In this document: in pieces, positions 1 through 64,000 of the stretch | Numbering within the stretch: position 1 is the first letter of the stretch | Layout: the number at the start of each line of letters is the position of its first letter | Origin: Balanoglossus misakiensis | Taxonomy: Eukaryota > Animalia > Hemichordata | Direction: 5' to 3' | Assembly: GCA_040954595.2 (NCBI GenBank) | Contig: CM082595.2 | Span: 4,077,943 to 4,141,942, forward strand | Length of the DNA: 64,000 bases | Made by a program: the position numbers and the translations under genes | The notes under the pieces: model-generated | What the model was told of the DNA's origin: nothing | Database searches by the model: none | What the model saw: only the letters and a program-made list of their open reading frames with translations

Positions 1-2990
1 CACACAGCCACCTACAACACTCCATGAAACGACCACTGGGGGTACAACATCTGCAAAAACTACAACATCGCCTACAACTTCAGGTGCAACAACACAAGTT
101 GCTACAAGTGACGTTGTGACCACTGTAGCCGACACAACTATTGGTAAAACAACTGCAAAAACCACACAGCCACCTACAACACTCCATGAAACGACCACCG
201 GGGGTACAACATCTGCAAAAACTACAACATCGCCTACAACTTCAGGTGCAACAACACAAGTTGCTACAAGTGACGTTGTGACCACTGCAGCCGACACAAC
301 CATTGGTAAAACTACTGCAAAAACCACACAGCCACCTACAACACTCCATGAAACGACCACTGGGGGTACAACATCTGCAAAAACTACAACATCGCCTACA
401 ACTTCAGGTGCAACAACACAAGTTGCTACAAGTGACGTTGTGACCACTGTAGCCGACACAACTATTGGTAAAACAACTGCAAAAACCACACAGCCACCTA
501 CAACACTCCATGAAACGACCACTGGGGGTACAACATCTGCAAAAACTACAACATCGCCTACAACTTCAGGTGCAACAACACAAGTTGCTACAAGTGACGT
601 TGTGACCACTGCAGCCGACACAACTATTGGTAAAACAACTGCAAAAACCACACAGCCACCTACAACACTCCATGAAACGACCACTGGGGGTACAACATCT
701 GCAAAAACTACAACATCGCCTACAACTTCAGGTGCAACAACACAAGTTGCTACAAGTGACGTTGTGACCACTGCAGCCGACACAACTATTGGTAAAACAA
801 CTGCAAAAACCACACAGCCACCTACAACACTCCATGAAACGACCACTGGGGGTACAACATCTGCAAAAACTACAACATCGCCTACAACTTCAGGTGCAAC
901 AACACAAGTTGCTACAAGTGACGTTGTGACCACTGTAGCCGACACAACTATTGGTAAAACAACTGCAAAAACCACACAGCCACCTACAACACTCCATGAA
1001 ACGACCACTGGGGGTACAACATCTGCAAAAACTACAACATCGCCTACAACTTCAGGTGCAACAACACAAGTTGCTACAAGTGACGTTGTGACCACTGTAG
1101 CCGACACAACTATTGGTAAAACAACTGCAAAAACCACACAGCCACCTACAACACTCCATGAAACGACCACTGGCGGTACAACATCTGCAAAAACTACAAC
1201 ATCGCCTACAACTTCAGGTGCAACAACACAAGTTGCTACAAGTGACGTTGTGACCACTGTAGCCGACACAACTATTGGTAAAACAACTGCAAAAACCACA
1301 CAGCCACCTACAACACTCCATGAAACGACCACTGGCGGTACAACATCTGCAAAAACTACAACATCGCCTACAACTTCAGGTGCAACAACACAAGTTGCTA
1401 CAAGTGACGTTGTGACCACTGTAGCCGACACAACTATTGGTAAAACTACTGCAAAAACCACACAGCCACCTACAACACTCCATGAAACGACCACTGGGGG
1501 TACAACATCTGCAAAAACTACAACATCGCCTACAACTTCAGGTGCAACAACACAAGTTGCTACAAGTGACGTTGTGACCACTGTAGCCGACACAACCATT
1601 GGTAAAACTACTGCAAAAACCACACAGCCACCTACAACACTCCATGAAACGACCACTGGGGGTACAACATCTGCAAAAACTACAACATCGCCTACAACTT
1701 CAGGTGCAACAACACAAGTTGCTACAAGTGACGTTGTGACCACTGTAGCCGACACAACTATTGGTAAAACAACTGCAAAAACCACACAGCCACCTACAAC
1801 ACTCCATGAAACGACCACTGGGGGTACAACATCTGCAAAAACTACAACATCGCCTACAACTTCAGGTGCAACAACACAAGTTGCTACAAGTGACGTTGTG
1901 ACCACTGTAGCCGACACAACTATTGGTAAAACAACTGCAAAAACCACACAGCCACCTACAACACTCCATGAAACGACCACTGGGGGTACAACATCTGCAA
2001 AAACTACAACATCGCCTACAACTTCAGGTGCAACAACACAAGTTGCTACAAGTGACGTTGTGACCACTGTAGCCGACACAACTATTGGTAAAACAACTGC
2101 AAAAACCACACAGCCACCTACAACACTCCATGAAACGACCACTGGGGGTACAACATCTGCAAAAACTACAACATCGCCTACAACTTCAGGTGCAACAACA
2201 CAAGTTGCTACAAGTGACGTTGTGACCACTGTAGCCGACACAACCATTGGTAAAACAACTGCAAAAACCACACAGCCACCTACAACACTCCATGAAACGA
2301 CCACTGGGGGTACAACATCTGCAAAAACTACAACATCGCCTACAACTTCAGGTGCAACAACACAAGTTGCTACAAGTGACGTTGTGACCACTGTAGCCGA
2401 CACAACTATTGGTAAAACAACTGCAAAAACCACACAGCCACCTACAACACTCCATGAAACGACCACTGGGGGTACAACATCTGCAAAAACTACAACATCG
2501 CCTACAACTTCAGGTGCAACAACACAAGTTGCTACAAGTGACGTTGTGACCACTGTAGCCGACACAACTATTGGTAAAACAACTGCAAAAACCACACAGC
2601 CACCTACAACACTCCATGAAACGACCACTGGGGGTACAACATCTGCAAAAACTACAACATCGCCTACAACTTCAGGTGCAACAACACAAGTTGCTACAAG
2701 TGACGTTGTGACCACTGTAGCCGACACAACTATTGGTAAAACAACTGCAAAAACCACACAGCCACCTACAACACTCCATGAAACGACCACTGGGGGTACA
2801 ACATCTGCAAAAACTACAACATCGCCTACAACTTCAGGTGCAACAACACAAGTTGCTACAAGTGACGTTGTGACCACTGCAGCCGACACAACAATTGGTA
2901 AAACAACTGCAAAAACCACACAGCCACCTACAACACTCCATGAAACGACCACTGGGGGTACAACATCTGCAAAATTTACAACATCGCCTA
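1..2990 (+). repeat. Coding tandem repeat, 162-bp (54-aa) unit, about 18 near-identical copies within the window
   Basis: Unit TTVADTTIGKTTAKTTQPPTTLHETTTGGTTSAKTTTSPTTSGATTQVATSDVV; the sequence at 1 recurs at 1621 (10 x 162). Confidence 0.97.
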
Positions 2991-5900
2991 AAACTACAGG
3001 TGCAACAACTCAATGTACTACAACAAACCCAGAAGTGTCCACTGAAGGTGCTTCGTCTGCTATAACTACATCAGGACCTACAAGTGCAGGTTCCACAACA
3101 CAATGTACTAAAAGTCCGGTTGTTACTGCTGCAGCTGACACAACCATTGATACGACAGCTGCACAAACTGCACAGCCATCTACAATAAGTCCAGAAGTGT
3201 CCACTGAAGGTGCTTCATCTGCTATAACTACAGCAGAACCTTCAACTGAAGCTGCCACGACACAAACCATTACAGGTCCGGCTGTGGCCACTTCAGATGG
3301 TACAACCATTCAGCTTGATATAACAGCCCAGAGCACAACAAAGGAAAAAGTCACAACAGCTGCTGGCACTACCAGGAAAACTACTGCATCACCTACAACT
3401 GTGGCTGATCAAACAAGTAACATAGTCACAACAGCTCAGAAAGAAACTACTACGGCTGGCACGACAAGTAAAACAACGGTGGCTGGCACAACAAAGGAAA
3501 AAGTCACAACAGCTGCTGGCACTACCAGGAAAACTACAGCAGCACCCACTACAGTGGCTGATAAAACAAGTAAAATAGCCACAACAACTCAGAAAGAAAC
3601 TACTACGGCTGGCACGACAAGTAAAACAACGGTGGCTGGCACAACAAAGGAAAAAGTCACAACAGCTGCTGGCACTACCAGGAAAACTACAGCAGCACCC
3701 ACTACAGTGGCTGATAAAACAAGTAAAATAGCCACAACAACTCAGAAAGAAACTACTACGGCTGGCACGACAAGTAAAACAACGGTGGCTGGCACAACAA
3801 AGGAAAAAGTCACAACAGCTGCTGGCACTACCAGGAAAACTACAGCAGCACCCACTACAGTGGCTGATAAAACAAGTAAAATAGCCACAACAACTCAGAA
3901 AGAAACTACTACGGCTGGCACGACAAGTAAAACAACGGTGGCTGGCACAACAAAGGAAAAAGTCACAACAGCTGCTGGCACTACCAGGAAAACTACAGCA
4001 GCACCCACTACAGTGGCTGATAAAACAAGTAAAATAGCCACAACAACTCAGAAAGAAACTACTATGGCTGGCACGACAAGTAAAACAACGGTGGCTGGCA
4101 CAACAAAGGAAAAAGTCACAACAGCTGCTGGCACTACCAGGAAAACTACAGCAGCACCCACTACAGTGGCTGATAAAACAAGTAAAATAGCCACAACAAC
4201 TCAGAAAGAAACTACTACGGCTGGCACGACAAGTAAAACAACGGTGGCTGGCACAACAAAGGAAAAAGTCACAACAGCTGCTGGCACTACCAGGAAAACT
4301 ACAGCAGCACCCACTACAGTGGCTGATAAAACAAGTAAAATAGCCACAACAACTCAGAAAGAAACTACTACGGCTGGCACGACAAGTAAAACAACGGTGG
4401 CTGGCACAACAAAGGAAAAAGTCACAACAGCTGCTGGCACTACCAGGAAAACTACAGCAGCACCCACTACAGTGGCTGAGAAAACGACTCAAATAGTCAC
4501 AACAACTAAAAAAACAACCCAAAAGACAACGACAGAACATACCACACAGCAAAGCACGACCACGGTAAAGACAACTTCCGACAGGGCCACAACAAGGGCT
4601 GCAACAACCGTAACTGAATGCAAAGAGCAAGACTTCATTTGTCTGGTACATATAATAAGTCGACGATTCAAATTGACATTCCTAATTAAGGGCAAAGTTT
4701 GGGACGACAGACTTGCGGATGGTGATACGTGCTTCTACAAATCCACAGCTGACAATATAGGGAAAGCAGTAAGTAACGTGATTCACTATTCACAAGTAAT
4801 TTTACCAGTAACAGTATGTACAATTGCGTACGTATTAATGTATGAGGAAGTGTCTTATTCAATTTTATGAAATTCATATAAACGTCCTTCTTGAAACATA
4901 TTGCAAGCATGGACATCTACTGCAAATTACGCCATAAAATTATGACGTCATAAAATTATAAAACACTTATAATACAGCAAGATATGAGCAAAGCTGCACA
5001 ATATGTGTAATACACATCGATGACTGATTAAATACACATAAGTACAAGGCTGGGATAAATAAGCACGAGACACAAGGGACACCCAATGTGGGTGCTTTTC
5101 CAAGTGATAATGTCCCACATTATGTGAAGATTAATAGCTGGATGCAGAAGTAAACTGTTTCCTAGTGTAAGTGTGATGACACTGAAAATTTCTAACTTTT
5201 CAATGCATACCTCTTTCAGCTTATAACCGTGTTTGATTATGGAAGTCTTAGGGGATTCATTGCATGCTTCTACGTCAACAAATTCACGTAAGTACCATCT
5301 GATATGAAATTACAGATTCTTCAAGCAGTAAAGTATTATATGGCAGTACTTTCACAAGCAAAGCAAATATCGACATTTGCATACGTATTCGTTGAAATTA
5401 CGACAGAGTTATTTGAAGATTGATCACAGAGTTACTTAAAGATCTTATGCAAGGAGTGACAAGTTATAAATATTTACCATGTATTTGCTCTGTGTTCCTT
5501 TTAGGGAAACGACTCGCCAGAGGAGGCAGGCTATACTTGAAGACGATTATACAGGCCCGCTTATACAGGTCGAAGTAGAAATACCTATACCATTGAACGA
5601 AACAGAGATTACCTATATAGACGTCCAAGAAGAATTTATTGCAGGCGTGGAAAATACAAATGCCTTCTATAACTACACTGATGGGCAGGAAGAAGTCGTT
5701 CTTAACAGCACGGTGGTCGAGGACATAGGTACGTTGGATGATGCAATCGTGGGAAGGTTAAGAGTGACATTTTGTGAAATGGTAACCCGTGAAAACGCAC
5801 GAGGACAATATATGGAACGACACTGAACCCAGACGAGTATATCATCAATGCTGTGTGCAGTGACTGGTCCCCCCCAGACATGATCCAGTAGCAAAGTTCT

Positions 5901-7281
5901 ATTATTGATTCGTTTTTGCCAAATGTATCCAAGCTGAATTCTTTTGGAGAGGTGAATTGTTTACATGTTGGTCCTATCATTAGCTGAAATCAGAATATAA
6001 ATATACATACATGTACGAGCATAAATTCAAAGTCGAAATGTTTCTCTTATTTTGTGGAACAGGAATCGCTACGTTGGCTCCAACAACTCCGGACACAACA
6101 ACAGGTAAGAATACCTAGTATACATGTATTGTATATAAAAGACTTGTTGCCTATTTCTTGCTACGTATTATGGTTACGCAAATATCATACTACTTTTAAA
6201 ACGAGAAATAGACGTTTTAATCTTTCAGGTACCGATTTTCATTTCTCTCACTCAGTCATTGTTCCATATGCTTAATGTGCACTAGTGTAGTTATTATATA
6301 TCTCTTCATTGCAGAGAGTTCCAGACAGTTGGTTATTTTGGCGGCAACACTTGGAACTACGGCGTTTATCTTGCTGATAGCTCTGTGCATATTCTGCTAC
6401 GCTTTCTGTCGAGCGATGAGGCGACAGCGACAGAGGAAGGAGCGCAGATACCTAACGCCCGCGGACAGAGACATGCCCTACACGGTGACAAGACCGCTGG
6501 GTCTCGAGCGCCCTCAGAACGATTGGGGCTTCAACTCGGACGTGGAATCCGTCAGCGACGCCAGCGTGAGCAACGGTGAATCCACTATAAAGATGGACAA
6601 CCGCATGCGCCATCTTGCGAAGGTTATGAGTGCGGCTCCCGGAAACTATGTGAGTGAACCATATCCTATTATCAGTCGGTGACTTTCGCTTAGAGTGTGT
6701 TTTAGTCAATTGAAATGTTTTTCTGCCGAAGATAGTCTTCGGTTGTAATCATTTCCTTTCACTCATCAAGCAATACGCAGTATGTCCACACCTGGCTACA
6801 ACTGTGGTAGTCCTAAGCTTCTGGTTCGCTCACGATGAACGTACCCATGTTTGCCATTCCTGTGGGCACCTCAAGTTTGACATTAATTCGTAATCTTCAG
6901 CAGTACGAAAATCACCTTATACACATAGTTCTTCATTTGTAGTTGACATGCCTCTATTCACTTCCAGGAACACATGCGGGCAAAACCACCAAGGCTTGAA
7001 TATGGTCAACCTTACGAATCAATGTATGGAGCTGGAGCTGATCATGGCTTCATGAGACCATACGTTGCAACTGGCTCTGAGGTAATGTGAGAACTGCTTG
7101 TATTCTGCAAGAACACTTTGTTCTCAATGTCTTATCTGGATCTGACCTCAAATGTATTTCTCTATCAAAGGATAAAGCTGGTAAGAATTGATGCGAGTCT
7201 GATTTTCATTTGTCAGATTCAGAATGTTGGTTTACAATCCTTGCATGTTTTTTACAGGCATCAGCGAAATACTCGGACTGA
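1..7281 (+). CDS. Membrane-tethered Thr-rich mucin with SEA-like domain, TM helix and cytoplasmic tail (5' part lies outside the window)
   Basis: Open frame from the window start to a GT donor after 4768. Further phase-consistent exons at about 5220-5287, 5505-5728, 6064-6103, 6315-6649 (TM: LVILAATLGTTAFILLIALCIFCYAFC then RAMRRQRQRK), ~6968-7081 and 7258-7281 (ASAKYSD*). SEA-like segment FKLTFLIKGKVWDDRLADGDTCFYKSTADNIGKALITVF...YVNKFT...LIQVEVEI. Confidence 0.85.
3335..4480 (+). repeat. Coding tandem repeat, 153-bp (51-aa) unit, about 7.5 copies
   Basis: Unit TTKEKVTTAAGTTRKTTAAPTTVADKTSKIATTTQKETTTAGTTSKTTVAG; period 153 (3481 to 3634). Confidence 0.95.
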
Positions 7282-10058
7282 TCCACCCACCAAACGAACT
7301 ACGTAAGCAGCTGTAACCCTGTGAGGCTCGGGACCTTGCTCCATAAATCGGTCAACACGCAGCCGTGATGGATATGGAAATTCCGTTCTATGCATGAATC
7401 CCGGTTGCCATTGTAATTCCGCCTGCTTCGTTTGTTAATCTTGTATGGGGACATATATGCCGATAATTGGCTTTGAACAGTACTAGAGTGCGCTACTATA
7501 AGGAGTGTCACTCGAACTGAATGATGTGATTGGGATAAAACGTTAACAGTTTATTATTTTGTAAATGATTGTAAGTGAAACTTAATATGCTTGGGAACAC
7601 GACTGTTAAGGTCTTATTTTTTATATTTAAATGTATTCATAAAACAGATCAAAAACAAAATACTGTTTTGGTAATATTATATTAATTTACACTAATTTAT
7701 CTTTTACTTTTCACTTTTCGAAAAGAAAACAATAAAAAATGCCTTGATCAAACTATTTTTTTTTCTAAAATTTGGTTTTGGTAAATTTGTCGAGCATTTA
7801 GATGTACAAAAATTGTATGTTTGTACGGGATATATACACACGTATAGGTCTACCACTGGTAATGTTTATCGATATGTTGGATTGCCTACTGCCTTAAAAT
7901 TGTATTAATCAGACGTAACTTTCCTGTTTCCCCGATGTTATTGTATCTTCACTGCGAGACGAACATCCTTAGCAATATGTCAACAGCATTTGTAATATAT
8001 ATGGTTGGAATTATCTAAGATTATCCTAATTTAGTGGTCCTGGTTGAAAGAGTGTTACAAGGCGACACTCAAAATTAAACAGTCTTCGTCACTTGTACTG
8101 TTATTTACGAAAAAAGTAAGCATTGGGGTTTCTTTTCAGATTATTCATTAATACACGTGTCATCCCACAGTGACACAGTGGTACGGATGTCTGTTACTAT
8201 TTTAAGGTATAGCCGACCAGTCTTTGAACTGTAAGCATTAAGTTAAATTTAAATACTGCGGTATTGGACGATTTATCTGACAAGTATTTATATTATGTAG
8301 ATACAAGAATTCTAATCAATGAAAAATGGTTATTTTTTGTAATTGAATGACAATTCTGAAATTGCAACGCATTTTTGGTAGTCTTTCATTTTATTTAAAC
8401 ACGATGTATGGAAACATTTTTGTATTTATTTACTCTTTTACCGATATATTTACAGGTTAACCATATTTAAGAAAACAGCATTGTATATTATCCGCGAATC
8501 CTTATGACATGTCTGCCAGTGCTCTAATCCTGTCGCGTTGGTGCGCATGCGTTTACGAAATCCCATTCGGCAATCTTGGTTGCTTAATTAAACTGCTCCA
8601 CATGGGTGGTAACACAAGAAGCCAGATCGTCGAAAAAATTGGGAACCTACCAGCCAGCCCTTAGAGAGATTTTATGTAACCTTTTTTTTCGGTTCATGAA
8701 CAATCTGGGTGTAAGTATTACTAAATTCATACGATTCTATTCGCATTATTTTAGCATGACTAATCAACAGTATTATAATTGGAAAATGTGTATATGAAAC
8801 AAAGAAAATGTGTTGTAAACACGAGACGAATAAATGGCAATAAAATATTTTTATATTCATAAATGTGAGACCGCGTTAGTTGCAAGTTATTTTCGCACCC
8901 TTTCTGCATTTCATCATGTTATCACAAAGACACCCACGTGCGATGTAACACGTTGGGTATTGTTGGTGATCGTTATGTCCCCTTTTCTGAAATAATGAAT
9001 CCTTGAGATATTATAATTACAGTAAAATTAACATTACAATGCCACACTTAATTACGATGTCTGGGATATAAATTTGCATAATGAAGCGTGTTATCAGAGT
9101 AAACTCGGTTTAATCTATTTAGTTGATCACCGTCCACAGTAGATAACAAAGATGTAACTACATGTACTATAAACTATTTAAAACATCGGCTCATGTGTAT
9201 TTTGTTCTTTTTTACCTCATTCAAATTTTGCTGGGGCATAGATGGCAAAAATGCGCGTATAATGTGTTACAATAACAGAAAGATGTATAATTTTCATTTG
9301 TGAGAAATTTTGATATTTTCATAATGAGCGAGACACATAAATGAGCAGGTGTTTTAACAGTTAAGCAAGCACTTAATTAATGGTTGACCGAAGGACAAAT
9401 TACAATAGACTTTAATGAGGGCTAACGTCAATCTGTTACTTGTTTGCACGAAAACTACAACCATATGTTGCACACATTTTCATATATTAGAATCGTACAG
9501 ACGATTGCTGATTGGCACTATATACAGCTGCAATGATGATACAGCTGTTTGTCTGGTCAAAGTGTTTAAATACCGGCATTGCGTTCAGTCTGTTGCATGG
9601 TCACTGACCGCAATATCAGGTAAGTGTTTTTGCCTATCCAATATCTAAACTTGGTCTCAAAAGTACATTTGAGTGTATCTTGTGGTTAGCTAATAATACC
9701 AACTTCGAAGTTCCATAACTGGGATTCAGCCAGTAAGTGAAATGAGTCTTTTGCAAGCCCTACCATCGTTTAAGCGATTCTGCCAATCCTTCAGTTGGCG
9801 ATTTCAATGTACATGTACTAGCCCCACCCTTAAAGACAGTTGCGGGGGACGGGGTTGGGCGGCAAACATGCGACGGCGAATTCGTGGTTCTAACTTTCCT
9901 ATATCGGTCTTTGAGCAAGCATGGCTTGGTGCAACAGGTTTTACATTGTTGCACAACGCGCATACTCAACACACACACACACACATCTCTGTAGGCCTAC
10001 AGCATCACAACCGACTGTTTTTCAATGATCTCACAGATATCCAAGTTCGAGTAACAAG

Positions 10059-13000
10059 ATGAAGATAATTTGTTTTTTTCTGATAGCTTTGAGTCTCAAA
10101 GGCGTTCAAGGTAAGAGTCATACCCGTATTAATGGTTCGATGCAAAATTGACGTTTTGGTGATGACATTCAGAAACTAACTCTGACCGTGTATACAGCAG
10201 ACGCTTTTATCTATCTGCAAATGACATCTGCAAAATTCATCTGTTAAAACATATTATACAACAGAGTTGTGTTGGAATGCTTTGATTCCAGTCATGCTTT
10301 TGTCCAGGTTATCTTGCACGACTGGTACCTAATGTCAATCCGCTACATATTGTAGGTACTATGTCTGGCCAAAATACATTTCCCAGGTTAAAGACAGGCT
10401 CATCCAAGAATGCAAACTACACATAATTCTTTCAAATTTCGATTTCGGTAGGATTAGAGAACCTTGGATGCTGGGGAGACACAGCGATCAGGGCCATACC
10501 GACCTTGGAAGGCCAAGATGCCAGACTAGATGGCGCATACTGGACAAGAAGTGACCCGATAAATAAGTGCAAGGCAGCTGCCGAGTCTCGGGGATTCACA
10601 ATCTTTGCTGTGCAGAACGGAGGATGGTGCGCTTCCAGCGCAGATGCCGAACACACGTACCAAAAGTATGGTGGATCCGGGAACTGTGCAGGCGACGGTG
10701 AAGGAGGACCCTGGGCCAATGAAGTCTACAGAATAGGGGGTGCAGAAGAGCCGGGTAATAAGTTTGTGTTGTTCACTATTATAGTAGACTTACATGGTGA
10801 AAAGAGGGCGTCTAACTTGATTGGTAAACCTTTACTGTGTATTTTTAGAAACCCAATTGACGGACCTGGGATGCTGGAAAGACACGGTGTTCAGAGCAAT
10901 ACCAACATTGGAAGGCCAAGATGCCAGACTAGATGGCGCGTACTGGACAAGAAGTGACCCAATAAATAAGTGCAGGGCAGCCACTGAGTCTCGTGGATTC
11001 ACAATCTTTGCTGTGCAGAACGGAGGATGGTGCGCTTCCAGCGCAGATGCCGAACACACCTACCAAAAGTATGGTGGATCCGGGAACTGTGCAGGCGACG
11101 GTGAAGGAGGACCCTGGGCCAATCAGGTCTACAGAATAGGGGGTGCAGAAGAGCCGGGTAATAAGTTTGTGTTGTTCACTATTATAGTAGACTTACACTA
11201 TCAAAAGGGCGTCTAACTTGATTGGTAAACCTTGACTGTGCATTTTAGAAACCCAATTGACGGACCTGGGATGCTGGAAGGACACAGTGTTCAGAGCGAT
11301 ACCAACATTGGAAGGTCAGGACGCCAGATTAGATGGTGCCTACTGGACCAGAAGCGATCCTATCAGCAAATGTAAGGCCGCCGCCGAATCTCGTGGATTC
11401 ACAATCTTTGCCGTGCAGAACGGAGGATGGTGTGCGTCTAGTGCCGATGCTGAAAGTACATATCAGAGATATGGTGGGGCCTCTAACTGTGGATCTGACG
11501 GTGAAGGAGGTGCCTGGGCCAACCACGTCTACAGAATAGTCGAAACTGGTAAGACTATTTGGCGTAATTTATAGTAATTTATTCATTAGTCTTGGAGTCT
11601 TGTCTCACAGACGGAATTTCACAACTAAATGTAAATTGATATTCCCCTCTCATTCAGCTCCACCAACGACCGAACCACCACCACCACCACCTCCTCCAAC
11701 CACCGAACCACCACCTCCTCCAACGACCGAACCACCACCGCCTCCAACCACGGCAGCACCACCACCACCACCACCGCCGCCACCACCACCACCAACGACA
11801 GAAGCTCCAGTTGTTGGTAATAACATTATGTCATTTTGCTGTACAGCTTTGGTGCATTTCTTCTCATTTACCTTTTACCTAGCATTGATAGCGTTGTTGT
11901 TAGGTCAAATACTCAGTCTTTGGGCTTGGACTTCAATAGTGTACTACCATGCTCCCAAAGAGGTCCATTAATAACGTTAATTATATTTATGTATGGAGCT
12001 TTACCATCATCAAAATGATGTGCACAGAACCAATGTATTTTTAGCCAGTCACAGATGTTCACTTGCGCCACCGTGTATGGGCATATACATGTGTAGACTA
12101 GAGGTTTATGATTATATCAAAATACTGCATAATAATTAATCAAATACCTGTTCCCTCCAAACTGCAACTTGTGGCATGACAGAACCTGAGAGTAAGTATA
12201 CTTGGACAGTTGTTTTTGCATGGGATTGAGATGGGACATAAGGTTGCTTACAGAACTTGATTACCTACTTTGGGCCACACAGCTGGAAAGGGTTAACAGA
12301 TAGCATTGGATAATATAATCTTTAGTTGTCTTTTTGCATGCTGTCAGCGAGTCATGTATTAACGCTGTACTAACTTTTTTTACTTTTATTTTTTTATTTA
12401 GCTACACACATCCCAACGTTACCACGTGAGTATTAGTCCTGCTTGTATTATAACATTCCTGATAAAAGTCCATAATTTGAGTGTTGATAAGAACTGCGCC
12501 GTATGAATAGTCAAGTAACTTTTGCCATTTTTTTTTCATCCGGGCTGTTAGCCTGCGAGTATCCTGTACCACTTAGAAATGTAGCCCAGGGCAAATCGAC
12601 ATCCCAGACGTCGGATAAGCCCAGACAAAACGGAAGCTCAGAAAAGGCAGTGGACGGAAACAAGAACAGCAACCTGAAAACTGGAAAGTCTTGTACCTGG
12701 ACTGACAGGGAATGGCAGCCACGATGGGAAGTGGATTTGGGAGAGTCACATGATATATACGAGGTTGTGATAACCAACCGACAGGATTGCTGCAGTGAGT
12801 ATATACCAGTTTCTTTTTAAAGTCTAACTTGCTTGCCGGTTTGTCCGCTTACTTTCTTACTTCACCTTAAAATAGGACGCGGCTAGAACTATAATAATAC
12901 TGTACCATTATTTCATTCGCAGCTCATCGTCTAAAGAATGCTGAGATTCGTGTCGGTGACAGTAGCAATTTCGCCAACAACCCCGTTTGTGGCATGAGGG

Positions 13001-13143
13001 TTCTTGGCAAAATGGCCAGAGATGAGACAATTACCATCAGATGCGGTTGCGAGACTCCAATGCGAGGGCGCCACGTGTCCATTCAACTCGTTGACAGGGA
13101 GCAGATGATGCACCTCTGCGAAGTTGAAGTCATGGCCGGTTAA
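10059..13143 (+). CDS. Secreted chimeric lectin: signal peptide + 3 WSC-like domains + Pro/Thr linker + F-type lectin (fucolectin/FTP) domain
   Basis: Exons 10059-10110 (MKIICFFLIALSLKGVQG), 10452-10754, 10849-11157, 11249-11548 (LGCWxD...C...A...GFTIFAVQNGGWC...C...GGPWANxVY), 11658-11816 (poly-Pro), 12402-12425, 12552-12794 and 12923-13143 (NVAQGKSTSQ...KAVDGN...CTWT...WEVDLG...TNRQDCCTHRLKNAEIRVG...LCEVEV*). Phases are consistent; AATAAA near 13280. Confidence 0.88.
10452..11548 (+). repeat. Tandem exon+intron triplication (~400-bp period) encoding the WSC-like domains
   Basis: Exons and the introns 10755-10848 and 11158-11248 are nearly identical at nucleotide level. Confidence 0.92.
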
Positions 13144-13621
13144 CAAATTGATGTCCGAGAGATACCCAGCAATTGTCTTACATGTGTCTAACATTTCTGA
13201 GTCATCAATAAGTACCATGCATGAAAATTGTCTGGTGACACTGTGGTTCGGAGATGTAACACTTAAATAACGTATTGCGAATAAAACACACATAACTGAT
13301 GAAACATTGTGTATCTAACTTTAAAAACTGGTATTTTCTCAAGTCTTCCTGTATATATAAATATGTCCCGGGCTAATCTTGAAGTGAATGCCACTTCACC
13401 CTCAACAGCAACCCTCTCCTTTGCCAAGCCTGCATAGTATAATCTAACACACGTATCAAATTAAAGCAAGCAAATGTACCTTATACTAAAATTTTGAACA
13501 TTCAACATATGTCAATTGACTGACAGCGTACGTGAGTCTCACTCACATGCATCTGGGATATTCAAAAGGATATGTTGGTTGGAGATCAGAACAGAAAAGT
13601 CAAGTGCGCTTAATATGGATA

Positions 13622-15472
13622 CTAATATTTATGCATAATATTAAACATGCTAGTCGGAACGCACAGATCCTTCAGATAGACGAGAGGCTTTATGCGGACT
13701 TCTCTGACGCGCTGGAGAGATTTTTGGATGTCTTCTTCTGGGATGTGGCTTATCATGTTATTCTCCGGCAGGAAGAAATTGGGCACGTTGCCTCGCTCCA
13801 GAAAATGTATCAACAGATCGAAGAAGCCCATGAATAGATCCCCGTTGTTGGTGTCTTGCCACTGATCGGCCGGAGTGTGTTCGCACACCCAAAACATTGT
13901 TGTCTTCATGTGGTAAGATGACAGCGTTTGAGGCTCCTGAAAGAGATTTTTGCACATTGAAATTAAAATACTCAGTGAACAGGATACCAAGTAGTCACAA
14001 TAACACTTTTCCAGGATATAAGATGCTATAAAATGTTCATGTACGACACTTACCTTGAGATGGATTCGCCAAATCTTCTTCATCAAAAGGTAGAACGTCC
14101 GCTGAGCTTCTGTGAAGGTGTTAGCTAGAGTCCTTTCAGCCAGAGAAAATGACAATCGCCATTGTAAACATTCGTCCCCCTCTACACCTGGGTACGACTT
14201 TGGGACGACATGGCAGCCAGCTGTGGTTATAGCACGAACGACGTCGCTGGTTGGCCAGTGGCGATCACGTGTTACCCAATGCGCGGCGATGGACGGCCAT
14301 TCATTGCAGGCCAGTGCCAACGCACCATCTGCCGTCTGTTCAAACTCGGCCGTGGTGGCGCCTGCTCCAACTGCAAGTGTAAAAAAGAAATTGATAGAGA
14401 TGTCAACGTTTAGTCTCGAACCTCTCTGAGCAGTTCAGAACTATGTGAATTCGAGTTGTATTTGCTCGCATCCCAAGTAATATTGACAGGACGATACCTT
14501 GTTCCGATGTTGCAGTGTAGTGCACACTTAGTGTTTGGACAGGACCCTGCTGCACCAGTTCCACTCTGCCGCGGAAGCCCCCGTGTTTTTCGTAGTTGCT
14601 GTCGATTTCTGCTTGGACGGCAGGAAGTCGCGAGCGGACGTACACTTCTTGGATTTTCAGTAGCTTGGACCTGGACAGATAGAGACGGGCGGGCCCACTT
14701 CCTTCGCCAGATGGGACGGCTACGCACAGTTCTTTTATGAATTCTTTGGAGTAGGCCTGTTTCTTGTCTGGCCGTACTTGTACGCGCACGTAGCCCGGGT
14801 GGGGAGTGCTTATCCACTGAAGTGGGGGAACGTCTCTGGACGGTTCAGATAGTCCTACCTCTTCAAGCTCGCTGATCAGTGATTCCAAACCCTCTACCGT
14901 CTGTTCACCACCATCTCTCGTTGGATCCTTGCTCTCCCCACGGAAACCACTCACATCCGTACCCTCTTCACCAACGGAACTCTCATCAGAGGTCACCGGA
15001 GCTTCGGATACCATGGATACGGGTATCATCAAATCCATCTCGTCATTCAGATATCGTTCAGTTTGTGCGCTGTGATCCGTGATGGCAAAGCCCTCGCTGG
15101 TGCTACCAGTCCACACGTACTCGTCCACATTGGCCAGGTTATTGAAGCACGGCTTCAGGACATACTGAAAGATGTCTGCCAGTCGACCACTTAACGTATA
15201 CGGCTCTCTTTTAGCAAAGTTGCTACGCTCGAATAAAGGCAGTGTTTTGCCGTGCATGGTGACGCAAGTATTTATGATAAACGCGGGCTCTTTCGACACG
15301 GGATCTATTCTCATCTGAGGGTTGCTTAACCACTGAAAGTAACCAAGTTGCTCGTCGACCAGGAAGAGAAAGTCTGCCTCATTTGCATACCCCTGAGTGT
15401 AACGCTTCTTAATTTCAATCGATGGCTCCATCTGGTCAGAAATCTCAGCTTGATGCTGGAGAGCTTGTTTGC
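13622..15472 (-). CDS. cGAS-like receptor / Mab-21 NTase domain (last three exons of the gene above)
   Basis: Family motifs in order: WTGSTSEG, NDEMDLMIP, HPGYVRV, QGP, ADGALAL.C.EWPSIA..W..R.R.WP, GCHVVPK, WRLSFSLAERTL, LSSYHMKTTMFWVCE, VPNFFLPENNM. Confidence 0.92.
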
Positions 15473-18400
15473 CTGAGAAGACCATAAGTGCAAAAGGTCA
15501 ACAGAGCAGATCTGAAGCAAACAACTTCGTGAAGTCTTATGACGTCAACACAGTGTATTCTTTTGGATTTGTGAAGGTCAGTTTTCTGTTTCTTAAAATG
15601 CGTCGGCTAGGAAACCACGAGAATCCAGTTAACTATCAGGTACCATTATTTACGTATCCTAAGTTAGTATCAATATATCGATGGCCAACTTCACACCGTT
15701 TATGAACTTTATCGGACATGTGCAACTAATTTATCAGAAAGAATACTCTAATCCACCTACCAACATCACCTGATCGCAGAAACTTTGTATCATCGTGATA
15801 TTTTGATTCGTCGATAAAATCTCGTCCAAATGGTTTTCTGAGTCTCGTGAATTGCTCTGTACCCTTCACTCCTGTCGTAAACTTGAAACTTTCTAGAAAT
15901 ATAAAAGATCAGTTCCTTATATATGTATAAAGCATATTCGAAAGAAACAGCACAAAATTATGTTCATTATGACTTTCCATTGCAACAAAGCAACTGCTCA
16001 AGTCGTCGTTGTGCGTAAAGCCATAATTTAATCTTTTTGTGCTTCCCTCGTTTTGCCTCTTATGAATACGGGTGATGTAAATTTGCATGTACGACGGACC
16101 ATAACAGCATTGTCACATTATGCACGCCATGCGGTCATAAGTGAGTCGCACAACATGGAGTGCAATAAACCGATATCAAAGCAATTAGGTCGGCACCTTA
16201 GAAATCATCTCTATAGGAACTGACACACAGGGGATATATTACCAATGGGTTCCAAGAAGTCTGCTCCTTCGTCGGATGTAATATTCTGCGGAAGCTCGAT
16301 GTGTGAAGGCTCATCGACGATAGATACTTGTATACATTTACCAGTAACAGCAACCAATGGATATACATCTGTGGAAAGAAGAGATTGTACGTGGTCAATG
16401 TTTCAATTGTCATGTTTACAACCCACACGGCACTGCAATAAATTATAAAACCAAGATTAACGTATTACCTTCCGGAATGTTCCGAAATGCTATCCCTTTG
16501 GATACACCATTATAGTAATAATGGAGGGTCTTGTCTCCGAGTCGAACAATACCAATACGATCACCCTCCTTGATTTTATCCAAATCAAGATCGTACTGAC
16601 CTCCAGTGAATTTGAAATCTTTGAAAAACTCAGATTTCCTACAAAACAAAGAAAATTTTCTGTAATCATTCAGAAGCATTGCCTTAACATGAAATCAGGT
16701 ATTCACAGTTTTTCCTTTCCTTTAAAATCTGGACAACGTGTGAACCATGTTCCCATTTATGAGTGTGTTAATTATATTTATCTGGCAAAATGTTATATTG
16801 TTAACGTACCTCAGAAACCAAAATCCAGCACCTTCCCCATAGCCTTGACCGTAGTATACTACATCATCAGGGAACTCTTTGTAGACAGTGACACCTAGTC
16901 AGAGTTTAAAGAAATACAATGTGTGCTATATGTGGATGTAGTCATACCAAAGACGTTTTAGTGACACCAATCAATATTCAGTAAGATTTAAAGTAAAGAA
17001 ATAAGTCAGTCATTTTATTGGGTCTATGTAAGCAGTAGGTCAGCCAGCCAGTCAGTCAGTTCGCTGTTAAGTAAGTTTATGTAGTTAGTTAGTTAGTTAG
17101 CCAGCTGGACAGTTGAAAGTTATTGACTTGTATTTTGGTTGGTTGGTTTGTTGGTCAAGTGGATGGCTGGATAGTTTTCAATCACTTCCTTACATACCAA
17201 ATTCTAGCGACTCTCTCAACCTCTCAGTCTCCATTTTGTCAATCTGTATTTCGAAAAGTTGATTTGTTGGGAGAGGTTTGTCGGTGATGAAGACTGCTTT
17301 GTCGTCAGCCCAAACGCTCTCCCAATCTTTTCTGTACGCCACACGTCCGTCATTCTTGACCCCGGCACGTTTGCCTGCTGGATTAAACCGCATTCCTAGG
17401 TACCCCGTGTCTTCCTGTTAAACATAATCATCAACAACATTTACAACATTTAAGCCTACGTCAAGAAGCTTCATCATTTGAAGAGTTCTCTAGCTGTTGT
17501 TAAATTCTAAGCCTTGTAATCTGCAGTGGTGAAATTGAATTTTGTATGTATCACGTATCCAAATGCATCTGCGAGATGTACTACTGTAAATAGACAGCAC
17601 TTGGTAAGTATGTACAAGTGGCTTCTTTTCGTGATGTTAGCGAAGATCTACTTACGGGCTTAGACGTGACTTCCGCAGCACTGCTAGACGATTCTGAGCT
17701 TTCAATCTTCGGAGGCCATTGAAGTTTAGGTTTCTCAGCGTCGGAGCTTTCCTGAGTAATTCCAAAGTATCCGGCATTCACATTTGTCACTGCTTTCAGC
17801 TTTTAATATGATAGAGAGAGAAAGAGAGAGAGAGAGAGAGGAACATCATTACAAAAGGCACTGCTAAATACGTTGCATTGACATGGCATGGCTAGCGTAA
17901 TTATTATGACTGCTAATTGCCTTGTGAAAGCACAGTACGAATTATGTCATCATAAACTTTAAAGATAAATAAATAACTACCTTTTCCTTCAGGTTGTCAA
18001 AATGCTGCTGACATATATTCACTAAGAACTTCACGAGCCCAGCCAGCATAACCCGCGGCAGATGCGAATACGAGACTTGCGTCTGTGCAGTTCATAAGGA
18101 GGGTGTTCAAAGCTCCTAAGCCTTCCCATCGTTCCTTGTCCATATACGCATCGTCTTCTCCGTTACCATAGAAATCACGGGCTCGATTCATCAGGACGTC
18201 TGGAGACAATCATAAATTTTAATCCTGTAATATTACGAATCTCGCCAAATTTCACAATTGATCTAAATGAATTTGTTTTCACGTATGGCGAATCTGTCTG
18301 TCTGTCATCTATCAGCTAAGTTCTATAGCACGTTGTCACTTAGATCATGCGACGAGTATAATTTGTGCTACTAATATTAGCAGCATACCTGCGTTGCGTT

Positions 18401-20561
18401 AAATGCCATAACACAGAAATACTAACCCAGGCCACCGTCTGTGTCCACTATTCGTTCAGCAACAGCGGCCCTGTCTTTTCTCCTGGTGTCGCAAAGTGCC
18501 TTAGAAACAGCCGATATGACTTCTTTGGCCTCGTCTGGTTTCATGTCTGCGAGACTAGAAACTAGACTCGAGACAAACATGCAGGTTTCTGCCACGCTCT
18601 GGTCACCACCGGCTGCAAGTGTGTCAGATGTAAAGAGTATATACAAGGAGACTTTTACAGTGGAGACGATGGGTATATAGCTATTGTTTATAATTTTGCT
18701 GTGTGCATGTGTTTCATACACATGGAATCATTATCGATACGAATTTCACGATGCATATAATGAGGTCAACTAGATTGTAAGTCCGTCATTTGATTCACTG
18801 AGAGAGCTCTTTAAGCGACGAATTTCTGACATGTCATGTGATTGGGTAATATTTTTCTACAACTCACTGCTTCCCGATCGTTCGTCCGAAGCTTTGTTTT
18901 CTTTTGGCGTCTGGTCATCATCTTTGCTGCAGAGATCGAATTTATTCAGAAGTCGACGAACAGCATCATGGTCCGGTCCTTCGCATCGCTCCAACACGTC
19001 AAACAAGACAGGCACTGCATGCGTCATTACCTTTAGCATGTGACAATACAGAGATAACGTTTGTCCAAGTTATGAACAACCACGAAGTTATCAAGTTATT
19101 GTGCTGTGTCTATCGCAAATTGTCTTGCATATCCAAGGAAAATACAACATTATTATCTTATGAAGAACGCCTCATGTCTGCCGCCTTATCATTAATACAA
19201 CAAAACTGTAGAACAACGTGCAATGAATGTTCTTGATTCGACTCACATTGTCTCTGTTCTGTGGATGAAGCGACAGGTTCTCCAGGGCTTCAGCAAGTTC
19301 TCCTATGGAAAAAGACTGTGGCCCTTCTACTAAGCACTTCTGAAGCCATGTAACAAGTTCCTTTATTACACCTGTCATGCACGATACACGTGATGTGGTT
19401 ATGGTAATGTATTAACTTTTACTTTGTATACAGATATACCACACAAAGTTTCTCAAGCATTTTTAAATAGACACCAAGACATTCGGCTATGCCAGAGACC
19501 TGTCCCAAGGTGTCATCCTGCACACAGACTTCTTGCACCAACGGAAAAATACTTACCGCTTTCATCTTTAATAAGTTCCACTTCTTCGGCAGGGTCGATC
19601 ACATAGCTCAATGTCAGACAAGCCGCCAAACGACGTCCTGGGTCGGCTGACCCCTTGTAAAAATGTAGAAGACGTTTCGTTTCCGGGTTGTCAAAATACA
19701 CGCGGTTAGTCTTCGATTTGACAAGATTGTGCAATATAAACAAACACGTGCCAACCAAGTCCCATCTCCTCTGTCAAAGAAAAAAAAAGAATAACATGGC
19801 TTTCAATCAGAAACCTGTTAACGAAAACGAAATTCATTACTGATTTGTAAGGTTAGACATAGGATGTCAAGTGACTGTATGGGAACCGGACTCCATCATG
19901 CAATGCAAGTACCTTCATTTCCTGTCCGGGCGATCGCGACACCCATTGCGTCACTTCCGCAATAACAGTTGATTCGTCCTCTCGTTTACGGTTAGCATTC
20001 TGGGAACCACGCAGCACATCTGAAATGACAGGATGAAGCGTCATGTGCATAACATACTGGTCTTGGTCTTCTGCTGCAAGTTGAGACGCCCCCTTACACC
20101 GTTCAGGCTTGTATTGTTATTTAGTTAAAATGTAATCTACTGCTGTCGATGTGACCCAGTGAGCATGATAGAAAAACGCAGCAGACCAAAGGTCAAACGA
20201 GGCAACGGGTAACACGTACCAAAGCAAACCGAAAGCTGAATTAAATATTTAATTACTCCAATATATTGAAGGCAAACTTAGAAATTACTAACACACAAAA
20301 AGATATGAAGTAGTTGAAGTGACTGAAGTCTTTTTTTGGTTCTTGAGGACAGATATGTTTAAGCGGAATGATTTTGGTGGAATGCGGAAGTACATGAAAC
20401 CATTGAAACACTCGTTCGTGTACACATTATACAGAAGCATAAAAACTGTTCGGAAAATCGTGCTTTGCCGACACATGACATGTGAATCTGGATTGGTGTC
20501 CTCACAAAACATCATTGAGCTAGAATGGGGTTAGCTTACCTGCTATCTGTACAGCAGCCAT
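13622..20561 (-). CDS. ARM-like repeats + Neuralized (NHR) domain + cGAS-like/Mab-21 nucleotidyltransferase (cGLR); 16 exons, apparent 1-nt frameshift in exon 7
   Basis: Exons 20561-20540, 20073-19913, 19770-19557, 19371-19247, 19030-18868, 18612-18427, 18199-17981, 17799-17656, 17414-17198, 16894-16810, 16638-16469, 16368-16243, 15892-15761, 15472-14498, 14370-14054, 13936-13622; all GT-AG. Summed length is 3571 nt (3n+1). Confidence 0.7.
16243..17414 (-). CDS. Neuralized homology repeat (NHR/NEUZ, SPRY-like) domain exons
   Basis: MRFNPAGKRAGVKNDGRVAYR...AVFITDKPLPTNQLFEIQIDK...SLEFGVT...FWFLR...DLDKIKEGDRIGIVRLGDKTLHYYYNGVSKGIAFRNIPEDVYPLVAVTGKCIQVSIV, spread over four phase-consistent exons. 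Confidence 0.8.
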
Positions 20562-21510
20562 TCTACCAAACGCTTAAAATCTGAATCAAATATTTGACGC
20601 AGCCGAGAGGGCGACTGGAGTGTGATCACCTGACTATATGTTGTCACCTGACTGTGTTGACACAAGTTTGCGCCTCTGACCTATATCACTTCGCCCATAC
20701 ACCGTATTTTAAAATCGGTAGACATCATTACTAAATGTTGTTTATGATGTAGAATTTTCCATACATTTTCACTACGGGGCAATGCTAATATTATCTTAAT
20801 AAATATATTACTTTCCGAGGGCAAGAATATCTCAATAGCGAGGAGAAAAATAACACTTTCGACCAACATTGTACATTATAATAGATAGATATTTATTGAA
20901 GAAATTATTGCATTATTTGTTTACATTTGAGACATAACATTGGCACTATACATACAACGTTTGTTCTGGACTAATGTACAAATTCGTATACTTAAATGAT
21001 ATACGGAGATTGCTATTCTACTGATAGATACATTGCTGATCAGTTCTTTAAATGTCTTATACGTGTGTGACACAACAAACGTTAGATTTTTATGATGTAT
21101 GAAAGCTTTGAACTTTGACCGCAGGAGACATATGACATCATGTGCGGTTTATCTCAAACCATGAAGCAGTATCGTAAATGATATTTGCAGTGTTGTGGCG
21201 TTCCGTTAAAAAAATCACGTGACCGCCAGACTGGGAGGATCATATTCGCTTTAGTGGCATATATTTGATACAAATATTCCGTTTACTTCTGTACTTCTTA
21301 TGAAGGTTGTTTATTATTTCGCGTCTGTCTTGAATGTCATACTACAACTTTGGCAAAAGGTGGTGAAATAATAAGTTTTTTGTTTTGAGAAAGTTTGTGA
21401 GATTGCGTAGATTATTAATTATACCATCGGCTGTTTTCCATTATTGTGCATTTTTCTGTATTCGTTTTGCATTTTTGTCTTTCTTCTGACGATGCTGTCC
21501 CCATTCCCAG

Positions 21511-24429
21511 TTAATTGTCGTTGTTGTCATCTTCTTCAAAATACATAAAGTCCTGCAGTGGGGTGAAGGAAACAAATTGAAGGAAATTAAAACATGGAGG
21601 CAACACATCTATCTTAGACTTGAGCAAAGCATTTCTCATTACTGCATGGTTATGACAACATGAATGACTTACGATTAGAAAAACGGCTCCAAGCATCGTG
21701 GCTTTCATCTTGACGTCCAAATCTAGGGGAACTGTAAAAAAAATCAGGAAAATCAGTGCATGTTATTACTCTTTGTATGCTGGCAAAATATATCTGGCAA
21801 TAATACTTTAATTTAGAATGCCCATATTAACTGCCTAGTCACGCGAGATCTCGTACGCTCTCGTGGAGTTGGGTAAATGGTCTATTGGTACTTACATGTA
21901 ACTCCGAAGTTGTCCGCCTTGGTGAACATTTCTTTCACTAATCCAGACCACTGTTTGCTTACTTTGCCAACTTCAGTAGATAAGTCTTTACTAAACACCT
22001 GTGGTAATATAAGACATAATTCAATAATGAATGTTCCGAGTTAGGTACATATACAGTCATGTATAGTTATCTCAAAAATGCAGGTGTCCCCCAATTTTCC
22101 GAGCAGTTGTCACATACCTTAAATTCCTGATCCGCGGTGCAGCAGATGCCCTGACAAATACAGCACGGACCTCTTATTCTCAGGACTGTCTCTCTGTTGG
22201 CGTCCAAGATATCGTAGTAGGGAGACCAAGAACTTTGTCTAAATAAAAATGAAGAGGGATTTTACAGCAACATGACCAAATTTGCTACGAAAAATACCAA
22301 AATGTTAAACAAGTTCTGTATATAGTTTTGTAGTAATTTTAGTCAACCTGATAGATTCATACCGACGGAAGTACGAGGATGTAAGGTCATGAAGGGGTCA
22401 CGAGAACGGCCTATAGTGCCGGGACTACTTACGCCTGCCGGACGTATCCAACCACGGTGCCCACTGGGGCTTCTACCGCAACTTCCCAGGCACAGCAGTC
22501 GGCATTGGCACACCAGCAACACCCGGCACAACACTTGAATTCACGAGTGACACGGATCACTTCCTGTATGCAGAGAAACACAGTGGCTGCTGTAGTGAAA
22601 ATGGATTACACGCAGATGCAGGCCAGTGTGCTTTTCATGTGTTTCAGATATTGTCGTGTCTTCTATTATGTTCATCAAAAACGATAGATTTCTTGTTCTA
22701 ATCAAGTGTTCAATTTTACTGACAAAGTCTCAGTAAATAGTGTCTTCGATCCCCTTGACCTTTTTACGTGAAATAAGATTTATTAATCGAGAGTAAAATC
22801 GCAATATTTACATCTAATTAATAAATTTGAATAGACACGAAAAGCTGCCTGGCTAATACTTATTAAATTTAAATAATGCATTTTTACGTAATTTAGTCTT
22901 TTAAATCGAAGTGTTATATTCCGGGACAGTGTTCTCTAATGGATAAGAAAATGCACTTTGTTTAAATTAAGTGCACAGTGTTTGCACAGGGTATTACGAC
23001 GGGTTTGTCTTTTGTGTGGTATGACACGTGACGTGAAATGGCTCTACCTGTTGGTTGTTGTCGGTGATATGCATGACGAAGCCTCTTTGGTTTCCGCAGC
23101 ACTGCCGCATACATGTCTCAGACTCTGCAGATACAAATCCACATCAAAGGCTTGTAATTAAAGCGCCAATAGCTGCTACTTTTTTTCATTATTTTCATGA
23201 TTTGTTTTTTAAACATAGAATGGTCCATTTAAGTGCGTTAACAGGCGAGTATACACCAGCACATTATCAAACCCTGATTGTGGTTGTACATGGAAAAATA
23301 AACAAGTTCAACAATAAACAGGTGCCACACTCGTTTATTCAGCCTCCCATTGCAAGAGTTTACAACTATCGTGGTTTCCGCACATTTGTGTTTGAATCTC
23401 CACAAATTGGCTTCCAAGCACTACGCATGGTTCCAATTAACTGTTATTAAATGAAATTAAAGGAAAGATATCTGTCACGAACTTGTACTTGTTCTTGCCA
23501 GAAGAGATTTTCTTACCTTCGAAAGCAAAGTAAACCTGCTGGCCCATACTGTTCTTCACTTGATACTTGTTCTTAGTTTCCCAGTTGGTGATCACTAGAA
23601 ACGGAAAATGATATCAAAGTCAGTACACTCATAGGCTTAGTGTCACTGAAGATATCATTATCCGCCGCGTGGGTCTTCCTATACACGTTCAAAAACTTTG
23701 AAAAATACTTTTGGCTTTATTTTCAGTATTTTTATTCTCTGCACTGACCTTCAAGCAGTTCCACCTGTTGGTGGACCAATAGCTGATCAACCTGAGTGAG
23801 ATATTCCAAACCAGGTGGACAGCCTGTAAACCCCTGGGGCATGGGCATCCATTCCGTCTGTCCCTGTTGGACCGGGGGTGGCTGGGTCACCTGAAATCAA
23901 CAACAATAAATCAACAACAAGTTTGTACCATTTTTATTTTATGGCATTTCAGCCACACATGTACATTAGCATGCATGTGCTTCTCGATCTTACTAAAACA
24001 ACAGTAGGAGGTAATTAGCGACAACTATATTCACTGTGAAAATCCTTTAATATATTAGAGGCGGCTTTTGTCATGTTAATAGCTTTACTATAAAACACAA
24101 TTAACACCCTGCACAGCAAAAGATAAATAGCGAGAGACCCAATCGTTTGTCCCTATTCTTAATTTATTTTATCTGTGAAATTCAATATATTGGTCTTTTT
24201 CTGCCTGCTGTAAAACTGTAATTGCTGGTGTCATAAACTGTATGACAAGTAGAAGAAATTGAGTCGCAGAACAGCAGAGATAACACACACGCACACAAAC
24301 GATAGAAACGCAGCAGACGACAGTAAAATTATACCACTTTTCGCAAAATGTCCTTACCAGAGGTGGTTGTCCGTATTGCGCTGGTGGTGGAGCCACATAG
24401 CCTGGCTGATGAGTTACCGGATCCGCCAT
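21511..24429 (-). CDS. PLSCR: Phospholipid scramblase, paralog 1
   Basis: Nine exons from [11 protein letters not shown] (24429) through [71 protein letters not shown], to [33 protein letters not shown]. Confidence 0.93.
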
Positions 24430-27400
24430 TTTGATTTTTTTTGCGTCAACTGGAATATACGTGTGTATGTCTACAAATTCAATAAAAAGAAAGTTGCGGT
24501 TACTACTGCTCTGCAGATAGATAGATATATTAATAATTAATGCTGCTATCAACATTTAAACTCGCAAATTGAAATACATGTAATGGACTATTTTTGTATG
24601 GCCAATATGGGCGTTCAGTCCAATTGGCTTACAGGTGTTCGCCTGGTACTCAGCTAATGCATGGTTACGCAAACTGACTTTCTTTCAGTAGTGACTCAAT
24701 CGCACACTGTTGAAGAATGACTCAGTGGTTGAACAACTGTAGCTGTGTGTGTAACTATAGAAGAAATGGTTAGCGGCGGTACTGAGCTAATGAGTAGGCT
24801 ATCCATCATGATTTCTTATGCAAATTACATAGCTATGAATGGCCTTCAGCGGCCATAGGTGGATGTCGGTCACTCGTTCATGTTTGCTTGCAGTAAAAGA
24901 AATCTTGTGATATATGTATATGATTTTAACATTGGTGCAAGGGTGCTTGTTTATTTCCACTGAACGATGTGCTGCTGGAAAGTGTGGAATGTAGATGTTC
25001 CCTAGACAGAGAAGGGAAAGGAGGGGAAGGGAGGGAGGGAGGGAGGGAGAGAACGCGTGTATGTCCACGGGACTGGCTACAAGTAGAGCTGGTGTGACGA
25101 ACAGAAGGCACCGTGCCACACAACTACAGAAATACCAGTAGAATGTGGCGTACACACATATCGCATAGCTCCACTCAAATTACTTTTCCTTCGCTTAAAC
25201 ACCGCGGCAACGTTAACTCCTGCGCAAACAAATGCTGCGCACTCTGGTCAATTTGTGGCAGTGCGTTGCGGCAGTATTGTTGTCTTAACGACGGACGCAC
25301 CGGTAGCCATAGCACACACTGTGTGATTATGAAACAGTTCGCCAAAGCGATTTTAGGCATTTTAGAATGATGGCCGATGAATTAACGGGATGGACGGTTC
25401 GAATAAATAAAAAAGAAGGGAAGGTGATGTCCGTTTGACGGGTGAAAATTGGCCCATCACATTTGGTGCTTACTATACTGACTTCCCTAAAATTTACCAT
25501 TAATTATTCAAGTGCAAGTGCGACCGAATGAAAAACGACATCAAGCCGTTCTTAAGTGACGCATTCCACTATTTTAAGACAGAACAACAGCACCTGAGTC
25601 CTGAACAACAATATATGTCTGTGTTGGACCATAAACGTAAAAAGACACAATTTTATAAGACTACAATGAACGATGATATTGTATCAACGTCCCCCTCCTC
25701 TCATGGGCGACTTCCAGCCCAATTGACCGGTACAGTTTGTTTACGCATTCATTACTGTTATGTTTTAACACTTCCATTTTCCTTACTTACCTTCTACTTG
25801 TGGCAGTTATGGAAGAATCGGTGATCTTTGGTTGGGTCCACACGCTAAAATGGACACAGCACGCTTAGAGTTTGACTCTGAAATAACGTTCTCGCCCTAG
25901 CAGTCGACGGCGATATCCGATTTCGATTTCAGAATACCTGCAGGTCACGTGAGCATTGTCCAAACGATGACAAAGACCACACGCCTTTTAAACGAGTCGT
26001 GTTTGTCAATTACCACTGCGGGTATAACACGAAATCGATAACTGAGTGGACAGACATGTACAATGCAAATGGCTATTGTTCTCCTGTTCTGCAGGCAAGT
26101 GGCATGGGGTGTCACGCCGAGTCGTCGTCGGCGTGACCAAGACACCTGACTGTGTAACTGCACGGTGGTTTGAAAACGGTGTTTGGTAGTGTAGAGACGT
26201 TTAACGTACACAGTCACGTGCACCGTGGCGTTCAGGTGGTGGCACCCCCGGGGGAAATATGAGTGCCCCTTCCACTTATTTCCAAAATCACGCTATAGTA
26301 ACGGTATGTTTGTTCACAAACAAGAAAGGTCAGTTTCCCTATAATTTATGACCACGTAATAACTAGAATACCTATATCGGGTACTCCACACTTACTCAAA
26401 GGTGACGTTTTGGTGAGAGCTGACCCAAATCGTGGATACCAGTTTTCCATTCGGAGATACATAACGACCTACACCAATAACAGAGTGCACTGGTGCATTA
26501 GTATTGAAACAGAAAACAGTTTCATTGCTATTCAGTAATTTTATTCTGGTATTATTCCTCCGACCGGCCAATCCTGGATTTTCTAATTCGGGGTGTTGGC
26601 CCGAGAGTGCTACCGAGAGTGCCACCATGCATTGCGGGCAGCCACCTGCCGCGGTCTCGTAAACCCGACTCGATTGGCCAGTGCCGTTGTCCGTTCACTC
26701 TTCCAACATGTGCGTACAACAGGTGCATGATTGTTGTAAGCCACAGACAGGATTGGCCTTCAGGGACCCTGCCCGTTGCCACAAACACTGTGACGCCCAC
26801 ACTGAAGATATTACACTCAGAATATAGCTATGCAAACTCGTTGCAGCGTGTCTGTTTTTCTCTGGAAGGTATTTCAATTGTTCAGAAGGACGAGAAAATC
26901 AACAAACATGACATAACACGTTCGGAAATGAATAACTTTCGTTTGTAGTCTGATTTGGTTGAAATATCTCTCTCCCCATCTCTCTACCCTCTCCTCATCT
27001 TGAGCCCCCTTTCCCCATGCACAGCTTATCTGTTGGAGACAATGGATAAATAAATAGATACGACAAAACAAGCAATATTCCTAAAATATATGTCCAGGGA
27101 CCAAAGTGACTTTTACTGTGCACGTGTATGGTAAAATTCAACATAAATAAGACCTGTTCACATTTCTAAATTTCTAAAAAATCACCATTTATTTCTTATA
27201 AAAACTGTTTTTATGAATATACACATACAAACATGTACTTCCGGAATGACAATCGTGTTCATAGTGGTTTCGATTTAAAGTCATTAGCCTGGTTTCTATT
27301 ATAAACATGATGAACAGAGAAAGGATTTTTAATTTTCAGAAGAAAAAGGGCATTTTTGTTTGTACACAACGGGCATGTGAAGAAAAAAATCTCTAAAAAA

Positions 27401-27606
27401 ATATTCAGCCTTGGGAACCGGGATATGTGAAGAAGTCTAATTATAGCTACTATTATGCAATATATAAATCATTACAATGTATACTACGACAATGTCGTTG
27501 ATATGTAAAATACGAGATATGCTTTGAAAGGATAATATCTCCGTTTAATGATAGGAAAAGGCACTACCAGTTTGAGAATGGCGTGGGTCAGTGATGGTTC
27601 TGAATT

Positions 27607-30600
27607 TTAGAGTTTGTACCGCTTGACTTGGTTTTTGACACTCGCTATGTTTCTCAGTTCTTTGTTCATGTAGTAAGGCTTCTCAGCCGAGCCGTCATTT
27701 CTCTCAAGATCTTCCACTGAAAACAAGAAAATAGAAAGAAGGATTTGGTTTATTCGGCAAAACCAACCGGCTATGGTAAATCAACTATGCATTCGTTACA
27801 TACATGTGCCGGAAAAGATTTCTTGGTGTTGAAACGTAGAAATGACTGTACATGTATTTGGATGTTATTTCCTATATAGCAAGTATCTTTCTCGTATACC
27901 CTTTGTCCTTACTAGTGAATTATATAGGTTTTGTACATAAACTGGTCATACTTACAGAAACAGAGAAATAGAGTGTCTATCGCCATATTGTATACACTGA
28001 AGAACACGGAAGCTATCATGTATGTGAGGACACAGATAACCTACAATGGAAAGATAATCATTTTAGCACGGTAGCAATGGGAGTTATCCCATACCTCAGT
28101 AGTACTGTTCTCAAACATATTTTAATCCCATACACTGCGACCCACGATGCTGTGTGATTCCATGTGTTGCGCGACCACTTGTGGCCAATTGATATTAGGT
28201 CACCTTCATCACCAGTTGTTGTTGTTGTTGTTGTTGTTGTTGCAACCATTATTCTCTTATGGTGACATGACCCACCGGCCTTGTCAGCATCCTTGCGAAC
28301 TGCGCCCCCGACGCCAATACCGAGACTATAAACTTACCACGATGGGGACCCAGAAATAGTTGAGCGTCGGCACAGAGCCGAAGTACCTGGCCAGGTACTG
28401 CTCATACCACGTGACTCTCCCAGTGAAGAAGAAGAAACTGATGACTCCAATTCCAGCCGAGACCATGAGTTTGCTCATGAAGAGGAGGAAATCTACTATC
28501 TTGTCCAAAACCACCACTCTGTAGAAAGTTGAATGAAGAGTATAGGTTTTCAGTGGCTGATCATATGAATACCAGCAGAGTAATAAAATTTAAACTTCAC
28601 ACGTGAAACCCCAGCAAGTGTTTATAAACCACTTTACACTCACCTGACGATATTTCTCATGAGGAGAAAGAATGCATTTTTGGCCGAGGTGCAAAAGTTC
28701 TTTCCATAGATAGCAATCTGAAAGAGACAAATAGATTGATTGCTTTATACGACATTTCTTACGATCTTATGGTGATGTCGTGTCAGTTCTTGTGCTTTGG
28801 TTTCCAACCTAGTCAAAACTAATGGCGGAATGTTATGATGAATTGTATACAGTATAGTTGATGTCAAGGTACACCTTTGGTCACGCCATGATTGGCTTTC
28901 AAAAAGACATGGCCATATTAACCTACCATAATATACGCATTCTTGTTGAGAAACCTCAGAAACTTTTCCAAACACCAGAGACAACACTTCATACACTTGA
29001 GCAGAAATCTGGCCACTTTGTTTTCAGCACCTGTTGAAAATAGAATGGACCAATCAGCTTGTCTTATTTTTGTCAAATTCAAACACCTAATATACATCTT
29101 GATATCATTAACCTGTTTAAGTGTGCAGTAATATAAATATCAATTTGTGCCGCTTACCTTTCAGTTTCTGGTCGATATATTCCAAAGTAACCCTGGCAAG
29201 CTGGACCAGTGCGATTAGAAGTGAACCAAACGCCAAGGAACCTAAGTGGTACCTACAGATAGAAGCAATCTTATTTAGTCTACAATTAAACTATATAGCC
29301 AGCCAGCCAGCCAGCCAGCCAGCCAGACAGACAGACGGACAGTTCTGTGAATATAACGAACTCTGGTCAATAGTAGCCGGGTGCACTTACCGCAAAGCTC
29401 TCCAAACTGACTTGGTTATAGGAAGTGCCGGGATATCTCTGGGTTTGTTGAAAGCCCAGTAATAAGACGCAAAGGCACCGGCCAGGGCCATCTCACCGAA
29501 GGCGACGATGAAATTCATCAACCAGAACAATCCAAGTAATGCATAAAATTGCATGCCGATTAAGTTGGAGCTACCACTGTATTCGATGAAGACGCACTTG
29601 GCCATGGTGCCGTTATTATCAAAGTTCTGGTAAAATAAATTAAAATAGTATTCAAACATAAAATAGCTTAATATTAAATATCATTCATGGATAATTGTAA
29701 ATATATGCTTCGGGAATTTTTTGTGACATGCTGATATGATTATCGCATTAATCTGCTAGTTTCTGTATATTATATTTATTGATTTGAACTGTTTAATCAT
29801 GTACGTGAACATACCGTGGCATCGCATGCTTCTCCGTCCGCCAGAGGGAAGTCCGAAGGTGCGCCCACTACTTTATAGGTGGCACTGTTCGAAGTGGCCA
29901 GGAAGACTGCGAGCACAATCCACACTCCGAATAGTGCCACCTCCAGAATGAATGGTATGATCGGCCACAGTAGAGTAAACATCATGTTCGATATAGCCCT
30001 GCGAAAAACAATAGAGAGTTAGGGAAGAATCATTTCATTTCTGGGGCGGGTGGAGCATGTACGTGATAATGATTTGATTTCCTATATCGCCGAATTTGGG
30101 AAACAAGAATTTATTTTAATATTTACCTGCTTCCTTCTTTGATCAAGGCAATAGCCAGCCTGATTCTGTTACACAGGAAAATTACCAGCAGCAGCAGAAT
30201 GAGTGTGAGGACTGAAAGGATGATAGCTGGAAAATAGAGTTGCAATGATGTAGTTATGGACATTACGCCATATTTATAGTGTTAAATACAGAACAGCTAT
30301 ATTAATATACAAGGGAAGTACAGTACATGTATAATACTCACTGAACGTCAGCCAAGTTTCTTTCATTTTGAAGTAGGCTTGCAACTCAAGTGTGAACTGA
30401 AATGCAATGTTTGAACTACCCAGCGACGCCAAGGCCGTGTATTCAGAAGCACAGCAATAGATACCTGCAGAGAAGATGGGTTAGTATTCATTGCAAATCC
30501 ACTAATATATTATTTATTCATTTATCATCAAATATTCAGAAATAAGACTTTTATAGTTAGTTACATTGATTGGTTGGTTGATTGATTGATTGATTGATTG

Positions 30601-33600
30601 CCAACTTACCAATACCGAGGAGCACAAATGTTATCATGATAGACAGCCAGACCATTATGCCAGCTATCCATCTCATAATGAATATCCAGAGCAGACACAC
30701 TAGCATACCAATGATGGAACCCCTGTGGAAACAATTATAAAAGTCTGTCTGAGACACCCTTCCAATATTTCTGTGCTACGGAGTGAGTTTCTAGTTCGAG
30801 TTCTTGGAGTCAATACAACTCATGTGTCAGTTCATATTTTGCATTGAGAACCGAGGGGCCGAATACTGTTGAAGGTGAACAAGAAACTATTGAATATAAA
30901 CAACGTGAACTGTAACAACTACGGCCCCTTTAATGATGTTGCCAGCACAAAATCACGTTGTAGTAATCGTCACTTACGCTAGCATAAACATCCAGGATTC
31001 ATTGAAGTCATTAAATATTCTATTAGCCACAGCCTGTGCTTCCAGATACGCCGCCAGAGCCCTAAAGGAATAATGGAAAAATATGCAAATTATTAAAGGG
31101 CACGTGTGAGAATTTTCTGTTTATATATACAGTATTGCCAAAGTCCAGAGAGACTCAGTGAAACTGGGGCCTTTACTTACTTTTCGGCATCTTTGACATC
31201 ATCAAAGGATATCGTGTTATTATTTTTATCCTGCAGGGGTCGGTCGCTTCCATCTTTAATAAGGTCCGCACCAGTATCCACTATGAATGATGGGATACAT
31301 CGACCATGAACTGCGAAATAAAATTGAAATATAATTTTGCGCCATGGAAACGTTTTCTTTTGTACTATCGGAGAATATCTCCTTTGATAGGTGGCAGATA
31401 AGTATTAATAAATTTTATTCCAAAATGAATTTGTCAATATTTCGTAAAGATGAATATATCCTCAAACGAGTGTGGAAAACCCTAACCCTACACAGCACAG
31501 TTTATGCTTACGTGGGGTTGATTCGAAATAGTAGGCAGCGCATTCGTCATATTCAAATAACTCCAGTGGTCTCTGCAGAAAATGGAAGAAATACAGAATT
31601 TATAATCAATATAAGCCATTCAGAACCAAAAGAAATCCCACACAACTTATAATGGACACAAGGCTTTACTTATTATAACCAAAGTTGTCATCAAACTTCA
31701 TAACTATTGGCGTTGCTTTGTCCCATACCTTTCCCAAGGATTCCGGGTCTGTTTCATATTCACAGATATATTTTCCCCAGTCCACGCCGCTTGGACCACC
31801 AACTTGGTAAGTGGCCTCGTCATAAATACCGGTCCACGAAGAAGTTGGACACTCAGACACGCAGATCTAGAAGAGTGCGAGAGGGAATTCATTATATGGC
31901 CATTTGTGAAGTAGGAGACTTTTTGTTGGCCACAACGGGATGGCATGCATCTCGCCACGGGAAGGTAGGGGGAAAGGGGAGGGTCAGAGTTTAAAATTCT
32001 TACCTGTTTTGTCGGACACTGAAGTTGCAATAGTGTCGTAGCACTAGCGCACTTGACCAGGTCGAAGTAAAACAAATACGGTCTGTCTCTTTAGTGATCA
32101 AGGTATAACAGGGAAACAGCAGACCAGTGGGGAAAATAGACAAAAATAATTGTGTAAATGTTATGAAATCGTGTTTTGGAATTTTGAATCTATAAAAAAC
32201 TGATAATATATAATGGCGTGCAACATTCTGATCTGAAGGTCAATTCGAGGTCAACGAAACCTACTTACTTTACATATTCGTCATATCCGCATATTTGCCC
32301 TCGATAATCGGTCGGATAGATTAACTTATTCGGATTGCCATTTCTCCAAGCTGTGGAGAAATTAATGAAATGCAAAGTACCTCACAGAATCGAGCTAAGT
32401 TTAGATAGCAGGGGAATCTTTTAATACCTTTCCTTTAAATGCAGTTCTCATACAAAGTTAAATTATGTGGTACATGGAGAAATGATCTTCGGGAAGTGAA
32501 ACGTGAGCTTAACGAACCTCGTGCTTTTTAGTGTATAAATAGCAGTGAAGTGGTTTACCAGGAAAACAGATGTGAAATATTGTGTATCAACTTACCATAC
32601 CCGCCCAAAATAACCAGTCCAACGATGAACGCAATGAATATAAGGCAACAGATTATATCTGTGCATCCCCTATAAGCATAGGGCAATTAAAATTTATAAC
32701 AAATGATTACATTGGTGTAAGAGTTTGAAATCTTCTTGGTTTCCGGGATTCCCGATATGAAATATGATAACAACCAGCTGTATATACAATCAAAGTGTGC
32801 TTTGTTTGACGATGAGGATGTTTCCTTATTACTGCTGCATTGCACATATGTTTGATTCGTAGCTGAGACCAATATGCTAAAAGAGAATCGGACGCTTCTG
32901 TATATATTCAGAGGTTGCAGACAAGAGTGACCTCGGTTTCGAGAAGTCGTGGGACGATATGCTAATATCTGCTCACCTGTTTGCGATTGGTCCTTTAAAA
33001 TTTGGGTCAAATTTCACTGGGGTTCCTGAAATACAGTTAACATACACAAACTTAACATGGCTGTAATAAATTAAACTGTTCGAGTTTCACAATTGTGTTT
33101 TTAGTGTGTATTGATGATTGTGCACTAGTCTTGGCGTACGGCTGAGCATAGACTAACCATGTATGAGTTCAAAACTGAGGAATCGGTTCTTATTTACGAC
33201 ATGGTCGATTTTAGCGTGCTATTGACAAAATGAAACAATGACTGGTGCAGTCCGAGGTCATGAGCAATGCCATATGTGAATGGTGTCTTTTTGCATAATA
33301 AGAATAGGCCTTGAAATACTAGTATCTCTCGCATTGTGTGTACATGTATAGTGTCAACGCTGTGTCAATGTACTCCAGACTATGGGACACACACACACAC
33401 ACGCGTGCATGAGATTGCTGTTAAACATTAGCCAAACTAGCAAATAAAGTAAATATTGACAACTGCAATTTCTGACGTCTGATTCAAACATTCAAACGTC
33501 CCTCATAGGAACATACATCAGATTCTTGGTCTAATTTTAGTACTTACGTCCACACATTGCAGGGTCGATAAATTATTCACAGTCGGTTATTATTTATTTT

Positions 33601-34290
33601 TTGTTCTACCGTTCCGGTTTTGTCAATCCCTTTGTGGTTTATTTTACATTAAAGGGTGGAGAATTGATATGATTCCGCCACCACCCCCGGGGACATTATA
33701 TCTGTTGTTTAGGGGTGTGCCACCTGACGTGTCTTACTGTGGTTTATTGGCCGCGGGGAGGTCAGAGGTCACACACTGAATAACGAGTGTCGACACAAAT
33801 GAAACTCGACCAACCGTTGACACGACCTCGTTTTACAATTATTATATGGTCAACTCTGGACACACTGTTATTTTCCCTTGACAGTCTAATGCTATAGTCG
33901 GTATGAATTTTGAACAGAAATCAGACTTTTCCGCGGATGGTACATATAGTCTACCAAGATGGCGTACATATGAAATACCTGTGTGTGACCATGCCAAAAT
34001 GCTCTTTGTGCAAATATTTCCAACAAAAGAAGTTTTATTGCGTTTCAACCTATATACATGCACCGCACGCAAATTTAGTCAGCCACAAAAGCAGCCTTGT
34101 AAAAAGTATGTCAATTGTTATCACAACTCTCTATGGAGATTCTGACAATTTTAAGTTCCAAATTCGGCAGACGACAATATTTGTACGTGCCGTGCGAAAG
34201 GGAAGTGTATGCAGTACACTTACCGTACTTGCTTTCCGTGTCATTCTCTGCTACAGCTTCGTTCCTACCTGTTGAACTACCACCGCCCAT
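27607..34290 (-). CDS. SLC44A: Choline transporter-like protein (SLC44/CTL2-CTL4-CTL5 group), ~20 exons
   Basis: First coding exon MGGGSS...ESKYG (34290-34224), then [105 protein letters not shown], and [16 protein letters not shown]...KRYKL* (stop 27607-27609). Confidence 0.93.
28214..28242. repeat. (GTT)n microsatellite in SLC44 intron
   Basis: Visible trinucleotide run. Confidence 0.9.
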
Positions 34291-37200
34291 AACGTCATGT
34301 ATCGAGTGCACTTCTTTTTCACGCTGTTAATCTGTTTGTTACAAATAAAAATGACATCAGCGTCAAATCATTGGACTATGCGCAAGCTCTCCGTACAAGT
34401 TACCGCTGGGGTCAAATATGGTGACTTGTTCCCCCGGATCGAGAGTGGCATATATATATGGTTATATTTGTTTACCTATTTACGATTTATGACCCTGTGG
34501 AGCATTGATCTGAATGATATTTAAATTAGCAAAGGTCGTTCCGTGTCATTCTTTCCTGTTGGGGTCAAAGCAGATAGCGCTAACAAGTGTTATGGCGATC
34601 GAAAGTGACAATAGTTTATTCTTTTGTTTTTATTTCGCTTTGGAGAACACCGAGACTAATTGGTTCATGGAACACGTTGAATTTGGGGTGTTTTTTTTTT
34701 TTTTAATTTAAAGGTACTGAGTAAAGTCTGGATAAACCCAAACCGGGTTGTTTCTGTAAAAAGGGATTTGACAACTCGACTTACGTAACGCGAGACACGT
34801 ACACCCCCGCTATTCTGAACAAGTCTTGCTAATTGAAGCAGAGCTCGCGCTACGCGTCCCTGCAGGCAACGCATAGTCCTTTCAGCTCATTGTTATGTAA
34901 GAATACAATTCTTCTGCCGACAAAGGAACGCATATCGGAGGCGACTGTCGAGAGATAAGTCCAGTGAAGTGCACCAGAGGTTTTTATCGCGTGTACTTAC
35001 GATGAAAGCCAATCTTTGCACTTCAGTCTCGTCAAGTACAGGGTTCTTTTATCTGTGAGCAGTTGAAATGAAATTATCCGTACGTATATCTGGCAATTGC
35101 AAGGCGGACTGAACTTGACGACTCATCTATTTATTTTTTCAAACACTTTTCACTTTAAGTTGTGCAAAACTCATTTATGAGTGTGTGTATTTGTGTTTCT
35201 TTAACAGTGCAATTCGACTTTTCACACTAGTATCTGAAGTCAGACACCGTGACTTACAGCTACTGAACGTTCTGTACTCTAGTCGGTGTGCGCGCGCACA
35301 CTCAAACACAAATGAAACACTCAATTCGTCATTTTCCGCCGATGATGGAGTCGTTCAAATTTCCAACGCAGGGCCACGTAGGTCAGAGTTGAGTTTCAAT
35401 CTATTTGCCTGGGCCAAAGCATCCTCCTAGTCGGACCCCTCATCAACACATGCGGGTCAGTATGGTAATGCACGCGCGCGCGTTTTTAATATATACATGT
35501 ATTTAAATTACTTGACTTTGCTGTAAACAAGCGTGCTTGGTTAATAAAATTGCTCAGCAATGTTTTACGAGCAGCCTTTAGTATTTTGCGCATGTTAGTT
35601 GTTGCCAGGAAAAAAATATCAAACATGCGTTGGAAATTTTGCTCAACGGCACAAAAGTGAAAAAAAAAATCGACAAAAATCACCCGTACATAAGATTAAA
35701 TGTACTAAGCAATTTTTTTTCGGATGACTTTGGCTCAGCTAATTTTTCCTGTTTACGTCATACTTTAATTCAGAAATTTGTTGGTGACGTCATTCAAACC
35801 TCCCAACACTCAAACTCGCCGTATGGTGGCGACATTTAAAATTCCTGAACAGGGATCCGGGTCACTGTCCGTTGTGTCAGAACTGACCTCAATCTCTCTG
35901 CCTTCCAGACAACAGGTGCGATCTGTCTGAAAACGTACGCGTGCGTTTTCAATATATATTTAAATTACATGACTTTGCTTGGGTCAACTTTTTCTAGGGC
36001 GTCTACGTTGCTCACCTGTCCAAACGTGCTAAGCGTAAGTGACCAATCACAAGCGCTGTGGTTTGCCTGTCTCAAGTAATTGACCAATCAGAATCGTCAG
36101 GGTATAAATTAATTAGCCAAGCAATGACGATTGCTCGATTGTTTCGTTGTGGTACAGACACGTCTGTGGTTGTGGGTTCATGCTAATCGAACTGTTTGAC
36201 CTCACTGCAATTTCTAATTATTACATGTTATTTGAAAGGCATAAACATGGATCAAAGCTATTTTTAAGGCTGCAGATGCATATAGAAAATCAGAGAAAAT
36301 ATCTGAGAAAAGAGGCGTTTGTTCCAGGGATTTTACTCAGCTATAATTTCTTTTATGTTAGCAGCCTTTTGTTTACAAAATTTTTGATGTCGTCATTACG
36401 TCATTACATCACCTCTCGCCCAGTAACGTCCGGCTAGGTCACGTTACCACAGTGCTATATGTCATTCCCGTCGTTGGTGGCGACAATTAACGTATACATG
36501 TATCAAGGTCTCGGCGATGGTCGGGTGGTCGGGATTACTTTTCAAGAATAAAAAAAATGTTGCATTCAATCTGATACTAGTATTACAGACATCCGTTGTG
36601 GATTTTATTTGGCACTGTTCTTTTGTATGTTAACCGTGTATGTACAACTAGTGTTTATAAGTTGGCAGTGCCAATTGCCATAGACTTGATTAAAGTTTAT
36701 GAAAGAGGAACCAACATTAATTTGGTGAATCTCTGTCGCATTTGTTAAATTTCAGTTTTTGTTCCCTTATGGGAAAAAAGTCATCTGAGTATCCGTCATC
36801 GTGGTTTCTATTACGTCACAAACACGTGAACGCAGACCTCTGACGTAGGCTAAAGGGTTCTGCAATTGTTCGGGGTTATGTATTCTTTAATTTCATTTTT
36901 TGATTATAAAGGATCAGAACGCTAAAAGAGGACTGACTGATCGTCACTATAGCTATAACACAATATCTGTACAGGCGAGTTGATGTCAAGTTTACAGTTT
37001 GGGACAGGCAGGGCGGCCCGTGTTTACAGTAATTAAGAGGCATTTATCATGGGTCAGAGATACTGTACATGATAGCATCATCACATGACCATCTCGTGTA
37101 CGTGGATGTACATGTATACGCGAACATTAGAGTTCACTTTGACACGCTCAGAGTTGGTGGCGTCAGTACAAATCAACCAAGATTGTCTCTAGTTTAAGGA

Positions 37201-37828
37201 CTTATCCAGTCATCAGTTTCTGATCCAAGATCTTCCATGATACTATATGTCAGAGCTTTCTGACCAAAGGTTGCGAAACATCGAACAACTGACAAGAACA
37301 ACAGGCTAGTGTTTATATTTTACCGTGTGTAATTTATATGTTGACGTGAACCTAGCCAGGCCAGGAATTTTAGATGCCACTGCCACTTGGGGGATATACA
37401 CGATATCTAATGTGATTTATGTCAACCCACGTAAAGACAACTCAGGAGTCATGCCAATAGGCTTAAAATAGACTATCAGAACAAGAATGTATAAATTACA
37501 CCAAAAATAATAGCATGTGATAGTGATCGGACTCTACTCAGTTATTTTCTGTAATATGGTATGAATTGGACCGTCATAATACCGTGGATTTTCCAAATAT
37601 TTTCCTATTATGGCCTCGGAATCATCGACATGTGATATTTCATAGGTGCCTACCATCGCCAAGTATCATCGAGCAGAATGTATCAGAGGACAATAGACAG
37701 AAGCGAAAATATATTATCTAGTCAACCCTAATCTATCCAAATATTTACCTCACCAAAATATTGCGTACGTTATAACCGTCACGAGATAAAGTGGGAATGA
37801 TTTATTACATGCGTCGCGACCTTGTTAA

Positions 37829-37842
37829 GCGCCCTCTACTGG
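37829..37842 (-). promoter_or_regulatory. CTCF-like motif upstream of scramblase 2
   Basis: Reverse complement CCAGTAGAGGGCGC fits the CTCF core. Confidence 0.45.
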
Positions 37843-39355
37843 TGATAAAACCGTGGTCGGAGTTCTAACAGGTGGTTTTAGTTGGTCGTACCACGGTCAC
37901 TCGGTCGTACGTACAAATGCCTTTCCAAGACTGTGTTGTTGGGTATAACTTAATGTGTTACGTTATGTTATATACGTAAGCATAAGCTTTTGAGGACTTA
38001 AACTTGATGACGCATTTTAAAGAAGATTGGGTAGTTAATAATCAACGCCGCTGTTTTTTTTGCAGGCGTGGCCTATCAAAATTCATATTTACCATTCATC
38101 ACTGAGAAAACACGCAGGCGTAACTCACATATCGAGCAGTCTCCTTCAAGTCCGTGACGATCGCTTCGTAACTACCAACTAGTCGTCGTCGTCGTTGTTG
38201 TAAGACTAGTGTGGTCTATTGGTCATCTTTCTGGCGTTGATCAGCTCAGCGGGTGTACACGTTCAATATATACGGGTTGAAACAGTCTCCGTCAGTAGGT
38301 AAGTGGGTCTGTATCATTTTGCAGTCGTGCGCACCTTTACGATACCCCCTCCTCGCTATCAGCACCTAAGAAGCTTGCTTCCCACGACTCTCAACACACA
38401 CATCGGAACAACCTGCCAAATTTGCCGCAAAAAACATCATATCCGCCACGTCCAAGATTTAAGTCTTTTACCGTGTTGTGGTGACCTTTTGGATGTACCA
38501 ATAGAGGCAAAGTCGCACATTTTATGAAAAAACGCAGACATAGTTCTTTGCCTGTAGTGTAAAAAGGTAGTTTCTCTCCGAGATGCCTTTACACACTTAT
38601 GTCTGTATATATTCCCCAAGTATCAATGAATGGAAGTTTCACTTATCTGCGCATGATTCTCAGTAAATTCAGAATTATATTTCGCCCAAAGAAAGAACTT
38701 TAAACTACATCAACAGACCGATTTTCCTACTAATTCCCAACCCCGCGCCATTTTCTCAGTAATTTAACCGAGAGATTTCATAACTCGGACATACAATACA
38801 TAAATCATGACATTCGTTGACTGTACTTTGCTGTGTCAATAGACATGGTTAGCGGCGAACTTTGACCTTACCGTCGTCATGGTATCTCGGATACCGAGGC
38901 TGGAACTGTGATTCCTATTGAGAATCCCAAATGCGAGTTTGCATAACGAAACGAGTAAACGGACTTTGCACCTTTGTATATTTGATAATTCAACATCGAC
39001 TATGTGGTATTACATAATTAGATTATTTTAGCATTTTGTATAGTTGAAGCCTTTTCCCCCAAGGCAACAACTGTGATATTTAAACTTGTTGTGTGTACCA
39101 CTCTAGTACACGACAAATACGTGGATTGAACACATGCAAATGTACCATCTGGTCATTTTTCATAAATATTTAAAATGTGTACTAAAGCAGCTTAAAATTC
39201 TAAATATTGCCATATATCCATCATATATATCATTGTTTATTAAATATAATATATGGCGTTACCACAGAAAACTGTATAATTGGCCAATATCGCCAGGCAG
39301 TCGAACAGTTGTCATTTTCTGTTTATTTTCATTTTAGGACATTAATTGAATAAAT

Positions 39356-40651
39356 ATGGAGCCACAACAACCGGTAAGGAATACCTTGCTTTTGTATCAG
39401 ACACATGACTGTGTACACGCTTATATTTATATGTTTGTTATAAACAACGTTAGTTAGTTACCCACTTACTCAACGATTTGCCGATTAACAATCAATTTAC
39501 TGAAGAAAAAAGTCGCTTTTTTCTGATAACCCCCTTCCTTTGCCAACTTCAGGTTCAAGTTCAACAACCAATGCCAGTTGACAAGAGTGACATCATGATG
39601 ATGGCCCAACAAGCGTCGTGTCCACCGGGACTGGAATACGTCAGTCAGATAGATCAGTTGCTGGTACATCAACAGATTGAATTGTTGGAAGGTATTGAAT
39701 GTGGTGGTGGTGGTGGTGGTGGTGGTGATGATGATGATGATGAGCTCAGAGTATATTAATATGCAGACCAAATAAATGTGCTTTACTTCTCAGTAAATTG
39801 CGATTTCTCAACTTAGTGGCGATTTAACCTTACTCTATTCGCCCCACACAGCGTTCACTGGGTTTGAGACAAACAACAAATACGTCGTCAAGAACAGCAT
39901 GGGCCAACAAGTCTTCTACGCTGCCGAAGGTGAGAGTCAAATTGAAAATTCAATGTTCGGTAAACGTTACATAGTGGAATGTATTTTATTAAAGCACAAT
40001 TACCTGCCATCCATGCATACAGCCATCGTTCGTCGGGATCGGAGGAGGATTGGTGAAGTGACCCAAGGGATGCTTGGTCAACGTATTACGATGTCTTCAC
40101 ACCTTTGAGAGAGGGGGAGATCAAGAAATCGAGGAGGAAGAGAGAGAGAGAGAGAGTACTATATTAAGCATATTATCCCCTTTATTCATTGTAGAAACTA
40201 ATGTGTGTATGCGCATATGTTGCGGACCACGAAGAGGATTCACAATACATATCCAGGATAACAACCAAAGAGTAGGTTCATTTTTTAAATTTTAGTATCT
40301 CATTTATTTGAACTGCTCATGTGATCGATTCAACGAAAATAACAGTATAAATATACAATAGAAATACTAGTACCTGCATTGAATTGCCTTGTGCAATCAA
40401 TTGCATCTTAAGTTCATCGATATTTGGACCTTGGACAGATCATGCCTGACTTGTACGACTGCTCTTTTCTCCCAGGAAGCCATGCGGATCTCGCGACACT
40501 TCAAGTGCTGTGCCGGGTGTTGCTGGTGTGCCGGGGCGGACTGCTGTGCCTTCGAGGTGTGCGTGGAAGCTCCTGTGGGCACACCAATCGGATATGTCAG
40601 ACAAACGTGAGGATGTCTCTCTCTCTCTCTCTCTCTCTGAGTCTCTCTCTC

Positions 40652-40685
<34 letters not shown>

Positions 40686-41601
40686 CACACACCTCACGTT
40701 TTCGCATTCAATCTGACACTACATAATATTATATTTTCACAGAGGGGGGAGTTGGTACTCATTCGATATTAAGGACGAACACCATGACACAATATTGAAA
40801 GTGGAGGCGCCTTGTTGTCTATGTCAGACGATCTGCTGCACGGCAGACGTTGAATTTAAGGTGGGTACCATTCGCTCTCTTATTGCTGCAAAACAGACTG
40901 ACCAAATCACAGTGACTCTACAAGGCGTACTGGACAATTGACTGTTTGTGTATGTAGTTGAGCAGGTGACACCCGTGTCTAGTAAAATGTTATTGAAAAA
41001 TTCGCAAACACACTTCATTTCCCGTTTACACTACAGGTCCTCTCGGCTGACAAGAGTGTCCAGGTTGGCAGCATCAGCAAACAATACCCCGGATTGGGAA
41101 AGGAAATGTTTACCGACGCCGACAACTTTGGAGTCAGTTGTAAGTATTCTGCTGTATATGTACATACGTACGTCGCTGATCCATTCATAGTACATTAATC
41201 TTGATATTCTAATAGAACTTTACCAACTATATCCCGTCTTTTCTTGACTCTCCCCAGTTCCGATGGACCTCGACGTCAAGGCGAAAGCCACCCTGTTGGC
41301 AGCTGTCTTCTTAATTGTAAGTACATCCTTTTAGGTATACATCAGAATGTAAATATTTTAACCATGGTGACGTCAGTTGGCCGGACACATGTTTCTGGGC
41401 TGAGGGAGGGGTGCTTTATTGCATAGGTGCCCATATACCTTTAACTGCAATGATATTGAAACGTCATGAATGACATAACGTCGATAATTTAAATCCACAC
41501 ATATTCCAACACTAGTTCATAGCTAGCTTACAACGTCATGTTTTTATTTTCTTTTTTAGGACTTCATGTTTTACGAAAAGAAAAAGGACAATAATAACTA
41601 A
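39356..41601 (+). CDS. PLSCR: Phospholipid scramblase, paralog 2 (short N-terminus)
   Basis: Exons MEPQQP | ...[24 protein letters not shown] | [20 protein letters not shown] | [12 protein letters not shown] | [10 protein letters not shown] | [11 protein letters not shown] | ISKQYPGL | [19 protein letters not shown] | [14 protein letters not shown] probable non-coding first exon ends near 38298 (ag|gtaagt). Confidence 0.92.
39701..39742. repeat. Compound (GGT)n(GAT)n microsatellite, intronic
   Basis: Lies just after the exon donor; it produces the spurious poly-G/poly-D tail in the ORF track. Confidence 0.9.
40616..40682. repeat. (CT)n microsatellite in scramblase 2 intron
   Basis: Visible CT dinucleotide run. 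Confidence 0.95.
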
Positions 41602-42521
41602 CAAGACAGTGATAGGCATATACACAGACGTGACGAGGCTATGCTCTTTTTATACATTTTATTTCACTGTTATAATTCTCCATCGACGAAAATTAATTAC
41701 ATGAAATTTAAAATAGGTGACAATAAATAAGGCAAAAACGTTGGGCTTCTAATAGTAAGCTTGTTATAGTTAGCGACGTTATTTTCATTTATCTTGCAAA
41801 AAATCACAAGAATTGTATCGATTGTGCTGTACATTGCCAAAGAGTACAATACGTTTTTGTCGTATGGGGCCTAGTACCAATACTCTGTCTTGTATATTAC
41901 CTTGTCAAAGTTGATGTACTCATTTTGTACATCACTTCTGTTAATAAAAATATCCATGACGCTAAGAAGTGTGGCATGATATTTGCATATTGCAAGGATG
42001 TATATAGCGCCCCTAGCGGCAGGGTTTGTGATTCCTTCTCATATTTTTGTAAACATGATCACGTGACAGTAAGTGAAAGGGGAAATGGCTGCCGTGTAGT
42101 TGTATGCAACTACAGCTACTAGTAGGACGTTTAGAATTATCAACAGGACGGTGTCGTTGACTGTCCAGACCCCGCGGGTCAGCACAAGTGGCGATCACCG
42201 CAGAGGTATTTGTGTTTGACAGAAGAAATTCCACTGAAAATTTCTCCGGTCGCATCTTGTTCTTGTGGGGTGAGTAAACCGTTGAACTTTGTCCTTGTTT
42301 GCCGGATGTTAGAGTCTGAGCTGAGAAGGTGTGTCCGATTAAAATAAAATTTACACCGCCGGGCAGGGGTCTCGGTGCCTCGTTGCATGTTTATAAACTG
42401 TGGTTACAACACCCCCATGAGCCTAATTTTACACAAGGTATCACAAATCGCCATCATTGTGATCTCTACGATCATTTTTCTCCCATCCAACGTACATTGT
42501 GCATGAACCCAGCTGCAGTTC

Positions 42522-42596
42522 AGTAGCTCGAGGTTTTGCCTTGGTTTGCTTATTTTGCCGTCTAGCACACAAATCAAGGCAAAACCTCGAGCTACT
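42522..42596. repeat. Perfect 22-bp inverted repeat with 31-nt spacer (mini-MITE-like)
   Basis: agtagctcgaggttttgccttg (42522-42543) and caaggcaaaacctcgagctact (42575-42596). Confidence 0.8.
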
Positions 42597-42958
42597 CAAT
42601 GAACATGCGCCTGATCAAATCAACTTGCCTTTCCGAAGCCGACACTTTGGCCCAAGGAGTTCGATCCTTTTAACCACAAGGCTGTGGTGATCCCGCCCAT
42701 CCTTGAAATTATAACGTCCGACGAACAAACAAACAAACAGACAGACAGACAGACAAACAAACAGACGGACAGACAAACAATATCTCCTAAGTCTTGATTT
42801 ATTTTTAAATAAAATATATACAAATTAAATTTAATTGACAAAATCATGCATAAATCAGGGAGTACAGCAAATAATACAGTCAATAACTATTTGATAAATA
42901 TAAAATACATTTCTGACAGTTATTTATATTTACAGATTTGAATTGAGGAAATACTGAG

Positions 42959-45900
42959 ATGTCAAAGACTGATGACATTAACATGCAGGAGATTCAGCTC
43001 TCAGATCAAAATCAATCCGATGGACAAGGCCCAGGACAACCGCCCCAGGGGTATGGACAACCGCCCCAGGGGTATGGGCAACCACCCCAGGGGTATGGAC
43101 AACCACCCCAGGGGTATGGACAACCACCCCAGGGGTATGGACAACCACAGCAGGGTTACGTGCCCCCTCAGCAGTACGGACAACCAGGACAACCACCTGT
43201 GAGTAGTACCAGTACCGCATCTTTAGAAAACAAGAAGTTGTATCTTTTATGAAACAGGAAGTTGTTTCAGCCGAATGAGAGTGTTTATGATGAAATTTCT
43301 AACAAAAGTTTTTATAGGGATACAACTACCTGAAATATGCAATCAGAACAATGAATGGTTTACATTGAAAGTTATTCTTGCCTAACGTACATGGATGTAG
43401 AGTATTGACTGTCTATTCAGCAGCAAGGATGAATTTATTCAGAACCCCATGGGATATAATTTAATTATTCCATTAATGACAATAATAAAAAATAATTAGC
43501 ACGCCTGTATGGTATGCAGATAGATTATACAATGCTAGAAATGTTTGTAACAGTTTTTTTAAAATTGCAAATACAATACATTTGCTAATGTGAAATGGGG
43601 GATATAATTTATTTTACATCTGTCATGGACAGTAGCAGTGTCATGTTTTTTAAATTTTAAAGCAAATGGGAAGACACCTCAAGGCCTCTTGATAAGACTT
43701 GCCTGTAAACTCAACCAAGGCCCCATTAGTGGGTAATGATACTGAGCAGAGATCAAGGCAAAATTTGTATGGAAAAATTAAAGTGAAATTTGAATTTTAC
43801 GCAGTTCTTAGCAGATGTAACTGTCCACTTGCCGTGAGGGCTCGTACTTATCGCAATGAATTTTTTATTTCGGTTCACAGATGATGCAGCAGCCTGGAGC
43901 CCCTGGAGGGGGGCCCCCACCCGCCCAGTGGATGCCTATGCCACAGGTACCGGCTGGATGTCCACCTGGTCTGGAATATCTGACGCAGGTCGACCAATTG
44001 CTGGTTCATCAACAGATCGAGCTTTTTGAAGGTTAGTTCTGACTTCCGAGCCTCTACAGACAATTCCAACACGGTGCACGTTTCACTATAAATTTTTATT
44101 TTACGATGGTGCAGATGGGTTTAGTTGCCAGGCCAGCGTGCATGCGTGCCGATACTTCTGTATAAATATAGACCGACTTTGTTCGTACAAGTGTTTAAAG
44201 AGCTGGGAGATCGCACTCGTATATGAATATAGACATTCTTGCCTTGACCGGCTGAATGTAAGGTCAACAAGAGTACAGTGATCTTGTCGCGGTTCGTGAA
44301 GGTCATCTACCGTCTCACGGTCTGCATGCAAATGAACGTACAGATGTCTAACCCTTTGACCCCCGTTCCCCTCTTGAGTGGTCCAACTTTATTATAGAAA
44401 ACAATAGATTTGGAACGGACCATGGTGGTGAAAGGGTTGAATCATTCTGATTACATAAAGTCAGCATTGTTGAACATAATGCGGACCTATACAAGTCCCG
44501 TCGCCCTACTTATCGCTGATCGTCTGTGCAGCATTCAGATTAGTGTGGGTGTAACCGCATGCATTCATATAGGGGTGACAGTGACCATTCAGCACCGACG
44601 TGATTTACTGTGTTGACATACGTGGACATATTCAGTGTGAAGCCCAGACACCCTCCAACCACCCTATTCAACACATTGAGGTGGCCCCATTACTATAAAT
44701 TGTCAATGTTAATATTATTTAAATAAACACCGGTGATGACATAAATTCAGACACTATCCACCCACTAAAACACTGTACATTGTATCTGGAAATTGATACT
44801 GTATACATGTATAGATCACACGTGTACAAGTATGCCAAGGACAACACGTTTCAAACTGTTTAACCCCTTGACTAACCCAAGGTCATCCTGGGGTAGCAAA
44901 TTTTAGAATGACATTGCTATATCTTATAAGCATACAGATATATTAGCAGTAGTAATTAGGCTTTGTGACCTATGAACTTTAGAATATGGATGGGTAGGAT
45001 TACAAATATTTACATGTTTACATTTTATTTGTATACGTACATTGAGCTCTTGCAGTAAACAACAGTATGACCACTGCCATCCAGTTGACAGAATTCAAAA
45101 CAGTAAATTCAGACTCAAAACCCCACTTCTGCAGTTACTTTCCAAATTCCAGCATTGATATAAACTACACTGTCAGTTTGTAACTTGGTTCCTTAATAAC
45201 ATATCAACCTGTCATCCTGGAATAATATACAATTATGTGCCAAATATTAATGACAATCTTATGTGACAAACACTTCAACCACCTGCAGTCCAATTAAAAA
45301 AATATAATGGATTAAATTTCATATACTTTACATGCAACTTTTCAGGACAATTGTCCATTATTTCACCTGTATGTATTGTTGTGGAGAGTTGTTAAATCTA
45401 TTTATAGAGGTACACTACTATGCACACATACCTGTAACATTTCACTCCTTCTGTCATGTCGGGTCAATGCAAAATGGTTGTATAGATCTGCATATTTCCA
45501 TATATTTACACGAGGGACAACAATATGAATTATGATGTAAATATTAAATGGGCAAGTTCCTCTACTAAGACGTTATTTTTCAGAAGATATTTTTTTCAGG
45601 TTTTAATTATGAAATTGATGTTTCGCTCACTGATGTACTGACATTCAAATAATCATTTTTTTCTCTAACAGTCTTCACCAACTGGGAAACTCAGAACAGA
45701 TACCAAGTGAAGAATAGTATGGGGCAGCAGATATACTTTGCGCATGAAGGTGAGACAATTTATTAATTTTTTTCCACAGTTCTTTCTCGCTACATGCTTT
45801 GTGGATAAACGTACCCTGGAAATGGGCACATAAATGAATAATGAACAACTAAATATGACAAAACTTGCAGTGTAAGGCAAAATTTTATATGGCTAATTAT

Positions 45901-48900
45901 TTTAGTTTTATGTTAGAGTGAAAAATACTTTTTGCCTGAAAACCCTAGTTATACACGTATGTATATCTGGACTTACATTCATGCCATTGGAATTCATGGG
46001 ATTAAAAAAGTCCCTAATTGCCTTACAATATATGTCTATTATACTCAGTTTAATATTCTGATGCACATCATGTAGTACAGGTATCATAGGCTTGATTAAT
46101 CTTATAAATAATGTACAGCATTTGTCATAGTCCGATGTAGTATTAGGTTAGAAACACTTTACTGTTTTTGGCTCTAAGTCACGAAAGGCCTCTTGGCCAG
46201 GTTACAATGGTAACATCTTTTTGTCAGAATTATTGTGTCATTCTCTTTAATAGTCAGTGTCTATATATATTTCATTGACAGAAAATACCAGGCAATAGAG
46301 CCTGGACTCAATGTGTGCATAATTTTTAAATATAGATAACAGTCACAGCTGCTGGTGTAACTTCTGCACCACTGATCATAGATATATGTCTGTACATTAT
46401 AACGCAAGTTTTCTTAATCACCCATCAGTCAGTCGATAATATAACAATAATATAAAACATAAACACCCATCTGGAAACAGCTCACTCTAGTAAAATTCAT
46501 TGATTAAAGATTATTAAGTAACAAGTGTTCCTCTTGGAACTCATAGGATATTTTCTGAATGTGAATTTGCCATTTTTTAAGAGGGACTGCTGACAATGCT
46601 AGTCAAATGTCAATTACTTTCACACATAGTTTAAAAATGCATGCGTATAGATGTATCCTAATCTCTTCAACCCTGGGGTAATAATTCATTTCTACCTGTC
46701 AATCTAGCGCAATGTATGAAATGCAATTAATGAGGGTGATTGAAACACAATGAATCATTTATAACATCTGTGTAAAATGGACAGACATTTGAGGCTTTTA
46801 TACTCGGCCCCATTTTCTACTGATAATGTTCATTGCAAATGAATTCATGATATGCACGTCACATTTCGTCCATCACATTCACTGTTTGTGTTGTCTCTTT
46901 CTGTCTCATTCACAGAATCTGATACATGTCATCGTCAGTGCTGTGGTGCCAATCGAGGCTTCATCATGCACATCACCGACAACATGCAGCAGGTACTTGC
47001 ACCACTCTCACCCTTCTCACCACATGGTTTGGTCCAAATCAATTGTTCCAATGGTAGATCTCACTATAAGGAAGGGGGGTGTGAAATCGTTTAATTGTTC
47101 TGTCAGATCGAACAAACCTCATCCAATCATCATATATATTGAACCATTAAACATTAATTGTAATACATCTATCATATTGTCAGTTTTTATGGGGAAGGTC
47201 ACCTTTCATATTGAAAGTCGCTTTTCAATTGTATTTCTATATAGTCACCTAATCAATGGTGTTATTAGGAGTATCACTTTCTCATTGGAGACAGGGAGTT
47301 GATATAAAACAATCATGCGAGAAAAGGTGAAACTGACCGTCGAAAAACATCTGATAGATGTATTCTACTTCAACTACCCAATTTTCATCCTTTTCACTGA
47401 TACATTCCGCTGTTTTTTATGTACCGGTAGAAACTTGCAATGTGGTAAATAAACAATAATTTTGACAAAAAAATTGTTATAAAAACATTCTACCATATAG
47501 ACATAAAGCTATAAGGGTTAATGGCCAAAACATTACAAATCCTGGAGTTATGATATTGCAGACATGATATAATATTCCTCTCTGTTGATTCATCCATGCA
47601 GGAAGTGATTCGTGTTAATCGTGAATTCAAGTGCTGTGCCGGCTGTTGTTGGTGTGCCGGTTCCGACTGCTGTGCCATGGAAGTGGCTGTGGAAGCTCCC
47701 GTTGGAACAGTTGTTGGATATGTCAAACAGACGTAAGTAATCACAGTGAACAGAATGAGGCCGTTTCAGCATTTGAAATTCGTCGAAGGAGAAAAAGAGT
47801 ATAAACATATCTGACGTCAACTTCAACCATCTAACTTGCATCTCCTTCTCCATTGTCCATTTCTCATTTTAGTTGTAGTGGCTGGCCGCCTCATTTCGAC
47901 ATCTTGGATGACGAGCGGAACACGGTCTTCAAAGTGCGAGGTCCGTGCTGCATCTGTCAAGGCATCTGCTGTACCTGGGACCAGGAGTTTTTGGTAAGAG
48001 ACAAAACTGTGGAGAGACCAGTCCATGCTGCGATAAAACTATTCATGCCACGGCAGAATTAAATGACATTCAGTAGTAACTAATTGCTTTGGAGCAGTCA
48101 TGTTATAGCAATACATCCAAAAGTGCTATTACCATGTGTACTCTGTTTTCATTCACTTCTGTGCACATTTCAGGTACACAGCCGAGACATGAAGCATGAG
48201 GTTGGCAAAGTTAGCAAGCAGTGGAGTGGTCTGATGCGGGAAATGTACACCTCTGCTGACAACTTCTCTGTGAACTGTAAGTATTGGTCGTGAGGTCACA
48301 GTTGGTGTCTTGTGCTCAAAATTACTTACCACTGAGTTTTGTATATTTGCCTATTGTTGAAGTTAATTCTTGTTTTTTTTGCATTCATTTCAGTTCCCAT
48401 GGATTTAGATGTCAAGATAAAGGCCACCATGCTGGGAGCTGTATTCCTTATTGTAAGTCACTCAATATTCTGTTCTATCCCCTTTGAGTTAGGGTGCCAC
48501 CTAGTGGAGATGCCCACATATTGTATTTGCTTGATTTCGTCTCTCTTTAATACTGGGCAGTCCTTCACCTCCCCTGGCCATTTGCTGTGTCTCAGAATCC
48601 TTGCCCAGAACTATTGCCCTGACTACCCTGAACTATTGCCCGGCCTAAATTTGCATGAAAACTTATATACAACAAAGTCTATTGGTCCGAGCAAAGTCAA
48701 CTAGTGATATCAGTACTTTAAACTGCCAATGAGAACCTGGCTGACAGGCTAGATTAGCTCTGCCCTCCCCGTCCTTTGGAAATTCGTCAGAGATGGAGTA
48801 GTTCCCATAAGCACCCAGCCCCTAACAAATGACAAAGCATGGCAAATTGGCATTTGTCATCAGGAAACTTCAGTATAGTTGATTGCCAGCTTTGCATTAT

Positions 48901-49608
48901 TGAGAGAACATCTGTCGTCGGCTTTTCACGACATTGAGAGTGAGTACACGTAATAAATTTGTACGAATCAATGAGCGTTTCTGGGAGTGAGTTTCATATC
49001 CGATCGCGCAGTCTCACTCTTCAGCTCCAAGCAATTGGTCAAACAAGTGCTAGCCATCTTTTGCGAAGTACAGTATGCAAGATTCAGAATAACTATTGTT
49101 TGAAAATAAGTGGAAGTTTCTTCGTCAGTCAGCGAATATAACATCAAACTGACATTTTGAGTCAGAGAATACTACAAGTGAGGATGAATAGCACATAGCT
49201 GCAACGATTGCATAGTCATTTATAGATCAGCATGACAGGGCTATGTGTTTTAAGAGTTGCATGGTAAGTGTCTTATTTTCCCTATCCCCCTCAATACATG
49301 CAGATAGCTTAATGCTTTGGTGTGTATTTCCAGTTACTGTTGCTCACCCGAGTTTTTGTAATTACCAATGTCTCATTTTTGTAGTTTCTTCAATATCTTG
49401 TTCCCCAAATCTCAAAACAAAAAGTTGCAGTCTTTCAAATAATATGTGTTGAATTTTCAACTTACTGGTCTTTTTTGTGATAACTCAATAACTACAAAGT
49501 CCAGGCTTTATTGGAGCTTTAGTTTTCACACTGATTCTCAAGTTTATTTCGTATTTTATATTACAGGATTTCATGTATTTCGAGCAAAAACAGAACAACA
49601 AGCGTTAG
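42959..49608 (+). CDS. PLSCR: Phospholipid scramblase, paralog 3 (long GQPPQGY N-terminus)
   Basis: Exons at about 42959-43198, 43881-44031, 45672-45748, 46916-46992, 47601-47732, 47873-47992, 48174-48277, 48393-48452 and 49567-49608 ([13 protein letters not shown]), with the same motifs and intron positions as paralogs 1 and 2. Confidence 0.93.
43034..43160 (+). repeat. Coding 21-bp tandem repeat (GQPPQGY x ~6)
   Basis: ggacaaccaccccaggggtat repeated in the first coding exon of scramblase paralog 3. Confidence 0.9.
48494..48507 (-). promoter_or_regulatory. CTCF-like motif
   Basis: Reverse complement CCACTAGGTGGCAC fits the CTCF core CCASYAGRKGGCRS. Confidence 0.45.
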
Positions 49609-51394
49609 CCACATGCTTCCAAGAAGAAGAAAAGTTGCAAGAAACGGAGAAGATGGTATTAGACGTTATTGCATGGAAATATGCTGTAAAATTCACTAAT
49701 GCATGGAGGTAGAGACACTGTAAAATTGTGATCAGTGTATCTTCAAACAGATTTCACGCCCGTTTTAACTCTTTCTCGTGTACTTTCTGTTGACATTCTC
49801 AGACTCTGTAATGTATTGACTCGTAAATGTGATGTATTTTAAAAAGTTACGTCACTTATGATCTAGTGTAAATTTTGAGACTACAGAATAATTCAACTCG
49901 CCCTGAAAACAGTTGGAGGGACTTTCAAAGGAGTGTAGCATGAAAGTGGGCTGTTTCTTTTTTAAGATATTACTCTAAAACTCTTCATACCAGTCTGAAC
50001 TGAATGAATGAGCTATAAATGTTTAAAGAAAAAAAATATTGATATTTTACTGCTATTTGTGTGGCATTTCACGAAATACTTGCAATGCAAAATATCTTAG
50101 TGTATTCCAGATACTAGTAGATCTCAATTTTCAAACATGGAGTTTTACAGGTAGATCCTTTGCTGTGGATTAAAAATTTGGGGACACCACAAACAACCAC
50201 CCCTATTTTTCTGTAGAACCTGCCGCACCATTCAATGATATGGGCAGGACTAGAGGTACAATGTATAAATGGGTTAATGAACTATGTACATTAATCCTGT
50301 ACCGCAAGTTCATTACCAAAATATGGCCAGTGACCCAAATATTTAACACTATTGTAATTTAGCCTAAAGGTAGATTCAATACCATTTGGAATATTTGTCA
50401 GTTATATCTCCAAGGTTTTTTCGTCGATATAAATTATAGTTAACATATACATATATAGAATTTTTCATAATCTCTTTTCAATTGACATTAGGCTGAAACA
50501 AGACTATTTTTGTCTTTCTTAGAGTTAGTTTGTACAAAGTACAATAATTTCCATTAACTGATGTATATTATCAAAGTTTGATTCTTTTTACAGATAATGT
50601 CTAACTCGAAGTTGTGTTCCATCTGTTAATGGAAAGTTATTTAAGGATTGAAACGACTTACTTGACGTTGTTACTGAATGCTTACTTTTCAATAAACACA
50701 GCACTGCAGTAGATTGCCGCATACCTGTAGTCACGTATTGTTGTGATGATGAAACCATTAATTTTCATTTGGAAAAGCTGTTTTTGAAGATCGCCAGGCT
50801 TTCCACTGAAAAGTGACGAGTATGTCGTCTCCAGCGAACATTAAATGATTCCACCAGCTGAGTGAGAAGAAGACACAAATCATTGTAAAGTTTTTTCAGT
50901 GATTTGTCACTGAGGGCGTTCTCACATGAAACGACTCGACTCGACATGATGGGAAACTATCGCAATGCTTCAAACATATTGTTTGAAGTGAAAGCCTTGA
51001 AAAGAAGGCTGTCAGGCCAGACACTTGGTCAATGGTTCATGATGGCCACGCCTGGTTTCCTAGGCAACGTTAAAGCAAGCATATATGAGATAAGAACTTG
51101 AACATACAAAAAGGTGTTGACTCGTATTATTATTGTGCAAGCAAATATTGTACATACACTCTCTCTGTCATTTTGCCTTTTGATTTTGACTTTAAAGAAA
51201 AATCAGGAAATAGTCGTGATTTTCAATGTTTTCAGTCAAAACAAATCATTTTTTTTCACTTTCGCTCTGATATTTTCTGACTCAGTGGAAACTTCGTTTT
51301 TCTGCGAACTCGCCATTTTGAATAACCCAATCCCGGGTCATTGCTTATGAATGCGACCGCGGACGCGTGTTTGACTTTACGCGACTTCGGGCAG

Positions 51395-51427
51395 CCAATA
51401 GGAATCCTTCTCGTGTACCTATATAAG
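51395..51427 (+). promoter_or_regulatory. CCAAT box + TATA box core promoter of the MGC gene
   Basis: CCAAT at 51395-51399 and TATATAAG at 51420-51427, about 65 nt upstream of the ATG at 51493. Confidence 0.6.
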
Positions 51428-51492
51428 AGCGCGCGCGGTCTTGTCACCAAACCCTATCACTGCGTGGATGTCCAGGACTTTTTCTGTCGAAT

Positions 51493-53679
51493 ATGGGCTG
51501 CTTTACATCCAAGGTGAGTACAGATTCTAAGTCATATTTCAAATCTGAATCTGATCTGTAACGATATCTCGCTCCGTTTTTTGTGCAACAAAAGTCGTAT
51601 TTCTTACTTCCCGTTTCTTCCCCTTTCACCAGAAGGGACATTTTTAGTTCCTGTGTTTGAAAATTACCACCTTGTTCATGTATTCAGTGACTGGATAAAG
51701 TAGGGGTCTTAAACACATTGGCGTTTAAGTATACATGTAGTCGGTGAGGTGTCGTATGCTCCAACATGTGAAAGATAAAATCAACTACATGTACAGTGTA
51801 AAGTATAACTTGTGTTGATTCTAGATTTTTTTATTTAAATTACAAAAAAGTTTCAGGCAAATTACATTACTTTCTGGTCTGCATTAATGGAAATACGCGA
51901 ACAACTCATTGATGTGGATCAGTTATTTACCAAATTGAACTAATAATAAGAAAGCTAAGCTTCGAGGATGTTCGCTGCTGGCGGGGTCGGTTGTACGGAA
52001 TGCGGATCTTGCAAGATGTTATCGGTGCCGACGACGAAATTTGAAATATATCTGTTATATGTTGTGATAATCGCCAGAGACCGGGCGATACTTTTTCTTA
52101 ATTAGTAACAAATCAGTCAAACAATTACATGGCATTATAAAAATCCTATTGAACTATCAGATCAATTAGGCTAAAACAAACATTCCAAGAATATTGCAAA
52201 TATATGTATTTGCTTGGATGAAATTGTCGTGTCATCGAAAAATTATATCACAGATGCAGATGTGCACGTCCATTCGACCGATTGCTTTTGAATTATTATT
52301 GTGTCCAGAATGTAGTCTTTTGAACTATGAACACGTCACAAGGAGAATTCTTCAATGGCTGAACAACGGGCTGTCCTTTGGGCAATGATCAGTTCTCCTT
52401 TCGATTGTATTGAATGCATTTAACGTACAAAGATTCGACGAACTACGAAAATAGAGTCTGAGTATGAAAACTTCCTCTTAAAGAGTGAGTGTCGTCCCGT
52501 CTGCGACTGCGTGTAAAGATCCAATACGACACAGTTGATATATTGTCAAAGTCGGCGCAAAGAGAAAGTGTTACAATGTATGTCATTGCAAACATTGTGG
52601 TTGTTACTTTGTATTACACTATAGGGTAACTGCTACAATGTACACCATTGCAAACATTGTGGTTGTTACTTTGTATTACACTATAGGGTAACTGCTACAA
52701 TGTACACCATTGCAAACATTGTGGTTGTTACTTTGTATTACACTGTAGTGTAACTGCTACAATGTACATCATTGCAAACATTGTGGTTGTTACTTTGTAT
52801 AACACTGTACACATCATGTAAGCAATTCATGTTTACTTTTTATCACATTTTATAAACCCTCTTCATCTATGTACAGACGGCGAAGGATGGGGACAATGAA
52901 CTTGAAGAACTAGACATTAAAAAAACTAAAGTTGAAGAGCTGGACACGCTTTTTGAAAATGCATCAGCCCCGTTGAATGAGGCAGTCGGGGTGAAGGAGA
53001 AGATTGACGAAGCATTGGCGGCGTTGAAAAAGTTGGCAGGCTTCACTGAAGATGATTCTCTGAAGGATATATTTCTCGGTCTCAAGGAGAGAATTCGTGA
53101 GTGAAAACTGTGTATGTGTGCGTGTGTGTAGATAGATATAGAGAGACAGACAGATAGATAGATAGATAGATAGATAGACAGATAGATCTATACCGGTTGA
53201 TTTTACAGACGTGTATGTCAGCGTCTATAGCCTCACATGATGTCATGGTTTCATCAGATCATGATTTTAAACATTTTTTGTCTTTTCCCCTCGAAGCAAA
53301 TCTAAGGCTGGAATTTGGTCCCGGGGACAAGTTCCAGCTGACGACCGGAACCGGATATGCGGAGGACATGGCCGACATCGCCGACAAACTGTGCGATGCC
53401 GTGTCCGCCATCAGCGAGCTCGTCAACCAGATCAAGAGTCTGGTGGAGACGGCGGTGGAATCAGCCGAGGGAATCATCGAGCAGGCGGAGCAGTTCGAGG
53501 AAACGGTGCAGAACGCCGATCTGAACCCGTTGCAGATCCCCAAGGCGCTGAAGAACACCCTGCACAACGTCACCGAATTCGGGAAGGTGGCGGACATCGT
53601 GAAGGCCTTCAAACAGATGATCGAAGACATGATTGCAGAAATAAAAGAAACCATAGAAGCGTTGGAAACAAAGAACTAA
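51493..53679 (+). CDS. Uncharacterised ~207-aa acidic alpha-helical protein with N-terminal MGC acylation motif
   Basis: Exons 51493-51513 (MGCFTSK|gtgagt), 52877-53096 (TAKDGDNELEELDIKKTKVEELDTLFENASAPLNEAV...) and 53297-53679 (...IKETIEALETKN*). Phases are consistent; total 624 nt; AATAAA near 54106. Confidence 0.8.
52571..52810. repeat. Intronic minisatellite, 62-bp unit x ~4
   Basis: cattgcaaacattgtggttgttactttgtattacac recurs at 52584, 52646, 52708 and 52770. Confidence 0.92.
53129..53190. repeat. (GATA/GACA)n microsatellite, intronic
   Basis: Visible tetranucleotide run. Confidence 0.9.
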
Positions 53680-54547
53680 TTTGAAACCATTGAGATTCTA
53701 TCCCGTTGGATAGTGGCTTTACTGTTTCATATCTGTTCTTCACAAAGATGCCCTGCATAGTTCAGTACATGTACTCATAGGCGTCTCCTACATTCCATCG
53801 CGCATGCCTGATGGCAGCACACGTACAAATCCTTAATCCTTTCCAATACATATTTTGTAAGTCACTTGCGTCTCCATGGATATCGTCATCATGACAACCA
53901 TGGTGTGAAGTTTGATTGTTTACTTCTCCTAAATTCAACCCGGAAATAATTTGATGACAATATTGTGCGTGTATAAAGAAATAATTTACACAACTCGTCG
54001 ATAGTGTAGAGGTAGCATTGCATTATGTAGGCTTTTATTTGGAAATTACTTGATTTTCCTGAAAATTGTGAATTTGCTGAATGTTTTAGTCATGTCATGA
54101 TTGAAATAAACTCAATTAGACACCTGTAATGTAGTTATGGTGCTCACTACGGTGAGTCACCTGATCAAACATCAGATGCGCCTTTCTTTCCATGGCTGTT
54201 ATTGGACAAAATATCGAGCGTTCTGATTGGTCAATACACTCATTTTATTGGCGCACGTGTTCTGGCTTTTGAACGCGAAGTGTTGCTATAAATAGTAGAG
54301 TACTTTTAAAAATTGTCAACAGCATGCATTTCCAAAGCCTGGGAAATTATTCTCTCAACTTCGGCCCAAGAAAGTGACGTCGTTCATAATTTCGCCCTCA
54401 ATGGCAGTAAATGGAATGTTCACTTATTTAAATTATGTAAATATTTCTGATCACATGCTCCCAATCCCGGACCTTCTTTTCTAACGAAGATCCGACAAAC
54501 GACCGAATCGTTCAGTCCAAAACAATCCGCCGTCAATAGGAATATGG

Positions 54548-57500
54548 CTATTGGACAGAGCAGCCCGACCCTAATTGTTTATTGGCTCTTGTTCTCAGTC
54601 TTTTGAGTTCGTTGTGCTTCTCATCAATTCTCAGTCCGAAATCGCAAATCGTCAGGGCTTCTGGGAACTTTCTCTTGTCGTAGGTGTGCCGCGCGTAGCC
54701 GAGGAAGACCCGGGCGAGATTCGCCCTCCCCGGCCGGGAAGTGATGAGGCCGAGGGCCACCGAAGAGTTGATGTCCAGGGCCCGGATGTAGTCGTTGCAC
54801 GCGCGGTGCTCCCTCTCGTGCAGCAGATACACGTGACCCCGGGCGCAGAAGTCGCTGGCCAGGGGCGCGCTTTTCTCCAGCTTGAGAACTTCTGTCAGAT
54901 CCGTCTCGGCCCTGTCGTACTTCTCTAGCCGGGTGAGACACTTGGCTCGCTTTCGGAGGAGGTCCGCCCGCTCGCCGTCACTCGCCATCACCGCCAGGCT
55001 GTAGAAATTCAGCGCTTCGCGGTGTTTGCTGTGATTGGTCAGGGATTCGGCCTGGTCAGATGCATGCTGGAATATAAATGAGATGAAATGAGATGCTTAT
55101 GCGTAAGACACGAAATAAAATAGACCATTTTCTGAGCTTCACGAGATCCTGACAGATCCCGTGTGGCTGGGCAGTTTATATGGAAGGACATTCTCATATG
55201 ACACGTGACAAAAACATGGCCAACTTTGAAAGATTACATCCGTCATCTTTCATTGTTTGCCAACAACATGCTAAACGTGTGTATGTGTATTCGCATTTCA
55301 AATCGATAATGGTGGTTATGGAGGCATTTTACCATGTAATTTGTCAGCCATTTTCTTACCTTGACAAGGTCATCCCTCTGTTCCACGTCCAGAACTTTTA
55401 ACACAAAATGTAGTCCCCGCAGGTCATCCTCGGCCAGTTTACCCAGATGTAGGGCGGCAAATGTCATGTTACCCAGTTTGGTGTGTATCAATGCGCACCT
55501 GGCTATGGCCGTGGGGTCCTTAGGAGAAATGTCTGTGACGCGGTTCAAGTGAGTCAACGCCGCGCTGTAATTACCTGAAGGGGAAATTTGACGGACAAAT
55601 TTGGTAAGTTTCGCCCGATATAACATCAGCACTGGCAGAAGATTGTGTGTGCAGAGTGTAAAACCCACTGACTTTCAAGGTCAAAATAAGATGTTCGTTG
55701 AATGTTGGGTTAGAAATTACTGTTTCAATTATGAATATTTCTTCACCTTCAACAATGAGGGTGTCCGCATACAAACTATGCCAGGTGGAATTGTCCTCGT
55801 CAAGTGCCACCAACAACTGTCCAATCAGCTTCGCATACGCAGCCATGTGAACGTTGTAGCGAGACACGCCCTGGGATAGCAGCTCGACGGCGTGCATGTG
55901 CAGCCAGTAGATGACGAGCAGGCGTGGTTGCTGTGGCAACGACGCGATGTGGTTCTTGGTCTCCTTGAAGTTGGTTGAAAGCGCGAGTATGTAGTCGGAT
56001 ACTGATTCCTGGAAACAAATAAACACATTTTAATGATTTGTTGCGAGTTTGGCAACAGGGTACAGGTGTTTGCCATGATAAAGTAAATTTTGTAAATATG
56101 CGCAGGGCTAAGAAACCATAAATACCTTTCGGTGGTTCAGCGTGAGATGCATACACGCCCTGCCGCAGAGGGCCTCCACGACATCCGGGTCACTGTTCAG
56201 CACGGTGGTAAAATCGGTGATGGCCGCCAACTGGTTTCCCAGGTGAGCGTGGCATTCTGCGCGGGCCAGCAACGACTTTGATGCTTTAACCCCTGCAATA
56301 AATGAAAAAAAAAACATGCATGAAAATTTCTTCCGTCTTAGAAAAAATACTGTCTTACACGTGACCGTGCATGATTGTCGTAAAAGTCAGCCATACGCGG
56401 GCCTAACATGGTCATTGTGCCAACAGTGTTCGCCTGTTGCATCGTGGACAGTGGAAGAACTTCTAATTGTCTATGCCTGTACTTATGGAGACAGTAGTAC
56501 CACAGACCCGCAGTTGCCCCCATGGCTCACGGACAGGGATTTTTGCATGCGAAGAACATGACATTATTGGCCTGAATATTGTTCATCGCCGTGGCCAATT
56601 AACGAGCGGACGTCGATTCTTTTTGACGAGCCAACTCTACTGGTGGATACACCATATGGCATAAAACACGTCTCCCTGTAACTGAACGGATTGTTCGCCC
56701 GAATATGTATTTTTACACTCCCCTATTACCTCCGTGGTATGGTGGCAAGTGTGATTGGACAAGTCATTGAAATATGGGTAATTATCCCACCCGCAAGTGG
56801 ATGAGTCAGGAAATTATCAGAAAAACGTAGTGGTCGAAACTAGTCTGTTTTGCCATAGACAGTACTGTCTATGGTTTTGCTACGGTCCCTCGTGGTTTTG
56901 CCCACGCTTTTAGTTTTGTATGGAATTCTTGAAGGGTAGCAGAATATTAGCGCGGTTTTATTCTTTTGACAGGAAGACAATTTTCGCTGTTGGTGACCGT
57001 CACACTCATCCAGTCAAGTCGACCAGGGAGGTCGCAGAGTCACATTTTTGTGCCAGAAACCCAACCGCGCTACTAAAAAGGACGGTCACAAAGAGAGAAA
57101 TGGTATTAATCTCTCACCTGTTGCTGCTATGGAAACCGTAAAGCAGTCAATAGCGTCCCTGATTGTCTGCGCGGTTCTCTCGCCTTCCTTCAGCAACTGC
57201 ACAGCGTAGCGGTGGGCCTCCTCCTGGACGGCTACGCGGTCGCCGAAGTCAATCTCGGCGAAGGCGGTGGCCAGTCCCGTCGGGCCGCGGAGACGCAGCA
57301 CATCCAGGTAGTCCTGCACGATAGAATGAATGTGCGTTATCGGCTTCCGTTTGCTGAGCACCGCCAAGATTTTACCGATGCACGTGGTACAGGAGCAGAG
57401 GTTTGAAATGGGGATAGGACGGAAAGTGAGGGCCATGTTATCGAAAAGCTCAAGACAGGGCGATTGTCAGCCGTCGCCCGGAGTTTTGGTTTCTCGGTCA

Positions 57501-60500
57501 CAATCCCCCACCGTCTGTACAGCACTGTGTCAAAGCGGGCTCGTGCATAACCGGATATGTACCATGTTTTCTGAAAACACATTTGCATAAAGCACAGGCA
57601 ACTTGTCAGTTTAGCGAATAATAAATAAGGATACTGGCTGACTTTTGTAAGAGGTGTCAATGACGTTTATCACTCCACTCAATAGCTGGTGTTTCCACGT
57701 GGTGTCCCCCAGCAAATCGTAAACAAATCATTTCTTTCAGTGTATTGCTATGATATCACTGAGGTAGCTTCGCTGTTGGACACACACAAAGACATACCCC
57801 TGACTGGTGGGTAGGGAGGGAGGGCAACTTTCTCTTTTGTTTTTTTACAATGGGGCGGTAAGATGCCCGGCGCCGCCCTGTGCCTGCGTGGATCGGAAGA
57901 TGACCACCTGTTGATGTGGATAGTAAGGGTTTTAACAGTAGGAGCGCTGTGTGTCTGTGTTTCAACTTGGCCCCTACTCTAAACCCCTGTCTATACTCAA
58001 AAGTAGGTGGACCATTAGACCATTAGACTTTTTACGTCCATGATTAGACTAGCCCACTAGTCGCTTGGGGATTTTTAAATCTCAATACTTTTTGTGTTTT
58101 CGGTGTTTTTTTGTCTTAATAAATAATTGCAATACTTTTTGCTTGCATGCTTGCCTTGAGCGTGTTTTTGGTAGTGAGGCGAGTTTCGAATTTGGGACTG
58201 AGCTTGTGGTTTCGGGTAGCGGGCCTGCGCGTTCCCTACACATCATGAAGCCCATAGACTTGGAGCAAGTCTAGCACGGTCCCTACTCCAAGCCCCTGTC
58301 TATACTCAAAAGTAGGCGGACCATGGAAATATGTCCATGGTCTCGCTTATACTTCCATGGTTGGACAGACTCCGCCTCCCACTGTTCAAAACGCCCTCTG
58401 CTGTTTACTTCAATGTGAGGACGACGCTTTGTCTTTTTGCAATTCCTTCTTGTGCCAATGGCGATTCACAAAGTCTCGCGAGATCCCGCAATGCGCGGAA
58501 AATCATCTATCCATATACAACAAGTGGCAATTCGTGTACTTACTGTGACAGCTTGTTTCGACTTTCCGAGTTTCATTCTCAGAGTGGACAGGTGCACCAG
58601 AGCGATTTCGTTGTCTGGATGTTGCTCGGTGAACTCGACCAATTCTCGTTCCGCCTCGTCGTGACGCTTCAGCTGCCGGAGCGCGTCAACTTTCAGCAGG
58701 CGAGCATTGACGTCACCGTGATCGACTAACTTCAAGAACTCGGCGACGTCCAGTGCAGTTTCTACGATTCTGGAAATGTCACGGAAGGTGTTACTAGTAA
58801 CTCAAGTATCTGTGGTCTTATTAGGGGTCATATTGAAGTGCGTACGTGTACAGTCGAACCTGTCTATAGTGGCCAGTCAAGGGACTTTCTTAAACTGGCC
58901 TTTATAGATGTGTGGCCTTTATAGACAGGTCAATTAATGTACATGGGGACTGTAACAAAGTGGCCACTATATAGAGGTGGCCACTAACAGATGTTTGACT
59001 GTATATAATATACATTATTTCACTTACTTGCTTGCCTCATCTTTCTGTCTCGATTTCCTTTCTCCCTGTTGCGTCACTGGCTTCCGTAGCGCCTTCTCCA
59101 ATAACTTGTCTCCCTCTCGCCGCAGCAGATACTGCAACTTCCGTTGCTGGGAGACGGGAATGTCTGTGGCGTACTCCACGCTGTCCGTCAAATTGATGGC
59201 GATCGCTTTCATGTAGTCTTTGACGGCGCGATTCGAATCCTGGATGGTCAGATTTGCGTACCCTCGCCCGCAGAGCGCCTGCACGTTGTTCGGGAATTTC
59301 TGTACGGCTCTCACCAGATCTTCGAAGCCCCTGGCGGTCTCGCCGCGGTGGTAGTGGCACATCCCCCGGGCGCAGAGCGTCGGACAGTCGTGGTCTGACT
59401 CCAGGAGGTTGCTGTACCATTGAACGGCTTCGGCGTGGTTCCCGCTCAAGCACAGGCACTCCGCGCAGCCAAACGTCGCCTGCTTGTGCTTCGGAACCAA
59501 AACCAGAACCAACGTGTAGTACTGCATCGCCTGCTTGATGAAGCTGCTTTTGTTTTCTTGAGTCTTTCCGCCGAGGGCACTGCTCTTGGATTCCCGCTTG
59601 AACAGGGTTACCCTCTTTGCTGCCATTTCGAGCGCTGTTGTCACGATGGCCGTCCTAGAAGTTTTCCTCATATTTTTAAGGATCAGCGACTTCGAAATCG
59701 TCTTGTCGGTGTTTACAGCCGTGGTGAGATCTTTGACGGCGAGCTCGGTGACCTGCAGCCCGATATGACACTCACTGCGTAACACAAGAAGCTCGATAAT
59801 TGTCGTTTTATTCGAGGGGTTAGATTTCGCGCTCAAGAACTGAAGAGCTTTGGTCAATACATTGACGGCGTCCGGAAGCTTTCCTTGTTCTTTTAAATGG
59901 TTTGCCAGTGCTTGTAGGTGTTTGGTATCGCCTGGTTTGAAGACAAGAACAAACTTCAGGCAGTCGACGACCAGGCTTCGCCATTGTTCCCGTGCTTTTT
60001 GGACGCCCTGCGCCTGCTCCGGTGGATCCGAAGTCGCGCATTTTCGGAAAAGTTCCAAAATCTTCGGCAAGTGTGCTTCCTGGTGTTGATGTATGTAAGA
60101 CTCTGTCTCGCTGGGGTCTTCGAGAAATGCTTTCAGATAATTGGAGACAACGTGTTTTTCTTGTTTCCCCAGAAGAAAGTGGGCAAGCCCGCGTTGTAAC
60201 ATGATGTGAGTTGGTTTTGTGGAGTCCTTCTCGAGTAGTTCCTCACACCTGGTGATAACCTCTTCATATTTCTTCTCACGAAACATGATCTCGATTTGTG
60301 TTGTGTTTGCCGGTCCATTAGAGGGCGCAACAGCCAGCAGGAACTCGCATATCTGATCACAAGATAGCTCCACGCCATTCTTTAAGCGCGCCCTCTCAGC
60401 CTCGCTCGTCAATCGGCACATATCCTCTAGAATCGCAACGACGGCGTCGAGCGATTCCTTCGCGATGGTTTTCAGGTGCCCGACGGCGCATATCGGGTCT

Positions 60501-63299
60501 GCCGAGTAAGCCCGACAGTAGGCCGAAGCGGCAGGTTCAAGGCGATCTTCCAGCCGTTCCACGTCGCCTTCGATACACCTGGCTTCCGCCATATCCCGAG
60601 CTGCGCATGCGGAGATGTGACTGTTGTCGCTGCGCGGTATCCCTGTCTGTCGCCCGTCTTTTCCGCACTCAACTCCGCTATGGACCCCGGCCATTCTGTT
60701 TGAATCACGCGGCTTATATCGCGTCAGCGTCACCTCAATCGCAGCGTACTTTCTCCGGTTAAAACTCGTCGACTTCGCGAAAACCGCCCCGAGAGTTGTC
60801 GCTTTGGCCCCGGCACGGAGGCAAATATCCAGTTTCCTGTTCGCCAGTTGAATTTCAGTGACGCAGGTGTTTGTCAGGGCGAACGCCTTCAACGCTTGTC
60901 CCAGGACGTTCTCAACCGTCAAAGTCCGGTGGATTCGCAACTTGCGAGAACGGCATCCTTCTGCTGTCTTCTGGACAACGATGAGATAATCCGGACCTGA
61001 AATAAGCGGATATAACTTAAACTAAATTAATCCAAAAATCGCACAGAAAGGAAATCTTTTCAACCCACAACAGAACCGATGCGAACCCGATTCGCGCCAG
61101 TAACTTCTCTCAACTAAAGGGCTACGTTGTCGTGGCACCAAACACTGCCCGAGTCATTTTCTATAGTATAGCATTACACCATTGTTTTGTACCCAGAACA
61201 GGGGACTCCGACTGACGTGAGAACCTGCTATAGTCTGAGCCAATTTTGAGTACACCATAAGTTGTTTTGCATTACTTTGGATGGGAACAGTTTAGAGTAA
61301 GGTGTAATCCAACTTCTCTTTTAACGAAACTGAATAAAGAAAACCTTTAATGACTGTGTTTTGCTGAAATATTTTGGCCTAGCTAGTAACACCAGCTGTT
61401 TGTGTTCACATTCACATTTGACGGGACAACAAAATACATGTACATGTATTACTGATTAACTGACTGACTGACTGACTCATTAACGCCCTAGTTCTCCCGC
61501 ATCGTCTCCTCCGTTGTCTTGACAGAACCCGTCCGCTGTACCGTCGAGGAGACATGGCGTTTATACACACGCACACGGCATGACCAGTCTAGCCTTCGCA
61601 CCCCCTGCTGACAGATCGCTATCACCAAACGATACGTCACGGTGTTCGACTCCCAATCGACATGATTTGTGTCTGTTTTCGTACCTTTGTGTACAGTTTA
61701 CTTAAGGCGTTGTGGACACCGCGCTGCGAGACGCTATAGAATGCCACCGTGGTAACCTAAGCCAGTAAAGTGGGACTGTGGGTCACTTCAATGTTGAGCG
61801 AGTACAGGCCTCGCACCAGACTCTTAATTTCAAATAGTTGCACTGCAACGGAGTCAACACTACTCTAAACATTAGTCCGCAGTTGCATGTAGTCACCAAG
61901 CGTTTTTACTGTTTTAAGTGGCACATTCCATAAACTTGAATTTCCATTTTTAATCAATAAGTTTCCCCTTTTGGTTTTGCTTCTAACTCACAGAGACTTT
62001 GTGACTTTGTTAAGTGCACATCAAAGGGGGAAATTCAAAAGTCTGTCATTTTTGTCTCACCGTCTACAAATTAATCGATAGCAGGAAAACAAACACACGC
62101 ACGCATACATACACACACATGCATGCATGCATGCACGCACGCACGCGTACATGCATACTCACTCCACATACGAATGTTGGTCATCTGGCCCATCTGAAAG
62201 AAATCTCTTGTAATGGTGACTGACGATATAATAGAAGCAAAAGTACTCTGTACAGGTAATGCAACACCCATTAACAGCTCCAGCACGTGTACAATGTGAT
62301 GACCGATATATAGTAGTAAAACGGCGAGAAAAGAGGACGATTGAAATGTTACACTTAAAGAACAGGGTAATTCTGTCCGCAACACGAAGTCTCGAAATAG
62401 GCGGAATCGCGCGACATTTTCCCCGACAAGAAGTTGCGGTCAGATGGTGTAAAAAGTAACTTTTACACGACTTCAGTAAACTAACATAAATATTTTTGAC
62501 CTACAGCACCAAAAGAGTACAACGGGATTCAAAATTTTCCTTGTTGTCATTTTTCGGTGCAGATCTTGTTGGAAATCTCCATCTTAGTGTTTGCATACTT
62601 ACAGTTATTTGGCTGTGCTGACATGGTTGTCTTATTCCGTGGTGTTTCAAGCTGAAATCTGGCAATGTAAAGAACAGAGGCATTCATTTGGTGATAATCA
62701 GAAATGATCATAGATAGTCATGATCAGTCATCGAATTAATTAATTTAATTTGTTTATATAGTCTGATCACAAAATATAGCACCTTTTGTTTTGAAGAAAT
62801 AATTTGGACCAACTAGATGGTGCGTGAAACAGTTAAGATTGGCTGGGGTTCAAATTTTGTAATTTCAACACGATTTTCCCTGCATAATTTCTCCCATGTA
62901 GGTTTTCCTGGACAAATGCAACTTTAAGTGACACGCGTTTTCTTGTTTTGTGACATCGGAATCGTGATGTACTACATTCGGTGCACCAGTCCTGTAATAT
63001 TATTATTCAATTAATACTGCGAACTCTTCTCACCGATTTAAGATCTTCCAGTTCTCTTTAAAGAGATCTTCGAATTTCTTCCTTCGAAGCAAGATGCGCT
63101 GCTTTGCCTCTTCGACTCGGATCGCAGATTCGCGATGCAATTCTTTACGTCCAGCGAGTTCTCTTTCTTTGGGCGATTTTTCCGCGGAGGTGCGTGTCGT
63201 GTACGGCTTTCCGACGCCGCCACGCAAACGGCCGACGGTTTGGCGGTCGCCTGCGTTCTGGAGACCCGGAGAGGCCTGTTGTTGCCCGCTGTTAGGCAT
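54548..63299 (-). CDS. TTC34: Large tetratricopeptide-repeat protein, TTC34-like, with C-terminal CaaX (CSVQ)
   Basis: TPR-type helices (LCARGMCHY, ALCGRGYANL, LLARAECHA, ALCGRACMHL, DFCARGHVYL). Exons at about 63299-63034, 62651-62603, 62193-62172, 60996-59028, 58769-58543, 57308-57118, 56292-56127, 56008-55747, 55574-55360, 55066-54548. The 5' three exons are inferred from phase compatibility only, and the TTC34 name is by recalled resemblance. Confidence 0.72.
56847..56880. mobile_element. Probable DNA-transposon footprint: 20-bp palindrome flanked by a 7-bp direct repeat
   Basis: GTTTTGC-CATAGACAGTACTGTCTATG-GTTTTGC. Confidence 0.65.
58851..59001. mobile_element. ~150-bp MITE, Tc1-mariner/pogo type, in a TPR-gene intron
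   Basis: TA|CAGTCGAACCTGTCTATAGTGGCCA ... TGGCCACTAACAGATGTTTGACTG|TA: imperfect ~25-bp TIRs, TA target duplication, and internal tggcctttataga subrepeats. Confidence 0.8.
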
Positions 63300-64000
63300 C
63301 GTGCGTTCCCCGCACCCTGCAAATGATGGACGCTGATAACAGGTGGAATATCGCCACGTAAAGTGAACGCTAATTGCGATCCCGGGCAGACAGGAGACGT
63401 CTGAGCTGTCAGGAAGCGGTGTGAGGGTATTAGCAATGCATGCGTGCACGTCATAGATGAAATACCGCTCTGGGCTGTGACGTAGACATGGTGTTATTAT
63501 GGGGCGATTTCAATTAAAACCCCAGGAAGCAACTGTCCCTATGATATACCGCAGGAACTAGTGAAAATGACGACGCGATATTAACTTGTAAAAATAGGAT
63601 ACACCAAATGAAGTTAGCACAAAAATAGCTCTAACAAATTTTCGGTTAAAAGATAACTATTCTCGTTTAAAAATATCACCTCTACAGCAGAGTCGCAGTG
63701 ACTGGAAAATCTGCCGACACAGCAGGACACCTATTGACACTAATTGACCCGGAACAGCCGGGCTGTCAATCAACCACCGACGTGAAACGCGCTCTGAGCA
63801 GTTGCCATGGATCTGTCGAGTCTTACACGAACGTGTCTTGAAACACCGAGGCGACAGATCAGCTGTGCGGAGCGCTTGCGTCCAACACGGTGGCAAGAAA
63901 GCGGTGGTAGAAAATCATTTTTGGGGGGACAAAAGTAGGTAGTTTCTTGTCCTTAAATAAATTCTCGTGTGTCAATTAACGAATCCACGAGTCCACACAA

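What the first reader, a model, noticed from the sequence alone, without database searches (positions are those of the whole stretch)
13622..20561. cGAS-like receptor fused to ARM-like repeats and a Neuralized (NHR) domain
Seen: 16 splice-consistent exons join helical repeats (FILHNL...AACLTLSYV...ELAEALENLSLHPQNRD; LLMNCTDAS), a complete NHR domain and a C-terminal Mab-21/cGAS-fold NTase. The GS motif (WTGSTSEG) and three acidic residues (E-M-D, then the D of ADGAL) are in place. Established: animal cGLRs are pattern-recognition enzymes that make cyclic dinucleotides for STING, and NHR and ARM domains are protein-binding scaffolds. Inference: this may be a cGLR gated by a protein ligand or guard module rather than by nucleic acid. 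I do not recognise ARM-NHR-cGLR as a characterised architecture.
Basis: partly seen in the sequence, partly recalled or inferred. Interest (0 to 1): 0.8.

Follow-up and report, generated by a model that had tools for sequence, protein, structure and literature searches.

The report
Armadillo–Neuralized cGAS-like receptor, broken copy
This animal gene joins a predicted armadillo-like region, a Neuralized domain and a cGAS-like enzyme domain; unbroken relatives in acorn worms and feather stars would likely be immune alarm enzymes switched on by a protein rather than by DNA or RNA, but this copy carries a four-base frameshift that likely disables it.

Summary
Sixteen GT-AG exons run on the minus strand, with Pfam Neuralized, Mab-21 and Mab-21_C hits and the catalytic residues in place. 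A 4-nt tandem duplication in exon 7 (18040-18047) shifts the frame to a stop at codon 340. It is in DNA contigs of two runs of one sample, while ~90%-alike copies there lack it. Full-length ARM-like/NHR/cGLR relatives are annotated in Ptychodera, Saccoglossus and two crinoids; the window sits beside the Ptychodera copies. A Ptychodera model matches MB21D2 (Z 17.4) and NEURL4's NHR (Z 11.3); the N-terminus resembles ARM repeats only weakly (Z up to 11.8). Li et al. 2023 already list five members as cGLRs with SPRY/NHR domains in supplementary tables, without an ARM annotation or an assay. An acidic enzyme domain (pI 5.4-6.0) and a weakly supported ARM-NTase contact (0.50 versus 0.00) favour gating by a protein, which is untested. 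Verdict: a catalogued but undescribed cGLR variant, here as a likely null allele or young pseudogene.

The parts
20540..20561 (-). exon 1, ATG at 20561 (least certain exon)
   Evidence: GT donor and phase fit; no tblastn match to P0001
19913..20019 (-). exon 2, N-terminal leader
   Evidence: AG/GT and phase fit; no tblastn match
19557..19770 (-). exon 3, ARM-like module 1
   Evidence: 66% to P0001 41-113, E 1.6e-24
19247..19371 (-). exon 4, ARM-like module 1
   Evidence: 63% to P0001 113-155
18868..19030 (-). exon 5, end of module 1 and acidic linker
   Evidence: splice sites and phase; no tblastn row
18427..18612 (-). exon 6, ARM-like module 2
   Evidence: 46% to P0001 207-281
17981..18199 (-). 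exon 7, ARM-like module 2; carries the frameshift
   Evidence: P0001 273-344 matches in two frames
18040..18047 (-). 4-nt tandem duplication (GCTG twice) that shifts the frame
   Evidence: present in X1 record 1 and X2 record 8, absent from ~90%-alike contigs X1 record 4 and X2 record 11
17997..17999 (-). premature TGA, codon 340, with 9 exon junctions downstream
17656..17799 (-). exon 8, Ser/Glu-rich linker; alternative acceptors at 17792 and 17789
   Evidence: its 3' junction is skipped exactly in an X3 contig
17198..17414 (-). exon 9, NHR domain, first part
   Evidence: Pfam Neuralized E 4.1e-6
16810..16894 (-). exon 10, NHR domain
   Evidence: tblastn match to P0001 467-506
16469..16638 (-). 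exon 11, NHR domain
   Evidence: Neuralized E 0.0018; 70% to P0001
16243..16368 (-). exon 12, end of NHR and linker
   Evidence: 61% to P0001 553-593
15761..15892 (-). exon 13, family-specific segment between NHR and NTase (a second same-phase donor lies nearby)
   Evidence: 64% to P0001 593-634; no Pfam hit; no Atlas hit for the P0001 equivalent
14498..15472 (-). exon 14, helical segment plus NTase lobe: WTGS, EMD, acidic insertion
   Evidence: 57% to P0001 640-966, E 2e-108; motif
14054..14370 (-). exon 15, third catalytic Asp (codon 14329-14327) and Mab-21 core
   Evidence: Pfam Mab-21 E 2.7e-12
13622..13936 (-). exon 16, Mab-21_C helix bundle, stop TAG
   Evidence: Pfam Mab-21_C E 9.3e-17; intron 15 skipped in X3 contigs, one with 0 differences

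Best explanation
This is a frameshifted, likely non-functional copy of a hemichordate and crinoid cGAS-like receptor whose unbroken relatives are predicted to make a cyclic dinucleotide for STING, likely when a protein ligand binds their ARM-like and NHR domains and releases an inferred brake on the enzyme. Shown: the exon structure, the NHR and Mab-21 domains, the catalytic residues, the frameshift, and the same architecture in relatives. Predicted: the cGLR fold, two ARM-like modules, and (weakly) a contact between the ARM-like region and the enzyme half. Inferred: enzyme activity, signalling to STING, the protein ligand, autoinhibition, and that the main transcript of this copy is degraded or yields a 339-residue ARM-only stub. 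The family appears to turn over by duplication and loss, and this copy looks recently broken because I found no other lesion in it.
For: Frameshift; carried by DNA contigs of two runs of one sample. Loose ends of two other copies in those runs carry a GT donor at the position of 17981, so that donor is the inherited one. Recent breakage: exons 8-16 are an open 826-codon frame with all three acids; 25 of 38 listed coding differences to other copies are synonymous against 22% expected (p 1e-8; only 40 of 374 differences were listed). Family: 11 of 13 hits carry NHR plus Mab-21; 13 of 183 held proteins match all three domain profiles, 10 of them by construction; 15 NTase rows form one clade (100*), with the window sister to three Ptychodera copies (95*, quick tree). 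Fold of P0001: MB21D2 Z 17.4, rmsd 4.3, 358 aligned; Sp-cGLR1 Z 16.5, rmsd 4.2, 329 aligned; NEURL4 NHR Z 11.3, rmsd 3.0, 156 aligned. Ligand: nucleic-acid-sensing cGLRs have pI above 8.5 (PMC9980059 passage); the window NTase region is 5.4 (6.0 without the acidic insert), and 0 of 13 homologue NTase regions reach 8.5. ARM versus linker+NTase of P0001: ipSAE 0.50, best of 3 controls 0.00, runs share at least 57% of contacts, partner pLDDT at least 82. The tool calls this weak: 5 of 78 solved pairs and all 4 passing mismatches (of 180) scored 0.60 or under. STING is present in these taxa: Saccoglossus 1 gene, Anneissia 3 (Table S5 rows).
Against: No activity, ligand or expression data exist in my calls for any member. 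Whole-domain pI is crude: without the acidic insert, 5 of 13 cores score 8.1-8.9. The full-length model has pTM 0.45, so the domain arrangement is not resolved. The closest fold is MB21D2, an orphan that responded to no tested PAMP. ARM identity is weak: no Foldseek match at E<=0.001 and Z values in the range the tool flags for helical repeats. The copy may not be null: skipping exon 7 with the acceptor at 17789 or 17792, or using cryptic donors, gives open frames of 1095-1155 codons, and a spliced contig identical to the window exists at the 3' end. Zygosity is unresolved, and all three runs are one sample that may be the assembly's source.
Confidence: 0.5

Rival explanations
1. The family senses nucleic acid like cGLR1 or cGAS; the ARM-like and NHR domains only localise it or recruit partners.
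For: dsRNA and dsDNA are the only defined cGLR ligands in PMC9980059 (passages). 5 of 13 insert-trimmed cores have pI 8.1-8.9. The ligand surface could be basic even if the average is not.
Against: Window core net charge is -8, pI 6.0; 8 of 13 trimmed cores are at pI 6.0-6.7. 12 of 13 full-length homologues have pI 4.9-6.3.
Confidence: 0.25
2. The family is a catalytically quiet or non-immune scaffold, like MAB21L1 or MiD49/51, that binds nucleotide but does not signal through STING.
For: MB21D2 and MAB21L1 are among the top three folds. The third Asp lies 168-224 residues after the second, outside the published 50-90.
Against: WTGSTSEGF and EMD are invariant in 12 of 12 aligned members, and the third Asp is kept in all 11 that reach it. 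Several copies and fragments per genome look like immune-gene turnover (inference).
Confidence: 0.13
3. This copy is still functional: splicing bypasses the duplication and gives an NHR-cGLR with a shortened second ARM-like module.
For: Ten donor/acceptor pairs and two exon-7-skipping routes give open frames. Downstream exons are intact, and spliced contigs exist for introns 8 and 15.
Against: Those donors are poor matches to the consensus seen at the other junctions, and they delete a helix conserved in relatives. Other copies keep the donor at the 17981 position.
Confidence: 0.12
4. There are two neighbouring genes, an ARM-like gene and an NHR-cGLR gene, wrongly joined.
For: No contig or 12 joins exons 1-7 to exon 8. 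Glandiceps has the parts as consecutive loci LOC144451303 and LOC144451302, and some Ptychodera and Anneissia models are partial.
Against: Single models with all three parts exist in four genera. The gap between exons 7 and 8 is a 181-nt GT-AG intron.
Confidence: 0.05

Closest known systems
Animal cGLRs of Li et al. 2023 (PMC9980059), entries XP_006812022.1, XP_002731347.1 (Saccoglossus) and XP_033124527.1, XP_033100664.1, XP_033118758.1 (Anneissia)
   Same: Same subfamily: LOC100370446 is P0004 (45% identical over exon 14); Table S2 gives the five a SPRY_NHR_like or SPRY domain plus, where looked up, Mab-21.
   Different: Table S2 has no ARM row, the assay table has no Saccoglossus or Anneissia protein, the section read names only TPR, ankyrin and multi-cGLR fusions, and the window copy is frameshifted.
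Human MB21D2 (PDB 7lt1)
   Same: Best sequence hit (E 1.7e-28) and best fold (Z 17.4, rmsd 4.3, 358 aligned); orphan ligand.
   Different: 17% identity in the structural alignment; the deposited 464-residue chain matches only the NTase half of the family profile.
Sp-cGLR1 (8gjy), Cv-cGLR1 (8gjw), Tribolium cGLR (7lt2), vertebrate cGAS
   Same: Same caged NTase fold (Z 14.5-16.5) and active-site motif order.
   Different: Nucleic-acid sensors are basic (pI above 8.5); this domain is acidic, has insertions between the catalytic strands, lacks the Cys/His zinc-thumb of cGAS (position recalled, not from a call), and carries ARM-like and NHR domains.
NEURL4 NHR repeats (2e63)
   Same: E 8.1e-18; Z 11.3; NEURL4 proteins are the best NHR-only hits.
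   Different: One NHR here against five to seven in those proteins; they lack the ARM-like region and the Mab-21 domain.

Membership tests
cGLR (criteria of Li et al. 2023) | h[QT]GS-X8-20-[DE]h[DE]h | tested here: met
   WTGS-X20-EMDL in the window and 13 of 13 homologues with the same spacing (criterion read)
cGLR (criteria of Li et al. 2023) | third acidic residue, h[DE]h, 50-90 residues later | tested here: inconclusive
   The Asp is present and on a predicted strand, but the spacing is 191 (168-224 in relatives), outside the stated range. The authors' curated list includes the orthologue with spacing 170. Triad geometry could not be measured because no coordinates are returned.
cGLR (criteria of Li et al. 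2023) | homology over both the NTase core and the C-terminal helix bundle | tested here: met
   Pfam Mab-21 and Mab-21_C above cut-off
cGLR (criteria of Li et al. 2023) | predicted structural homology to cGLR/CD-NTase | tested here: met
   Tested on relative P0001, not on the window's own product: MB21D2 Z 17.4, Sp-cGLR1 Z 16.5
functional cGLR gene (this copy) | uninterrupted reading frame from the start codon through the NTase | tested here: not met
   Stop at codon 340 with the inherited donor; open only through cryptic splicing
cGLR | ligand-dependent cyclic dinucleotide synthesis and STING activation | not testable with these tools
   Needs an enzyme assay
nucleic-acid-sensing cGLRs | pI above 8.5 | tested here: not met
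   Window NTase region 5.4, trimmed core 6.0; threshold from a passage of PMC9980059
nucleic-acid-sensing cGLRs | long basic ligand-binding surface on the model | not testable with these tools
   Model coordinates are not returned, so surface charge was not computed
NHR/Neuralized domain | PF07177 above gathering score and NHR fold | tested here: met
   Exon 9 alone 27.2 bits against 23.3; P0001 63 bits; Z 11.3 to 2e63
Armadillo-repeat superfamily | ARM profile hit or clear ARM solenoid fold | tested here: inconclusive
   No Pfam ARM hit above cut-off. All-helical model. Best Foldseek rows are mostly designed armadillo repeats at E 0.015-0.09; CTNNBL1 Z 11.8, rmsd 2.6, 114 aligned; beta-catenin Z 10.0; Atlas neighbours at 0.93-0.94 carry ARM-type families.

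The most novel reading that the evidence does not exclude
Hemichordates and crinoids share an ancient cGLR subfamily that works as a guard-type receptor: the ARM-like modules clamp the NTase shut, a pathogen protein or a modified host protein binding the ARM/NHR sensor releases it, and a cyclic dinucleotide activates STING. Truncated ARM or ARM-NHR paralogues, possibly including the stub from this frameshifted copy, act as decoys or trans-inhibitors. This would be a protein-activated animal cGLR with its sensor built into the same chain.
Probability: 0.3. Interest if true: 0.8.

Novelty: new variant of a known kind. Interest (0 to 1): 0.45.

Why it matters
The ligands of acidic cGLRs are an open question: Li et al. 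2023 propose unknown non-nucleic-acid activators (passages). This subfamily carries two candidate protein-binding modules on the same chain and is kept in hemichordates and crinoids. That makes a simple test possible: compare full-length, ARM-deleted and NTase-only proteins. Activation on deleting the ARM-like region would show autoinhibition in an animal cGLR, and the ARM/NHR part could be used as bait for the ligand. The value is capped because members are already in a published cGLR catalogue with their NHR domain, accessory-domain fusions of cGLRs are known, and the copy in this window is broken, so work should use an unbroken relative.

Tried and rejected
No whole genome is held for this window, so paralogue number, synteny and STING genes in this animal were not examined. 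The run search listed no holder on record as RNA; X3 has no contig on exon 7, which is no evidence either way. An assembly error as the cause of the frameshift was rejected as unlikely because two runs carry the duplication without gaps, though they are one sample. Contig depths could not settle whether the duplication-free copies are alleles or paralogues. Pfam on the ARM-like exons gave nothing useful (one B56 row at E 0.1). A word search with the N-terminal region alone returned only 3 Ptychodera proteins of 3299 candidates. The Atlas gave no usable hit for the segment between NHR and NTase. No sea urchin, sea star, sea cucumber, chordate or protostome member appeared among the named hits, but only 20 of the 144 new proteins were looked up by name, so the range is not settled. 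tblastn found no second copy in the window. The careful tree did not finish; the quick tree is quoted, without P0008 (truncated) and P0015 (WAGS motif not caught by my pattern). In one search my pattern picked a wrong third acid for the window; one search corrected it. Paper searches for a description: cGLR+neuralized 0; Mab-21+neuralized+nucleotidyltransferase 1, unrelated passages; cGAS+Mab21+hemichordate 0; armadillo+NHR+innate 1, cGLR+SPRY 1, all seen as listings only and none on this family by title or abstract start. Three look-ups in earlier findings returned nothing.
Full report
Gene model. The minus strand holds 16 exons from ATG 20561 to TAG 13622, and all 15 introns are GT-AG. tblastn with the closest relative, Ptychodera flava P0001, hits 12 of 16 exons in order at 46-76% identity; exons 1, 2, 5 and 8 rest on splice sites and phase. 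Pfam on single exons gives Neuralized on exon 9 (E 4.1e-6, above cut-off) and exon 11 (E 0.0018), Mab-21 on exon 15 (E 2.7e-12) and Mab-21_C on exon 16 (E 9.3e-17); 11 of 16 pieces had no hit or only a chance-level one. Run X3, listed as 'DNA?', has contigs that skip introns 8 (241 nt) and 15 (117 nt) exactly. One matches the window without a difference, the one across intron 8 differs at 9 of 240 letters. I read these as spliced RNA, since X1 and X2 do not show those joints. No contig links the ARM exons to exon 8 or the NHR exons to the NTase exons.

With the exon 7 donor at 17981 the exons total 3517 nt and translation stops at codon 340, with nine junctions downstream. P0001 aligns in frame -3 up to a GCTG tandem repeat at 18040-18047 and in frame -1 after it, 76% identical up to the donor. 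In both deep runs a contig carries the duplication without gaps (X1 record 1, 0 differences; X2 record 8, 3 differences). Other contigs, with 5 differences in 69 letters and 11 in 115, lack four bases there. So the lesion is in the animal's DNA and duplication-free copies coexist in the same sample. Whether they are alleles or paralogues is unresolved; a copy with a different intron 15 points to at least one paralogue. Exons 8-16 are open for 826 codons, and 25 of 38 listed coding differences to other copies are synonymous against 22% expected (40 of 374 differences were listed, 2 non-coding). The break is therefore likely recent. In-frame bypass is possible on paper: ten cryptic donor/acceptor pairs and two exon-skipping routes give 1095-1155 codons.

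The family. A search with exon 14 among longer proteins gave 13 hits of 2913 candidates, all from Ptychodera, Saccoglossus, Glandiceps, Anneissia and Antedon; 11 of 13 carry both Neuralized and Mab-21 (confirmed). A second search gave 14 such named proteins and four distant Mab-21 proteins among 18 hits. A profile search of 1.84 billion representatives added further full-length and partial members. Of 20 looked up, 14 were from Ptychodera, Saccoglossus, Glandiceps or Anneissia family loci and 6 were NEURL4 proteins. Of 183 held proteins, 13 match all three domain profiles, 10 of them by construction. Partial models (ARM only, ARM-NHR without NTase, NTase cut before the third Asp) are common, which fits turnover by duplication and loss, though some may be annotation splits. 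In a quick tree the 15 family NTase rows form one clade (100*), and the window is sister to three Ptychodera copies (95*). The animal is thus likely an acorn worm.

Structure. The AlphaFold2 model of P0001 (12-row alignment, mean pLDDT 64.6, pTM 0.45) has a helical N-terminus, a beta-rich NHR and a mixed NTase. It matches MB21D2 (Z 17.4, rmsd 4.3, 358 aligned), Sp-cGLR1 (16.5), MAB21L1 (16.1), cGAS (15.5) and the NEURL4 NHR (11.3) (Foldseek agrees on the NTase). The N-terminal region, folded from P0032, forms two helical modules split by a disordered linker. Foldseek gives no match at E<=0.001 but ranks designed armadillo repeats first. VIA-align gives CTNNBL1 Z 11.8 (rmsd 2.6, 114 aligned) and beta-catenin Z 10.0, values the tool warns may reflect a common helical arrangement. 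Atlas neighbours at 0.93-0.94 carry ARM-type families. 'ARM-like' is fair; 'ARM' is not proven.

Active site and ligand. The window has WTGS-X20-EMDL and a third Asp 191 residues on. WTGSTSEGF and EMD are invariant in 12 of 12 aligned relatives. The first spacing fits the published cGLR motif; the second exceeds the stated 50-90, yet the authors kept the orthologue with a spacing of 170. They report pI above 8.5 for nucleic-acid sensors and suggest that acidic cGLRs answer to other ligands. The window NTase region has pI 5.4, and 0 of 13 relatives reach 8.5. With the acidic insert removed, 8 of 13 stay at 6.0-6.7 and 5 of 13 rise to 8.1-8.9, so the argument is soft. A complex prediction of the P0001 ARM-like region with its linker plus NTase scored 0.50 against 0.00 for the best of 3 controls, with at least 57% shared contacts and partner pLDDT at least 82. 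The tool rates this weak support: only 5 of 78 solved pairs, and all 4 passing mismatches of 180, scored 0.60 or under.

Mechanism. Most likely the unbroken protein is a cytosolic cGLR held off by its ARM-like modules and switched on when a protein binds the ARM/NHR part, making a cyclic dinucleotide for STING, which these taxa encode (Table S5 rows). That ARM and NHR domains bind proteins is established knowledge, recalled and not from a call. Activity, ligand and autoinhibition are inferred. This copy most likely yields a degraded transcript or an ARM-only stub. I put about 0.9 on the architecture, 0.85 on the copy being broken in its main splice form, and 0.4-0.5 on protein gating.

Prior description. 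In PMC9980059 (preprint of Li et al. 2023; I read section 5, passages found by term, and matching rows of supplements 1-5) Table S1 lists the Saccoglossus orthologue and four more members. Table S2 gives them SPRY_NHR_like or SPRY domains (5 rows) and has no ARM row, and the assay table has no Saccoglossus or Anneissia protein. In PMC8195603 I saw four passages, none on this fusion. Nine paper searches found no description of the architecture. Subscription papers, the journal version of Li et al. and its supplements, and bioRxiv supplements were not searched and may bear on this.

Verdict. A real, conserved, catalogued but undescribed and unassayed cGLR variant; the window's copy is frameshifted. 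Novelty: new variant of a known kind. Interest 0.45.

Noticed in passing
window 10427-13143 (+): A convergent neighbour with three similar WSC-like exons, a proline-rich stretch and an F5/8 type C (galactose-binding-like) domain; its last ORF ends about 480 bp from the cGLR stop.
   Followed up: partly
window 1-6700 (+): A mucin-like gene: a 1622-codon Thr-rich tandem-repeat frame open at the window's 5' end, followed by a hydrophobic, probably transmembrane exon.
   Followed up: no
window 54548-61021 (-): A multi-exon TPR-repeat gene.
   Followed up: partly
window 15761-15892 and the start of exon 14 (P0001 575-690): A conserved family-specific segment between NHR and NTase, predicted as a beta hairpin plus helices, with no Pfam or Atlas match.
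   Followed up: partly
P0159 / P0014 / P0158 (Saccoglossus LOC100377009): The older model XP_002731347.1 adds a CRAL-TRIO domain, which Li et al. Table S2 records; the newer annotation has a 1091-aa protein and a separate 310-aa tocopherol-transfer-like protein, so that fusion is probably a mis-join.
   Followed up: partly
P0012 (Antedon mediterranea): Two fibronectin type III domains sit between NHR and NTase in this member.
   Followed up: no
P0008, P0019, P0161, P0024, P0045: Family models lacking all or part of the NTase (ARM-NHR, ARM only, or NTase cut before the third Asp); possible decoys, pseudogenes or annotation splits.
   Followed up: no
run X3 on window 13400-20800: Listed as 'DNA?' but its contigs skip two introns exactly, so it is probably an RNA library.
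   Followed up: partly
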